Origin: Heptranchias perlo | Lineage: Eukaryota | Reading direction: 5' to 3' | DNA: 64,000 nucleotides | Assembly: GCF_035084215.1 (NCBI RefSeq) | Contig: NW_027139548.1 | Location: 7,936,001-8,000,000 of the forward strand | Shown here: positions 1 to 64,000 of the stretch, piece by piece | Numbering within the stretch: the stretch's first letter is position 1 | How the letters are laid out: every line of letters starts with the position of its first letter | Made by a program: the position numbers and the translations under genes | Notes under the pieces: generated by a model | Databases searched by the model: none | The model's input: the letters and a program-made list of their open reading frames with translations, nothing else | Told to the model about the DNA's origin: nothing

Positions 1-169
1 GGATATTAAGTTGCTTCGTAAATATCGTTTCATTAAAGCAGGTACGGGGATGAAACTCGCGTTGTTCCGTTCGACAAGACTGATGCCCTACCCTTTGGAC
101 ACGCACCGCGTAATAACTCCACGACTCTCTTTGCAATAGCGCCACTGGGCGCGGTACAACTTTACATCC

Positions 170-293
170 GAAAAAACAGCACCTCTGACAGAGCGGCACT
201 GGGAGAGTCAGCTTGGATTGTGTTCCGTCCCTGGTGTGGGCCTTGAACCCGCGACATTCTGAGTCAGAGGGGCGACAGTTACACCACAGAGCT
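170..293 (-). mobile_element. tRNA-derived SINE, 5' head fragment
   Basis: The minus strand reads gctctgtggtgtaactgtcgcccctctgactcagaatgtcgcgggttcaaggcccacacc (A/B-box tRNA-like head). It resembles the SINE heads at ~3100-3165 and ~30290-30365. Confidence 0.55.
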
Positions 294-1106
294 CACCCTC
301 AAAGACCCAAAATGGTACTATGTCCTCAATTCCTCACCCCTGAACCATTTTCAAAAGTTCCCCACCAACACCCCCCGCCACCCCATCAGGCCGAACATGT
401 CTCTCCTCCTACACGTACTTTGCCCCTTCGAATGCAAATACGACCGGGTGCTGCAGAAAAGGCGCCCCCTGTCTACTTATTCCGTCTCTGTATGCTGGGA
501 TCTTCCATTATGCTCGTCGGGACCTGGGGTGGAAAGCGCTGCCCGGGGCGTGGCTTTTTGGAGCAAATTCAATGATACACCGGCCTGCAGGTCAGTTCTG
601 CGGCCTGAAGGAACCGGTGTATCACAGATATCTGGAGTGTGAGAGGTTTGCAGCCCCTATTCTGTTATTTAAACGGACTGCTCCGATATTCTTGCCTCTA
701 CTAGAGCCCAACACTCCCTATCCTGGGCCACCGGGTACATGGAGCAGGTCGGAGGACTCCTGCTCGTGGGTTAAAATCGCCAGCCACACGTCCAGGATAG
801 GTAGGATCCGCGGGGACGTGGGTCGCTCCGACTGCGCACCTCTCTTCCACTTTCTCACCCAGAACAGCACCTCGCGGGTCTGTTCGGGGTTTATTGGTGG
901 GAAATCCGCATTTATTAAATTAAATTCGACGTTTTCACAATTAGTTTTATATTTCCCCTTAAAATAAAGTTTAACTTGTTCTGATTGAAATTTTAAGAAG
1001 ATTTGAAAGGAAACAGACAAGGAAATGGATAGAATCTGACATGTACACCATCTCTCAATATCTCCCCTCCCTCCTTCACTCTGCCACAATCTCTCTGCCT
1101 GTCTCT

Positions 1107-2780
1107 GACAACCATCTTCAGCCACAGGTGCCGAGTGGATGATCCATCTCGGCTTCCTCCCGGTATCCCCACCATCACAGAAGCCAGTCTTCAGCCAATT
1201 CGATTCACTCCACGTGATATAAAAAAAAACGGCTGAGTGCACTGGATACAGCAAAGGCTGTGGGCCCCGACAACATCCCGGTTGTAGTGATGAAGATTGT
1301 GCTCCAGAAATAGCTGCGCCTCTAGCCAAGCTGTTCCAGTACAGTTACAACACTGGCATCTACCCGACAATATCCAGGTATGTCCTGTCCACAAAGAGCA
1401 GGAAAAATCCCATCCGGCCAATTAATGCCCCATCAGTCTACTCTCAATCATCAGAAAAGTGATGGAAGGTTTCGACGACAGTGCTATCAAGCGGCACTTA
1501 CTCACCAATAACCTGCTCACTGATACTCAGTTTGGGTTCCGCCAGGACCTCTCGGCTCCAGACCTCATTACAGCCTTGGTCAAAACATGGAAAAAAGAGC
1601 TGAATTCCAGCGGTGAGGTGAGAGTGACTGCCCTTGCTATCAAGGCAGCAATTGACCGAGTGTGGCACCAAGGAGCCCCAGTAAAATGGAAGTCAATGGG
1701 AATCAGGGGGAAAACTCTCCAGTGGCTGGAGTCATACCTAGCACAAGGGAAGATGGTAGTGGTTGTTGGAGGCCAATCATCTCAGCCCCAGGGCATTGCA
1801 GCAGGAATTCCTTAGGGCAGTGTCCTAGGCCCAATCATCTTCAGCTGATTCATCAATGACCTTCCCTCCATCATAAGGTCGGAAATGGGGATGTTCGCTG
1901 ATGATTGCACAGTGTTCAGTTCCATTCGCAACCCCTCAAATAATGAAGCAGTCCGAGCACGCATGAAGCAAGACCTGGACAACATCCAGGCTTGGGCTGA
2001 TATGGGGAAAGCGCCAGACAAGTGCGAGGCAATGACCATCTCCAACAAGAGAGAGTCTAACCACCTCCCCTTTACATTCAACGGCATTACCATCGCCGAA
2101 TCCCCCACCATCAACATCCTGGGGGTCACCATTGACCAGAAACTTAACTGGACCAGCCACATAAATAATGTGGCCACAAGAGAAGGTCAGAGGCTGTGTA
2201 TTCTGCGGAGAGTGACTTACCTCCTGACTCCCCAAAGCCTTTCCACCATCTACAAGGCACAAGTCAGGAGTGTGATGGAATACTCTCCACTTGCCTGGAT
2301 GAGTGCAGCTCCAACAACACTCAAGAAGCTGGACACCATCCAGGACAAAGCAGCCCGCTTTATTGTCACTCCATCTACCACCCTAAACATTCACTCCCTT
2401 CACTACTGGCTGCAGTGCGTACCATACACAGGATGCACTGCAGCAACTCGCCAAGGCTTCTTCGACAGCACCTTCGAAGCCCGTGACCTCTACCACCTTG
2501 AAGGACAAGAGCAGCAGGTACATGAAACAACACCACCTGCATGTTCCCCTCCAAGTCACACATCTTCCCGACTTGGAAATATATCATCATTCCTTCATCG
2601 TCGCTGTGTCAAAATCCTGGAACTGCCTTTCTAACAGCACTGTGGGAGAACCTTCACCACACGGACTGCAGCGGTTCAAGAAGGCGGCTGACCACCACCT
2701 TTTCAAGGGCAATTAGGTATCGGCAATAAAAGCAGGCCTCGCCAGCGACGCCCACATCCCATGAACGAATTTTTAAAAAA
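1107..2780 (+). mobile_element. CR1-clade LINE (family A), 5'-truncated, decayed RT
   Basis: Broken ORFs carry QFGFRQD, GIP*GSVLGP and MFADDC RT motifs. The 3' end is gccagcgacgcccacatcccatgaacgaatttttaaaaaa. Homologous to 35590-38800. Confidence 0.9.
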
Positions 2781-2911
2781 ACATTCACAATCTCTTTCCC
2801 TCCGGTAAAATGTGCTTTATTCCAATAGCCAGTTCGTGGAGCGAGTTGTTTCTGTTATGATCCCAGTGTCATGGGATCCTTTCAGCAGATACTGGGCAGA
2901 AAAAGACAGGT

Positions 2912-3165
2912 AAAGAAAGACTTGCATTTTTATCGCGCTTTTTACATCCTCAGGATGTGACCGTCCCAAAGCACATTACAGCCCATGAAGCGTAGTCGCT
3001 GCTGTAATGTAGAAAACGCAGCAGCTAATTTGCTCAGAGCAAGATCCGACAAACAACAATGCACTGGAGTGTCAGCCTAGATCTTGGGCTCAATTACTTG
3101 GAATGGGACCTGAACCCACGGCCTTCAAACTCAGAGGTAAGAGTGCTCCCTAACTGAACCATGGT
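2912..3165 (-). mobile_element. tRNA-derived SINE with L2-like 3' tail (DeuSINE/SacSINE-like), internally deleted
   Basis: Tail aaagaaagacttgcattt...cccaaagc and tRNA-like head ...gaacccacggccttc...ctcagagg. Same family as 29856-30365. Confidence 0.7.
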
Positions 3166-3271
3166 TCAGGATGGTCGCTTGTAGACTTTACCAATGACAT
3201 GGAACCCTGAGAAATAGCATCAAAACCTAAACACAGTGATAGATTCTGAAAGGGATGCACACCTCATTTTA

Positions 3272-3697
3272 GCAACAATAACAACAACAAATTGCACTTA
3301 TCCAGCGGCTTTAAAGCAGTGAAACATTCCAAGACGCTTCACAGGAGCGTTATCAAACAAAATTTGACACCGGTTCACACCAGGAATCATTAGGACAGAT
3401 CAAAGAGGTAGGTTTTAAGGAGCGTTTTAAAGGTGGATAGAGAGAGGTAGAGAGGCGGAGAAGTTTAGGGAGGGAATTCCAGAGCTTAGGGTCGAGGCAG
3501 CTGAAGGCATGGCCGCCAATAGTGGAGCGATGGAAATCGTGAAAGTGCAAGAGGAAAGAATTGGAGGAGCGCTGAGATTTCGGAGGGTTGTAGGGCTGGA
3601 GGAGGTTACAGAGTTAGGGAGGAGCGAGGCCATGGACGGATTTGAAAACAAAGATGAGAATTTTAAAATTGAGGCATGCCCGGACCGGGAGCCAATA
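3272..3697 (-). mobile_element. L2 LINE 3' fragment
   Basis: (aac)n tail on +. The minus ORF HRSTIGGHAFSCLDPKLWNSLP is typical of the L2 ORF2 C-terminus. Confidence 0.8.
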
Positions 3698-3699
3698 GA

Positions 3700-4138
3700 A
3701 TGGGTCTATACTCTCTGGAGTTTAGCAGAATGAGAGCTGATCTCATTGAAACGTGTAAGATTCTGAGGGGGCTTGACAGGGTAGATGCTGAGATATTGTT
3801 TCCTCTGGCTGGAGAGTCTAGAAATAGCCGGTAAAATCGCAGGATTCGGGGGTCTGCTGTTTAAGACTGAGATGAGGAGGAATTTCTTCACTCAGAGGGT
3901 TGTGAATCTTTGGAATTCTCTACCGCAGAGGGCTGTTGTCGATGAGTCGTTGAGTATACTCAAGGCTGAGATCGATAGATTATTGGCTTCGAGGGGAATC
4001 AAGGGATAGGGAGATCGGGCGGGAAATGGGAGTTGAGGTCATAGGTCAGCCATGATCTTCTTGAATGGCGGGGCAGCCTCGAGGGGCCGAATGGCCTACT
4101 CCTGCTCCTATTTATTAAGTTCTTATGTTCTTATGTTC
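3700..4138 (+). mobile_element. CR1 LINE 3' fragment
   Basis: RNFFTQRVVNLWNSLP motif and (ttcttatg)n tail. Confidence 0.85.
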
Positions 4139-5465
4139 GACAATGTGTAGGGAGAAGAAAAGATAAAGTGTTCCATGTTTAATATAGTCTCAGTCTGTAC
4201 AACAAGAGGCCCCAGCCTCACAGTTAGAATAGGGAGGGTTAAAGAGCGATTAGATTTAAGTTCTTCACAAAGAGTGTGTGGATTATATGGAATGGACCAC
4301 CGTGGGAAGCAGTGCGGGTTGATCATCGGTTCGTTCATGAGCCTGGGGTAAAATGAAAAAGCAGTATGAAATATATTCTGGGATGTGACACTTTCTACGT
4401 CCTGGGCCGGTCAGATTGAACCCGATTGCCTTTCCCGATCCATTCATTCCTACATTCCAGTGTACTCTATCTTGTAAGTAAGGTTGTAATAAAGTAATAC
4501 TGCAGCCCAGTGGAATAGTCTTACTACAACTTACACACATCACGCTATATTCAGGGTAAGAATATCTATGCGTCCACTTCAGGAGCCAGACGAGGCACGG
4601 GGTCGGGTTTCCGACTGTTTCCGTTCGTTTTGAATCCAGATTCCCCTCAAATTGGCAGAACCAGCTGAAAAGTTCAGGGGAGTTTAACCGTGTGAGTTAC
4701 GGCCGAAATCACTTACTTTCGTGCTATCCGCGATCTTTTCCGTTGGTTCAAGATTCGAATCGCAATGATCAGGTCCTGCCCACAAAACTGGCCACGTCAA
4801 AATTGCGAGATTCTGCAACTTGCACTGGGTCGAGAAGACTCCTCAAATTGTGATTAATTTCACAGGCGCACAGACACTAGTAGGCACGGTTTAAAAGTTT
4901 TACCTATCAAAAAACATTTCATTTACTAACAAACTGAGTAATGCGGACCAAAGAATCTAATAAATGGTTCAGTGTTGTTTATGAATCATTTTCAGTGAAT
5001 TTAAATCAGGTTACTCACAGGTGCAGGACTGGACACGCTGAGTAAAACTGTTTATTATTGCTTGTAAATCCAAATTCAGTTGTTTCCATAAAACTGAACA
5101 ATGTTACCCCACTGTTAAATACATCAAGAAATAGTTTTGATTGGAAAGAAAACGAAAGAAACGATTACGTTCAATTGAGCTGCTCGATTGCTGTCAGGCT
5201 TAGGTTCATATCCTGTTCTGGAAGTTAGGGCATTAGGTGGGGTCAGGTGCAAGGTCAGGACGATTACGGCAAGGGTAGTGCCTCCACCAATCCTGTAACA
5301 ATGAGGTCAGCACCGATAATGGGAGATTCCACCTTCCATTTGTAAAATAGGATTTAATTCTGTGTTTTTTTCTGAAACTGTCCAATAACAATTTCAACTT
5401 ATTATCTAAATCTTTCATAGCAGATAAAAAAACAACTCACCTGAGTCTATTAAAGAGATTACTCG

Positions 5466-5886
5466 AATTGGGGTTGTATTCTCCAGAGTTTAGAAGGTTA
5501 AGGGGTGATCTGATCGACGTTTATAAGATATTAAGGGGAACAGATAGGGTGGATAGAGAGAAACTATTTCCACTGGTTGGGGATTCTAGGAGTAGGGGGA
5601 ACAGTCTATAAATTAGAGCCAGACCTTTCAGGAGCGAGGTTAGCAAACATTACGACACACAAAGGGTGGTAGAAGTTTGGAACTCCCTTCTGCAAACGGC
5701 AATTGATACTATCTCAATTGTTAAATTTAAATCTGAGATAGATAGCTTTTTAGCAACCAACGGTATAAAGGGATATGGGCCAAAGGCAGGTATATGGAGA
5801 TAGATCACAGATCAGCCATGATCTTATCAAATGACGGAGCAGGCTCGAGCGGCTGAATAGCCTACTCCTGTTCCTATGTTGCTATA
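5466..5886 (+). mobile_element. CR1 LINE 3' fragment
   Basis: LRGDLI...TQRVVEVWNSL-type coding remnant and a gttcctatgtt tail. Near-identical to the reverse complement of ~56076-56500. Confidence 0.85.
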
Positions 5887-5955
5887 TTTGTCAATTGAAT
5901 GTAACTAATATTCATTATGATGCACCTGGTTGACTCCCTGGCGGATTGATGTGTG

Positions 5956-5963
5956 TATAAATA
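5956..5963 (+). promoter_or_regulatory. Candidate TATA box of the GPCR pseudogene
   Basis: TATAAATA lies ~85 nt upstream of the degenerate start codon. Confidence 0.35.
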
Positions 5964-6043
5964 CAGGGATTCATTCTCCCGCCTCAGCCATGCGCTCGTC
6001 AGAATCTTTCAGCTCGGACAGAATTCATCCATTCTCACAGAAA

Positions 6044-7457
6044 ATAGGGCAAGTAACTATTTTACACATAAAAGTGATTTACTACCCGATTCTCGCAGCC
6101 GTCAGTATCCCAGGTGAGCCACTGTAACCCCTTCCTTGTTAATCCATGTTAACTGCCTCACTGTTCTTACTGCATGTTGGAAACGGGAACATGTTTCCCG
6201 GATGTCAGCATTACACGGTGACATTTACCGGGACCAATTTGTGAATAGTTGGTCCGCCCTTTCCGCGTTTCCCTTAATCTGATAATTTTACTGAAGTTAC
6301 AATGTTCTTTGCAGCTCTAACACGAGGATTTTAGTGGATTTCCGGACCGCCTTGTCACCCCGTGCAGAGTGAGCGCTGCAACAGCTCATTAACATGTGTG
6401 GGTAGATTGCCTTGGTAATAGCTCCAAAATTAATCCTGTTCTCACTCTGCTTCGTGTTGATAATCACACTGAATGGAGTAAAATGCTTTCAACGGGTATC
6501 TCCATATACTGAGAACAGTATTTCAATCAGACACTGGAATATTATTTCTCTCCTCTCTCTTTCTTACAGCGAACTTGGTGACAATTGGGATTCACCCACG
6601 AGGAAACTGCGGCCTTTCCAAGTGTATCTCTGTCTACATGGTGGCCATGGCAACAGCGGATCTACTAGTTATGATCGTCAATATAATAGTGTATTATATT
6701 TTCAGTTAACACTTCCTACTTTCATTTCTCCCCCACACTCTCCCGTGTCTAGGTTCATTCTATGCATGACTGATGTCACCCTCGATTTGTCTGTTTGGTT
6801 CACCGTCTCCTTCATATTTGACCGTTTTGTCGCCCCCTCTGCTGCCAGAAGTTTAAAACCAAGTATTGCACCGAGAGTACTGCGGCCGTGGTTACAACAA
6901 CGGTCTCTGTTCTTACCTTTTTCAAGAACTTCCCTCTTTTGTTTCTATGTGCACCTGAACGAATAATTTAAAAAGTGCAGCGGGACTGCCGGGCAAGTGA
7001 GGGTATTCACTCCTCACCTCTAGTTGTAGCGTTTCCTCACCAGTTTCACGGCATCTCGGGCGTTTGGCTTCCCTTTACCTCAATTTCCTTCTTTAATTCT
7101 TTGACCATCAGACGGATTGTCTTGGCCAGTGGAGCCCTCTGGAGACTCCGGGGTCATAGCTGTGAGAATCAGTGTGACCCAGACATGGAGAACCGAAGGA
7201 AATCCATCATTTTACTCTTCACTATATCGGGCAGTTTTATACTGTTGTGGTTGACAACTGCCTTGAGATTATTGACTACCAAACTGACAAACACCAATTA
7301 TTACCGAGGGGACAGCACAAATCCAGGATATATCCGCACCGACACCGGAGCTATGCTGAAGTTTTTGAGTTCCTGTCCAGCTACCCAGAGGGAATTCAGA
7401 GAAGAGCTGAAGAAGGTGCTGAAATCTCCCTGGACACTGATTTTTAAGATTGGTTAA
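6044..7457 (+). pseudogene. GPR139/GPR142-like class A GPCR pseudogene (2 exons: 6044-6113 and 6570-7457)
   Basis: Exon 1 encodes (I)GQVTILHIKVIYYPILAAVSIP and ends G|GTGAG. Exon 2 follows ttcttacag and encodes ANLVTIGIHPRGNCGLSKCISVYMVAMATADLLV, then a TAA at 6707-6709. Later pieces include SVWFTVSFIFDRFVA, DPDMENRRKSIILLF and REELKKVLKSPW. Lesions: ATG>ATA, a nonsense codon, frameshifts and a TM7 deletion. Confidence 0.85.
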
Positions 7458-8954
7458 AAATGAAAGAAATGCGAACTCGAGCTCCCTTTGGAACATTAGA
7501 ATACAATTTCAGCTCATATTCCAGTTTAGACTGGGGTTCCCTCTCCTTACCGCTACATAAAGATGGTTCTTGTGAAAACTCACAGGTAGCGACTATATTT
7601 CATGCCCTTTGTAGCATTTAACGTCAACATTGACAGTGGGTTTCTACAGTTCCTACAGTTCATTGGCTGAGTGCCTCTTGCCAAATAAGGACATTCCCCC
7701 TTAAGTATGAAACGTGTCAGTGATGAAGTGAACATTAATAGTGGAATAGATTATTTGATCAACGAGTTTAATATCACTGTGCGAGGAATCTACCGTGTAA
7801 TTGACAGGAAGATCCACCAGTTCTAGGAACAGATTCGATCGTTTAGAACTCCTGGTGAATTTACTTTTTCTCGGAGGTTGGATGAACACGGTGCTTGGAC
7901 TGGTGTCCGCCGCACCGGCCGCTTCATCCCTTCCCCAGTGAATAAGGAGCGGAGCCGCTGTCTCGTTCGCAGTGCTGCGATGTTCCGCCATTTTTGAATG
8001 TTAACAGTTGTTACCTTGTTTTACCTGCTTTGTTCTGAGATCTCGATTATTGAGAAAAAGTTGAAGGCTGTCCAACAACATTGAAATTAAAGTCTTTACC
8101 TGTTGTTACTAAATGTATTTGATTGTTATTAATCTGAATCAGTGGCCAGGTAAAACTGGTAAAATAATGTAAGAACTAAGAATGTGAAACAAACTTAATA
8201 ATCAGGACACTTGATGCATCGATCTGCAATCAATACTCTCATATATTGGAATGGAATAATCCGTTCTGTTTGTTGGTGCACAGAGAGTAACATGTAATCT
8301 CCCTTCCATTTTATCAACTGGTGTTGATTGGGCATCCCCAAAGCATGGCTGTGTCTTCGGAGCTTCTACCGGTAACACTGCAGACCGGCGTTTGAAGCGC
8401 TGCTCGGTACAAAGGCATCAGATGAAGTCTTGTGCCAATTAACGAGCAATTTGTCCGCTCGCCAGATTCTGTGTCTCGGAAGAAAGTGTTTCCCAATTTA
8501 TCCTGCAGTGCATGGGTTGCAGATTGGACGATGTTGAGGAGAGGCTGCCCCTGGGTCTGGTCAAATCCACCGTTCACACTGCAGGATGTGTAAGATCATC
8601 AGAGGAGATGTCTCTGACTGCTTCCACTGTTCTATTCAGCATACCCGGTTACACATAGAATACAGCCAGCGCTGTGTCCGCTCGATCTTTACACACTTTC
8701 TGTGATTGATGGGTACCGCAGATATTGATTGCTGTGCTGGAAATACGCAGCATCCGTGGAGCGAGAAACAGAATCAACATTTCAGATCGATGAAGAAATC
8801 TATTCTTTCATAATTTCTTAGCCTCAGTAACCGATTTAAATAATTGCTGGGAATCTAATGCATAATCGGGCTGAAATACTTGAATAGTCGGGGTACAACA
8901 CGTGCGAGGTTCTCCACCATGTTTCTACAAGTCGGAACACGGTGATGTTCGATG

Positions 8955-9203
8955 TTGACTCATGTTGACTCCACCTAATCATATTACGATTTTCTAAGTG
9001 CCCCGATACCACGTCCTTAATAATGGATTCCAGCATTTTCCCGACGACTGATGTCAGTCTAACTGGCCTGTAGTTCCCTTTTTTCTCTCTCCCTCCTTTC
9101 TTCTACAGCGGGGTTACATTTGCTACCGTCCAATACACTGGGGCTATTGTAGAATCCAGGGAATTTTGAAAGATCAAAATCAATGCATCCACTATCTCTG
9201 CAG
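8955..9203 (-). mobile_element. CR1 LINE internal RT fragment
   Basis: The minus frame gives MLESIIKDVVSGHLENRNMIRWSQH, plus a GNYRPV-type remnant. Confidence 0.75.
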
Positions 9204-9204
9204 A

Positions 9205-9700
9205 CAAGGAGAGGTGGTGAGAAAGCAGAAAAGAGACATAGGGACAGAGAGAGAGCAAAAGTGAAAGAAAATGAAAGAGGGACAGAGTTAGGTATTTAAA
9301 TAGGAACAGATGGGGATAGAGAAAGAAAGAGGGAGAGGGGCACAGATAGGAACAGAGAGAAACAGTGGTTCAGAGAGAGACACACAGATGGAGGTGACTG
9401 GGTTAAATACCAGAAGTGGAACATTCACTGTAACGTTTAATGTACGCTCAGCACCAATCTTGGGCCAAGCGGATACAGGCCAGTGAGAGTGAGAGGGCTG
9501 GGAATCCTCAGGATTTGGGTTTGATAGTGAGGGAGAAACAGAGGGGCAGACAGGCAGAGAGAAAGAACTGGATAGGCTGAGAGATGTAGATGGACTGAGA
9601 GGGAGAGAAAGAGAGAAGCAGGAAAGACAGACATAGAAACAGGGGGAAGAGAGAAGACACACAGATAGAGGTGACCGTGTTAAACGCAAAGGGAGAGGCA
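9205..9700. repeat. GA-rich low-complexity tract
   Basis: Purine-rich (gaga/gaca)n runs. Confidence 0.6.
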
Positions 9701-10607
9701 CAGGCTCTGGATATCTCCAGAATGTGGTCAGTCTGCCCAGTTCCCAGTCTATAGAAAAACGCCCCTCTCTCACACCCTTCCAGAATGTCTGAGTTGGAAA
9801 ATTAATTCCTGGACGTGAGTTTAAAAAGTGTCCAAAGGAATCGACAGGTTAATCCCCAGTTTATGGGGAAAGTTCAGCACTTTCTGGGGAGGGAGGGATG
9901 GGGTGTCCCCAGAGTGGGAATATATACAGCGGGGGTTGGAGCAGGGGTGGGAGGGATGGACGGGGTCACCCCAGACTTGGAATAAATAAAGGTGGGTTTG
10001 GAGCAGGGGAAGGAGGGAGGGAGGGAGGGAGGGGGAGGGAGGGTGGGGATATCCCCAGACTGGGAATTCACATAGCGACGGTTGGAGCAGGGTGGTGGAG
10101 GGGATGAGGAAGCAATGTGCCCGATGACAAACATGATCGTTCCAGCCCCGTCTGTGGGGTTTGATGTGAGCTGTGGGTAGAATTGATCTGTATCACTAGA
10201 GCCTGTCCTTTGCCCAGTCCTGTGTGGGGCCTGTGAGTGGGACCAGTGATTGACATTTCAAACTGCAGTAATATTCCCAACATTGTCTTAGAGTTAAAGC
10301 TTTCAAATCAGCAAGATCGCCCCCGGAATGTCACAAATCCCAACAAACAGCCCCCTGGTGCTCCTGGACAAGCCAGGCCTGTCCCGGGCAGGATTAGCCC
10401 AGATTAACCTAACAGTGGGCAGAAACCCAGGGGGAGAAAGAGAGACATCACAACAGGTCAAATGCTCAGGAGAGGAGCTCCAGTCTGCAGTCAACAAACT
10501 GCTCACCTGAGGGTAACTGCGGGGTCCCAGTCCACATCCTGCCCTCTCTGTGAAAATCCTCGTGTTTCCGGGAGATGCGGCAACTTTAAGGGAACAGAGC
10601 TGCCATT

Positions 10608-10928
10608 TTAGCGGTTGTAATAGAGTAAATAAGGAGAAACTGTTTCCATTGGCAGGAGGGTCAGTAACCAGAGGACATAGATGTAAAATAATTGGGTTGA
10701 AGGGGACAAATATTTTATGAATCGAGTTATGACCTGGAATGCAGTGCCTCAAAGAGTGGAGGAAGCAGATTCAAATGGGAATCGGGTAAATACTTTAAAA
10801 AATTCTACGAATGTCTATGGGGGAAGAGCGGGGGGGGGGGAGTTGGACTAGATTAGATTGCGCTTTCAAAGATCTGGCACAGGCACGATGGGCCGAAAAG
10901 CCTCCATCAGTGTTGTTTCATTCTATGG
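10608..10928 (+). mobile_element. CR1 LINE 3' fragment, old
   Basis: gagaaactgtttcca...accagaggacataga remnant and a ttctatggtt tail. Confidence 0.65.
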
Positions 10929-11261
10929 TTTGCGTCAGCAGCATGGCGGCCATTTTGTGTCAGATGTATGTCGGCCATTTTGCAGCAGGTTCATGGCGGC
11001 CATTTTGTTGAGTCCCAGCTGAGCTCTTTCGCTCACAGTCCCACCATGTTGTGTAAATTGATATCCAGCCTCTCGAACAACACTCACGCGCTTCAATAGG
11101 CAGATCGGTTGTATCTGCGATGCTTATAGAGGAGGTGGGATGTAGTTTCGGGGAACCTTTATTCAATATTTTGAAACAATAATACCAGTTTATTGAAAAT
11201 AACGACAAACTCATGCCCGAGCTGAAGTAAGCGGGGAAGTTTTATTAACACAGCACAGGGA

Positions 11262-11626
11262 TAAAAACGTGAATTTATAGAGTGCCTTTAAAGTAGTTAA
11301 ACGTCCCAAAGTGCTTCACGGGAGCGATTAACAATCAAAATTTTGACACTGAGCCACATAAGGGCAGGTGACCAAATCATAGAATCATGGAAGGTTACAG
11401 CACGGAAGGAGTCAGTTCAGCCCATCCAGTCCGCGCCGGCTATATGCATCAGCAAAAGTTTGATCAAAAAATTAGCTTTTAAGGAGCGTCTTAAAAGGAG
11501 GAGAGAAAAGTGGAGAGACGGAAAGGTTCAGGGAGAGAATTCCAGAGCTTCGGGCCTCGGCAGCTGGAGGCACGGAGGTCAATGGCGGAGCGTTTAAAAT
11601 CTGGATGCACAAGAGGCCAGAATTGG
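11262..11626 (-). mobile_element. L2 LINE 3' fragment (resumes at ~14081-14113 after the CR1 insertion; a tiny CR1 tail sits at ~11377-11445)
   Basis: Same L2 3' sequence as 3272-3697. ...gccagaattgga continues as ttggaagggcgcagagatc after the CR1. Confidence 0.75.
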
Positions 11627-14085
11627 AATCATAGAATCATAGAAGTTTACAACATGGAAACAGGCCCTTCGGCCCAACATGTCCATGTCGCCCAGTTTAT
11701 ACCACTAAGCTAGTCCCAATTGCCTGCACTTGGCCCATATCCCTCTATACCCATCTTACCCATGTAACTGTCCAAATGCTTTTTAAAAGACAAAATTGTA
11801 CCCGCCTCTACTACTGCCTCTGGCAGCTCGTTCCAGACACTCACCACCCTTTGAGTGAAAAAATTGCCCCTCTGGACCCTTTTGTATCTCTCCCCTCTCA
11901 CCTTAAATCTATGCCCCCTCGTTATAGACTCCCCTACCTTTGGGAAAAGATTATGACTATCTACCTTATCTATGCCCCTCATTATTTTATAGACTTCGAT
12001 AAGATCACCCCTTAACCTCCTACTCTCCAGGGAAAAAAGTCCCAGTCTGTTTAACCTCTCCCTGTAAGTCAAACCATCAAGTCCCGGTAGCATCCTAGTA
12101 AATCTTTTCTGCACTCTTTCTAGTTTAATAATATCCTTTCTATAATAGGGTGACCAGAACTGTACACAGTACTCCAAGTGTGGCCTCACCAATGCCCTGT
12201 GCAACTTCAACAAGACATCCCAACTTCTGCATTCAATGTTCTGACCAATGAAACCAAGCATGCCGAATGCCTTCTTCACCACCCTATCCACCTGTGACTC
12301 CACTTTCAAGGAGCTATGAATCTGTACTCCCAGATCTCTTTGTTCTATAACTCTCCCCAACGCCCTACCATTAACGGAGTAGGTCCTGGCCCGATTCGAT
12401 CTACCAAAATGCATCACCTCACATTTATCTAAATTAAACTCCATCTGCCATTCATCGGCCCACTGGCCCAATTTATCAAGATCCCGTTGCAATCCTAGAT
12501 AACCTTCTTCACTGTCCACAATGCCACCAATCTTGGTGTCATCTGCAAACTTACTAACCATGCCTCCTAAATTCTCATCCAAATCATTAATATAAATAAC
12601 AAATAACAGCGGACCCAGCACCGATCCCTGAGGCACACCGCTGGACACAGGCATCCAGTTTGAAAAACAACCCTCTACAACCACCCTCTGTCTTCTGTCG
12701 TCAAGCCAATTTTGTATCCAATTGGCTACCTCACCTTGGATCCCATGAGATTTAACCTTATGTAACAACCTACCATGCGGTACCTTGTCAAATGCTTTGC
12801 TGAAGTCCATGTAGACCACGTCTACTGCACAGCCCTCATCTATCTTCTTGGTTACCCCTTCGAAAAACTCAATCAAATTCGTGAGACATGATTTTCCTCT
12901 CACAAAACCATGCTGACTGTTCCTAATTCGTCCCTGCCTCTCCAAATGCCGGTAGATCCTGTCCCTCAGAATACCCTCTAACAACTTACCCACTACAGAT
13001 GTCAGGCTCACTGGTCTGTAGTTCCCAGGCTTTTCCCTGCCGCCCTTCTTAAACAAAGGCACAACATTTGCTACCCTCCAATCTTCAGGCACCTCACCTG
13101 CAGCGGTGGATGATTCAAATATCTCTGCTAGGGGACCCGCAATTTCCTCCCTAACCTCCCATAACGTCCTGGGATACATTTCATCAGGTCCCGGAGATTT
13201 ATCTACCTTGATGCGCGTTAAGACTTCCAGCACCTCCCTCTCTGTAATATGTACACTCCTCAAGACATCACTATTTATTTCCCCAAGTTCCCTAACATCC
13301 ATGCCTTTCTCAACCGTAAATACCGATGTGAAATATTCATTCAGGATCTCACCCATCTCTTGTGGTTCCGCACATAGATGACCTTGTTGATCCTTAAGAG
13401 GCCCTACTCTCTCCCTAGTTACCCTTTTGCCCTTTATGTATTTGTAGAAGCTCTTTGGATTCACCTTTGCCTGATCTGCCAAAGCAATCTCATATCCCCT
13501 TTTTGCCCTCTTGATTTCTCTCTTAACTCTACTCCGGCAATCTCTATACTCTTCAAGGGATCCACTTGATCCCAGCTGCCTATGCATGTCATATGCCTCC
13601 TTCTTCTTTTTGACTAGTGCCTCAATCTCCCGAGTCATCCAAGGTTCCCTACTTCTACCAGCCTTGCCCTTCACTTTATAAGGAATGTGCTTACACTGAA
13701 CCCTGGTTAACACACTTTTGAAAGCCTCCCACTTACCAGACGTCCCTTTGCCTGCCAACAGACTCTCCCAATCAACTTCTGAAAGTTTCTGTCTAATACC
13801 ATCAAAATTGGCCTTTCCCCAATTTAGAATTTTAACTTTTGGGCCAGACCTATCCTTCTCCATAGCTATCTTAAAACTAATGGAATTATGATCACTGGTC
13901 CCAAAGTGATCCCTCACTAACACTTCTGTCACCTGCCCTTCCTTATTTCCCAAGAGGAGGTCAAGTTTTGCCCCCTCTCTAATCGGGCCATCCACATACT
14001 GAATGAGAAATTCCTCCTGAATACACTCAACAAATTTCTCTCCATCCAAGCCCCTAATGCTATGGCTGTCCCAGTCAATGTTGGA
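11627..14085 (-). mobile_element. Young 5'-truncated CR1 LINE with an uninterrupted ORF2 (end of APE domain, RT, C-terminus)
   Basis: Stop-free frame 11710-14085 with GTSDHN, KSPGPD, YRPVSLTS, QHGF, DFSKAFD, GVPQGSVLGP and KFADD. (ttctatga)n tail at 11627-11645. Confidence 0.95.
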
Positions 14086-14121
14086 AGGGCGCAGAGATCT
14101 AAGGGTTGAAGGGGCACTTGT

Positions 14122-15140
14122 TACAGAGTCCGACTCTACACTCGGATAGACACACACTAACACTGTATACAGAGACTGACTCTTCACTCGGATAGACACA
14201 CACTATACACTATATACAGAGACTGACTCTTCACTCGGATAGACACACACTAACACTGTATACAGAGACTGACTCTTCACTCGGATAGACACACACTATA
14301 CACTATATACAGAGACTGATTCTTCACTCGGATAGACACACACTATACACTGTATACAGAGACTGACTCTTCACTCGGATAGACACACACTATACACTAT
14401 ATACAGAGACTGACTCTCCACTAGGATAGACACACACTATACACTATATACAGAGACTGACTCTTCACTCGGATAGACACACACTATACACTATATACAG
14501 AGACTGACTCTTCACTCGGATAGACACACACTATACACTATATGCAGAGACTGACTCTTCACTCGGATAGACACACACTATACACTGTATACAGAGACTG
14601 ACTCTTCACTGAGATAGACACACACTATACACTGTATGCAGAGACTGACTCTCCACTAGGATAGACACACACTATACACTATATACAGAGACTGACTCTT
14701 CACTCGGATAGACACACACTATACACTATATACAGAGACTGACTCTTCACTCGGATAGACACACACTATACACTATATACAGAGACTGACTCTTCACTCG
14801 GATAGACACACACTATATACTGTATACAGAGACTGACTCTTCACTCGGATAGACACACACTATACACTGTATACAGAGACTGACTCTTCACTGAGATAGA
14901 CACACACTATACACTGTATACAGAGACTGACTCTTCACCAGGATAGACACACACTATATACTGTATACAGAGACTGACTCTTCACTAGGATAGACACACA
15001 CTATACACTATATACCGAGACTGACTCTTCACTAGGATAGACACACACTATACACTAAATACAGAGACTGACTCTTCACTCGGATAGACACACACTATAC
15101 ACTATATACAGAGACTGACTCCTCACTGGGATAGACACAC
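14122..15140. repeat. Minisatellite, 47-bp unit, ~21 copies
   Basis: Unit cagagactgactcttcactcggatagacacacactatacactatata, period 47 (14174, 14221...). Confidence 0.95.
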
Positions 15141-15195
15141 TCATAGACGCTCCACACTAGGATAGACTCCTCACTAGGTGAGAAAAACAGGGTAC

Positions 15196-15500
15196 TTATG
15201 ACAGAGTCCGACTCCTATCTGGAAGAGACACACACTGTACACAGGGACACCAGTTACAGAGTCCGACTCCGCACTGGGAGAGACACACACGGTGCACCGG
15301 GACACTTGTTACAGAGTCCGAATCCTCACTGGGAGAGACACACACGGTACACAGGGACACTTGTTGCAGAGTCCGAATCCTCACTGGGAGAGACACACAC
15401 GGTACACAGGGACACTTGTTACAGAGTCCGAATCCTCACTGGGAGAGACACACACGGTACACAGGGACACTTGTTACAGAGTCCGAATCGTCACTGGGCG
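15196..15500. repeat. Minisatellite, 55-bp unit, ~5.5 copies
   Basis: Unit ttgttacagagtccgaatcctcactgggagagacacacacggtacacagggacac at 15306, 15361, 15416 and 15471. Confidence 0.9.
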
Positions 15501-15779
15501 AAACACCCAGGAATACTGAGTCCAATTGTCAGTGTCCCACTGCAGCCAGACTGAGCCCCAACCTGAGCGCTTACCGTCTGTGCATTTACCCAATGCCTCA
15601 CTGCAGCCCAGAATGAGCCCCACCGAAGCCCTTCCTGTCTATACGTTCAGCTCGGGCTCGAAACCGTTAAACGGCCATTTGGATTTAAACCTGGAGCGCG
15701 GCCGTTTGAAGGGGAGGGACAGAAATTCGGCCAAATGTGTTAATATAATGAAACCAATAATGTTCATGAATTGAAACGA

Positions 15780-16518
15780 TCACATGTCCACTCTCAGTGG
15801 GCGTCTTGTGTCCTGCAGCGACTTCAGCTCATTCTTTCCGTTTGAACTGAACTGATTCTGCCTCAGCCTGAAACAGATTAAAGATTAAACAAGAAATAAA
15901 CAGATTGCACAACAGCGTAAATAACAGGGAGACTGGGCTTAATATTACAATAATAATTGGAGACAAATATCACCCATGATAGTGAATGAATCCCATCTAT
16001 ATTTTATTTATTGCATTAAACATTAACACAAGCACTCACCGGATCCGCTCCAGACTCCTGCAGGTCAGTATGAGGCGGCGGAGAGCGGGGATAGATTGGT
16101 CTGTGAAGTCGTTTAACCCGAGGGACAGACCCGTCAGTGACCGGTTTGTGCTGAGAGCGGAGACGAGATCGTCCGTACAAGAATCTGTGAGACCGTTTTT
16201 CCATAGACTGGGGTCGGAGAGAGAGAAATAACAGGAATCAAGGTTAAATCTCCAGTGTTTATTAATAATAATATTACTGATACTCATTATATCCAGTGTT
16301 AGACATCCAGTTATTATAAACACAATCTCAAACAGTCTGATACTTACCCCAGTTTCTATATTTTACAGTCCGGGTTCCTCAGAGCCGCAGACAGTAGTTT
16401 CACTCCTGAATCTTCCAGTTTATTATTGTTCAGCTACAGCTCTGTCAGTGATCGTTTTTTACTGAGAACAGAGGCGAGATCCTCGGCACAAGAATCTGTG
16501 AGATCGTTGTCATCCAGG
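15780..16518 (-). pseudogene. NLRC3/NLRP-like gene, 3' LRR exons (16348-16518, 16040-16207, 15780-15867)
   Basis: Three AG/GT-bounded phase-2 exons. 171 nt: LDDNDLTDSCAEDLASVLSKKRSLTEL*LNNNKLEDSGVKLLSAALRNPDCKI*KL, with TAG at 16434-16436 and 16356-16358. 168 nt: LWKNGLTDSCTDDLVSALSTNRSLTGLSLGLNDFTDQSIPALRRLILTCRSLERI. Terminal: LRQNQFSSNGKNELKSLQDTRRPLRVDM*. Confidence 0.85.
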
Positions 16519-17216
16519 CTGGGGATCAGAGAGAGAGAAATAACAGGAATCAGGATAAATCCCCACTAATTATTAATGTTACCGATACTAATAATAATGT
16601 ACAGTGTAATATTAATAGGAGAGTTAGACACAAATATTAAAATGAGCAGGAGAAGGTTGCCGTGTTAAACTGGATATCAAGTCCCTCCTCCCCCATCAGC
16701 ACAACATCTGTTAGCTCTGGGATCGAGCATTCCCCGAGTGTTCCGATCAACTCTCCACATCAGCTGCCCAGTGAAACCCAGTGAGTCCCGCTGATCTCCA
16801 CAACCCAGTTCCAAACGGGTTCCCGTCGGCTGAGACTCTGCACTGGGAGCGCCCAGTGGTAAGATTTACTCACAGCACAGGCCTTATTCCTGAGGTAGAG
16901 AATATTCAGGAGGGAGATATGGAGCAGGGTGTTAATTGGACGACTAACTGATCTTTACTTCGGTTTTACACAGTCTGGTGGGATTGTATTATTTGTATTT
17001 ACAGATTTGTGTTTAATATTTTTCATTTGTTGAGTGTTGATAGTAAATTCCGGTACTTTATGAATATAATATCTATCCACACACACGATATATTGCTGGA
17101 TGTGATTCCTCTGGTCTCTATGGGCAGTAACATTATCCGTGTGTTCACGGAAATGTGTCCTGGTTTGTGCTTCTATTTTAATATATTTATAAAAACTCTC
17201 ATGGTGTCAGCACCTT

Positions 17217-17430
17217 ACTAATGAGCAGTGTAGGAGGTGAGGAGATTTACCACTGTTCTAATATTAACACTAATGAGCAGTGTAGGATGTGAGGAGATTT
17301 ACCACTGTTCTAATATTAACACTAATGAGCACTGTAGGAGGTGAGGACATTTACCACTGTTCTAATATCAACACTAACGAGCACTGTAGGAGGTAAGGAG
17401 ATTTACCACTTTTCTAATATGAACACTAAT
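17217..17430. repeat. Tandem repeat, 52-bp unit, ~4 copies
   Basis: Unit actaatgagcagtgtaggaggtgaggagatttaccactgttctaatattaac, period 52. Confidence 0.9.
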
Positions 17431-17813
17431 GTATAATTTTATGAATCATGTAACATTAAGCCGTTAGGTGATGTACACTATTTATGTTTTTAATATCTTT
17501 TGGGATCTTACAATCTCAGAAAACACCATCAACATACAAGTGGTAGATTTGACTGCTGTTTTACAATGAATATTCTCCACCTGTGTGAGTCCCGCTGTGT
17601 GTGCTCACGCACGTGTGTCCAATGAAACTATCAGTCAGCGTCTTTTCCTTTCCCAACTGATGGAATGTAAAAGTCATTCAGTCTCAGATCAGTAATTTCT
17701 CTAAACTATAATTGAAGTTATTCTCTGGCATTAATTTACAACCAAATTTGAAACCTTGTAAAATTCAGCAATCTCTTGTTTCAGTCACGCTGACAATAGT
17801 ATAATAATCAGGG

Positions 17814-19875
17814 AACAATAACAACATTGAAAAACATCTCAGGGCGCTTCACAGAAACCGAATCAGACAAAAGATGGGCACTGAATGAAGGAGGTGGAAG
17901 GAGGGTTGGCCAAAAAGTTGGTCAAAGAAGTGGGTTTCAGGAGGGTCTTAAAGGAGGCGAGGGAGGTGGAGAGGGTTACGGAGAGAATTACAAGCCATAG
18001 AGCAGGGACAGCAGAAGGCACGTCGCCATAGGTGGCGTGAGAGATTGAAACGCACAAGAGGCCACAATCGGAGGAACAGAAAGACCTTGGAGGTGGTTAT
18101 AGAGACAAGGGGGGGACGAGGCCACGAAGAGATTTAAAAATGAGGATGAGAGTTTAAATTTGGAGGTGCTGATCAGTGAGCAGGGTTTGCGATGCACTTA
18201 CGTTTACCGAGGGTGAAAGGAGAAAGGCCGGCCTGGAGAGTGTTGGATAAATCGAGTGAACATGTGATAAAAGCATGGATGAGGGTTTCAGCAGCAGATG
18301 GACTGAAACAGGGATGAGGATGGGCGATGTTACGGGAGGTGGAAGTAGACACGGTCTTTGTGATGGAGAGAATATCGAGTCGGAAGCTTAGCTTGGCGTC
18401 AAATTGAACGCTGAGGTGGTGAACAATCTGGTTCAATCTGAGACATTGACTGGGACGAACAGAATTCGTGGCGGGGACCGAAGATCGTGTCTTCCGTCAT
18501 TCCAATGATTGATTGGAGAAATGTGTAACTCATCTAAGAATGGATATCGGACAAGCAGCGTGACAAAGCAGAGGCAGTGGAGGGGTCGAAGGAGGAGGAG
18601 GAGAGGGAGAGCAGAGTGTTGTCAGCGTAAATGTGAAAGCTGATCCATTGTCTTCGGATAATGTCCCCAAGGGGAAGCAAGTAAATGAGAAATATGAGGG
18701 GGTGAGGGTAGATCCATGGGGGATTCCATGAGTTACAGTGCGGGAGTGGGATCAGAAGTAAATGGGAAATAGGAGGGGTTGAGGGTAGATCCATGGGGGA
18801 TTCCAGGAGTTACAGTGCGGGAGTGGGATCAGAAGTAAATTGGAAATAGGAGGGGCTGAGGTTAGATCCATGGGGGATTCCAGGAGTTACAGTGCTGGAG
18901 TGGGATCAGAAGTAAATGGGAAATAGGAGGGTAGATCCATGGGGGACTTTAGGAGATACCGTGCGGGAGTGGGATCAGAAGTAAGTGGGAAATAGGAGGG
19001 GGTGAGGGGAGATCCAGGGGGGATTCCAGGATTTACAGTGCAGGAGTGGGATCAGAAGTAAGTGGGAAATAGGAGGGGATGAGGATAGATCCAAGGGGGA
19101 TTCCAGGAGTGATAGTGTGGGAGTGGGATCAGAATTAAATGCGAAATAGGAGGAGATGAGGATAGATCCAGGGGGGATTCCAGGAGTTACAGTGCGGGAG
19201 TGGGATCAGAAGTAAATGGGAAATAGGAGGGGGTGAGGGGAGATCCATGGGGATTCCAGGAGTTATACTGTGGGAATGGGATCAGAATTGAATGAGAAAT
19301 AGGAGGGGGTGAGGATAGATCCAGGGGGGATTCCAGGAGTTACAGTGCGGGAGTGGGATCAGAAGTAAATGGGAAATACGAGTTGGTGAGGATAGATCCA
19401 TGGGGATTCCAGGAGTTACAGTGCGGGAGTGGGATCAGAAGTAAATGGGAAATACGAGTTGGTGAGGATAGATCCATGGGGATTCCAGGAGTTACAGTGC
19501 GGGAGTGGGATCAGAAGTAAATGGGAAATAGGAGGGGGTGAGGATAGATCCATGGGGATTCCAGGAGTTACAGTGCGGGAGTGGGATCAGAAGCCGTTGA
19601 TGAAGATTCTACGGTTATGACTGGATGGTTAAAAGTGGAACCAGCGAGGGCAGTCCCACTGAGCTGGACTATAGGGGTGCAGAAGAATGGGGAGGAGATT
19701 TTACTACGGCCGCAGTCACAGAAAGTGTAAATTGTGACTTTGATTATTGCCATTTCAGTGCTGGGGCAGGAGCGGAAACCTGATCGGAGAGATTCAAACA
19801 TGAAGTTGTGGGAAAGATGGGTAGAGATTCGGGAGGTGAAAAAAATCGAGAGGAAAGGGAGGCGGGAGTTGGAGA
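17814..19875 (-). mobile_element. L2 LINE, decayed, containing an internally derived minisatellite
   Basis: Minus-strand remnants FESLRSGFRSCPSTEMAI, PLGDIIRRQWISFHIYADNT (YADD), SAAETLIHAFITCSLD, and an (aac) tail. Confidence 0.85.
18690..19593. repeat. Minisatellite, ~76-77-bp unit, ~12 copies, derived from L2 RT sequence
   Basis: Unit gggatcagaagtaaatgggaaataggagggggtgaggatagatccatggggattccaggagttacagtgcgggagt; atcagaag recurs at 18751, 18828 and 18905. Confidence 0.9.
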
Positions 19876-20156
19876 TACACGTGTCTACCTATTCACCCAC
19901 GTAACAAACAGGGCGTGTCTCTTTGATCACACTCCCTCCTCTGAAATACACAAGTCTCATTTATGGTTTAATATAATAGAAGTTAAAGTCATTTGACTTT
20001 TACATAACATTCCACTCACTCTGACTGGGCAATTGGAATCTCCCAGTTCCACTGGAGGAGTTCGCTTGTTACAGGCGACAGAATCAGAGCAATGCTTCAG
20101 ATATACTCATTTAACAAAACTGCTTCAGAAAATGCAGATCGTCACTTCCCTTTTTT

Positions 20157-20300
20157 AAACAGAATTATTTAGGATGTAAAGCAACGAAGCAGGCCGCTCG
20201 GCCTGGTCGACATGGTCCGCACAGAGCCTGCCCCCACCACTCTTCATCGGACCCTATTCCTTTCTCCCTCGTGTATTTATATAACTTCCCCCTAAATACA
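20157..20300 (-). mobile_element. CR1 3'-terminal fragment, old
   Basis: Resembles the short CR1 tail at ~61045-61165 and the 3' end at ~62150-62287. Confidence 0.5.
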
Positions 20301-20384
20301 TCTTTTCTTTACAGTGAGGTCCTGTAAATGGAGCTTGACTTCTCAACCACCCTGTTCAGTTCAAGGGTTGATGTTGCTCCGTCC

Positions 20385-22320
20385 CACTGAACCAGCCCTC
20401 CACCGAAACCCCACTGACCAGGCCCCACACCGACACCCTACTGATCAGGTCACATATCGAAACGCCACTGACCAAGTCCCACACCGACACCCCACTGACC
20501 CAGTCCCACACCGACACCGCACTGACCCAGTCCCACGCCGACACCCCACTGACCCAGTCCCACACCGACAACGCACTGACCCAGTCCCTCACCGACACCC
20601 CACTGACCCAGTCCCACGCCGACACCCCACTGACCCAGCGCCAAACCGAAACACCACTGAACCAGTCACACACCGGCACCCCACTGAACCAATCCTAAAC
20701 AGAAACCCCACTGACCAAGTCCCACACCGACACCGCACTGACCCAGTCCCACACCGACACCCCACTGACCCAGTCCCACAACGAAACCCCACTGACCCAG
20801 TCCCACACCGAAACCCCACTGACCCAGTCCCACGCCGACACCCCACTGACCCAGTCCCACACCGACATCCCACTGACCCAGTCCCACACCGACACCCCAC
20901 TGACCCAGTCCCACACCGACACCCCACTGACCCAGTCCATCACCGACACCCCACTGACCCAGTCCCACACCGACACCCCACTGACCCAGTCCCACACCGA
21001 CACCCCACTGACCCAGTCCATCACCGACACCCCACTGACCCAGTCCCACACCGACACCCCACTGACCCAGTCCCACACCGACACCCCACTGACCCAGTCC
21101 CACACCGACACCCCACTGACCCAGTCCCACGCCGACACCCCACTGACCCAGTCCCACACCGACACCACACTGACCCAGTCCCACACCGACACCCCACTGA
21201 CCCAGTCCCACACCGACACCCCACTGACCCAGTCCCACACCGACACCCCACTGACCCAGTCCCACACCGACACCCCACTGACCCAGTCCCACACCGACAC
21301 AGCACAGACCCAGTCCCACACCGAAACCGCACTGACCCAGTCCCACACCGACACCCCACTGACGCAGTCCCACACCGACACCCCACTGACCCAGTCCCAC
21401 ACCGACACCCCACTGACCCAGCCCCACACCGACACCTCACAGACCCAGTCCCACACCGACACCCCACTGACCCAGTCCCACAGCGACACCCCACTGACAC
21501 AGTCCCACACCGACACCCCACTGACCCAGTCCCACACCGACACCCCACTGACCCAGCCCCACACCGACACCTCACAGACCCAGTCCCACACCGACACCCC
21601 ACTGACCCAGTCCCACACCGACACCCCACTGACCCAGTCCCACACCGACACCCCACTGACCCAGTCCCACACCGACATCCCACTGACCCAGTCCCACACC
21701 GACACCCCACTGACCCAGTCACACACCGAAACCCCACTGACCCAGTCCCGCACCGACACCCCACTGACCCAGTCCCACGCCGACACCCCACTGACCCAGT
21801 CCCACACCGACACCCCACTGACCCAGTCCCACACCGACACCGCACTGACCCAATCCCACACCGACACCCCACTGACCCAGTCCCACACCGACATCCCACT
21901 GACCCAGTCCCACACCGACACCCCACTGACCCAGTCCCACACCGAAACCCCACTGACCCAGTCCCGCACCGACACCCCACTGACCCAGTCCCACGCCGAC
22001 ACCCCACTGACCCAATCCCACACCGACACCCCACTGACCCAGTCCCACACTGACATCCCACTGACCCAGTCCCACACCGACACCCCACTGACCCAGTCCC
22101 ACACCGAAACCCCACTGACCCAGTCCCGCACCGACACCCCACTGACCCAGTCCCACGCCGACACCCCACTGACCCAGTCCCACACCGACACCCCACTGAC
22201 CCAGTCCCACACCGAGAGCCCACTGACCCAGTCCCACACCGACACCCCACTGACCCAGCCCCACACCGACACCTCACAGACCCAGTCCCACACCGACACC
22301 CCACTGACCCAGCCCTGCAT
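20385..22320. repeat. Minisatellite, 27-bp unit, ~70 copies
   Basis: Unit ccccactgacccagtcccacaccgaca. It produces the spurious HRHPTDPVP and VSVWDWVSG ORFs. Confidence 0.97.
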
Positions 22321-22790
22321 CGACACCGCAGTAACGGGGAGTGAGAGCAGACACTCCAATTTTAATGACTGCATTGTAAAGTTTGATGTGTTTCAGGTAG
22401 TGAGTATTAGAGTAAGTGTGACGCTTACAGAAAGTGTGCGTTGTAAATACGACTTTTAATTCATTACTCGTGAATCTCGATGGCTTTGCTCATACTTGGA
22501 CAGATGACCTGGAATGTGATCTCACTGCATTAGTTGAAACAGGCCAGAATGGCAGGCGGGGAGCAATCGTATCTCTTCGGAAGGTATTGAAACAGCCTTT
22601 ATCAATATAAGAAAAGTATTATTAAACCATGGAAAAGGGAGTCTTACATGGTATATGTATCTATATAACCTACTGCTCAGATACAAAATGGTCCTACTAC
22701 TGGACTGCCGAATCCGTGTATAGGAGCTTACACTCAATGTTTCGGATATAGATTGGAAACAACATCTCTTGTTCTGAGATCGAACAGATT

Positions 22791-22804
22791 GTTACCATGG
22801 TAAC
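22791..22804. promoter_or_regulatory. Perfect palindromic RFX X-box
   Basis: GTTACCATGGTAAC matches the RFX consensus GTTRCCATGGYAAC. A G|GTAAGT donor follows at 22822. Confidence 0.45.
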
Positions 22805-23959
22805 AGAGGAAACCAGTCACGGTAAGTAACTGAAACGGAAATAACAAAACCAACTTCACGTTTCCTGAGTTTAGTTAAGACGAAGATTAACCCTGAACAT
22901 TCAGAAAGTTTTCCTAACCATGAAGCTCCGATTCAATGATGGATTTTTTTTACGCTAGGCCTGATACTGCGGATTGACTGAATGCACCGTCAGTTCCAGT
23001 ACAGAACATTAACCAGCGCCGCATCTACATCGATAAAGTAGTCACATTGATAGAAATAGGCCCTGTCAGCTCTGGAAATCTAGTGGTCTTAAAACATCTA
23101 AATCTGTAACAGTGACCACTTAAATTACTGCTAAAATACTCAATTCGATGGCAAAATATCTGATAGTCACCACCTTTGTACATCTGAAACGTAGCAAAAT
23201 TGACTAAATTTTATGACATTTGCTTTAAATCCGAGAGGGATCTGCAAGGACCGGGCTCCAACTCTGGCACGTAAAGTTATCGAGTTCATTAATTCTTGAT
23301 CCACTCTGTTTACAAGAGTTTGTTCCCTCCGATTGTTCACATCCCCCGGAAACTCACCAGCTTGAACAACAGGCTCGGTGGGCCCCTTGTTCCCAAATCA
23401 GCTCCAATACTGAACCTCAGTCCGCCGCTCCAGATGACCCAACACAGCCCTGTTATTAATTTATTCGCTACTGTTTCCGCCCTTCTCCCCAGTGAAGGCC
23501 CTGTCCTTTGCTCGTTCTCTCCCCGCAGCAGCACTGCTCTGATCCCAACAAACCCCATCACAATGCTCGAAATTACCAGCCAGTTTCCCCCCCCCCCAAA
23601 GTTTCCTGTATTAAATGCCAACTATTCCCTCCGCCAGCCGCTCTCAGTCAATCAATCCCTGCTTATTCAACACACAGCCCAGTTTCTGCCCCGTTGAATG
23701 CTGCGGTTTACGATAATCGGTGTTTCTCTAGAGTTTACGAGAGAAACGCCAGTGCTGTCTCTCGGATTGCCGAGATATCAGGAAGACCAACAGCTTCCGG
23801 GATCATCCGTCCCTTCAGGTTCAGGGCAGAGTATTCCTGTTTGATTTTGTCCCTTTTCTTAGATCCCTGGTCCGCCGGCGTGGGCTTCCTGCAAATCCCC
23901 AGAGTTTGGGGTGGAAGGGTGTCATTTTATTTCTGCGTTTTGGACAAACCGGCGCTGTT

Positions 23960-24131
23960 TGATCTGACTGGGCCCATCCTCCCCGGGTTATAAACTGTCT
24001 GATCTCACTGGGCCCATTCTCCCCGGGTTAAAGACTGTCAGATCTCACTGGGCCCATTCTCCCCGGGTTACAGACTGTCTGATCTCACTGGGCCCATTCT
24101 CCCCTGGTTTCAGACAGTCTGATCTCACTGA
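23960..24131. repeat. Tandem repeat, 40-bp unit, ~4.5 copies
   Basis: gatct(c/g)actg recurs at 23961, 24001, 24041, 24081 and 24121. Confidence 0.9.
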
Positions 24132-24419
24132 CCCTGTTCAGTAGATTCCACGGGAGTTTATATCCAGGACCATCCCCTCTATCACGACCCGGGTCAGTAC
24201 ATTCCCCTGTAGCTGATGCTGACAGTAATCTTCCCTCTTGCTTTAATAAACCAAATGGCCTCCTGTGAAACAGAAAGTAAATGATTGTACAGCCTGGAAC
24301 AGGATCACAGAGGGTAAAATAGGGCTGATGAGTTAGGATTAACCGGACAGGCGGGGCCATCCTCCATCCTGCAGAGCTCACTCCCGCTCTCTGCTGAGTA
24401 AAAACCGTTACTGTTACAC

Positions 24420-24850
24420 TTTAAATTCACTTCCTGTTTTATATAAAACACTAGTTGAGACAGGTTTACTCAGTATGAGAGCCCGACCCCTGTAACCCGG
24501 GGAACGATCTAAATTCTCACCCTCAGTCAGAGTTCAGTCCGCGCCGCCGATCATAATATTCACAAAGACCCGCGACTGGGAATCCCGGGATTCACGGGGG
24601 ATGCAATACTGCGTCTGCGCGGGAGAGCAAAGGCATTTTGACAGCAGTGCGCCTGCGTGAGAGAGCAGGCGTGCTTTGTCACCAGTGCGCCGCCTTGTCA
24701 TTTCATGCTGATTGTGCCCACACTGCGCCTGCGTGATATTCTGCTTTTCGCCTCCCGGTCTAAAAGCTAAAGTGAAGTTTCTCGGGGCTGCCGGGAGGGG
24801 TCACACTGGTTACCTCGGAGAGGGAACATGCGCAGTCCACCGGGGCATTA
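24420..24850 (-). promoter_or_regulatory. CpG-rich candidate promoter, probably for the minus-strand NLR
   Basis: Several NRF1-like TGCGC(C/A)TGCG motifs (~24610, 24648, 24724, 24828). A TATATAAAA-CAGGAAGT (TATA+ETS) sits on the minus strand at ~24428-24445. Splice-like sites lie downstream (GTGAG ~24382, ctgtttcacag ~24264). Confidence 0.4.
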
Positions 24851-25960
24851 AGGGTCATCTTGATTGGTGGGCACCGCAAATCATAAAGTGAGAGTTTATT
24901 ACAGTGTAAATAGATTGATGTTTAATTATATTAATGGCGCCTCCTCAGTTTGAGGAGGATCTTGTGCAGTTTCTTTTCTGTTAGTGACACTGGGCAACCC
25001 AGCGTCATCCCTATTGGTTTATTTGAAATAGACAACTGAAGCTCCACCTTCTCTGGCCACAAAACTTCACATTTAAATAACATCAAGCTGAATAACATCG
25101 TCAAACAAGGTTCAAGCTCCAGAGTAAAATCAGGGGCCTGACGCTGAGCAGCATTAATGAGCTGCCCAGAGTGGTCAGATGTGACTGAGTAGTGAGCAAG
25201 ACCTTGTTCACAACAGCTCCTGAGAGAAAGAACAGTGACATTTCCCGAACACCCGCCCCCCACTCTATAAGTCTCCCACACTTTTCATTGAATATCATTG
25301 TATTTCTTACATAGTTCAAAATTACCTTGTTATTTGATTTTCACCATCAGCTTTCTTCCACGAACCCTCCGAACGCCTCCTTTTGCTCGTATCCCCTTAT
25401 TACAATCTCTTACAAATTATTGCTCCTTGATAATTACTGTCAGCTCCCTTTTATCTTCAAAATAACTCTATTTGTACATGAATGCCTTCTTTTGAGAAAG
25501 CCGATTATCTCCCGTTCAGAGATTATCAACCTGCAACTCGTCCATCTCGTTTTTAACGTTCCCGTTCTTTTTCCACTCAAACCATCATTTTTCAGTTCCG
25601 TATGATCGCACATTCCGCGTTTCTACCGGCCGCTTTCTCAGTTTCTTAGTTCTACACACATATTTACACATTGAGCATTTGCTTTTCAATTAACCCAGTT
25701 ATCCTCGTGAAAGAACTTAATCTGTAATTTTATCATCGAACATTTAGTATTCCCCACAGCTGATCCGCTTGTTGATTTCCATTTTCCCAAGCAATAAATC
25801 TAGATCAGTCCAACTTTTTATCTGATAAACACTGCCTGCTGCTGAAGGCTGTTTATTGTGGGTCTATCCTCCCCCTCCTCTCCCTGAGTCTCTCATTTCC
25901 TCATCTCGATTCCAACTGGCCTGGCAATCAATACGTGACATTATACAGGCAGAGAGCGAT

Positions 25961-27655
25961 ATAGAGTCATAGAGTCATAGAGTCATAGAGTTATACAGCA
26001 CGGATAGAGGCCCTTCGGCCGATCGTGTCCGCGCCGGCCATCAAGCCCAATCTAATCTAATCCCATATTCCAGCATTTGGTCCGTAGCCTTGTATGCTAT
26101 GGCATTTCAAGTGCTCATCCAAATGCTTCTTGAATGTTGTGAGGGTTCCTGCCTCCACAACCCTCTCAGGCAGTGAGTTCCAGACGCCAACCACCCTCTG
26201 GGTGAAAAAGTTCTTTCTCAAATTCCCTCTAAACCTCCCGCCTTTTACCTTGAATCTATGTCCCCTTGTTATAAAACCCTCAACGAAGGGAAAAAGCTCC
26301 TTAGTATCGATCCTATCTGTGCCCCTCATAATTTTGTACACCTCAATCATGTCCCCCCTCAGCCTCCTCTGCTCCAAGGAAAACAAACCCAATCTTCCCA
26401 GTCTCTCTTCATAGCTGAAGCGCTCCAGCCCTGGTAACATCCTGGTGAATATTCTCTGCACCCTCTCCAAAGCGATCACATCCTTCCTGTCGTGCGGCAA
26501 CCAGAACTGCACACAGTACTCCAGCTGTGGCCTAACCAGTGTTAAATACAGCTCCATCATAACCTCCTTGCTCTTATATTCTATGCCTCGGGTAATAAAG
26601 GCAAGTATCCCATATGCCTTCTTTACCACCTTATCTACCTGTTCCGCCGCCTTCAGGGATCTGTGAACTTGCACACCAAGATCCCTCTGACCCTCTGTCT
26701 TGCCTAGGGTCTTCCCATTCATTGTGTATTCCCTTGCCTTGTTAGTCCCTCCAAAGTGCATCACCTCGCACTTTTCCGGGTTAAATTCCATTTGCCACTG
26801 TTCCGCCCATCTGACCAACCCATCTATATCGTCCTGCAGACTGAGGCTATCCTCCTCACTATTTACCACCCTACCAATTTTTGTATCATCAGCGAACTTA
26901 CTGATCATACCTTTTACATTCATATCCAAGTCGTTAATGTAGACCACAAACAGCAAGGGCCCCAGCACAGATCCCTGTGGTACCCCACTGGCCACAGGCT
27001 TCCAGTCACAAAAACAACCTTCGACCATCACCCTCTGCCTTCTGCCACTAAGCCAGTTTTGTATCCAAAGTGCCAAGGCAGCCTGGACTCCATGGGCTCG
27101 TACCTTCTTGACCAGTCTCCTGTGCGGGACTTTATCGAAGGCCTTACTGAAATCCATGTATACCACATCCACTGCGTTACCCTCATCCACACGCCTAGTC
27201 ACCCCCTCAAAAAATTCAATCAAATTAGTCAGACATGATCTTCCCTTGACAAAGCCATGTTGACTATCCCTGATTAATCCTTGCTTCTCCAAGTGGAGAC
27301 TAATTTTGTCCTTCAGAATTTTTTCCAATAATTTTCCGACCACTGGCCTGTAGTTCCCCGGTTTTTCCCTACTCCCCTTCTTGAATAATGGTACTACATT
27401 AGCGGTTCTCCAGTCCTCTGGCACATCCCCTGTGGCCAGAGAGGTTCTGAATATATGTGTCAGAGCCCCCGCAATCTCCTCCTTTGCCTCACACAGTAGC
27501 CTGGGATACATTTCGTCCGGGCCTGGGGATTTATCCATTTTTAGGCCTGCTAAAACCGCCAACACCTCCTCCCGCTCGATGTTAATATGTTCGAGTATAT
27601 CACAGTCCCCCTGTCGTATTTCGCTGTCTACGTCGTCCTTCTCCATAGTGAAAAC
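25961..27655 (-). mobile_element. Young 5'-truncated CR1 LINE with an open RT frame
   Basis: ORF 26057-27646 (529 aa) carries the full RT motif set, with a small in-frame deletion at YRPV-VGK. (ctatgact)n tail. Confidence 0.95.
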
Positions 27656-27659
27656 ATAT

Positions 27660-27815
27660 CGAGAGGGAGAGAAGTAGAGAGGGAAAGAGAGTTATAGAGG
27701 GAGTGGGGGGAGAGATGAGAGAGAGAAAGGGTGAGAGAAAGGGAAAGAGAAAGAGATGGAGAGAGAGAGACTTGGAGAGAGAGGTAGAGAGGGAGATAGA
27801 GTGAGGGAGACAGAC
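27660..27815. repeat. (GA)n-rich simple repeat
   Basis: gagaga/ggga runs. Confidence 0.7.
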
Positions 27816-28181
27816 AGTCATTTCAATCATGGCCAACATTCAAATATTTTTCTCACTACTGAGAGACGACACACGGAGTGAATGTTCTGAATTATGCTCT
27901 ATTAACTTAATGGAGAGAAAGACATAGGAAGGGATATGGATGGACGCAAATCCCGGATATGTCCCCCCACTCTGCACCCCATAGGATGAGATTTGAAACA
28001 AGGAGCACTGGTTTGTAAAATTTACCCTGTGTCTCAGAAAGAAGGGTCAATGGAAATGGGCCCTGGATCTGGAATCGGGTCAGTAAAACAAGTCTGAGAA
28101 GCTCTACCTTAGTGAATGTCGGGGGTAGAAGACTCTGATCTGATCTGTTCGGATCAAAGCAATTCGCACTCTCATTCATCG

Positions 28182-29085
28182 GAAAATAGGAACAGGAGTC
28201 GGCCATTCAGCCCCTCTAGCCTTTCCCCCATTCAATGAGATCATGGCTGATCTGTATCATAACTCCATTCACCCGCCTTGGCTCCATATCCCTTAATACC
28301 CTTGATTAGCAAACTATACGATCTCGGATTATAAATTATTAATTCAGCTAGCATCTACTTCCTTTTTTAGGATAGAGTTCCAACCTTTCCGTGAAGAAGT
28401 GTTTCCTAACTTCTGTCCTGAATGGCCTGGCTCTGATTTTAAAGTGATGTCCCCTTGTCCTCGACTCCCCCACCAGAGTAAAATGTTAATCTCAATCAAT
28501 TCCTTTCAAAATCCTAAAACTATCAATCAAATCACCCCTTAACCTTTTATGCTCCATGGAATGTAAGCAACTTTATGTCTCTCCTCCTGATTTAATGCTG
28601 GAGCCCTGGTAACAGTCTGTTGAATTTGCACTGCACTCCTTCAAGGCTATTACAGCCTTTCTATGCTGCTTTGCGCAGAACTATACACAGTACTCCAGGT
28701 GAGGTCCAACCTGGCCTTTGTATAGCTGTAACAAAACATCCTCCCACTATAGTCTAGCCCTCTCGATATAAAGGCTAACACTCCATTACTCTTTTTAATT
28801 AATTTTTGACCTGACGACTTTTAGTGAGCTGTGTACATGGACCCTTAAATCTCATTGGACCTCCACTGTTCCTAGCTTTAAAAAAACATACTCAGATCTA
28901 TCCTGTTTTGGTTCAAAATGTATGACCTCACATTTACCTGCGTTGAAATCCATCTGCAACAGTTTTGGCCACTCACTTTAATCTATCAATGTCTCTTTGT
29001 AATTTTATGCTCCTGTCGACATTGCATAATATGCCACCTATCTTTGTGCCACTGGCAAACTTGGATATAGGGCACTCTGTTATGG
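28182..29085 (-). mobile_element. CR1 LINE 3' portion, decayed
   Basis: 3' UTR aggaacaggagtcggccattcagcccc, plus remnants of the PHLEYC and SKFA..TKIGG coding segments. Confidence 0.8.
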
Positions 29086-29492
29086 AATCTGTTATGTTGG
29101 AACAGAATGGGAGCACGATGAAACATCATTTCTAAGGATTACCTCTTAACTAGCCAGGGTATACTTGACTTGAAATAAACCTGCTTTACAGAAAGGTTTT
29201 CATAAAGGAGGAAGGAAGCGTAGAGGAAGTATATCGTGGTCTAAGTATTCACCGAGGCGGGACATTTTCTACTCCCGCAATCTGTCGGCGGCATCCTAAA
29301 TGTGGGGAAACTTCCTCAGATCGATTTCTACTGAAATCCTAAACTCGTCCTCTTCGACTGCTCTTCCCTAGAAATGAAGAACATAGCAATTCTCCTGTTA
29401 TGTTCATGATATCGCGAACACACAGTGAGAACATGAACTTCTTCCCTCTGAATAATACTTCATATTTACAGCACATTAAATGTAACAATTAC

Positions 29493-29574
29493 CGGAGCGG
29501 TTTCTTCACGTCATTTTGCGTTTCTCATTCCAGACTGGTCCAGATGATACTGGTTGGTTGACTGGGCATCGCGC
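29493..29574 (-). pseudogene. Putative connecting-peptide exon of the TCR-like gene
   Basis: ggccAG|GCGCGATG...CTCCG|GTAATT. The phase-1 frame reads GAMPSQPTSIIWTSLE*ETQNDVKKPL (82 nt, contains a stop). Confidence 0.35.
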
Positions 29575-29855
29575 CTGGCCAATGAAACGCACACATTTAA
29601 AGGAAGCGGATTGGAGGTGTTATGCACCAATCTATGAACAGAACTGGAGCTCAGACCCTTAACGGCTCTCTACTCTACACGCACTTTCACCGCGCCTTTT
29701 TTTCCGACTCCTGGATATACTTCAATGGTTTTCCGCCAGTCCCGGGTTCCAGTATGTAATCCAGGCAGGCACTTCGCTCCTAAACAACGGTTACTTCATT
29801 TGAAAAGTTAACGCGCTTTATAAATGGAACCTCTTCCTTTTGGTGCATATAAAAA

Positions 29856-30365
29856 TATTTACATTTCGACAGCGCCTTTCACGACCTCAGGACGTCCCAA
29901 AGTGATATGAAGTAATATTTGAAGTGTAGTCACTGTTGTAATGTAGGGAAACGGGGCAACCAATTTGCGCACAGCAAGATCCCACCAACAGCAATGTGAT
30001 AATGACCAGATCATCTGTTTTAGTGATGTTGGTTGAGGAATAAATATTGGCCAGGACATCGGGGAGAACTCCATTCTCCTTCTTCCAAAAGTAGCCCTGA
30101 GATCTTTTCGGTCTACCTGAGGGGATAGACGGGGCCTCGGTTTAACGACTTTTCGGAAAACGGCATCTCTAACAGGGCAGCACAACCTCAGTACTCAACC
30201 TCGAACAATATAGGACTCCAGTACTGACCCTCGGTCAGTGAAGGACTCCCTCAGTACTGCACTGGGAAAGTCGGTCTGCATTATGCGCGCAAGTCTCCGG
30301 AGTGGGTTTGAACCCACGATCTTCTGACCCAAAGGTGGGAGTGCTGCCCACTGATCCACCGCTAG
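29856..30365 (-). mobile_element. tRNA-derived SINE with L2-like tail (DeuSINE/SacSINE-like), near full-length
   Basis: Tail tttacatttcgacagcgcctttcacgacctcaggacgtcccaaagtg, a conserved core, and a head with a gggttcaaaccc B-box. Confidence 0.85.
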
Positions 30366-30441
30366 CACCTGGTCCTATTATTGATCTACTCCAATTCATA
30401 ATGACGAGCAATAAAATGTTGAAACGCACCGTTTCCATAAC

Positions 30442-30741
30442 CTGTTCGCAGGAGGTTGCCGTCCGGTGCGGTGACTCTTTCCACGTTGCAATCGATCACA
30501 TCCGCGGGTCTCCATGGGTCCATAGGTAGAAAACCAGCCGCCGTGTAACTGCCGTTTCCCGTGTACAGAGGGGATGAACCCAACCTCTTGACTGCCGTGG
30601 AGGAAGATTTCATGGACACGTTCATTTCTTTCGGATAGAAATCCATCACCAAGCAAACTGCTGCTGTGTTTCCGCTCCTACTCTGAGAGTCGATTGGAGG
30701 GAAAAAGCGGTGCGCTATTGGCCTGGAATGTTTCGTCAGCT
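30442..30741 (-). CDS. TCR delta/alpha-like C1-set constant-domain exon (300 nt, phase 1-1, open)
   Basis: gacAG|AG CTG...ACA G|GTTATG. It encodes KLTKHSRPIAHRFFPPIDSQSRSGNTAAVCLVMDFYPKEMNVSMKSSSTAVKRLGSSPLYTGNGSYTAAGFLPMDPWRPADVIDCNVERVTAPDGNLLRT, with C1 hallmarks CLVxDFYP, G-x-Y and a second Cys, and no C-strand Trp as in TCR alpha/delta C. Confidence 0.8.
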
Positions 30742-31924
30742 CTGTCATTGAAATTAATAACACTATATTCTGGCGCACAATTAAAAGAGAATATTGCTCT
30801 TAATTCCTTTTCAAAAACGCACATCAACACCAGGGGTTCTGTATAAAATACGACAGAAATAGTAACATAAATATGAACCTTAGTTCAACCATTGGATTAA
30901 TATCATTTTCAACTGGACCAATGAGCGGCACATGTAAACAGAAAGAACGGTGAAAGTCAGCGAAGCCCGAAGGTTAAGACTCTTAGCAGAGTGGAGGAAC
31001 GGAGATACAAAGTTGTTCCCGACGCATAGATGGTTCCAGGAATCCAGAAAACCAGATTATTAAAAGCAAAAGGACAGGCACAAAGGCCGATTTAAAAAGG
31101 CAAATGGGATTCCGGAGTTTAGACACCTGTTGTTAAATGTGGGCGCGTTGAACATAAAAAGTAGCAAGTGAGATTGAATTGACATCAGATATCAGTCAGG
31201 CAACAGAATACTGGGCGCTGTTGGGCATCCCGTTATATTGGAACTATGGGGAGGGGACGACAAAGATTAACTAGATTGATGCCAGCAATGAAAGATTGTA
31301 GTTCGGACGAAAGACTCCAAAACCTGTCTGTTGTTGTTTTACTACATCGATGCAGGTTGAGGAGCATATTCTGGGAGAGCGAGCGCAGGCCCGAGGAACA
31401 GAATGATATCCTTCTCTACGGCAAAGCTTAGGATTCTATGAATTAATAGCCTCGTTCGCTTTTTCTAAGGTTCCACCCAGCTGTCTCTCTCTTTCTTCCT
31501 TACTTTCTCTCTCTCTCTTTCTTTCTTGTTTGCTTTTAATCTTTTTCCTTCTCTTTCTATCTTCCTTTCTATTTATCATTAGTTCTGTTTGACATTTTAA
31601 CCAAAGACTTTCGTGGCACTATATCGCCATTTTTAAGCAAATTAATCTTAAGGGACAGTGAGTTATTGTTCGGGTTACATAAAAAAAACGCAAGCTTCAC
31701 CTCGCAGAAATTATTGGATCTTTGAAAAGTAAAACTGAAAGACAAGAGCCCGGAAATGACCAGAACCAGTTTATACCCCGAATGGGGAAAAGCTCGACTT
31801 GAACAGATAAACAGAACCAATTTATACCCTGAATGGGCAAAAGATCGACTTGCCAATAAAAAGCAGCCCTGAACGAGAAAAGAGATGAGTGACAACAAAG
31901 AAATCATCACAAAAATAAATTCAC

Positions 31925-32475
31925 AATTATGTTAGGAAAATGAGCAGGGTCAGACCAATGTGGGTCCCTTAAGAACAGATAATGGTGATATTGTAAATTA
32001 AAACATGGAGTTGGTGGACATGTTAAATAATTACTTTGCATCAGCAATTACAGTAGAAGAAGAGGATACCCTGCCAGACACCCCAAGGTAACACATTTTG
32101 GATCAGGAACGGGCACTCACTATAATTAACGTAAGCAAATTAACAGTATGGCACTAATGAGTGACAAATCCCCAGAACTAGATGCTTTCCACGCTAGGGT
32201 TTTAAAGGAAGTGGGTGAGAACACTGCAGATACCCTAATTATAATCTTCCAAAGTTCTCTCGATTCTGGAACTGTTCCTTTCGATTGGAAAATTGCACAT
32301 GTCAGTCCACTATTTAAGAAAGGTGAGCGAGGGAAACCTGGGAATTATAGACCTAACATCTGTTGTCGGGAAATCACTAGAGTTTCTAATTAAGGATCGA
32401 GTGACTGAACACCTTGAAAATGTTCAGCTGATCAGAGAGAGCCAGTATGGATTTATAAAGCGTAGAACATGCCTG
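31925..32475 (+). mobile_element. CR1 internal fragment
   Basis: DKSPELDAFHARVLKEV...DWKIAHVSPLFKKG...GNYRP, then SQYGF. Confidence 0.8.
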
Positions 32476-32549
32476 AGAAGCGTCAGCCGGCATCACTGTC
32501 CTTGTTGGAATCGTGTGGCTTCCTGAACGAACGAATGTACGAACGAACT

Positions 32550-32700
32550 TGCTCTTCTTCGCAATAGTGCCTTGGAATCTTTTACTTCCACCTGAGTGGG
32601 CTTCGGTTTAATATCTCATCCGAAAGATGGCAGCTCCGACAGTGCAGCACTCTCTCAGCACTACACTGGAGTGGCAGCCTAGATTATGTGCTCAAGTCTC
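32550..32700 (-). mobile_element. SINE core fragment
   Basis: gctcttcttc...catccgaaagatggcagctccgacagtgcagcac matches the SINE core at ~30070-30290. Confidence 0.65.
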
Positions 32701-32754
32701 TTGTAAAAGAAGCCCTTGGATGGCCTGATATCTTCCCTTTTCATGGTCCACACG

Positions 32755-33205
32755 TGTCGATACCGGGTCTGGAAGGGATAAATGAATTTAAATGACAGGA
32801 TACATCGACTTGGCCTGGGTATTCGTTTGAGTTGGGAAAGTTGTGGGATGACCTAACTGAAGTGTTTAAAATGTTAAAGGGATTCAATAGGGGAGATTCA
32901 GTGAAACTCTTTCCTCTGGTGGGGGAATTCAGAACAAAAGGGCATAATCTTAACATTAGACCGAGGCCTCGCGAGAATGAAATCAGGAAGCGTTTATTTC
33001 ACACAAAGTGTAGTGGAAATCTGGAACTCTCTGCCACAAAATGGCTGTGGATGTCTGGGGGACAACTTATTTTTTCTAGAGTGAGAACTGTAGATTTTAC
33101 TTAGGGAAGGGTATTAAGGGATATAAGTCCAATTCAGTTGTGTTAGAGGTTCGCAATGATCTGGCTGAACAGTCCCGAGGGGCTGAATGGCCTCCTCCTG
33201 CTCTT
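32755..33205 (+). mobile_element. CR1 3' fragment
   Basis: DLTEVFKMLKGF...RTKGHNL, and the 3' UTR ggctgaatggcctcctcctgctc. Confidence 0.75.
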
Positions 33206-33411
33206 ATGGCCCGATGTAGGAATGAGTAATCGGGGAAAGCACACAGGGCAGGCTGGGGCCTGTGGGATTTTAACCCCAGTACACACTCGATGTTTGGGTG
33301 TTAGAAGGAAGAGAGACATGTGGAACCAAATACAGTTAGAAAGAAAGAACACGACGAAGAGGAAAGCGAAAGAAAAGGGGGACTGCTAATAATATTATTA
33401 ATCCTCCTTAA

Positions 33412-33767
33412 TTGGCTTCACAATGTGCCTGACCCCATCTCCAAACGTGGGCTTGTCTAATGGCGGCTCCTTTCCCTCGAAGACGCAGTAATAAATCCCG
33501 CTGTCCTTTGTCTCGGCTTTCTTGATTCGTAAGGTCGTTTTCTTCTTGGAGCTCTGAGGAGCTCATCTCCGTCCTTGGTGCCCTGTGACCGCAAGTTGTC
33601 GAGTATCAGCACCAGCGGACCGCTCTCCATCTTCTCTTGCTTCAACCAGAAGAGGATTTCCCCGTCGGCCAAAATTGCTCCAGTCTGGCACCGCAACTCG
33701 ACCGCGACCCCCTCGGCCGTCGAGATACTGACCAGTGTTTGCTTGAATCACCCGATCGAGTGACCCT
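33412..33767 (-). pseudogene. Germline-joined TCR-like V-J exon, disrupted
   Basis: tgtatttcAG| then the phase-1 frame GHSIG*FKQTLVSISTAEGVAVELRC(33688)QTGAILADGEILFW(33646)LKQEKMESGPLVLI. After a frameshift at ~33545-33575 it reads SSKKKTTLRIKKAETKDSGIYYC(33485)VFEGKEPPLDKPTFGDGVRHIVKP. The expected donor is mutated (A|TTAAGG), and there is no RSS. Confidence 0.85.
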
Positions 33768-34039
33768 CTGAAATACAGCATAATCAGAAAGTAATGATAT
33801 TCGATGGAAACTAAATAGAAAGCAACGTTTCTCTTAATAAAATAAATCAAAGAAAGGCAGTCTTGCATTTACACAGCGCCTTTCACAACTTCAGGACATC
33901 TCAAAGTGCTTCACTCAGTCTGCATGTGGCTCCAGCCCTACATCATGTAGTTGGCCCTTAACGCCATCTGAAGTGGTCTAGCAAACAAACTTAGTTGTAG
34001 ATCAATAAACGAGTGTCCTGTCTGCGTTGCCAAGTAGAG

Positions 34040-34300
34040 AATCATTCAGTCATCAGCACAGAATGAAGCCATTCGGACCATCGTGCCTCTGCTGGCTCTT
34101 TGAAAGTTCTTTTCAATTAGTCCCATTTCTTGCACTTTCCCCATATCCCTGAGATTCTGTCCTCTTGAAGTATTTACCCAATTCCATTTTGAAAGTTACT
34201 ATTGAATCTGCTTTAACCGTCCTTTGAGGCAGTGAATTCCAGATCATAACAACTCGCTGCCTAAAAAACATTCTCCACACCTGTCCGCTGGTTGTTTCAC
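34040..34300 (-). mobile_element. CR1 3' fragment (preceded by a SINE tail at ~33850-33915)
   Basis: gccattcggaccatcgtgcc 3' UTR and ttgaatctgct...ttccagatcataacaactcgctgc. Confidence 0.7.
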
Positions 34301-34853
34301 GTCTCTGGGCTTATCTTAAACTGTATGAATACACTTTTCTCTTTATTTTAAGTAGCTCTTTTTCCAAATATTTCCAATGGAAAATGGCTAAATAATCGTG
34401 AAACGCGACAGTCACATGACAGAGTGGTTAATGCTGTGCGGTCCGTAGTTCTTGTAATAGCTGCAAATATTATATGTAAACTGGAATGTTAATGCATCGT
34501 TTTATTAGAGGTACACGAAATAACCTAAAGAAAGCGGCAAGATACATACGTTGGAAATAAGCCCAAAGCATCAGCTGCAATAACACAGTCTCCATTTTAA
34601 CCGAGAATGTTCCGCGAGCTCCTTCACCTAATGGGCATCACAGCTTATGGCGTCCGAGCAGTGGAATCAGCGGGTCAATCTCGTCTCCACTTCGCCAACC
34701 TCAACACTCGAGAGCTCACACCGCGTTCTGCCTTGTTTCCACCTCTGGCAATAATTCAAATCGAGACTGGATATCCAGAAGGCCAGAAATGTGAAAGATA
34801 AGGTAAAAAGCAAAGTCCCGTACCAAAATCTGACTTACCCTCACACGGCCTGT

Positions 34854-35085
34854 GTCAGCCTTGGCTTAGAGGCAACACTCTCCCTTCTGAGTCAGAAGTT
34901 TACAGCGAACAAGCCGCAGTCCAGAGATTTGAGAACACAATATGGGCTGATATTTCACCGTCGTTAAACCGAGGCCCCGTCTGTCCCTCTGAAATGACGT
35001 AAAAGATCCCGCAGAACGTTTTGGAAGAAGTACAGGGAGAGTTCTCTTCCTCTCCAGGACAATTTGTGCTCTCAATATCCGTTTA
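34854..35085 (+). mobile_element. tRNA-derived SINE, 5' half
   Basis: gtcagccttggctt...ctgagtcagaag head and gttaaaccgaggccccgtctg core. Confidence 0.7.
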
Positions 35086-35589
35086 AAGCACACCATAAAT
35101 ACTTTCCCGTATCTTTCGCAGCAGACAGTTTAGACCCGCATGGTTAACCATGTGATGGCGGTCTGGAGTCAGGTGGCGACCACAACATCGTGGTGGTGGG
35201 GGAGGGGGCGAACTTTGAGCGATTATGTAAAATGGGGGATCGAATTCTTCGCCCATGACTTCAATGGGAAGCAAAATCGGACGGGGCGGACAATACGATG
35301 ACGCCCAATTTACCCTATCTCCCAAAGTTAAAATCAGCCCTGGGATTGACGTGACAGCTTCTGCTCCCTGAAGGATATCAGTGAACCATTTGAGGTGAGA
35401 GGGCAATCTTTCAGTTTTCCCGGTTAAAGTTGTTGTTTATTTGCTGGTGCGACGCCGGAAATCTCCATAATTATTGAACTTAACTTCACAGAGTAATGAC
35501 ACACAAAGCTGTTCTACATCCCTGTGTTACTATGACAACGGTATTTTCTGCGGTAACATTTGTTACAATAACCTGTAACCTCATGACTC

Positions 35590-38500
35590 GCATATTCCTC
35601 ACTCCACCATTACCAACAAGACAGAGGATCAACCCTGGTCCAATGAGAAATGTAGAAGAGCATGCCAGCAGCAGCACCAGGCGTACCTAAAAATGAGGTG
35701 CCAACCTGGTGAAGCTACAAATCAGGACTACATGCATGCTAAGCGGCGGAAGCAACATGAAATAGACAGAGCTAAGCGATTCAACAACCAACGGATCAGA
35801 TCAAAGCTCTGCAGTGCTGCCATATCCAGTCGTGAATGGTGGTGGACAATTAAACAACTAACGGGAGGAGGAGGCTCTGCAAACATCCCCATCCTCAATG
35901 ATGGCGGAGTCCAGCACGTGAGTGCAAAAGACAAGGATGAAGCGTTTGCAACCATCTTCAGCCAGAAGTGCCGAGTGGATGATCCAACTTGGCCTCCTCC
36001 CGATATCCCCACCAACACAGAAGCCAGTCTTCAGCCAATTCGATTCACTGCACGTGATATCAAGAAACGGCTGAGTGCACTCGATATATCAAAGGCTATG
36101 GGCCCCGACAACATCCCGGCTGTAGTGCTGAAGACTTGTGCTCCAGAACTAGCTGCGCCTCTCGCCAAGCTGTTCCAGCACAGCTACAACACTGGCATCT
36201 ATCAAACAATGTTGAAAATTGCCCAGGTATGTCCTGTCCACAAAAAGCAAGACAAATCCAATCCGGCCATTACCGCCCCATCAGTCTACTCTCAATCATC
36301 AGGAAAGTGATGGAAGGTGTCGTCGACAGTGCTACAAAGCAGCATTTACTCACCAATAACCTGCTCACAGATGCTCAGTTTGGGTTCCGCCAGGACCACT
36401 CGGCTCCAGACCTCATTACAGCCTTGGTCAAAACATGGACAAAAGAGCTGAATTCCATAGTTGAGGTGAGAGTGGCTGCCCTTGACAGCAAGGCAGTATT
36501 TGACCGAGTGTGGCACCAAGGACCCCTAGTAAAATTTAAGTCAATGGGAATCAGGGGGAAAACTCTCCAGTGGCTGGAGTCATACCTAGCACAATGGAAG
36601 ATGGTAGTGGTTGTTGGAGGCCAATCATCTCAGCCCCAGGACATTGCTGCAGGAGTTCCTCAGGGCAGTCATAGAGTCATAGAGTTATACAGCACGGATA
36701 GAGGCCCTTCGGCCCATCGTGTCCGCGCCGGCCATCAAGCCCTGTCTACTCAAATCCCATATTCCAGCATTTGGTCCGTAGCCTTGTATGCTATGGCATT
36801 TCAAGTGCTCATCCAAATGCTTCTTGAATGTTGTGAGGGTTCCTGCCTCCACAACCCTTTCAGGCAGTGAGTTCCAGACTCCAACCACCCTCTGGGTGAA
36901 AAAGTTCTTTCTCAAATCCCCTCTAAACCTCCCGCCTTTTACCTTGAATCTATGTCCCCTTGTTATAGAACCCTCAACGAAGGGAAAAATCTCCTTAGTA
37001 CCCATCCTATCTGTGCCCCTCATAATTTTGTACACCTTAATCATGTCCCCCCTCAGCCTCCTCTGCTCCAAGGAAAACAAACCCAATCTTCCCAGTCTCT
37101 CTTCATAGCTGAAGCACTCAAGCCCTGGTAACTTCCTGGTGAATCTCCTCTGCACCCTCTCCAAAGCGATCACATCTTTCCTGTAGTGTGGCGACCAGAA
37201 CTGCACACAGTACTCCAGCTGTGGCCTAACCAGTGTTTTATACAGCTCCATCATAACCTCCTTGCTCTTATATTCTATGCCTCGGCTAATAAAGGCAAGT
37301 ATCCCATCTGCCTTCTTTACCACCTTATCTACCTGTTCCGCCGCCTTCAGGGATCTGTGAACTTGCACACCAAGATCCCTCTGACCCTCTGTCTTGCCTC
37401 GGGTCCTCCCATTCATTGTGTATTCCCTTGCCTTGTTAGTCCCTCCAAAGTGCATCACCTCGCACTTTTCCGGGTTAAATTCCATTTGCCACTGTTCCGC
37501 CCATCTGACCAACCCATCTATATCGTCCTGCAGACTGAGGCTATCCTCCTCGCTATTTACCACCCTACCAATTTTTGTATCATCAGCGAACTTACTGATC
37601 ATACCTTTTACATTCATATCCAAGTCATTAATGTAGACCACAAACAGCAAGGGACCCAGCACCGATCCCTGTGGTACCCCACTGGCCACAGGCTTCCAGT
37701 CACAAAAACAACCTTCGACCATCACACTCTGACTTCTGCCACGAAGCCAGTTTTGTATCCAAAGTGCCAAGGCACCCTAGATTCCATGGGCTCGTACCTT
37801 CTTGACCAGTCTCCTGTGGGGGACTTTATCGAAGGCACAACCATCTTCAGCTGCTTCATCAATGACATTCCCTCCATCATAAGGTCATAAATTGGGATGT
37901 TCGCTGATGATTGCACAGTGCTCAGTTCCATTCGCAACCTCTCAAATAATGAAGCAGCCCGAGCCCGCATGCAGCAAGATATGGACAACATCCAGGCTTG
38001 GGCTCATAAGTGGCAAGTAACATTCGCGCCAGACAAGTGCGAGGCAATGACCATCTCCAACAAGAGAGAGTCGATCCACCTCCCCTTGACATTCAACGGC
38101 ATTACCATCACCGAATCCCCCACCATCAAAATCGTGGGGTCAACATTGACCAGAAACTTAACTGGACAGCCATATAAATAAAGGCTACGAGAGCAGGTCA
38201 GATGCTTGGAATTCTGCGGCGAGCGACTCACCTCCTGACTCCCCAAAGCCTTTCCACCATCTACAAGGCACAAGTCAGGAGGCTGATGGAATACTCTCCA
38301 CTTGCTTGGATGAGTGCAGTTCCAACAACACTCAAGTAACTCGACACCATCCAAGATAAAACAGCCCGCTTGATTGGCACCCCATCCACCACGCTAAACA
38401 TTCACTCCCTTCACCCCCGGCGCACAGTGTCTGCAGTGTGTACCATCCACAGCACGCACTGCAGCAACTCGCCAAGGCTTCTTCGACAGCACCTCCCAAA

Positions 38501-38800
38501 CCTGCGACCTCTACCACCTAAAAAGTCAAGGGCAGAAGGCACATGGGAACAACACCGCCTGCACGTTCCCCTCCAAATGACACACCATCCCGACTTGAAA
38601 ATTTTTTGACGTTCCTTCATCGTCGTTGGGTCAAAATTCTGGAACTCCCTTCCTAACAGCACTTTCGGAGAACATTCACCACACGGTCTGTTGCGGTTCA
38701 AGAAGATGGCTCACCACTACCTTCTCAAAGGAAATTAGGGATGGGCAATAAATGCCGGCCTCGCCAGCGACGCCCACATCCCAAGAGGGAATGAAAACAA
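35590..38800 (+). mobile_element. CR1-clade LINE family A, decayed, interrupted by a younger CR1
   Basis: ORFs 35693-36310, 36136-36670 and 37897-38181 carry KAMGPDNIP, QFGFRQD, GVPQGS and MFADDC. The 3' end matches that of 1107-2780. Confidence 0.9.
36668..37836 (-). mobile_element. Young 5'-truncated CR1 nested in LINE family A
   Basis: Open ORF 36685-37770, near-identical to ~25961-27145. (ctatgact)n tail. Confidence 0.95.
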
Positions 38801-39011
38801 AATGCAGAGTGGCAATACCGCAGGTAACAACAAGATGGAAGCAGATTACAGGCTGCTTTACTCCATCTTATGCAAGATTAAGATTATCAAGTACTGACAC
38901 TAATCTCGGAATGGACCATGTTCCACTCCTGAAAAAAATCTTCACTCACTTCGATGAGCAGCAATGCTCAGACAGAGAGACAATTGAAACGTCAAAAGTA
39001 AAGTAAATGTT

Positions 39012-39310
39012 TAAAAAAGATTTGCATTTAATAGCACCTGTCAGGACATCGAGTTGTCCAAAAGTGCTTTGGAGCCAATGAAGTGCAGTCACTGTTGTAA
39101 TGAAGGGAAACGTGGCAGCCAATCTGCTCGCAGCAAGTTCCCACAGACAACAATGTGATTATCAGCAGATAATTTGTTTGCTTTATCGTGAGGGATTAAT
39201 ATTGTCCAGGACACCGGGGAGAACTCCCCTGCTCTTCTTCGAAATAATGTCGTGGCATCTTTTAATTTCACCTGTGAGGGCAGTCGGGACCTCGGTTTCA
39301 CGTCTCATTA
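39012..39310 (-). mobile_element. SINE 3' half
   Basis: aaaaagatttgcatttaatagcacc tail and core shared with 29856-30150. Confidence 0.75.
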
Positions 39311-39807
39311 AGGCACTGGCCGTTTCCTGTCAGAAACGATATCGGGCCACCGATCATCGCATTTACCCCATAGGTGTTCGGAATTTCCGGATCAGGGCCC
39401 AGAGAGAACAATCTGGCGAATATGATGGCAAACTAACAGCAGAACACACGCAAATTTCCATGTAAGTTAATGGAAGGGAAATCGGGTGTGTGGTGAAGAA
39501 AAAGTCAAATTTGTTTTATTGGCTGAGGTACGAATACACTCGAATGTGGAGCTTTGTTTTTAGTGTGAGGAATCTGCCATTCTGATTAGGTTTATAAAAT
39601 GGGACGTTATGTCCACAAGATGGAACATAAAATAATCAAGATGGGTGTTGATTGATTGCAACACTGATCCGTACCCGAAGTTTGAAACGACAACTGGCCT
39701 GGCTATTTCTGTCTTTTGGAAGGGAAATAGTAAATGAATGTAATTTTGATTTTGTGTGATAGTGTAAAACGGGCGATAACGAATCGGCAGCCCGTTTTAC
39801 TTACAGT

Positions 39808-40243
39808 TTAGCTATGGTGACAGATTGGATAGGCTGGAGTTGTTTTCCTTGGAACAGAGGGTGCTGAGGGGTGATCTGATTGAGGTGCACAAAATTATGA
39901 GGGGTCCAGATAGATGGAAAGGACCTATTTCCCTGAGGGGAGGGGTCAATAACTAGTAGACAGATTTAAACTGATTGGGAGAAGGATTACAGCGGAAATG
40001 AGTATTTTTTTCACCCAGAGGGTGGTGGGAGTCTGAAACTCACTGCCTGAGAGGGCGGTAAAGGCTGAAACCCTCAACTCATTTTAAAAATACCTGAATG
40101 TGTAACTGAAGAGCCTTGACTTGCAGGGCTACGGATCAAATGCGGGAAAGTGGGATTAGGCTGGGTGGCTCGTTTCTCAGCCGGCGCGGACACGCTGGGC
40201 CGAATGGCCTTCTTCTATGCTGTAAACTTTCTATGGTTCTATG
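39808..40243 (+). mobile_element. CR1 3' fragment
   Basis: LRGDLIEV...TQRVVGV remnant and a ttctatggttctatga tail. Confidence 0.8.
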
Positions 40244-40244
40244 A

Positions 40245-43200
40245 GTGCGAACAGCACGGTGTGCGGATACACTGTGTGAACTGAGTTTGGTGAGTGTGGG
40301 AGTTCGGTGAAGTGGGGGAAGGAGGTGCTGCTTTGCCATGCTTTTCCTAACTTTTTCCCCAGAGCGGCAGTGTACCTGAGAGTAGAAGTCTGAGATTGGG
40401 GAATAAAAAACAGCAGCAGACCTGCAACAAGAGACAACTACTGTGCGAGTTCACAGGTGAGGCAGGAGAGTCCGAGAGGTGAGCACAGTATAAAAGGAGA
40501 GACCTAAAGCGGGAGGAGAGTCGGTGAGTCTAAGGGCAAGTCATGGCAGCAGACCTCGCATCCGTGATATGCTCCTCCTGCACTATGTGGGAAGTCATAG
40601 ACACTACCAGTGTCCCTGGCGACCATGTGTGCAGGAAGTGTGTCCAGCTGAAGCTACTGGCTAACCGTCTTTCGGAGCTGGAGCTGCGGGTGGACTCACT
40701 GTGGAGCATCCGCGATGCTGAGACTATCGTGGATAGCACGTTCAGTGAGGTGGTTACACCGCAGGTAAAGATTACACAGACAGAAAGGAAATAGTTGACC
40801 GCCAGGCAGAGTAAAAGGACTAGGCTGGTAGAGCACGAGTCCCCTGGGGCCATCTCCCTCTCAAACAGATATACTGCTTTAGATAGTGTTGGGGAGATGG
40901 TTTATCAGGGGAATGCAGCAAGAGCCAGGATCGGGGCACCACGGGTGGCTCTGCTGCACAGGAGGGGAAGAAGAAGAGTGGCAGGGCTATAGTGATAGGG
41001 GATTCAATTGTAAGGGGAACAGATAGGCGTTTCTGCGGCCGCAAACGAGACTCCAGGATGGTATGTTGCCTCCCTGGTGCTAGGGTCAAGGATGTCACAA
41101 AACGGCTGCAGCGCATTCTGGAGGGGGAGGGTGAACAGCCAGTAGTCGTGGTTCATATTGGTACCAACGACATACGTTAAAAAAGGGATGAGGTCCTGCA
41201 AGGTGAATTTAAGGAGTTAGGAGATAAATTAAAAAGCAGCACTTCAAAGCTCGTGATCTCAGGATTACGACCGGTACCACGTGCTAGTGAGTATAGGAAC
41301 AGGAGAATAGACAGGATGAATGCGTGGCTGCAGGGATGGTGTAGGAGGAAGGGATTTAGATTCCTGGGACATTGGGACAGGTTCTGGGGAAGGTGGGACC
41401 TGTACAAGCGTTGCGGGTTACACCCGAGCAGGACCGGGACCAATGTCCTCGCGGGGGTGTTTGCTAGTGCTGTTGGGGAAGGTTTAAACTAGAGTGGCAG
41501 GGGGATGGGAACCTGAGCGGGGAGTCAGAAGGGAATAAAATTGAGAGCAGCAAGAGAGGGGAAGATCCAGGGGAAATCTACAGTACAAATAGTACAAACA
41601 GTTGTTCAAGAACAAGTGAAAGGGAAAAGCGTAGAGCAGCGGAAAGAAAGTGTACTTTAGGCACGACAGAAAAAATAAAAACTAGAAGGCGCAAGGCGAT
41701 TAACCCAGCATCAAAGCTGTGGCAGGGGGTTGGGAACCTGAGAAGGGAGACAGAGGAAAGCGTGTCAGGAAGGGACAGAAGGTATGGAGTAAAAGGTAAA
41801 GTGTTAAAAAAGGAAAAAGCAGGAACTAAGTGTCACAAAACATATTTGAAAGTTCTTTATCTGAATGCACGTAGCATTCGTAACAAAATGGACGAGTTAA
41901 CGGCACAAATAACTACGTATGGGTATGATCTTGCGGCCATCACAGAAACATGGCTGCAGGGTGACAACGACTGGGAATTATATATGCCAGGTTATTTAAC
42001 AATCAGGAAGGACAGGCAGGAAGGAAGGGGAGGTGGGGTGGCTATGTTAGTAAAGGAAGGAATCACTTTAATACAGATAAATGATATTGGGACAAATAAT
42101 CAGGATAATGAAACAGTTTGGGTAGAGATAAGGAATAATAAGGGGGAAAAAACACTCGTGGGCGTGGTATATAGGCCTCCTAATAGTTGCAACTCTGCTG
42201 GAACAAGTATTAATCAGGAAATAGTCAGGGCATGTAATCAGGGAACAGCTATAATTATAGGGGATTTTAACTATCATATTAACTGGACAAATCAAAATGA
42301 GCAGGGCAGCCTTGAGGAAGAGTTCATTGAGTGTATTAGGGATGGATTTCTTGAGCAGTATGTAACTGATCCTACAAGGGGGCAAACAACCTTGGACCTG
42401 GTCCTGTGTAATGAGCCAGGATTAATTAATAATGTCCTAGTTAAGGATCCCCTTTGAATGAGTGACCATAACATGGTTACATTCCATATCCAATTAGAGG
42501 GTGAGAATGTTAGTTCTCAAACAAGCGTACTGAGCTTAAATAAAGGAGACTATGATGGTATGAGAGCGGAATTGATTCATGTGGACTGGGAAAATAGATT
42601 AAAGGTTAAGACGGTACATGAGCAGTGGTGTTCATTCAAGGAGTCATTTTACAACTTTCAAAAAATATATATTCCACTGAGGAAAAAAGGGTGTAAAACA
42701 AATGACAGCCATCCGTGGCGAAGTAAAGAAATTAAGGACAGTATCCGAATAAAAACAAGGAATATAAGGTAGCCAAACTTAGTGGGAGTCTTCTATGATT
42801 CTATAGGCAATTGGGACTAGCTTAGTGGTATAAACTGGGCGACATGGACATGTTGGGCCGAAGGTCCTGTTTCCATGTTGTAACTTCTATGATTCTATGA
42901 TAGAAGATTGGGAAGTCTTCAAAAGACAGCAAAAAGTAACTAAATGATTGATTAAGAAAGGGAAGATAGATTATGAAAATAAATTAGCAAAACATATAAA
43001 AACAGATAGCAAGAGTTTCTATAGTTATATGAAAAGAAAAAAGGTGGCCAAGGCAAACTTCGGTCCCTTAGAGGATGAGACCGGGAAATTAACGGTGGGA
43101 ATTATGGAAATGGCAAAAATGCTGAACAAATATTTCGTTTCAGTCTTTACGGTAGAGGACACTAAGAATATCCCAACACTGGACAAACAGGGGGCTCTAG

Positions 43201-44879
43201 GGGGCGAGGAGCTAAATACGATTAAAATCACTAAGGAATTGGTGCTCAGTAAAATAATGGGACTCAAGGCGGATAAATCCCCTGGACCTGATGGCTTACA
43301 TCCGATGGTCCTGAGGGAAGTGGCAGTAGGGATTGTGGATGCTTTGGTAATAATTTTCCAAAATTCTCTGGACTCGGCAAAGGTTCCGGCAGATTGGAAA
43401 ACTGCTAATGTAACATCCTTATTTAAAAAGGGAAGTAGGCAGAAGGCTGGAAATTATGGACCAGTTCGCCTAACATCTGTGGTGGGTAAAATGTTGCAAT
43501 CTATTATCAAGGAGACAGTAGCGGAACATTTGGATAAACATAAATTAATAGTACAAAGTCAGCATGGCTTTACGAAGTGGAAGTCATGTCGGACAAATTT
43601 GCTTGAGTTCTTTGAGGACATAACGTGCAGGGTGGATAAAGGGGAACCAGTGGACGTGGTGTATTTAGACTTCCAGAAGGCATTCGACAAGGTGCCACAT
43701 AAAAGATTATTGCTCAAGATAAAGAATCACTGGATTGGGGGTAATATTCTGGCATGGGTGGAGGATTGGTTATCGAACAGGAAGCAGAGAGTTGGGATAA
43801 ACGGTTCATTCTCGGACTGGCAACCAGTAGCCAGTGGTATTCCGCAGGGGTCGGTGCTGGGTCCCCAACTCTTTACAATCTATATTAACGATTTGGAGGA
43901 GGGGACCGAGTGTAACATATCAAAGTTTGCAGATGATACAAAGATGGGAGGGAACCTGGAGAGTGAGGAGGAGATAAAAAACCTACAGGGGGATATAGAC
44001 AGGCTGGGTGAGTGGGCGGAGATTTGGAAGATGCAATACAATATTGGAAAATGTGAGGTTATGCACTTTGGCAGGAAACATCAGAGAGCAAGTTATAATC
44101 TTAAAGGCGAGAAACTGGAAAGTACTGCAGTACAAAGGGATCTGGGGGTCCTCGTGCAAGAAAATCAAAAAGTTAGTATGCAGGTGCAGCAGGTGATCAA
44201 GAAGGCCAACGGAATGTTGGCTTTTATTGCTCGGGGGATAGAATATAAAAACAGGGAGGTATTGCTGCAGTTATATAAGGTATTGGTGAGACCGCACCTG
44301 GAGTACTGCTACAGTTTTGGTCTCCATACTTAAGAAAAGACATACTTGCTCTCGAGGCAGTACAAAGAAGGTTCACTCGGTTAATCCCGGGGATGAGGGG
44401 GCGGACATATGAGGAGAGGTTGAGTCGATTGGGACTCTACTGATTGGAGTTCAGAAGAATGAGAGGCGATCTTATTGAAACATATATGATTGTGCAGGGG
44501 CTTGATCGGGTGGATGCGGTAAGGATGTTCCCAAGGATGGATGAAACTAGAACGAGGGGGCATAATCTTAGAATAAGGGGCTGCACTTTCAAAACTGAGA
44601 TGAGGAGAAACTTCTTCACTCAGAGGGTAGTAGGTCTGTGGAATTTGCTGCCCCAGGAAGCTGTGGAAGCTACATCATTAAATAAATTTAAAACAGAAAT
44701 AGACAGTTTCCTAGAAGTAAAGGGAATTAGGGGTTAGGGGGAGCGGGCAGGAAATTGGACATGAATTTAGGTTTGAGGTTAGGATCAGATCAGCCATGAT
44801 CTTATTGAATGGCGGAGCAGGCTCGAGTGGCCGGTTGGCCTACTCCTGCTCCTATTTCTTATGTTCTTATGTTCTTATG
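40245..44879 (+). mobile_element. Near full-length CR1 LINE (ORF1 zinc finger + SGNH esterase; ORF2 APE + RT), inactivated
   Basis: ORF1 from 40543 (MAADLASVICSSCTMWEV...CRKC; IGDSIVRG; HIGTND). ORF2 has YLNARSIRNK, ITETWL, GDFN, SDHN, KSPGPD and KFADD. Several stops and frameshifts. (ttcttatg)n tail. Confidence 0.95.
42791..42900 (+). mobile_element. ~110-bp CR1 3'-terminal insertion (same family as 11627-14085)
   Basis: Matches the reverse complement of ~11627-11725 and interrupts ORF2 of the host CR1. Confidence 0.85.
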
Positions 44880-45214
44880 ATTATGCATCACTCCGGATGA
44901 CTTCAATGGAATTAAAATCGGGAGAAATATAAAAGTGGCTACGGACTCGCTATCCCTCCTGATACCATTTCGCACGAAGTCAAAATGACTATCAGTTTAA
45001 TGCTGAACCAATCCCCGTGCTGGAAAATGGACCTGTATGAATGCCGGGCTTAATTCTGATGCCCACCGTGGTGGTATGTCCCGCCGACGTTTACAGACTG
45101 GACTCACAATGAAAAAGTGTCAATATTGGTGACATTATGGAGAGTTTCTTACACTCGTGCTCTGTTAACTAACAGGATGCACAGTGGGGTGAAAGCGAAA
45201 ATAATGCCTCTTTA

Positions 45215-45657
45215 GGTCCCAGGATGAATGACTTTAGTTATGTGGATAGCTTGGAGAAGCTGGGGTTGTTCTTGGAGCAGGGACGGTTGCGAGGAGATTT
45301 GATAGAGGAGTTCAAAATCATGAAGAGTCTAGAAAGAATAGATACAGAGAAACTGTTCCATTGGCGGATGGGTCAAGAACCAGAGGACATAGATTGAAGG
45401 TGATTGGCAAAAGAACCAAAGGTGATAGAAAGAAAAGCTTTTTTACACAGCGAGTGTTTAGGATCTGGAATGCACTGCCTGAGGGGGTGGTGGAGGCAGA
45501 TTCAATCATGGCCTTCAAAAGGGAACTGGATAAGTGCTTGAAAGGAAAAACAAATACAGGGCGGGGGAGTGGTACTAGCTGGATTAATCTTGCATACAAC
45601 CGGCGCGGACTCGATTTGCCAAATGGCTTTCTTCCATGCTGTAACCTTTCTATGATT
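45215..45657 (+). mobile_element. CR1 3' fragment
   Basis: RTRGHRLKVIGKR...FFTQRVFRIWNALPE and a ttctatgatt tail. Confidence 0.85.
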
Positions 45658-45809
45658 CGATGATTTGCAGAATGTTTTAATTAGTGCCACACTCCTGCAC
45701 TTTCCACAGAGCCCTGCAGATTTCTCCGTTTAAACTACATCTCCAATTGCCTTTTGAAAGTTCCTATTGAATCTGCTTCCACGATTTGTTCAAGAAATAT
45801 TGTTCATCT

Positions 45810-47284
45810 GTAGTGGGGGAGGGGGACAATTGATATCATGGTCACAGTAGTGGGGGAGGGGGACAATTGATATCATGGTCACAGTAGTGGGGGAGGGGGA
45901 CAATTGATATCATGGTCACAGTAGTGGGGGAGGGGGAGAATGGATGTCATGGTCACAGTAGTGGGGGAGGGGGAGAATGGATGTCATGGTCACAGTAGTG
46001 GGGGAGGGGGATAATCGATATCATGGTCACAGTAGTGGGGGAGGGGGACAATTGATATCATGGTCACAGTAGTGGGGGAGGGGGACAATTGATATCATGG
46101 TCACAGTAGTGGGGGAGGGGGAGAATGGATGTCATGGTCACAGTAGTGGGGGAGGGGGAGAATGGATGTCATGGTCACAGTAGTGGGGGAGGGGGATAAT
46201 CGATATCATGGTCACAGTAGTGGGGGAGGGGGAGAATTGATATCATGGTCACAGTAGTGGGGGAGGGGGACAATTGATATCATGGTCACAGTAGAGGGGG
46301 AGGGGGATAATCGATGTCATGGTCACAGTAGTGGGGGAGGGGACAATTGATATCATGGTCACAGTGGAGGGGGAGGGGGAGAATGGATGTCATGGTCACA
46401 GTAGCGGGGGAGGGGGATAATCGATGTCATGGTCACAGTAGTGGGGGAGGGGACAATTGATATCATGGTCACAGTAGAGGGGGAGGGGGAGAATGGATGT
46501 CATGGTCACAGTAGTGGGGGAGGGGGATAATCGATGTCATGGTCACAGTAGTGGGGGAGGGGTCAATTGATATCATGGTCGCAGTAGTGGGGGAGGGGGA
46601 GAATGGATGTCATGGTCACAGTAGTGGGGGAGGGGGATAATCGATGTCATGGTCACAGTAGTGGGGGAGGGGAAAATCGATATCATGGTCACAGTAGTCG
46701 GGGAGGGGAAAATCGATATCATGGTCACAGTAGTGGGGGAGGGGGACAATCGATATCATGGTTACTGTAGTGGTGGAGGGGAAAATCGATATCATGGTCA
46801 CAGTAGTCGGGGAGGGCGACAATCGATATCATGGTCACAGTAGTGGGGGAGGGGTTCAATTGATATCATGGTCACAGTAGTGGGGGAGGGGGACAATCGA
46901 TATCATGGTCACAGTAGTGGGGGAGGGGGACAATCGATATCATGGTCACAGTAGTGGGGGAGGGGAACATACGATATAATGGTCACAGTAATTGGGGAGG
47001 GGGACAATCGATATCATGGCCTCAGTAGTGGGGGAGGGGGGCAATCGATATCATCATCACAGCAGTGGGGGAGGGGGACAATCGATATCATGGTCACAGT
47101 AGTGGGTGACGGGAACAATCGATATCATGGTCACAGTATTGGGGTAGGGGTACAATCGATATCATGATCACAGTAGTGGGGGAGGGATGCAATCGATATC
47201 ATGGTCACAGTAGTGTGGGAGCGGAACAATCGATATCATTGTCACAGTAGTGGGGGTGGGGGACAATCGCTTTCATGGTCACAG
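45810..47284. repeat. G-rich minisatellite, 37-bp unit, ~40 copies
   Basis: Unit gatatcatggtcacagtagtgggggagggggacaatc. Confidence 0.97.
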
Positions 47285-48077
47285 AAGGGCTCGAATGCAG
47301 GACTTATTATCTAACGTCTTTGCAGTCACATGCTGTCGACCTTTGAACAAGGTGTGCCTGGAGCTGATCTAAGACACTCTAAGGTGCGGACTTAGAAACA
47401 GTGGAAGCGCAACCAAGAAGGCAGAACAAGGTAAGGAATAACATACAGGAATCGGGAAAAAAAGTCAAACTCGACGATTCTTTCCGTAAATATGAATGAC
47501 CGCTGGCCTCTTGTCTCTTTGGTAGCAGTGAGATAGAGAAAGGCAAGCAATGCTCGCCGCCTGGTAGTTAAGGATATATTCATTGTGCAGTTCTAGTCTC
47601 CAGAGGTTTTGTCTCAGAATGGGGCCTCGCTATTCAATCAATGGAATGTCCTGAACTAGGGAATGAGCCACATTATAGAAATGCATCTACGGATTTAAAC
47701 TCAAATAAGCTGCAGCGGCCAGTCATGTTGCGTCATATATCACTGTTAGGCAGGGAGTCTTAAAGACAAGTTAAGCAAGGCGATTGGGAGAACAGTCCAG
47801 CGAACTGTCCTTTAAGGTACACCGTGAGGTAAAAATTCAGCTTCTATACTCCCGGGATTGGGGTAAAATCCACGGCTGCTAATGTGCAAATTCGTGATAA
47901 ATTCGCATCTGCTGATCGCCGGGAGCACAGTGGCGCAATCTGAGCTCCGCCTATTCTGTTCCTTTGTTGTCCCTTTTTGATCTGCTCAAAGATACCTTGC
48001 TCAATTGGTTAGTTTTTTTAACGGCGAAGTTAGCCAATCAAAGTCCAAAAGCGGTTGAATCGTGGGGGGATGGTGCA

Positions 48078-49125
48078 TTATAGAATCATAGAATGATAGA
48101 GCACAGCAGGAGGCCATTGGAACCAACCAATTAGTCCCACTCACTTGCAAGTCACCCATAACCATGGAAATTCCCTTTTGAAATATATCATGGTTACTGT
48201 AGTGGGGGAGGGGAAAATCGATATCATGGTCACAGTAGTCGGGGAGGGGGACAATTGATATCATGGTCACAGTAGTGGGGGAGGGGGGCAATCAATATCA
48301 TGGTCACAGTAGTGGGGGAGGGGGACAATCGATATCATGGTCACAGTAGTGGGGGAGGGGGACAATCGATATCATGGTCACAGTAGTGGGGGAGGGGGAC
48401 AATCGATATCATGGTCACAGTAGTGGGGGAGGGGAACAATCGATATAATGGTCACAGTATTGGGGGAGGTCACGCACTGTATTCCAGATCATAACAACTC
48501 GCTGCTTTTTTTTCCTGATGTCGCCTCTGGTTCTTTTGCCATTTATTTTAAATCAGTATCGTTTGGTTACCGATCCTTCTGTCACTGGAAACAGTTTCTC
48601 CTTATTTAATCGATTATAATCCTTCATGATTGTGAACATCTCTATCAAATCTCCCCTTAACCTTCTCTGCTCTAAGGAGAATATTCCCAGTTTCTCTAGT
48701 CTAAACAAGTAACATTCATCTCTGGTATACAATTTTAGTAAATTTCCTCTGCATCCTCTCTAAGTCCTTCACATCTTTCCAAAAGTATGGTGCCCAGAAT
48801 TGGCCACAATACTCCAGCTGGGTTCTAACCGGTATTATATAAAGGTTTAGCATAAATTCCTTGCTTTTCCATTCTATACCTCTATTTAAAAAGCTATGGA
48901 TCCAGTGTACTTTCTTACCATCCTTCTGAATTTGCCCTGCCACATTCGAAGCCTTGTGTACGTACACCCGCAGGACTCTCTGTTCCTGCACCAACTTTAA
49001 AATTCTACCAAGTAGTTTCCATTGCCTCACCTCATTCTCCCACCAAAATGAATCACGTCACCTTTCTGTGCGTTAATTTGAATCTGCCATGTGTCTGCCC
49101 ATTTCAATAGTCTGTCTGTCCTCAC
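48078..49125 (-). mobile_element. CR1 3' portion, decayed, interrupted by the second 37-bp array
   Basis: Tail tatagaatcatagaa at ~48078. Minus ORF RTQLEYCGQFWAPY...LERMQRKFT. Confidence 0.8.
48186..48469. repeat. Second array of the 37-bp minisatellite, ~7-8 copies
   Basis: Same unit as 45810-47284. Confidence 0.95.
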
Positions 49126-51296
49126 ACCATGAAGGCCGAATATGCATGACTGAACAGTTCATCTCTTCCCCTCCACCTTCCACCTTTCCCCTGCCGCCAT
49201 GTGATCTCCTGGGAGAGATAGAACGAATTGACAGAATGGCCGATAAGGGAAAAAAGTGCTCCTGATCTCCGACCCACTCAAGCGATTGAAACCAGTCCAT
49301 GAGATCATATTGGCCAAGTGTTATCTACAAAGATACTTTCCTTCTGTATGATTCGATGTCTGCTCCGAACATGAACCGGTCCAACTCCCTGTTGAAGGAA
49401 TATCTCAGCTCATGATTTTTTCTGAACAAAAGAAAGTTTACCATTTGAAGATTGGAACATGGGTTTTACCTTTTCAAAGCTACCCTCCTTGTCGTTCAAT
49501 TATTCATAGAAGTGGCATCTGTCAGCAAATAACGAGGGTTTCCATGGGGAAGATGTAGGTCTTTATCGCCCGGGCGTTAAGCATCTTATGGATGGAGCGC
49601 AGAGAGAGAGAGATCTGGCAGGAGAATCCCCCTTGCTTTTTTCTGCTGCAGTGGAAATAGTCCTAGAATCTAATCATAACTATGGCTTTCCATCTCTGGA
49701 TCAATCCTGATCAATATGCGCCACATACTCTTTGATGTCCTTTCAATAATGGAGCGCCCAAACATTCCACAGAGCCCTAACAGTGGCCTGAACTATATTT
49801 TGTAGAAATTAATCATTCCCTCTTTACTCTTGTACTATATGCTCCTATTTATATGAAAAGGTGTCATTTGTACAGCTTTATCGACCTGCTCTGGCATTCA
49901 CAGGGAATAATGGAGCAGGAGTTCATTTTTACTGATTGGGCATTATACATCGCTTGGACGGAATGCATAGAGTAACAACTCGGGGTAGATTTCGACACCT
50001 CTTCTACAAAGAGCAGATTTTCCTTCCATTCATTCAGTGGAAGGAAATTCAGACGGCAGCGTATGATCCTGCCCACCAGGTTTTCCTCTTTGTGGTAGAC
50101 CCAGTGGATGTTTAATCCCCTGATTTAAAAAGATTCCTCTTACTGCTGATCGACATTGGTCAGGATTTCCATTGAGCATATACTCCGACCGTGTTTTCTC
50201 TCTCCCCCACATATTGAACGTTTATTTATTAACAAAGTTGAATCAATTGGTCGACCCGAAGAACTGCGCAACACCAAATCAGTGGACAGTGAAACAAAGG
50301 CACTGTTTGGAGGAATGTGGCTTCATTCACCAAGTGATTAAGATATTTGGAGGCGAGAGTATTTTGTACGTCTCATTATTTACTCCTCATAGAACTCACG
50401 CACTACAACAATCAAACGACAACTGGGCAAATGTCAGCCTTTACTTCGTGCTGACAGATAACGTGGGACAGGGATAACAAGTTTGAATTACACCAGTGGC
50501 TTTTGCATATAATGACCGAACAGTTCCTTGAGACTTAAGAGAATTGTTTAATTTTGCACCATAAATGTTAGCGTGTGACTTACGCCATTATTTTCGCCGC
50601 AGCATAATTTCCTGGATCTTTTATGGCGCTCTGCCAATACCTGCGTCAAGACTGTGCAAGATTGATCATCACAGCCCGCTCTCAGTTAAATCATCAATAC
50701 ACTTCTTCATCATCGTGTGCTTGGTTTAGTTTATATTGTTGCAACCTGTAGGGAACTGAAGTGTCTGCACCATTAATGAAAGTGAGAGTGCGGCTGAAAA
50801 TATTTGATTTTCATTTTTGTGTCTGAAATAATTGACGTGCTCGCAGCAAGCGCCAGAAGCCCAAGGCCCCAGGCTCGTTTAAAATGATGTCTTGGGCCTG
50901 ATCTGAACAATTCTGGTGAGGTATAGGCGCCTGGGGGGTCTCCCGAAGGAGCCTGCTGGTAAGTCCAGGGATGTACTGCAGCTGAAAGGGAAGGGGAGAG
51001 CAGAAAGGCCGCGGAGTAGGAAGTAGCACCGCTGCTCCTCATGGCTCCACATTAAGGTAAATTAAAAAGGAAAAAAAATCTTACATTTATGTTCGTGGCC
51101 TCCACCAGTTTACTTTGTCTCGCCTACAATTAATAATAATTATCTATCACAGTAAAAAGTTTATTTGGTGATGGTTCGGAATCAATCTTTCTCAAATTCT
51201 GCTGGCAAGGTTCTTTTCTGAAAAGAACTCGCATAAAGAGACGGGGGAATAAGAATGTTTGGAAGAATGAAAAGCCTTGTTTTATTTTCTTACCAG

Positions 51297-51972
51297 GAAA
51301 GGAGCCTGATCCGAATCATTTGCCCACAACTCCTGCAAGAAGAGAAAAGAACATACTTATCAACACGACAATCACAAATTCAATTCTGAAGTTTCCAAGC
51401 TAGCATCAGGAGACACGTCGGTGGATTTTGTAAAGTCAGCTCTCTGATCCCCTCATGTGATGGACTAAATCGGCAGGCGGAACGCTAAGTGCAAGCAATG
51501 GCCATAAGGTACTTCCAGCAGCATCAGCTCGACCGTATCAAGGGCGAGTGAACAGACATCGAATCAAAGGTTATGATACAATGACGAATGTAGGGGACAA
51601 CCAATAACATGCACTCTACAGTCAACACTGCTGAAGACACCAATAGAAACCCGGAACAAACAGCCATTAGAAGCGATGGAAACTTCAATTCTTTGAGAAA
51701 GCTGTTGAATCGTCTATGTTGTAAATATCAGAATGTGACTTTAAAAGAAAAGCGGACATCTGTAAGAGTGGAATCCGTCACGGGCCTCTTCACTCTCACC
51801 AATCCTACAGCTGCTGGATCAAACTATGCAAATTATGACCATCCGCGAGCAGCGATCAGCCCAGGGGCAGCCTTAGCAAATACACCGGATGGAATGAGTT
51901 TGAAATGTACCACCCCTGAGGATGTCAATCACGATCAAACCGAGACAACAACGGAAGGAAAGAGAAACACAG
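51297..51972 (+). other. Candidate first coding exon of the + strand NLR (ORF from 51609)
   Basis: ttttcttaccAG acceptor. The non-repetitive ORF MHSTVN...ETTTEGKRNT ends G|GTACAT (phase 1), compatible with the downstream phase-1 exons. No recognisable domain. Confidence 0.3.
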
Positions 51973-52844
51973 GTACATGTTGAGACACTTATTATAATTC
52001 ATAATATCGAACACCGGGGACGATATAATAAGAGTGAATGGCCGTCCAAACCATTTATGTTAAGAATATACCACCATACAACAAACGCTTTTTGTGGCAG
52101 TGGTAATTTTATCCTTTCTGGTGTCAAAATTCTTATGGCAGTTAAATATTCCCCCCAGCGATTTTGATACTCATCCCTCTGGGTCTGAAATTGGTCTTGA
52201 CCAGTAGCCTGAAATGGGCGATAGCGTATTGGCCGCCCATTTTACAGGCTGTCCGATCTTCTTCATTATTGACTTCAATGGAAAAGGAAACCGAGCAGCG
52301 CATCAACCAGGCCGCCAATTCGCTCTCGCACGTTTTCTGCTACCATCCAAGAACAATTCAAACCCCCTATTCCTTCATCCAAGTCATTAATATATGTGGT
52401 GAGATGCTAACGGCCCAGTACAGATCCCTGGGGAACACCTCTTGTCACATCTGGCCAATCAGGTTTCGCCCCACTCTATGACTCCTCCCTCCCAATTCAT
52501 CACCAACCTATTGTCACAAAGTTGCCTCGAATTCCGAGCACTTTCACTTTTGCTTCTCATATTTTGTGCAGAACCTTATAAAATGCATTCGGGAAGTCCA
52601 TATAGACAAGGACCAGAGACATTCCTTAGTCCACCATGCTGGTCATCTCCTCACAAAATTTAACTGGATTAATCAGTCATGACCCACCCTTCACCAATTG
52701 TTGTGACTCTCTTTGATCAGCTCATATTGTTCAAGTGCTCAGCCAGTCTGTCATTGACTTAGGTTCGAGTAATTTCTCACAACTGATGTTAAACTGACGG
52801 GTCAGTAGTTTCCTGGTTTCTCCCCTCCTCCCTTCTTAAATACC

Positions 52845-55385
52845 GTAAGACCATAAGAGATAGGAGCAGGAGTAGGCCATTCGGCTCCTCGAGCCTGCTC
52901 CGCTTTTTATGAGAACATGGCTGATCTGATTTTTCCCTCCACTCCACTTTCTCGCCCTTTCCCCATAGTCTTTGATTCCCTTCCTGATCAAAGATTTGCC
53001 TAACTCAGCCTTGAATGTATTCAATGATTCAGCCTCCACAGCTTTTTGGGGTAAAGCATTCCAAAGATTCACGACCCTCTGGGAGAAGAAATTCCTACTC
53101 ATTTCCGTCTTAAACGGGCGAATCCTTATTCTGAGACTACGCCCCCTAGTTTTAGATTCCCCCATGAGGGGTAACATCCTCTCAGCATCTACCCTATCGA
53201 GTCCCATGAGAATCTTTTATGTTTCAATAATATTTGCTCCCATTCTTCTAAACTCCAATGAGTATAGACCAAACCTATTCAATCTTTCCTCATAAGACAA
53301 CCCTTCCATACCAGAATCAACCCAGTGAACATTCTCTGAACTGCCTCCAATGCAAGCATGTCCTTCCTTAAATAAGGCACCAGAACTGTACGCAGTACTC
53401 CAGGTGTGGTCTCACCAGCACCCTGTACAGTTGCAGCATGATTTCCCTGCTTTTATACTCCATCCCCCTAGAAATTAAGTCAATATTCCGTTTGCCTTCC
53501 GGATTACCTGCTGCCCCTGTATGTTGACTTTTTGTGTTTCATATACGTGGACAACCAGATCCCTCTGTACTCAATGTTTTTCAGTATTTCTCCATTCAAA
53601 TAATATTTTACTTCTTTATTTTCCTCCCAAAGTGGATGATTTCACATTTCCCCACATTATATTCCATCTGCCAAATTTTTGCTCATTCCCTTAACCTGTC
53701 AAAATCCCTTTGCCGACACTTTGTGTCCTCATCGCAACTTGCTTTTCCACCTATCTTTGTATCATCAGCAAATTTGGCCACAAGACACTCTGTTCCATCA
53801 TCCACGTCATTGATATATATTGTAAATAGTTGAGGCCCCAGCACTGATCCCTGTGGCACCCCACTAGTTACAGATTGCCATTTTGAAAATGACCCTTTTT
53901 TCCTGACTCTTTGTTTTCTGTTCGTTAGCCAATCCTCTATCCGTGCCAGTATATTACCCCCAACACCATGAGCTCTTATCTTGTGCAGTAATCTTTTATG
54001 TGGCATCTTATCGAATGCTGTTGGAAATCCAAATATACTGCATCCATTGGTTCCCCTTTATCCACCCTACCCGTTACTTCCTCAAAGAACTCTAATAAAT
54101 GTGTCAGACATGATTTACCCTTCATAAAACCATGTTGACTCTCCTTGATTTAATTATGAGTCTGCAAATGTCCTGCTACTACTTCCTTAATAATGGATTC
54201 TAGCATTTTCCCAATGACAGATGTTAGATGGTCTATAGTTAACTGCTTTCTGTCTCACTCCGTTCTTGAATAGGGTTGTTATGTTTGCGGTTTTCCAATC
54301 CGCTAGGACCTTTCCAGAATCGAGTGAATTCTGGAATATTACAACCAATGCATCCACTATCTCTGTAGTCACTTCCTTCAAGACCCTCGGATTCAAGCCA
54401 TCAGGTCCAGGGGACTTGTCAGCCTTTAAACCCATTAGTTTACCTAGTACTTTTTCTCTAGTGATAATGATTGTTTTTAGTTCCTCCCTCCACTTTGTCC
54501 CTTGATTTTCTACTGTTATTGGTATGTTATTAGTGTCTTCTACTGTGAAGACAGATACAAAATATCTGTTCAATTCCTCTGCCATTTCCATGTTTTCCAT
54601 TATTATTTCCCCAGTCTCATCCTCTAAGGGACCAATGTTTACTTTAGCTACCCTCTTCCTTTTTATATGCTTAGAGAAGCTTTCACTGTCAGTTTTTTTA
54701 TATTTCTTGCTAGTTTACTCTCATAATTTAATTTCTCCCTCTTTATTGTTCTTTTAGTCATCCTTTACTGGTTTTTAAAGTTTTCCCAATCTTCGGGCTT
54801 ACCAGTAATCTTTGCCATGTCGTTTGCTTTTTCTTTTAACCGATACCATCCTTGACTTCCTTAGTTAGCCATGGTTGGTTCAACCTTTTTGTGGAGTCTT
54901 TCCTCCTCACAGGGATATATTTTTATTGCGAGTCATAAAATATATTTTCAAATGTTTGCCACTGCTTAACCACCATCATACCATCTAATCTGTTTACCCA
55001 GTCCACATTAGCCAATTCCACCCTCATTCCTTTATAATTGCCCTTATTTAAGTTTAATACAGTAGTTTCAGAACCAGGATCCTCGCTTTCAAGCTCGATG
55101 TGAAATTTTATCATGTTATGATCACTGCTTCCCAAAGGATCCTTTACTTTGAGATCATTAATTTATCCCCTTTCGTTACCCATTGCCAGATCCAAAATGG
55201 CCTGTTCCCTGGTTGATTCCCCAAACGTATTGGTCTAAGAAACAGTCCCTAATACACTCTATGAACTCCTCCTCAGGGCTATTTTGGCAATTTGATTCGT
55301 CCAATCTATGTGAAAGTTATAATCGCCCATGATTATTGCATTAACTTTTTTTACAAGCCCCCCTTATTTCCTGATTTATATTTTG
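52845..55385 (-). mobile_element. CR1 LINE, 5'-truncated, decayed
   Basis: Broken ORFs with GSSDHN, DKSPGPD, GVPQGSVLGP, KFADD and FFSQRVVNLWN. Tail near 52845. Confidence 0.9.
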
Positions 55386-56075
55386 CACTACAGCTACTGT
55401 TAGGAGGTGGATATATTACTCTTACATAAAATTTCAAATATCGCCCCATTAAATAATAGGGCGACATTTGAAATTGTCTAATCCAAAGGCATAATTTCTG
55501 AATCCAGACACATTTGGATAATAAGACTAATGTATCTACAGTTTCCTCACCTGTTTCTTTAATACATTGGGACGGAAACCATCACTTCCTGGAGATTTGT
55601 TTTCTCCATTATTTTCTCCATTGCCAATTCTAATTATAATAATTCCACTAAGTTCCTCCGCTTGACTTTTTTTAGTGTCATTTGTACAGCTGGTCCTCTT
55701 CCTCTATTCTGAAAACAGATAGAAGGTATTCATTTAAAGTCAGTCATTTCCTTATTGTTCATTCTAGTCTCGCCTGCATCCGTCCTTCAGGGCCTATATT
55801 CCCATTTAAAACTTTCTTTTTATTAATATATTTATAAAAACGTTTGCTGTTAGCTTCGGTGTCCCTTGCTAGTTTTTGCATCTTCCTATTTTGCACCACT
55901 TATTAGTTTCTTTGTATACCTTTGTTGCTCTTTATAGCTTTCCCAGTCGGGCTCGATTTACACTTTACCTTGCATTTAATTAAGCCATTTCCTTTAGTTT
56001 GATACTGTCTGTCATCTCATTTGTTGACCATGGTAGCTTAACTACTCAAGTCGGGGATTTGCCTTTTCGGGGTAG

Positions 56076-56988
56076 GAACATAGGAACATAGGAACAAGAG
56101 TACACCATTCAGCCCCTCGAGCCTGCTCCGCCATTTGATAAGATCATGGCTGATCTGTGATCTAACTCCATATACCTGCCTTGGGCCCATATCCCTTAAT
56201 AGCTTTGGTTGCCAAAAAGCTATCTATCTCAGATTTAAATTTATCAATTGAGCTAGTATCAATTGCCGTTTGCGGAAGAGAGTTCCAAACTTCTACCACC
56301 CTTTGTGTGTAGAAATGTTTTCTAATCTCGCTCCTGGAAGTTCTGGCGCTACTTATTAGACTGTGCCCCCAACTCCAGGAATCCCCAACCAGCGGAAATA
56401 GTTTCCCTCTATCCACCCTATCGGTTCCCCTTAATATCTTATAAACTTCGATCAGATCACTCCTTAACCTTCGAAACTACAGAGAATACAACCCCAATGT
56501 GTGTAATCTCTCCTCGTAACTTAACCCTTGAAGTCCGGGTATCATTCTAGTAAATCTTCGCTGCACTCCCTCCAAGGCCAATATGTCCTTCCGAAGGTGC
56601 GGTGCCCAGAACTGCTCACAGTACTCCAGGTGCGGTCTAACCAGGGTTTTGTAAAGCTGCAGCATAACTTCTGCCCCCTTGTACACTAGTCCTCTCGAGA
56701 TAAAGGCCAGCATTCCATTAGACTTATTGATTATTTTCTGCACCTGCTCATGACACTTCAATGATCTATGTGTCTGTACCCCTAAGTCCCTTTGGACATC
56801 CACAGTTTTTAACTTTTGACCATTTAGAAAGTACCCTGTTCTATCCTTTTTTGATCCAAAGTGGATGACCTCACATTTGTCGACATTGAATTCCATTTGC
56901 CACAGTTTTGCCCATTCACCTAGTCTATCAATATCGCTTTGTAATTTTATGTTTTCATCTACACTGCTTACATTGCCACCAGTCTTTA
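56076..56988 (-). mobile_element. CR1 3' portion
   Basis: ORFs 56477-56896 and 56162-56416. (gttcctat)n tail. Same family as 5466-5886. Confidence 0.9.
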
Positions 56989-57814
56989 TGTACTGGTTTT
57001 GTTACATGCCAAATCCTTCTTTGAATATTACTCACTGTTTGTCTATACATTTGCCCATTAATTGTTCAGTCCAGTTTACTGTGGTCAATTCATTTCTTAC
57101 GCCTTCAATTTTTCCTTACTTCAGTTTAAAACCTTAGCTTTAAACTCTCTCTTCCTTCTCTCATACCTAATAGCAAATTCCATCACATTATGGTCACCAT
57201 TTGCAAGATGTTCCCTTAGCCTAAGATCGTTAACTAATCCCCGTCCCTTACTCATCACTAAATCTAATATGGCCTTTTACCTTATCGGTTCCAAAACATA
57301 TTGGGTTGGATCTTGCTGCCAATAGCGCCGGTCGTTAGACTTGAACTTGTCCACAGACTTTCTATGAGCTTGTGCACGGCAAGTCACTCTGAGTTCGAGA
57401 TCTATTCAGTGTGGACATCTGGGACCTGTGTGAACTGGCCAAGTAACTGTGTGTCTCCTTAATCAATCAGATTGAAGAATCGATAATGAGTCGTGTAGAG
57501 GTTGTACCAGGAAGTGTAAGTTAGAATAGTGAATTTAATTTTAAATCAGGTAAATTAAGCGAAATAAAGAGAGGGAAAGAAATATTGGATTATTAGACAG
57601 AAGCAAAAGAGAGAGTAAAAAAAGAAGTAATGATTTTTTAAAATGTCTAACAATAATTAAATCCTGAAGGAATGAAACGCCACACTTGTAAAAGCTAATT
57701 TTCAGTGCCATTGCGGTTCTTTGACAGTAATTGAGACTTACCACGCTGTTTAAAATGTACTTACACTGGAATGGAAAAACCATAACACTTTTGGCGAGCT
57801 TATTCAGGTGCAGC

Positions 57815-58442
57815 AAGCAGTTAGCAAGAGGATTTGAGTACAGGAGCAGGGATATCTCACTGCAGTTATACAGGTGACACCACATCTGGAATATTTTGTG
57901 CAGTTTTGGTCTCCTTATCTGAGGAAGGATTTCCTTGCCATGGAGGGAGTGCAACGAAGGTTTACCACACTGATTCCTGGGATGGCAGGACTGACGTATG
58001 AGGAGAGATTGGGTCGACTAGGCCTATATTCATTAGAGTTTAGAAGAATGAGAGGTGATCTCATCGAAACATATAAAATTCTAACAGGACTAGACAGACT
58101 ATATGCAGGGAGGATGTTCCCGATGGCTGGGGAGTCCAGAACCAAGGCTCACAGTCTCAGGATACGGGGTATGCCATTTAGAATCGAGGTAAGGAGATAT
58201 TCTTCACTCCGAGGGTGGTGAACCTGTGGAATTCTCTACCACAGAAGGCAGTGGAGGCCATTCATTAGATGTATTCAAGAAGGAGATAGGTATATTTCTT
58301 AATGCTAAAGGGATCAAGCGATATTGGGAAAAAGCGGGAACAGGGTACTGAGTTAGACGATCAGCCATGATCATTTTGAATGGCGGAGCAGGCCCGAAGG
58401 GCCGAATGGCCTACTCTTGCTCCTATTTCCTATGTTTCTATG
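57815..58442 (+). mobile_element. CR1 3' fragment
   Basis: PHLEYFVQFWSPYLRKD...RGDLIETYKIL and a tcctatgtttctatg tail. Confidence 0.85.
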
Positions 58443-59325
58443 TGTTTACTCGGTATCGATGAGGTAAGTACAGGAACTTCACGCAGTTCAATTCATTTGA
58501 ATGGGAAGCCAGCCGGCGAGATGGCGTTTCCGTGCAGCTTCTGGAGCAGCCGAGTATCTCGGGCAGCAACTTCCTGATTTCCACGTTTAATTGCGCATGT
58601 GTGGTCGCCCGTGAGCGCTGTCAGCCTTACCGTTATTTTTACAGCAAAATAAGGCCGTAGATCCTAGAGAACTGTCCCCAATGCAGTTTAGAAACTCGCT
58701 GCCTTTACCACATGAGCTCGTCTGAGTTTCGCAGACTATGTGAAAATCAAAGTCCCTGATTATAACAAAATTGTTTTAGTTATATGCTTTTCTGATCTCC
58801 ATACGTGACACAGAAACTTTAACTGAAGTATATCAATTTGGACGATTGTTCAAAAGTGTGTTTTAATTTGATCTAATCTGAGTTTACGGAAGCGGCCTGT
58901 GTTTACATCTTTCAATAACTGGTTGAATACATAAAGCTGACAATTGACCATAGGAGTTCCTGATTTTGCCAGATACAAAGGGCAAACAAATAACAATGCA
59001 GAATTTATATAATTTGGTAATATGTACTCCAATATTTAATCTGCCACAGCCCCCTCCAGTGCTGCTATCCGTATTCAAACATGCCCATCCATTGTATACA
59101 TCGGAATAAAAGAAATAAACACAGATGAAGGTTTTCAATTTATAGTTTAGGCTTATTTTTAAATAGGATTGTTTTCAAAACATTTATTTACCATGTCGGT
59201 TGCTTCAAGTGTACATTGTGTCTTTCTAGGAATATCACTTTTGAAATAAATGTGACTGAAAGAATTGGAGAACAGACTCCATCATTGTGAAACAGTTAAT
59301 GAAAGACAAAATATATTTCTATTAG

Positions 59326-59391
59326 GTGCCAAGCAGTCATTGCAAGCAGTCCAGAGTACAGTCGCCCGAGAACGGCTGGATCATCCAAAGA
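59326..59391 (+). CDS. Small phase-1/1 linker exon of the NLRC3-like gene
   Basis: ttctattAG|GTGCC...CCAAAGA|GTAAGC. 66 nt, open: GAKQSLQAVQSTVARERLDHPK. Confidence 0.5.
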
Positions 59392-59775
59392 GTAAGCAAC
59401 ATTTTAAAGCGTTATCATAACAATTTTCCAATTCGTAACGTTTAAAGCTCTGTTCCAATGTAAGAAATTTAGAAGTGTCCTCAAAATTAAAAAAGAGAGA
59501 AATTATAGCATCCAACTTGATTCAATTCTGCAAGCTGAAAAGTAGATTGCACAGAACATATAAACATCAGCAGAAATTGCGAAGGAGACATTTTAACAAT
59601 CTGTCAGGAAGATAATTTAGATATTGTGCAATGTTTTATTGCTATTTAATTCTAATTTCTTAAATGTCAGCTATTAAAGTTTTCAAAGAAGTAAAATCAA
59701 ACGTAAATATCGATGCAGGGCGGGCGAACCGATTCCAACAGTGATTGTAACCTTGTCTTTTAGTTCCACCTTTAG

Positions 59776-60847
59776 ACGTTGAACAGCGGCATAAAGAAGC
59801 GTCACGCACTCAGAATGAACACCTGGGAACTAATTCCACTTTTAAAAATGACAACAGTTTGCAGGGGTTTTCTGACCTCCAGAAAAAGGAATATTTTATG
59901 AAATACTTTGGAAATGAAAGAAATGCGGCCGCAGCTTTCAGGCACGTGGAGCAGAATGATGTCCTGTACAGCCTTTGTGGAAATCCCTCCTACTGTGAAA
60001 TCGTGTGTGCATCTTTGGCACCATTCTTTAAACACAAAGGTGGACGTGAGGGAAAACTTCCGGTGACCATCACCCACCTACTTTCCAGTTACCTTTACAA
60101 CGCGTTAAAAACTAATTCCAGTCAAATCAAAGACCCGCGTCAGTTACTGCTGAAAGTCGGTGAATTGGCACACGAGGGGATCTGTAAGGAGACCCCCCTG
60201 TTCGATGATTGTGTCTGTCGCCAGAAATTGCACCAATCAGAATTGGAGTCCCCGTTTCTGGCGGTGATTATGGAGCAGGATCATTGTGCTACCCACATTA
60301 CACACAAATTCCGTCATCCACCAGTTCAAGAGTTTCTCGCCGCAGTTGGACAGTTTCTGACTACAGACGCCGAAGCTCTCATCAAACTCCTAGAAAAACA
60401 CTACAGCAAGACAGAAGGCCAGTCTGTGACATTTCTCCGCTTTCTTTTCGGTCTTTGCTCACCCATTTCATCTCATTTGCTGGAGGCATTCTCAGGTCTG
60501 TTTCCGGCTGAAACCACTTGCCGATTAATTGGGTTCCTTGAATCGAGGATCAAATTAGACATTCAAAATATGTACAATGAAAAGAGCAAAATAGACCTCC
60601 TGAACACTTTAAACTACCTGTATGAATCTCAGAATGAAGAACTAACCCGGACTGTGGTCGGCTCTGTAAAAACACTTGCATTCGGAGGCTGGAACCCTCT
60701 AAAGTTGACCCCCATGGATTGTACTATGCTCACGATCGGATTGGAATTATGCGACACAGTGGGAGACCTCAATCTCAACAGGTGTTATATTGAGGACGGA
60801 GGATTGCGTCGCTTAATACCTGGGCTTCATAAGTGTAAAGTTCTGAG
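59776..60847 (+). CDS. NLRC3-like NACHT-associated exon lacking the P-loop NBD (HD1, winged helix, HD2, first LRR)
   Basis: ccacctttAG|AC GTT. A stop-free frame runs VEQRHKE...QGFSDLQKKEYFMKYF, LCGNPSYC (HD1), FRHPPVQEFLAA (WH), FLRFLFGL, LLNTLNYLYESQN and LNLNRCYIEDGGLRRL, ending KVLR|GTATT. No Walker A or B motif. Confidence 0.85.
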
Positions 60848-61184
60848 GTATTTTCACCTGCTGTTAAGTAAGATATCCAGCTATAACTTTAATATGTTAG
60901 ACGTCACACCTTGTTGCAGATATTAAGAGAGTTGTCAGAGCATGAAATACTTTGCCATAGGGTGTAGTTGGGACAGAAAGCTTTGCATCTGTGAAACGAA
61001 TCTGGCTAAATTCTTGAAGTAGATGAAAACACAGGCCTGTAGAAGGGAGAACAGGATCGTAGAATTATCTAGAATGTACAGCACAGAAACAGACCATTCG
61101 ACCGAACAGGTATATGCCGGTGTTCATGCTCCACACGAGCCTCCTCCTATCCTTCTTCATCTAATTTGATTCAGGTCAGAGCAT

Positions 61185-62287
61185 GTGCCGTCAGAGGACA
61201 GATAGCAGAATGGATAGCAAGTTGACTACAAAACAGAAAGCAGAGAGTAGGGGTTAAGGATAGCTACACAGACCGGCTGACGGTGAGAAGTGCTGTACCA
61301 CAGGGATTGGTGATGGGACCACTGTTGTTCACCAATTACATAAACAATTTAGATTCGTGAATCCAAAGCACAATTTCAAAATTTGCAGACGACACCAAAT
61401 TGCGGGGTATAGTTAATACAAAGGAAGAATGCGTCAAAATGCAAGAAACATTACAAACTTGCAGAATGGGCGTCTAATTGGCAAATGAATTTCAATATAG
61501 ATAAATGTGAGGTGATCATTTCGGTAGGAAGAATAAGAAGGCCACTTACTGCTTGGATAATAAGAGTCTAAATGGGATAGGTGAGCAAATGGATCTAGGC
61601 GGATAGATACAGAAATCACTAAAAGTAGCGATGTAGGTTAATATGGCCGTAAAAAGGCAAATCAAACACTCGGGTTCATTTCTAGAGGGATATAATTGAA
61701 AAGCAGAAATGTTATATTAAATTTGTATAGAACCTTGGTTAACCCACACTTGCAGTACTGTGCACGGTTCTGGTCTCCATATTTTAGAAGGGACAGAGAA
61801 GCATTGAAGAGGGTGCAAAAAAGAATCACAAAGGTGATACCAGAACTGAGAGGACATAATTATCAGGAAAGGCTGAACAGGCTGGGGCTCTTTTCTCTAG
61901 AAAAGAGATGGCTGAGGGGTGACGTGATAGAGGTCTTTAAGATAATAAAAGGGTTTGATCGGGTAGACGTAGAGAAAATGATTCCAATTATGGGGAGTCC
62001 ACAGCCAGAGGTCATAAATATAAAATAGTCGGTAATAAATCCAATGGAGAATTCAGGAGAAACTTCTTTACCCAAATAGTGGTGAGAATGTGGAACGAGC
62101 TACCACAAGGAATAGAGGTGACTAGCATCTGTACATTTAAAGGGATCTAGATCAACACATGAGGGAGAAAGGAATAAAAGGGAATGCTGATAGGGGTAGA
62201 TGAAGTAGGGAAGGGCGAGGCTCGTGATAAGCATAGATGCCGGCATAGTTGGGCCGAATGGCTTGTTCTCGTGCTGTAGATTCTATG
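61185..62287 (+). mobile_element. CR1 3' portion, decayed
   Basis: KFADDTK remnant and ORF LVNPHLQYCARFWSPY...RGDVIEVFK. Confidence 0.85.
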
Positions 62288-62304
62288 TAACTCGATGTAC
62301 CCCA

Positions 62305-64000
62305 TTAACTTCTTCTTCTATTCCTTTCTCCCTCATGTGTTTATCGAGCTTCCCCTTAAATGCATCTATGTGAGTGGCCTCAACCACTCCATGTGGAGCT
62401 ACTTTCACATTCCAACTGCTCTCTGGGTAAAGAAGTTTCTCCTGAATTTCCTATTGGATTAATTAGTGACTATCTTATGTTTATGGCCCCAGATCTGGTC
62501 TTTCCCACAAGTGGAAACATCTTCTCTACGTCTACCCAATCGAACCCTTTCATTATCTTGAAGGCCTCGATCAGTTCACCCCTCCATCTTCTCTTTTCTA
62601 GAGAAAAGAGCCCCAGCCTGTTCAATCATTCCTGATAGTTATAACCTCTCAGTTCTTCTATCATTCCAGTAAATCATATAGCACTTCTCCTGTGCCTCCA
62701 TATCCTTCCTGTAATATAGAGACCAGAACTGTTCACCGTACTCCGAGTGTGGTCCAATCAGGCTTCGATAGAAGTGTAATATAACTTCTCTGCTTTTCAA
62801 ATCTATCCCTCTCGAAATGAACCACAGTGCTTTGTTTCCATAGTTATGTCCTCATTAACCTGCGTCGCTACTTTTACTGACTTGTGTATCTCTACCCCCA
62901 CAACTCTCTGCTCCCCTACCCCATTTAGACTCTTATTTTCCCAGGAATATGAGGCCTCCTTATTCTTCCTATCAAAATGTATCAACTTACACTTATCATT
63001 ATTGAAATTCAATTGACAATGATACTCCCATTCTCCTCATTATTAACTATACCCCCCAATTTGGTGTCGTCCACATATTTTGAAAGTGTACTTCCGATTC
63101 CCGAGTCCAAATCGTTTATGTAAATGCTGAACAAAAGAGTTCTTAGCAGCGATCCTTCTGGAACACCACTTCCCACCTTTTGCCAGTCCGAGTAACTATG
63201 TTTAACCACTACTCTCTGTTTTCTGTTTTGTAGACAGCTTGTTATCCATTCTCTTACTTTTCCCCTAACTTCACGTGTTCTGACCTTGTTCATGAGTCTA
63301 TTATGCCGTACATTATCGAAGGCCTTTTGAAAATGCAAATAAATTACATCTACTGCATTACCCTTGTCTACCCTTTCTGATATTTCTTCAAAGCATTCAA
63401 TAAGGTTGGCCAAGTATGACCTTCCCTTTTGAAATCCGTGCGGACTCTTTATTATGTGTTCAGTTTCCAGTTGTCTTTCGATTAAATCTTTGACCGACGT
63501 TAAGCTGATTGGTCTATAATACCCTGGACTTGTTCTATTCCCTTTTTAAATAGCGGACTCACATTTGGTGTCCGCCAGTCCTCTGGCACTATTCCATTTT
63601 ATAATGATTTTTTAAGTAGATGTAATAGTGCCTCTGCAATTTCTTCACTACCTTCTTTAATATTCGCACGGATGCAATGCAACCCAGACCAGACGATTTA
63701 TCTTCTCTAAATTTGATGAATGCATCAACTATCTCCCCTTTTCTATCTTAATATCCTTATATCTTTTTGATCATATCTTCTAATGTCATGCCCACCGTGT
63801 TAGCCTCCCTGGTAAATACTGAGACAAAGTAGTGATATATTATTTCTGCCATTTCGCTTTCATCCCCTGTGAGTTTATCGTGTGTATCCCTTAGTGGCCC
63901 AATTCTTATCCTGATTTTTCTTTTGTTTAATTCATCTTTATTTTTTTTCATTTCACTTCATTTTTAACAGTCCTTTATATTTCTGTTTTATAACTGTATG
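62305..64000 (-). mobile_element. CR1, decayed, runs off the window
   Basis: Minus ORFs HFQKAFD, GVPEGS, KYVDDTKLGG and YFVSVFT. Confidence 0.85.

What the first reader, a model, noticed from the sequence alone, without database searches (positions are those of the whole stretch)
29380..33767. Stand-alone germline-joined V-J + TCR-delta/alpha-like C gene: a non-rearranging T-cell-receptor-like chain
Seen in sequence (minus strand): one AG-bounded exon at 33412-33767 contains a complete V-set domain (C at 33688, W at 33646, LRI...KDSGIYYC at 33485). It is fused directly to a CDR3-like loop and a J-type segment, VFEGKEPPLDKPTFGDGVRHIVKP, and no heptamer/nonamer RSS is visible. A 2.67-kb intron (30742-33411) leads to an intact phase-1 C1 exon (TAAVCLVMDFYPKE...GSYTAAGFL...IDC) that lacks the C-strand Trp, like TCR alpha/delta C. 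The J segment (DKxTFGxG...VKP) is TCR alpha/delta-like. The ORF track splits the V across three frames, so automated annotation would likely miss it. Established knowledge: cartilaginous fish have germline-joined Ig genes, and non-rearranging VJ-C1 genes (UrIg, PRARP/VJC1) are known, whereas shark TCR loci are normally rearranging. Inference: this is either a TCR alpha/delta-type gene pre-joined in the germline or an undescribed invariant TCR-like lineage. The retained J-C intron argues against an mRNA retrocopy.
Basis: partly seen in the sequence, partly recalled or inferred. Interest (0 to 1): 0.92.

Follow-up and report, generated by a model that had tools for sequence, protein, structure and literature searches.

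The report
Dead copy of pre-joined TCR-like gene
This stretch of (apparently shark) DNA holds the broken remains of a T-cell-receptor-like gene whose variable and joining parts were already fused in the germline; this copy is dead, but an intact relative in a sawshark points to a little-known kind of ready-made T-cell-receptor chain.

Summary

The gene is not intact. Read against its only close relative, a Pristiophorus japonicus protein auto-named 'immunoglobulin lambda-1 light chain-like' (P0072/P0001; 57-64% identical), it has four defects:
- an in-frame TGA (33750-33748);
- a one-base frameshift (about 33555-33554);
- TT in place of the GT splice donor at the J end (33411-33410);
- no recognisable connecting-peptide, membrane or tail exon in the 30 kb downstream.

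DNA contigs of a public run show no indel in either exon. Three small putative RNA runs do not cover the exons.

The relative does look like a TCR chain. Its membrane segment matches almost only TCR delta/alpha constant regions in the PDB, with the arginine and lysine aligned. In my tree the C domain sits beside elasmobranch TCR-delta-type C domains, with moderate support; a lambda affinity is not rejected.

Verdict: a pseudogene relic of a germline-joined, TCR-delta-like V-J-C family, outside any TCR locus. The family, not this copy, is the interesting part. [quoted passage not shown]

The parts
34550..34595 (-). Split leader exon: ATG at 34595-34593, reads METVLLQLMLWAYFQ plus one base, donor GTATGT at 34549, phase 1
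   Evidence: Sequence read; ORF list; 12 of 14 residues identical to the start of P0072
33768..34549 (-). Leader-V intron, mostly repeat (SINE-like) sequence
   Evidence: Sequence; very high contig depth for 33775-34347 in all four runs
33412..33767 (-). Germline-joined V-J exon (V-set domain, CDR3-like loop, J motif FGDGVRHIVKP), disrupted
   Evidence: no RSS
33748..33750 (-). In-frame TGA stop seven codons into the V exon (..GHSIG*FKQ..), where P0072 has Thr
   Evidence: No difference is listed at this place among the rows of the DNA run shown (54 rows not shown)
33554..33555 (-). Frameshift: two bases stand where one codon is expected. The reading changes from ..TKDGDELL to SSKKKTTLRIKK..
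   Evidence: no indel row in the V exon in DNA run X1
33410..33411 (-). Lost splice donor: TT where the J-C intron should begin with GT
   Evidence: X1 contig 33179-33512 has no gap and one substitution, elsewhere. The only nearby GT (33421-33420) would splice in phase 0 into AGC TGA
30742..33409 (-). Rest of the J-C intron, largely LINE/SINE fragments
   Evidence: repeat-level depth for 31865-33392
30430..30741 (-). Open C1-set constant exon, phase 1 to phase 1, donor G|GTGCGT. 57-60% identical to P0072, with Met at the canonical Trp position
   Evidence: X1 contig 30158-30898 is identical

Best explanation
The locus is a non-functional relic of a gene family in which V and J are fused in the germline ahead of a single TCR-delta-like constant domain. 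The leader, V-J and C exons survive.

Shown:
- The V-J exon has a premature TGA and a one-base frameshift.
- The J-end splice donor is TT.
- No exon for a connecting peptide, membrane segment or tail can be recognised in the 30 kb downstream.
- So no receptor chain can be made here.

The intact relative, P0072 of Pristiophorus japonicus, encodes leader, V-J, C, a cysteine-bearing connecting peptide, a membrane segment with Arg and Lys spaced as in TCR delta/alpha, and a short tail.

Inferred:
- The intact family members are invariant TCR-delta-like chains that assemble with CD3 through that Arg/Lys pair and pair through the connecting-peptide cysteine.
- The family arose when RAG joined V to J in the germline of a small V-J-C-delta cluster, as is known for shark Ig clusters.
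- The copy in this window later decayed among LINE and SINE insertions, in a region that also holds NLR-like exons.
For: Exon structure and lesions.

Relative:
- It was the only hit above 42% identity out of 1.84 billion cluster representatives (P0001: E 1.2e-31, 60% identity; 71 hits at E<=0.001).
- Its source names and species are; the sequences are.
- tblastn of P0072 on the window matches residues 1-14, about 20-93, 94-137 and 132-243, in order on the minus strand. Nothing matches residues 244-327.
- No hydrophobic R/K-x4-K reading frame lies downstream of the C exon on that strand.

Reads:
- DNA run X1 covers the exons at depth 46-76 with no indel.
- One contig is identical over the whole C exon; another spans the J end and the TT.
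- Putative RNA runs X7-X9 have zero depth on the leader, V-J and C bins.

TCR-delta likeness:
- P0072 aligns end to end with a Scyliorhinus TCR-delta-type chain, including the J and the membrane segment (E 4e-20).
- The last 84 residues of P0072 hit 22 PDB sequences at E<=10. Twenty are TCR chains: 10 delta, 9 alpha, 1 unspecified. The best six are all delta (E 0.008-0.022), with Arg and Lys aligned.
- In the tree, the window's C plus P0072 (support 98/74) is sister to 8 elasmobranch TCR-delta-type C domains (support 94/88).
- By Pfam the domain is C1-set, not the TCR-alpha C family (E 0.1 for the window's C exon; no hit at E<=1 for P0072).
- Language-model features of P0072 residues 138-327 are nearest to TCR-gamma C, pre-TCR-alpha and TCR-alpha C clusters.
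Against: - The C-domain signal is weak. The key branch is not starred, and the AU test does not reject a clade with four lambda C domains (p 0.108).
- The C exon alone looks most like Ig light-chain C, both by PDB sequence search and by language-model features.
- No labelled shark TCR alpha, beta or gamma, IgL sigma or kappa, or UrIg sequences were in the tree.
- The membrane-segment E-values are marginal (0.008 at best).
That its V-J is one exon is inferred from the window's exon and the shared CDR3.
- I do not know whether P0072 is a paralogue in the same genome or an orthologue in another species.
- X1 may be the sample the assembly was made from, so the lesions are confirmed in at most one extra data set and may be polymorphic.
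- The RNA runs are small, of unknown tissue, and only guessed to be RNA.
Confidence: 0.8

Rival explanations
1. It is a decayed germline-joined immunoglobulin light-chain (lambda-like) cluster of the V-J-C kind that is common in cartilaginous fish. On this view it has nothing to do with TCRs.
For: - NCBI's automatic name for the relative is 'immunoglobulin lambda-1 light chain-like'.
- The best PDB sequence matches of the C exon and of P0001 are lambda chains.
- Language-model features of the C exon are nearest to kappa and lambda C clusters.
- The AU test does not reject a clade with lambda (p 0.108).
- Germline-joined IgL clusters are known in sharks and skates (PMC2193156 and PMC2192082; I saw only the search listing and the start of each abstract).
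Against: - The relative continues past the C domain into a connecting peptide and a membrane segment that hit almost only TCR delta/alpha in the PDB. Light chains have neither.
- The window's C exon ends in a phase-1 donor, not in a Cys and a stop.
- The best tree puts the domain with TCR-delta-type C.
- A clade with lambda, kappa and a Xenopus Ig domain is weakly rejected (p 0.039).
- Met stands at the C-strand Trp position, as in shark and alligator TCR-delta-like C.
Confidence: 0.1
2. The family is an ancient V-J-C1 lineage that was never split by the RAG transposon, like UrIg, UrIg2 or NKp30. On this view it is not a TCR-delta cluster re-joined in the germline, and this locus is a dead member of that lineage.
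For: - The family falls outside, not inside, the elasmobranch TCR-delta clade, which includes a ray sequence.
- It has a V-J single exon with the canonical split leader, as described for UrIg and UrIg2 (PMC12227049, section 7).
- The window is not in a TCR locus.
Against: - There is a single C domain and a TCR-type membrane segment. Nurse shark UrIg2 has nine C1-type domains and epaulette shark UrIg2 eleven.
- The multi-C elasmobranch proteins lie far from it in the tree, though they were not labelled as UrIg.
- Only one species' annotation holds a close relative. That fits a young, lineage-restricted family better than an ancient one.
- Fast evolution could explain the position outside the TCR-delta clade.
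Confidence: 0.2
3. The gene at this locus is functional, and the apparent lesions are assembly errors or are bypassed.
For: - The C exon is an open 130-codon frame with both cysteines.
- The leader donor, V acceptor, C acceptor and C donor are intact.
- The frameshift returns the reading to a frame in which FR3, CDR3 and J are open.
Against: - There are three independent lesions of different kinds: a substitution to TGA, a one-base indel in non-repetitive sequence, and GT changed to TT.
- None is contradicted by the DNA contigs of run X1.
- The nearest alternative donor gives an immediate stop.
- There are no membrane exons.
- The putative RNA runs show zero depth on all three exons.
Confidence: 0.04
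4. The V-J join is a somatic rearrangement from lymphocyte DNA that was captured in the assembly.
For: None beyond the joined state itself. The tissue of the sequenced sample is unknown to me.
Against: - The contig across the J end and CDR3 has depth 37, like the other seven X1 pieces listed (39-67).
- The relative from another gene or species has a CDR3 of the same length with 11 of 18 residues identical from Cys to FGDG. The join is therefore inherited.
- The exon carries pseudogene lesions.
- There are no V, J or RSS elements nearby.
Confidence: 0.02

Closest known systems
Pristiophorus japonicus 'immunoglobulin lambda-1 light chain-like' isoforms X1/X2 (P0072, P0001; UniRef UPI00398E9A12 and UPI00398E5FDA)
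   Same: Same leader start, V framework, CDR3 length, J motif FGDGVR.IV, V-C junction (K..KHSRP) and C domain. Identity is 57-60% in C and 64% over FR3-J.
   Different: The relative is an open reading frame with a connecting peptide, a membrane segment and a tail. The window's copy has a stop, a frameshift and no GT donor, and none of those last parts. The database name is automatic, and I found no paper on the gene.
Elasmobranch TCR delta chains (e.g. Scyliorhinus XP_038644089.1 = P0049; Hemitrygon 'T cell receptor delta constant' = P0115)
   Same: J ending in ..RVIVE(P), Met at the C-strand Trp position, sister position of the C domain in the tree, and a membrane segment with Arg-x4-Lys and ..MTARVW in the relative.
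   Different: Conventional TCR delta is assembled from V, D and J segments with RSS. Here V-J is one germline exon without RSS. In one search, P0072 is 25% identical to P0049 over the whole aligned length (V through the membrane segment).
Germline-joined Ig clusters of cartilaginous fish (IgL and IgH)
   Same: V(D)J fused in the germline with the leader and J-C introns kept. Germline RAG activity is the accepted origin (PMC2193156, listing and start of abstract only).
   Different: Those are immunoglobulin genes. This constant region and the relative's membrane segment are of TCR type.
Marsupial TCR-mu V-mu-j
   Same: [quoted passage not shown] That TCR-mu's constant region is related to TCR delta is my recollection, not from a call.
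   Different: V-mu-j is the membrane-proximal V of a two-V chain and is thought to have arisen by retrotransposition. Here a single V-J exon keeps its split leader. The lineages are unrelated (mammal against shark).
UrIg / UrIg2
   Same: A non-rearranging V-J single exon with split leader in elasmobranchs, automatically annotated as IgL (PMC12227049, section 7).
   Different: UrIg2 has nine to eleven C1-type domains. This family has one C domain and a TCR-type membrane segment.
Pre-TCR alpha (PTCRA)
   Same: An invariant, non-rearranging chain with one C-like domain and an Arg/Lys membrane segment. Language-model features of P0072 residues 138-327 list two PTCRA clusters among the nearest (scores 0.94 and 0.92).
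   Different: PTCRA has no V domain and is reported only in amniotes (PMC9614664, passages). Pfam PTCRA does not match P0072 at E<=1.

Membership tests
Germline-joined antigen-receptor gene (cartilaginous-fish type) | V and J contiguous in one exon, with no heptamer/nonamer RSS between or beside them | tested here: met
   0 RSS-like sites in the window; no CACAGTG or CACTGTG within 150 bp of the exon; aligns across V-J to rearranged chains
Germline-joined antigen-receptor gene (cartilaginous-fish type) | Split leader and J-C intron retained (not a retrocopy) | tested here: met
   Leader exon 34595-34550 with phase-1 donor; 2.67-kb J-C interval
Germline-joined antigen-receptor gene (cartilaginous-fish type) | Join present in germline, not only in lymphocyte DNA | tested here: inconclusive
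   Single-copy depth across the join and a conserved CDR3 in P0072 argue for germline. The tissue of the DNA run is unknown.
TCR delta chain | Constant domain groups with TCR delta C domains | tested here: inconclusive
   Sister to 8 elasmobranch TCR-delta-type C domains, support 94/88, not starred. The AU test does not reject a lambda clade, p 0.108. No TRA, TRB or TRG of sharks in the tree.
TCR delta chain | Connecting peptide with Cys, and a membrane segment with Arg and Lys four residues apart | tested here: not met
   Not found in the window. Met in the relative P0072.
TCR delta chain | Somatic V(D)J assembly from RSS-flanked segments within a TCR alpha/delta locus or a V-D-J-C delta mini-cluster | tested here: not met
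   No RSS and no other V, J or C segment in 64 kb. The neighbours are LINE reverse transcriptases and an NLR-like exon.
Immunoglobulin light chain | C exon ends with the C-terminal Cys and a stop; no membrane exons | tested here: not met
   The window's C exon ends in a phase-1 donor after ..GYGNG. P0072 continues into a membrane segment.
UrIg / UrIg2 | V-J exon followed by several C1-type domains | tested here: not met
   One C exon here. P0072 has one C1-set domain. The feature is taken from PMC12227049, section 7.
UrIg / UrIg2 | V and C domains cluster with UrIg/UrIg2 | not tested
   No labelled UrIg sequences were available, and the paper's supplements are closed. Unlabelled multi-C elasmobranch proteins lie far away in the tree.
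Pre-TCR alpha | Single C-like domain without V; matches Pfam PF15028 | tested here: not met
   A V domain is present. No PF15028 hit for P0072 at E<=1.
Functional protein-coding gene | Open reading frame across all exons with canonical splice sites | tested here: not met
   TGA at 33750-33748, frameshift at about 33555-33554, TT donor at 33411-33410. No contrary reads.

The most novel reading that the evidence does not exclude
The intact relatives of this relic encode an invariant, germline-joined TCR-delta-like chain. It would reach the cell surface with CD3 through its Arg/Lys membrane segment. That would be the first germline-joined TCR gene outside marsupial TCR-mu. It could serve sharks as a ready-made partner chain: an innate-like gamma/delta-type receptor, or a surrogate chain that does the job pre-TCR-alpha does in amniotes, the only group in which PTCRA is reported.
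Probability: 0.35. Interest if true: 0.85.

Novelty: new variant of a known kind. Interest (0 to 1): 0.55.

Why it matters
Germline-joined antigen-receptor genes are well known for shark immunoglobulins. For TCRs, a 2023 paper states that marsupial TCR-mu is the only case (PMC7615758, passage).

This locus, read together with its intact sawshark relative, shows that a V-J exon fused in the germline sits ahead of a TCR-delta-like constant region in a cartilaginous fish. At least two copies exist, one of them dead.

If the intact copy is expressed and assembles with CD3, it would be an invariant TCR chain in the oldest jawed-vertebrate lineage. That bears on two questions:
- how RAG activity in germ cells reshapes receptor loci;
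- how T-cell development is checked in animals without pre-TCR-alpha.

The relative is filed in public databases as a 'lambda light chain-like' protein, so it is easy to overlook. The window's own copy is an ordinary pseudogene.

Tried and rejected
- SIRP-like V-C1 receptor (a lead from earlier scan notes): no SIRP appears among the best 60 PDB matches of the C exon or of P0001, and the relative has a TCR-type membrane segment. I did not test this further.
- Retrocopy: rejected, because two introns are kept.
- Extra copies in the window: tblastn of the C and V pieces found only themselves. The weak hits (E 0.4 and above) at 14164-15004 and 51702-53043 lie in repeat or LINE sequence.
- Membrane exon: a Kyte-Doolittle scan of 22000-30430 on the minus strand found only a SINE-derived hydrophobic stretch. 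An R/K-x4-K scan found nothing downstream of the C exon.
- More family members: the search for homologous proteins with P0072 returned only its own cluster (1 of 3117 candidates). With the C exon it returned nothing (1 candidate). The search of earlier findings by sequence with P0072 was blank.
- The second protein and query 'V2' were cut in the wrong frame by my mistake. Their results (a 0.067 phage-sheath hit) are meaningless and are not used.
- Literature searches for a described germline-joined TCR in cartilaginous fish found none: UrIg, shark, nonrearranging; PRARP, antigen receptor precursor, VJ-C1, germline-joined; germline-joined, TCR, shark, pre-T, nonrearranging; germline-joined, TCR, delta, elasmobranch. 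Subscription journals and supplements were not searched.
- (Pristiophorus japonicus, genome assembly, T cell receptor): none of the 10 papers listed holds the species name.
- I made no structure prediction, because a C1-set fold would not separate TCR delta from IgL.

Full report
WHAT IS THERE

Reading 29200-34900 on the minus strand and translating the three frames shows three colinear exons.

- A leader exon runs from the ATG at 34595 to 34550. It reads METVLLQLMLWAYFQ plus one base, and a GTATGT donor follows.
- After a 782-bp intron that is mostly repeat, a strong acceptor (ctgtatttcag) opens the V-J exon at 33767. The exon ends at 33412.
- The C exon follows 2.67 kb further on, at 30741-30430. 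It is bounded by an AG acceptor and a G|GTGCGT donor. Both introns are phase 1, as is usual for immunoglobulin-superfamily exons.
- Pfam calls the C exon C1-set (E 2.9e-10) and the FR3-J piece V-set (E 1.4e-4, below the family's cut-off).

THE V-J FUSION IS REAL

- FR3, a CDR3-like loop and a J motif (..DSGIYYCVFEGKEPPLDKPTFGDGVRHIVKP) are contiguous.
- Against the PDB this 47-residue piece aligns across the V-J junction to rearranged kappa V-J chains. Over its full length, to the final VKP, it aligns to TCR alpha, delta and mu chains.
- A scan for RSS-like sites (CAC-anchored heptamer, 12/23 spacer, nonamer) found 0 in the whole window on both strands, against 0.87 expected from shuffles. No CACAGTG or CACTGTG lies within 150 bp of the exon.
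- Two introns are retained, so this is not an mRNA retrocopy.

THE GENE IS BROKEN

A HMMER scan of 1.84 billion cluster representatives with the C exon gave 71 hits at E<=0.001. Only one was close: P0001 (E 1.2e-31, 60% identity). No other hit exceeded 42% identity.

P0001 and its sister P0072 are isoforms X2 and X1 of 'immunoglobulin lambda-1 light chain-like' of Pristiophorus japonicus (sequences).

tblastn of P0072 on the window matched, in order on the minus strand:
- residues 1-14, at the leader (12 of 14 identical);
- residues of about 20-93, in one frame of the V exon (E 1.3e-18);
- residues 94-137, in another frame (E 4e-13; 64% identity);
- residues 132-243, at the C exon (E 2.7e-38; 57% identity).

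Read against this intact protein, the window's copy has four defects.

1. In the frame fixed by the phase-1 leader splice, the seventh codon of the V exon is TGA (33750-33748: ..GHSIG*FKQ..). P0072 has Thr there.
2. After ..TKDGDELL (last codon 33558-33556) two bases stand where a codon is expected. The homologous reading, SSKKKTTLRIKK.., resumes at 33553 in another frame.
3. The base after the last J-exon base (33412) is T. The intron starts TTAAGG, not GT. The junction itself is conserved (V-K-P-K-L-T-KHSRP against V-E-S-K-I-A-KHSRP), so this is the ancestral splice point. The only nearby GT (33421-33420) would splice in phase 0 and read AGC TGA. Reading through gives a stop after five codons.
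4. Nothing in the window matches P0072 residues 244-327, which hold the connecting peptide, membrane segment and tail. No hydrophobic reading frame with the R/K-x4-K pattern lies downstream of the C exon on that strand. The downstream 30 kb is mostly SINE and LINE sequence.

ARE THE LESIONS ASSEMBLY ERRORS?

I laid contigs of one DNA run (X1) and three putative RNA runs (X7-X9), all of one sample, on 29000-34700.

- X1 covers the V-J bins at depth 76 and 46, the C bins at 52 and 64, and the leader bin at 79.
- None of the 9 indel rows listed falls in the V-J or C exon.
- One 741-nt contig is identical over 30158-30898, which is the whole C exon.
- One 334-nt contig covers 33179-33512 (the TT, the J and the CDR3) with no gap and one substitution, at 33434.
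- Three substitutions were listed in the V-J exon (33434, 33633, 33751). None is at the TGA, the frameshift or the donor. Fifty-four less well supported rows were not shown.
- X1 may be the sample the assembly came from. This excludes polishing errors but not polymorphism.
- X7-X9 have zero depth on the leader, V-J and C bins and cover only repeats. They are small (131-137 million letters), of unknown tissue, and RNA only by guess. Silence is therefore suggested, not shown.

GERMLINE OR SOMATIC?

- The contig across the join has depth 37, like the other seven X1 pieces listed (39-67).
- P0072 has a CDR3 of the same length: CVSKKQEPNLDMPMFGDG against CVFEGKEPPLDKPTFGDG, 11 of 18 residues identical.
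- The fused state was therefore inherited from a common ancestor of the two genes.

WHAT FAMILY IS IT?

By itself the C exon looks like an Ig light-chain C. The top PDB matches are lambda chains, and its language-model features are nearest to kappa and lambda C clusters. That explains the database name. The rest of the evidence points to TCR delta.

- P0072 isoform X1 continues past the C domain into ..NCSEK.., a membrane segment LSLLFIRLLLVKTLAISVLMTARVW, and a 26-residue tail.
- That 84-residue end hit 22 distinct PDB sequences at E<=10. Ten are TCR delta constant, nine are TCR alpha, one is an unspecified TCR, and two are an unrelated designed protein with no matched stretch. The best six are all TCR delta (E 0.008-0.022), with the Arg and Lys aligned to those of human TRDC. 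These E-values are marginal, but the hits are specific.
- P0072 aligns end to end with a Scyliorhinus TCR chain that has a VH-like V (P0049; E 4e-20). The alignment includes FGDGVRVIVE against FGNGTRVIVE and the membrane segment.
- The window's C, P0072, P0049 and an alligator TCR-delta-like protein (P0020) all have Met where Ig C domains have the C-strand Trp.
- I built a maximum-likelihood tree of 36 C-domain rows: the window plus 35 domains from 27 proteins. These were the proteins with usable names among the 115 counted plus those added. The tree joins the window's C to P0072 (support 98/74) and puts the pair sister to 8 elasmobranch TCR-delta-type C domains (94/88, not starred). Lambda, kappa, IgH and multi-C elasmobranch proteins lie apart.
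- The AU test does not reject a clade with four lambda C domains (p 0.108). It weakly rejects one with lambda, kappa and a Xenopus Ig domain (p 0.039).
- No shark TCR alpha, beta or gamma, no IgL sigma or kappa, and no labelled UrIg sequences were available. The supplements of the UrIg2 paper, which list such sequences, are closed.
- Pfam's TCR-alpha C family (PF09291) reaches only E 0.1 on the window's C exon and nothing on P0072. The domain is therefore not alpha-like.
- With the membrane part included, the language-model features are nearest to TCR-gamma C, pre-TCR-alpha and TCR-alpha C clusters. This is a lead only.

CONTEXT

The window is not a TCR locus. There are no other V, J or C segments. 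There are three long reverse-transcriptase frames (RVT_1), an NLR helical-domain exon at 59859-60926 (NLRC4_HD2, E 5.6e-13) and many SINE copies.

HOW IT MOST LIKELY WORKS

This copy does nothing. It cannot be translated through the V domain, it cannot splice J to C, and it has no membrane anchor.

For the intact family the reading is an inference. It would be an invariant chain with one fixed V-J domain and a TCR-delta-like C. It would be disulfide-linked to a partner through the connecting-peptide Cys and held in a CD3 complex by the membrane Arg and Lys, as established for TCR alpha and delta.

The origin I think most likely is RAG-mediated V-to-J joining in germ cells of a small V-J-C-delta cluster, the mechanism accepted for shark Ig clusters (PMC2193156; listing and start of abstract only). 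An earlier unchecked scan note reports a NAR-TCR mini-locus with its own C-delta in this genome, which would be the right kind of substrate. A primordial, never-split V-J-C1 lineage, as proposed for UrIg and UrIg2 (PMC12227049, section 7; PMC10751288, passages), is the main alternative for the origin.

COMPARISON WITH WHAT IS KNOWN

- It is not UrIg or UrIg2: it has one C domain against nine to eleven in UrIg2.
- It is not PTCRA: it has a V domain and no PF15028 match.
- It is not an Ig light chain: the relative has a membrane segment, and the C exon ends in a phase-1 donor.
- It is not a conventional TCR delta: there are no RSS.
- The nearest analogues are the germline-joined Ig clusters of cartilaginous fish and the germline-joined V-mu-j of marsupial TCR-mu.
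[quoted passage not shown] An eLife 2018 paper cites the same mammalian cases for germline-joined V exons in TCRs (PMC5931798, passage).
- My four literature searches found no description of such a gene in cartilaginous fish. Subscription journals were not covered.
- PTCRA is reported only in amniotes (PMC9614664, passages). That leaves room for the bold reading that the intact relative is a surrogate or innate-type partner chain.

VERDICT

The locus is a pseudogene relic, which is ordinary in itself. It belongs to a germline-joined TCR-delta-like V-J-C family that seems undescribed and is hidden under a light-chain name in one species' annotation.

The scan had noted other non-rearranging V-J receptor families on other DNA of this genome. 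I could not test whether any of them is this family.

I rate the novelty as a new variant of a known kind, and the interest as moderate (0.55). The interest rests on the family, not on this dead copy.

Noticed in passing
window 29399-29915: The DNA-run X1 contigs laid here differ from the window at 23 positions plus 1-2 gaps per roughly 260-290 nt (about 9%), at single-copy depth (45-48). For 29399-29624 no identical contig is listed. This may be a diverged haplotype, a paralogous copy or a local assembly problem just downstream of the C exon.
   Followed up: no
window 20314-22374: A roughly 2-kb tandem array is open in several frames on both strands (units such as PTDPVPHRH, or WDWVSGVSV on the other strand). 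It is a minisatellite-like repeat, seen only in the ORF list.
   Followed up: no
window 59859-60926 (+) and 16036-16323 (-): A 355-codon open frame has an NLRC4_HD2 helical domain (E 5.6e-13), and a 95-codon frame looks like leucine-rich repeats (no Pfam hit). The relic therefore lies near NLR-type sequence. An earlier scan note flags the first as an NLR exon that lacks its nucleotide-binding domain.
   Followed up: partly
window 29860-30360 and 33780-34350: SINE-like copies flank the relic's exons, and a related tail is repeated on both sides. Contig depth there reaches millions in the DNA run and hundreds of thousands in the putative RNA runs, so these elements are very abundant and probably transcribed.
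   Followed up: no
P0001 versus P0072 (Pristiophorus japonicus): The two annotated isoforms share residues 1-270 and then diverge. X1 has the membrane segment. X2 replaces it with a hydrophilic end, which may be a secreted or mis-spliced form.
   Followed up: no
window 33434, 33633, 33751: There are three single-base differences between the window and the DNA-run contigs inside the 356-bp V-J exon. Two fall on third codon positions, and one changes Lys to Glu. This level of variation is what a neutrally drifting pseudogene would show.
   Followed up: partly
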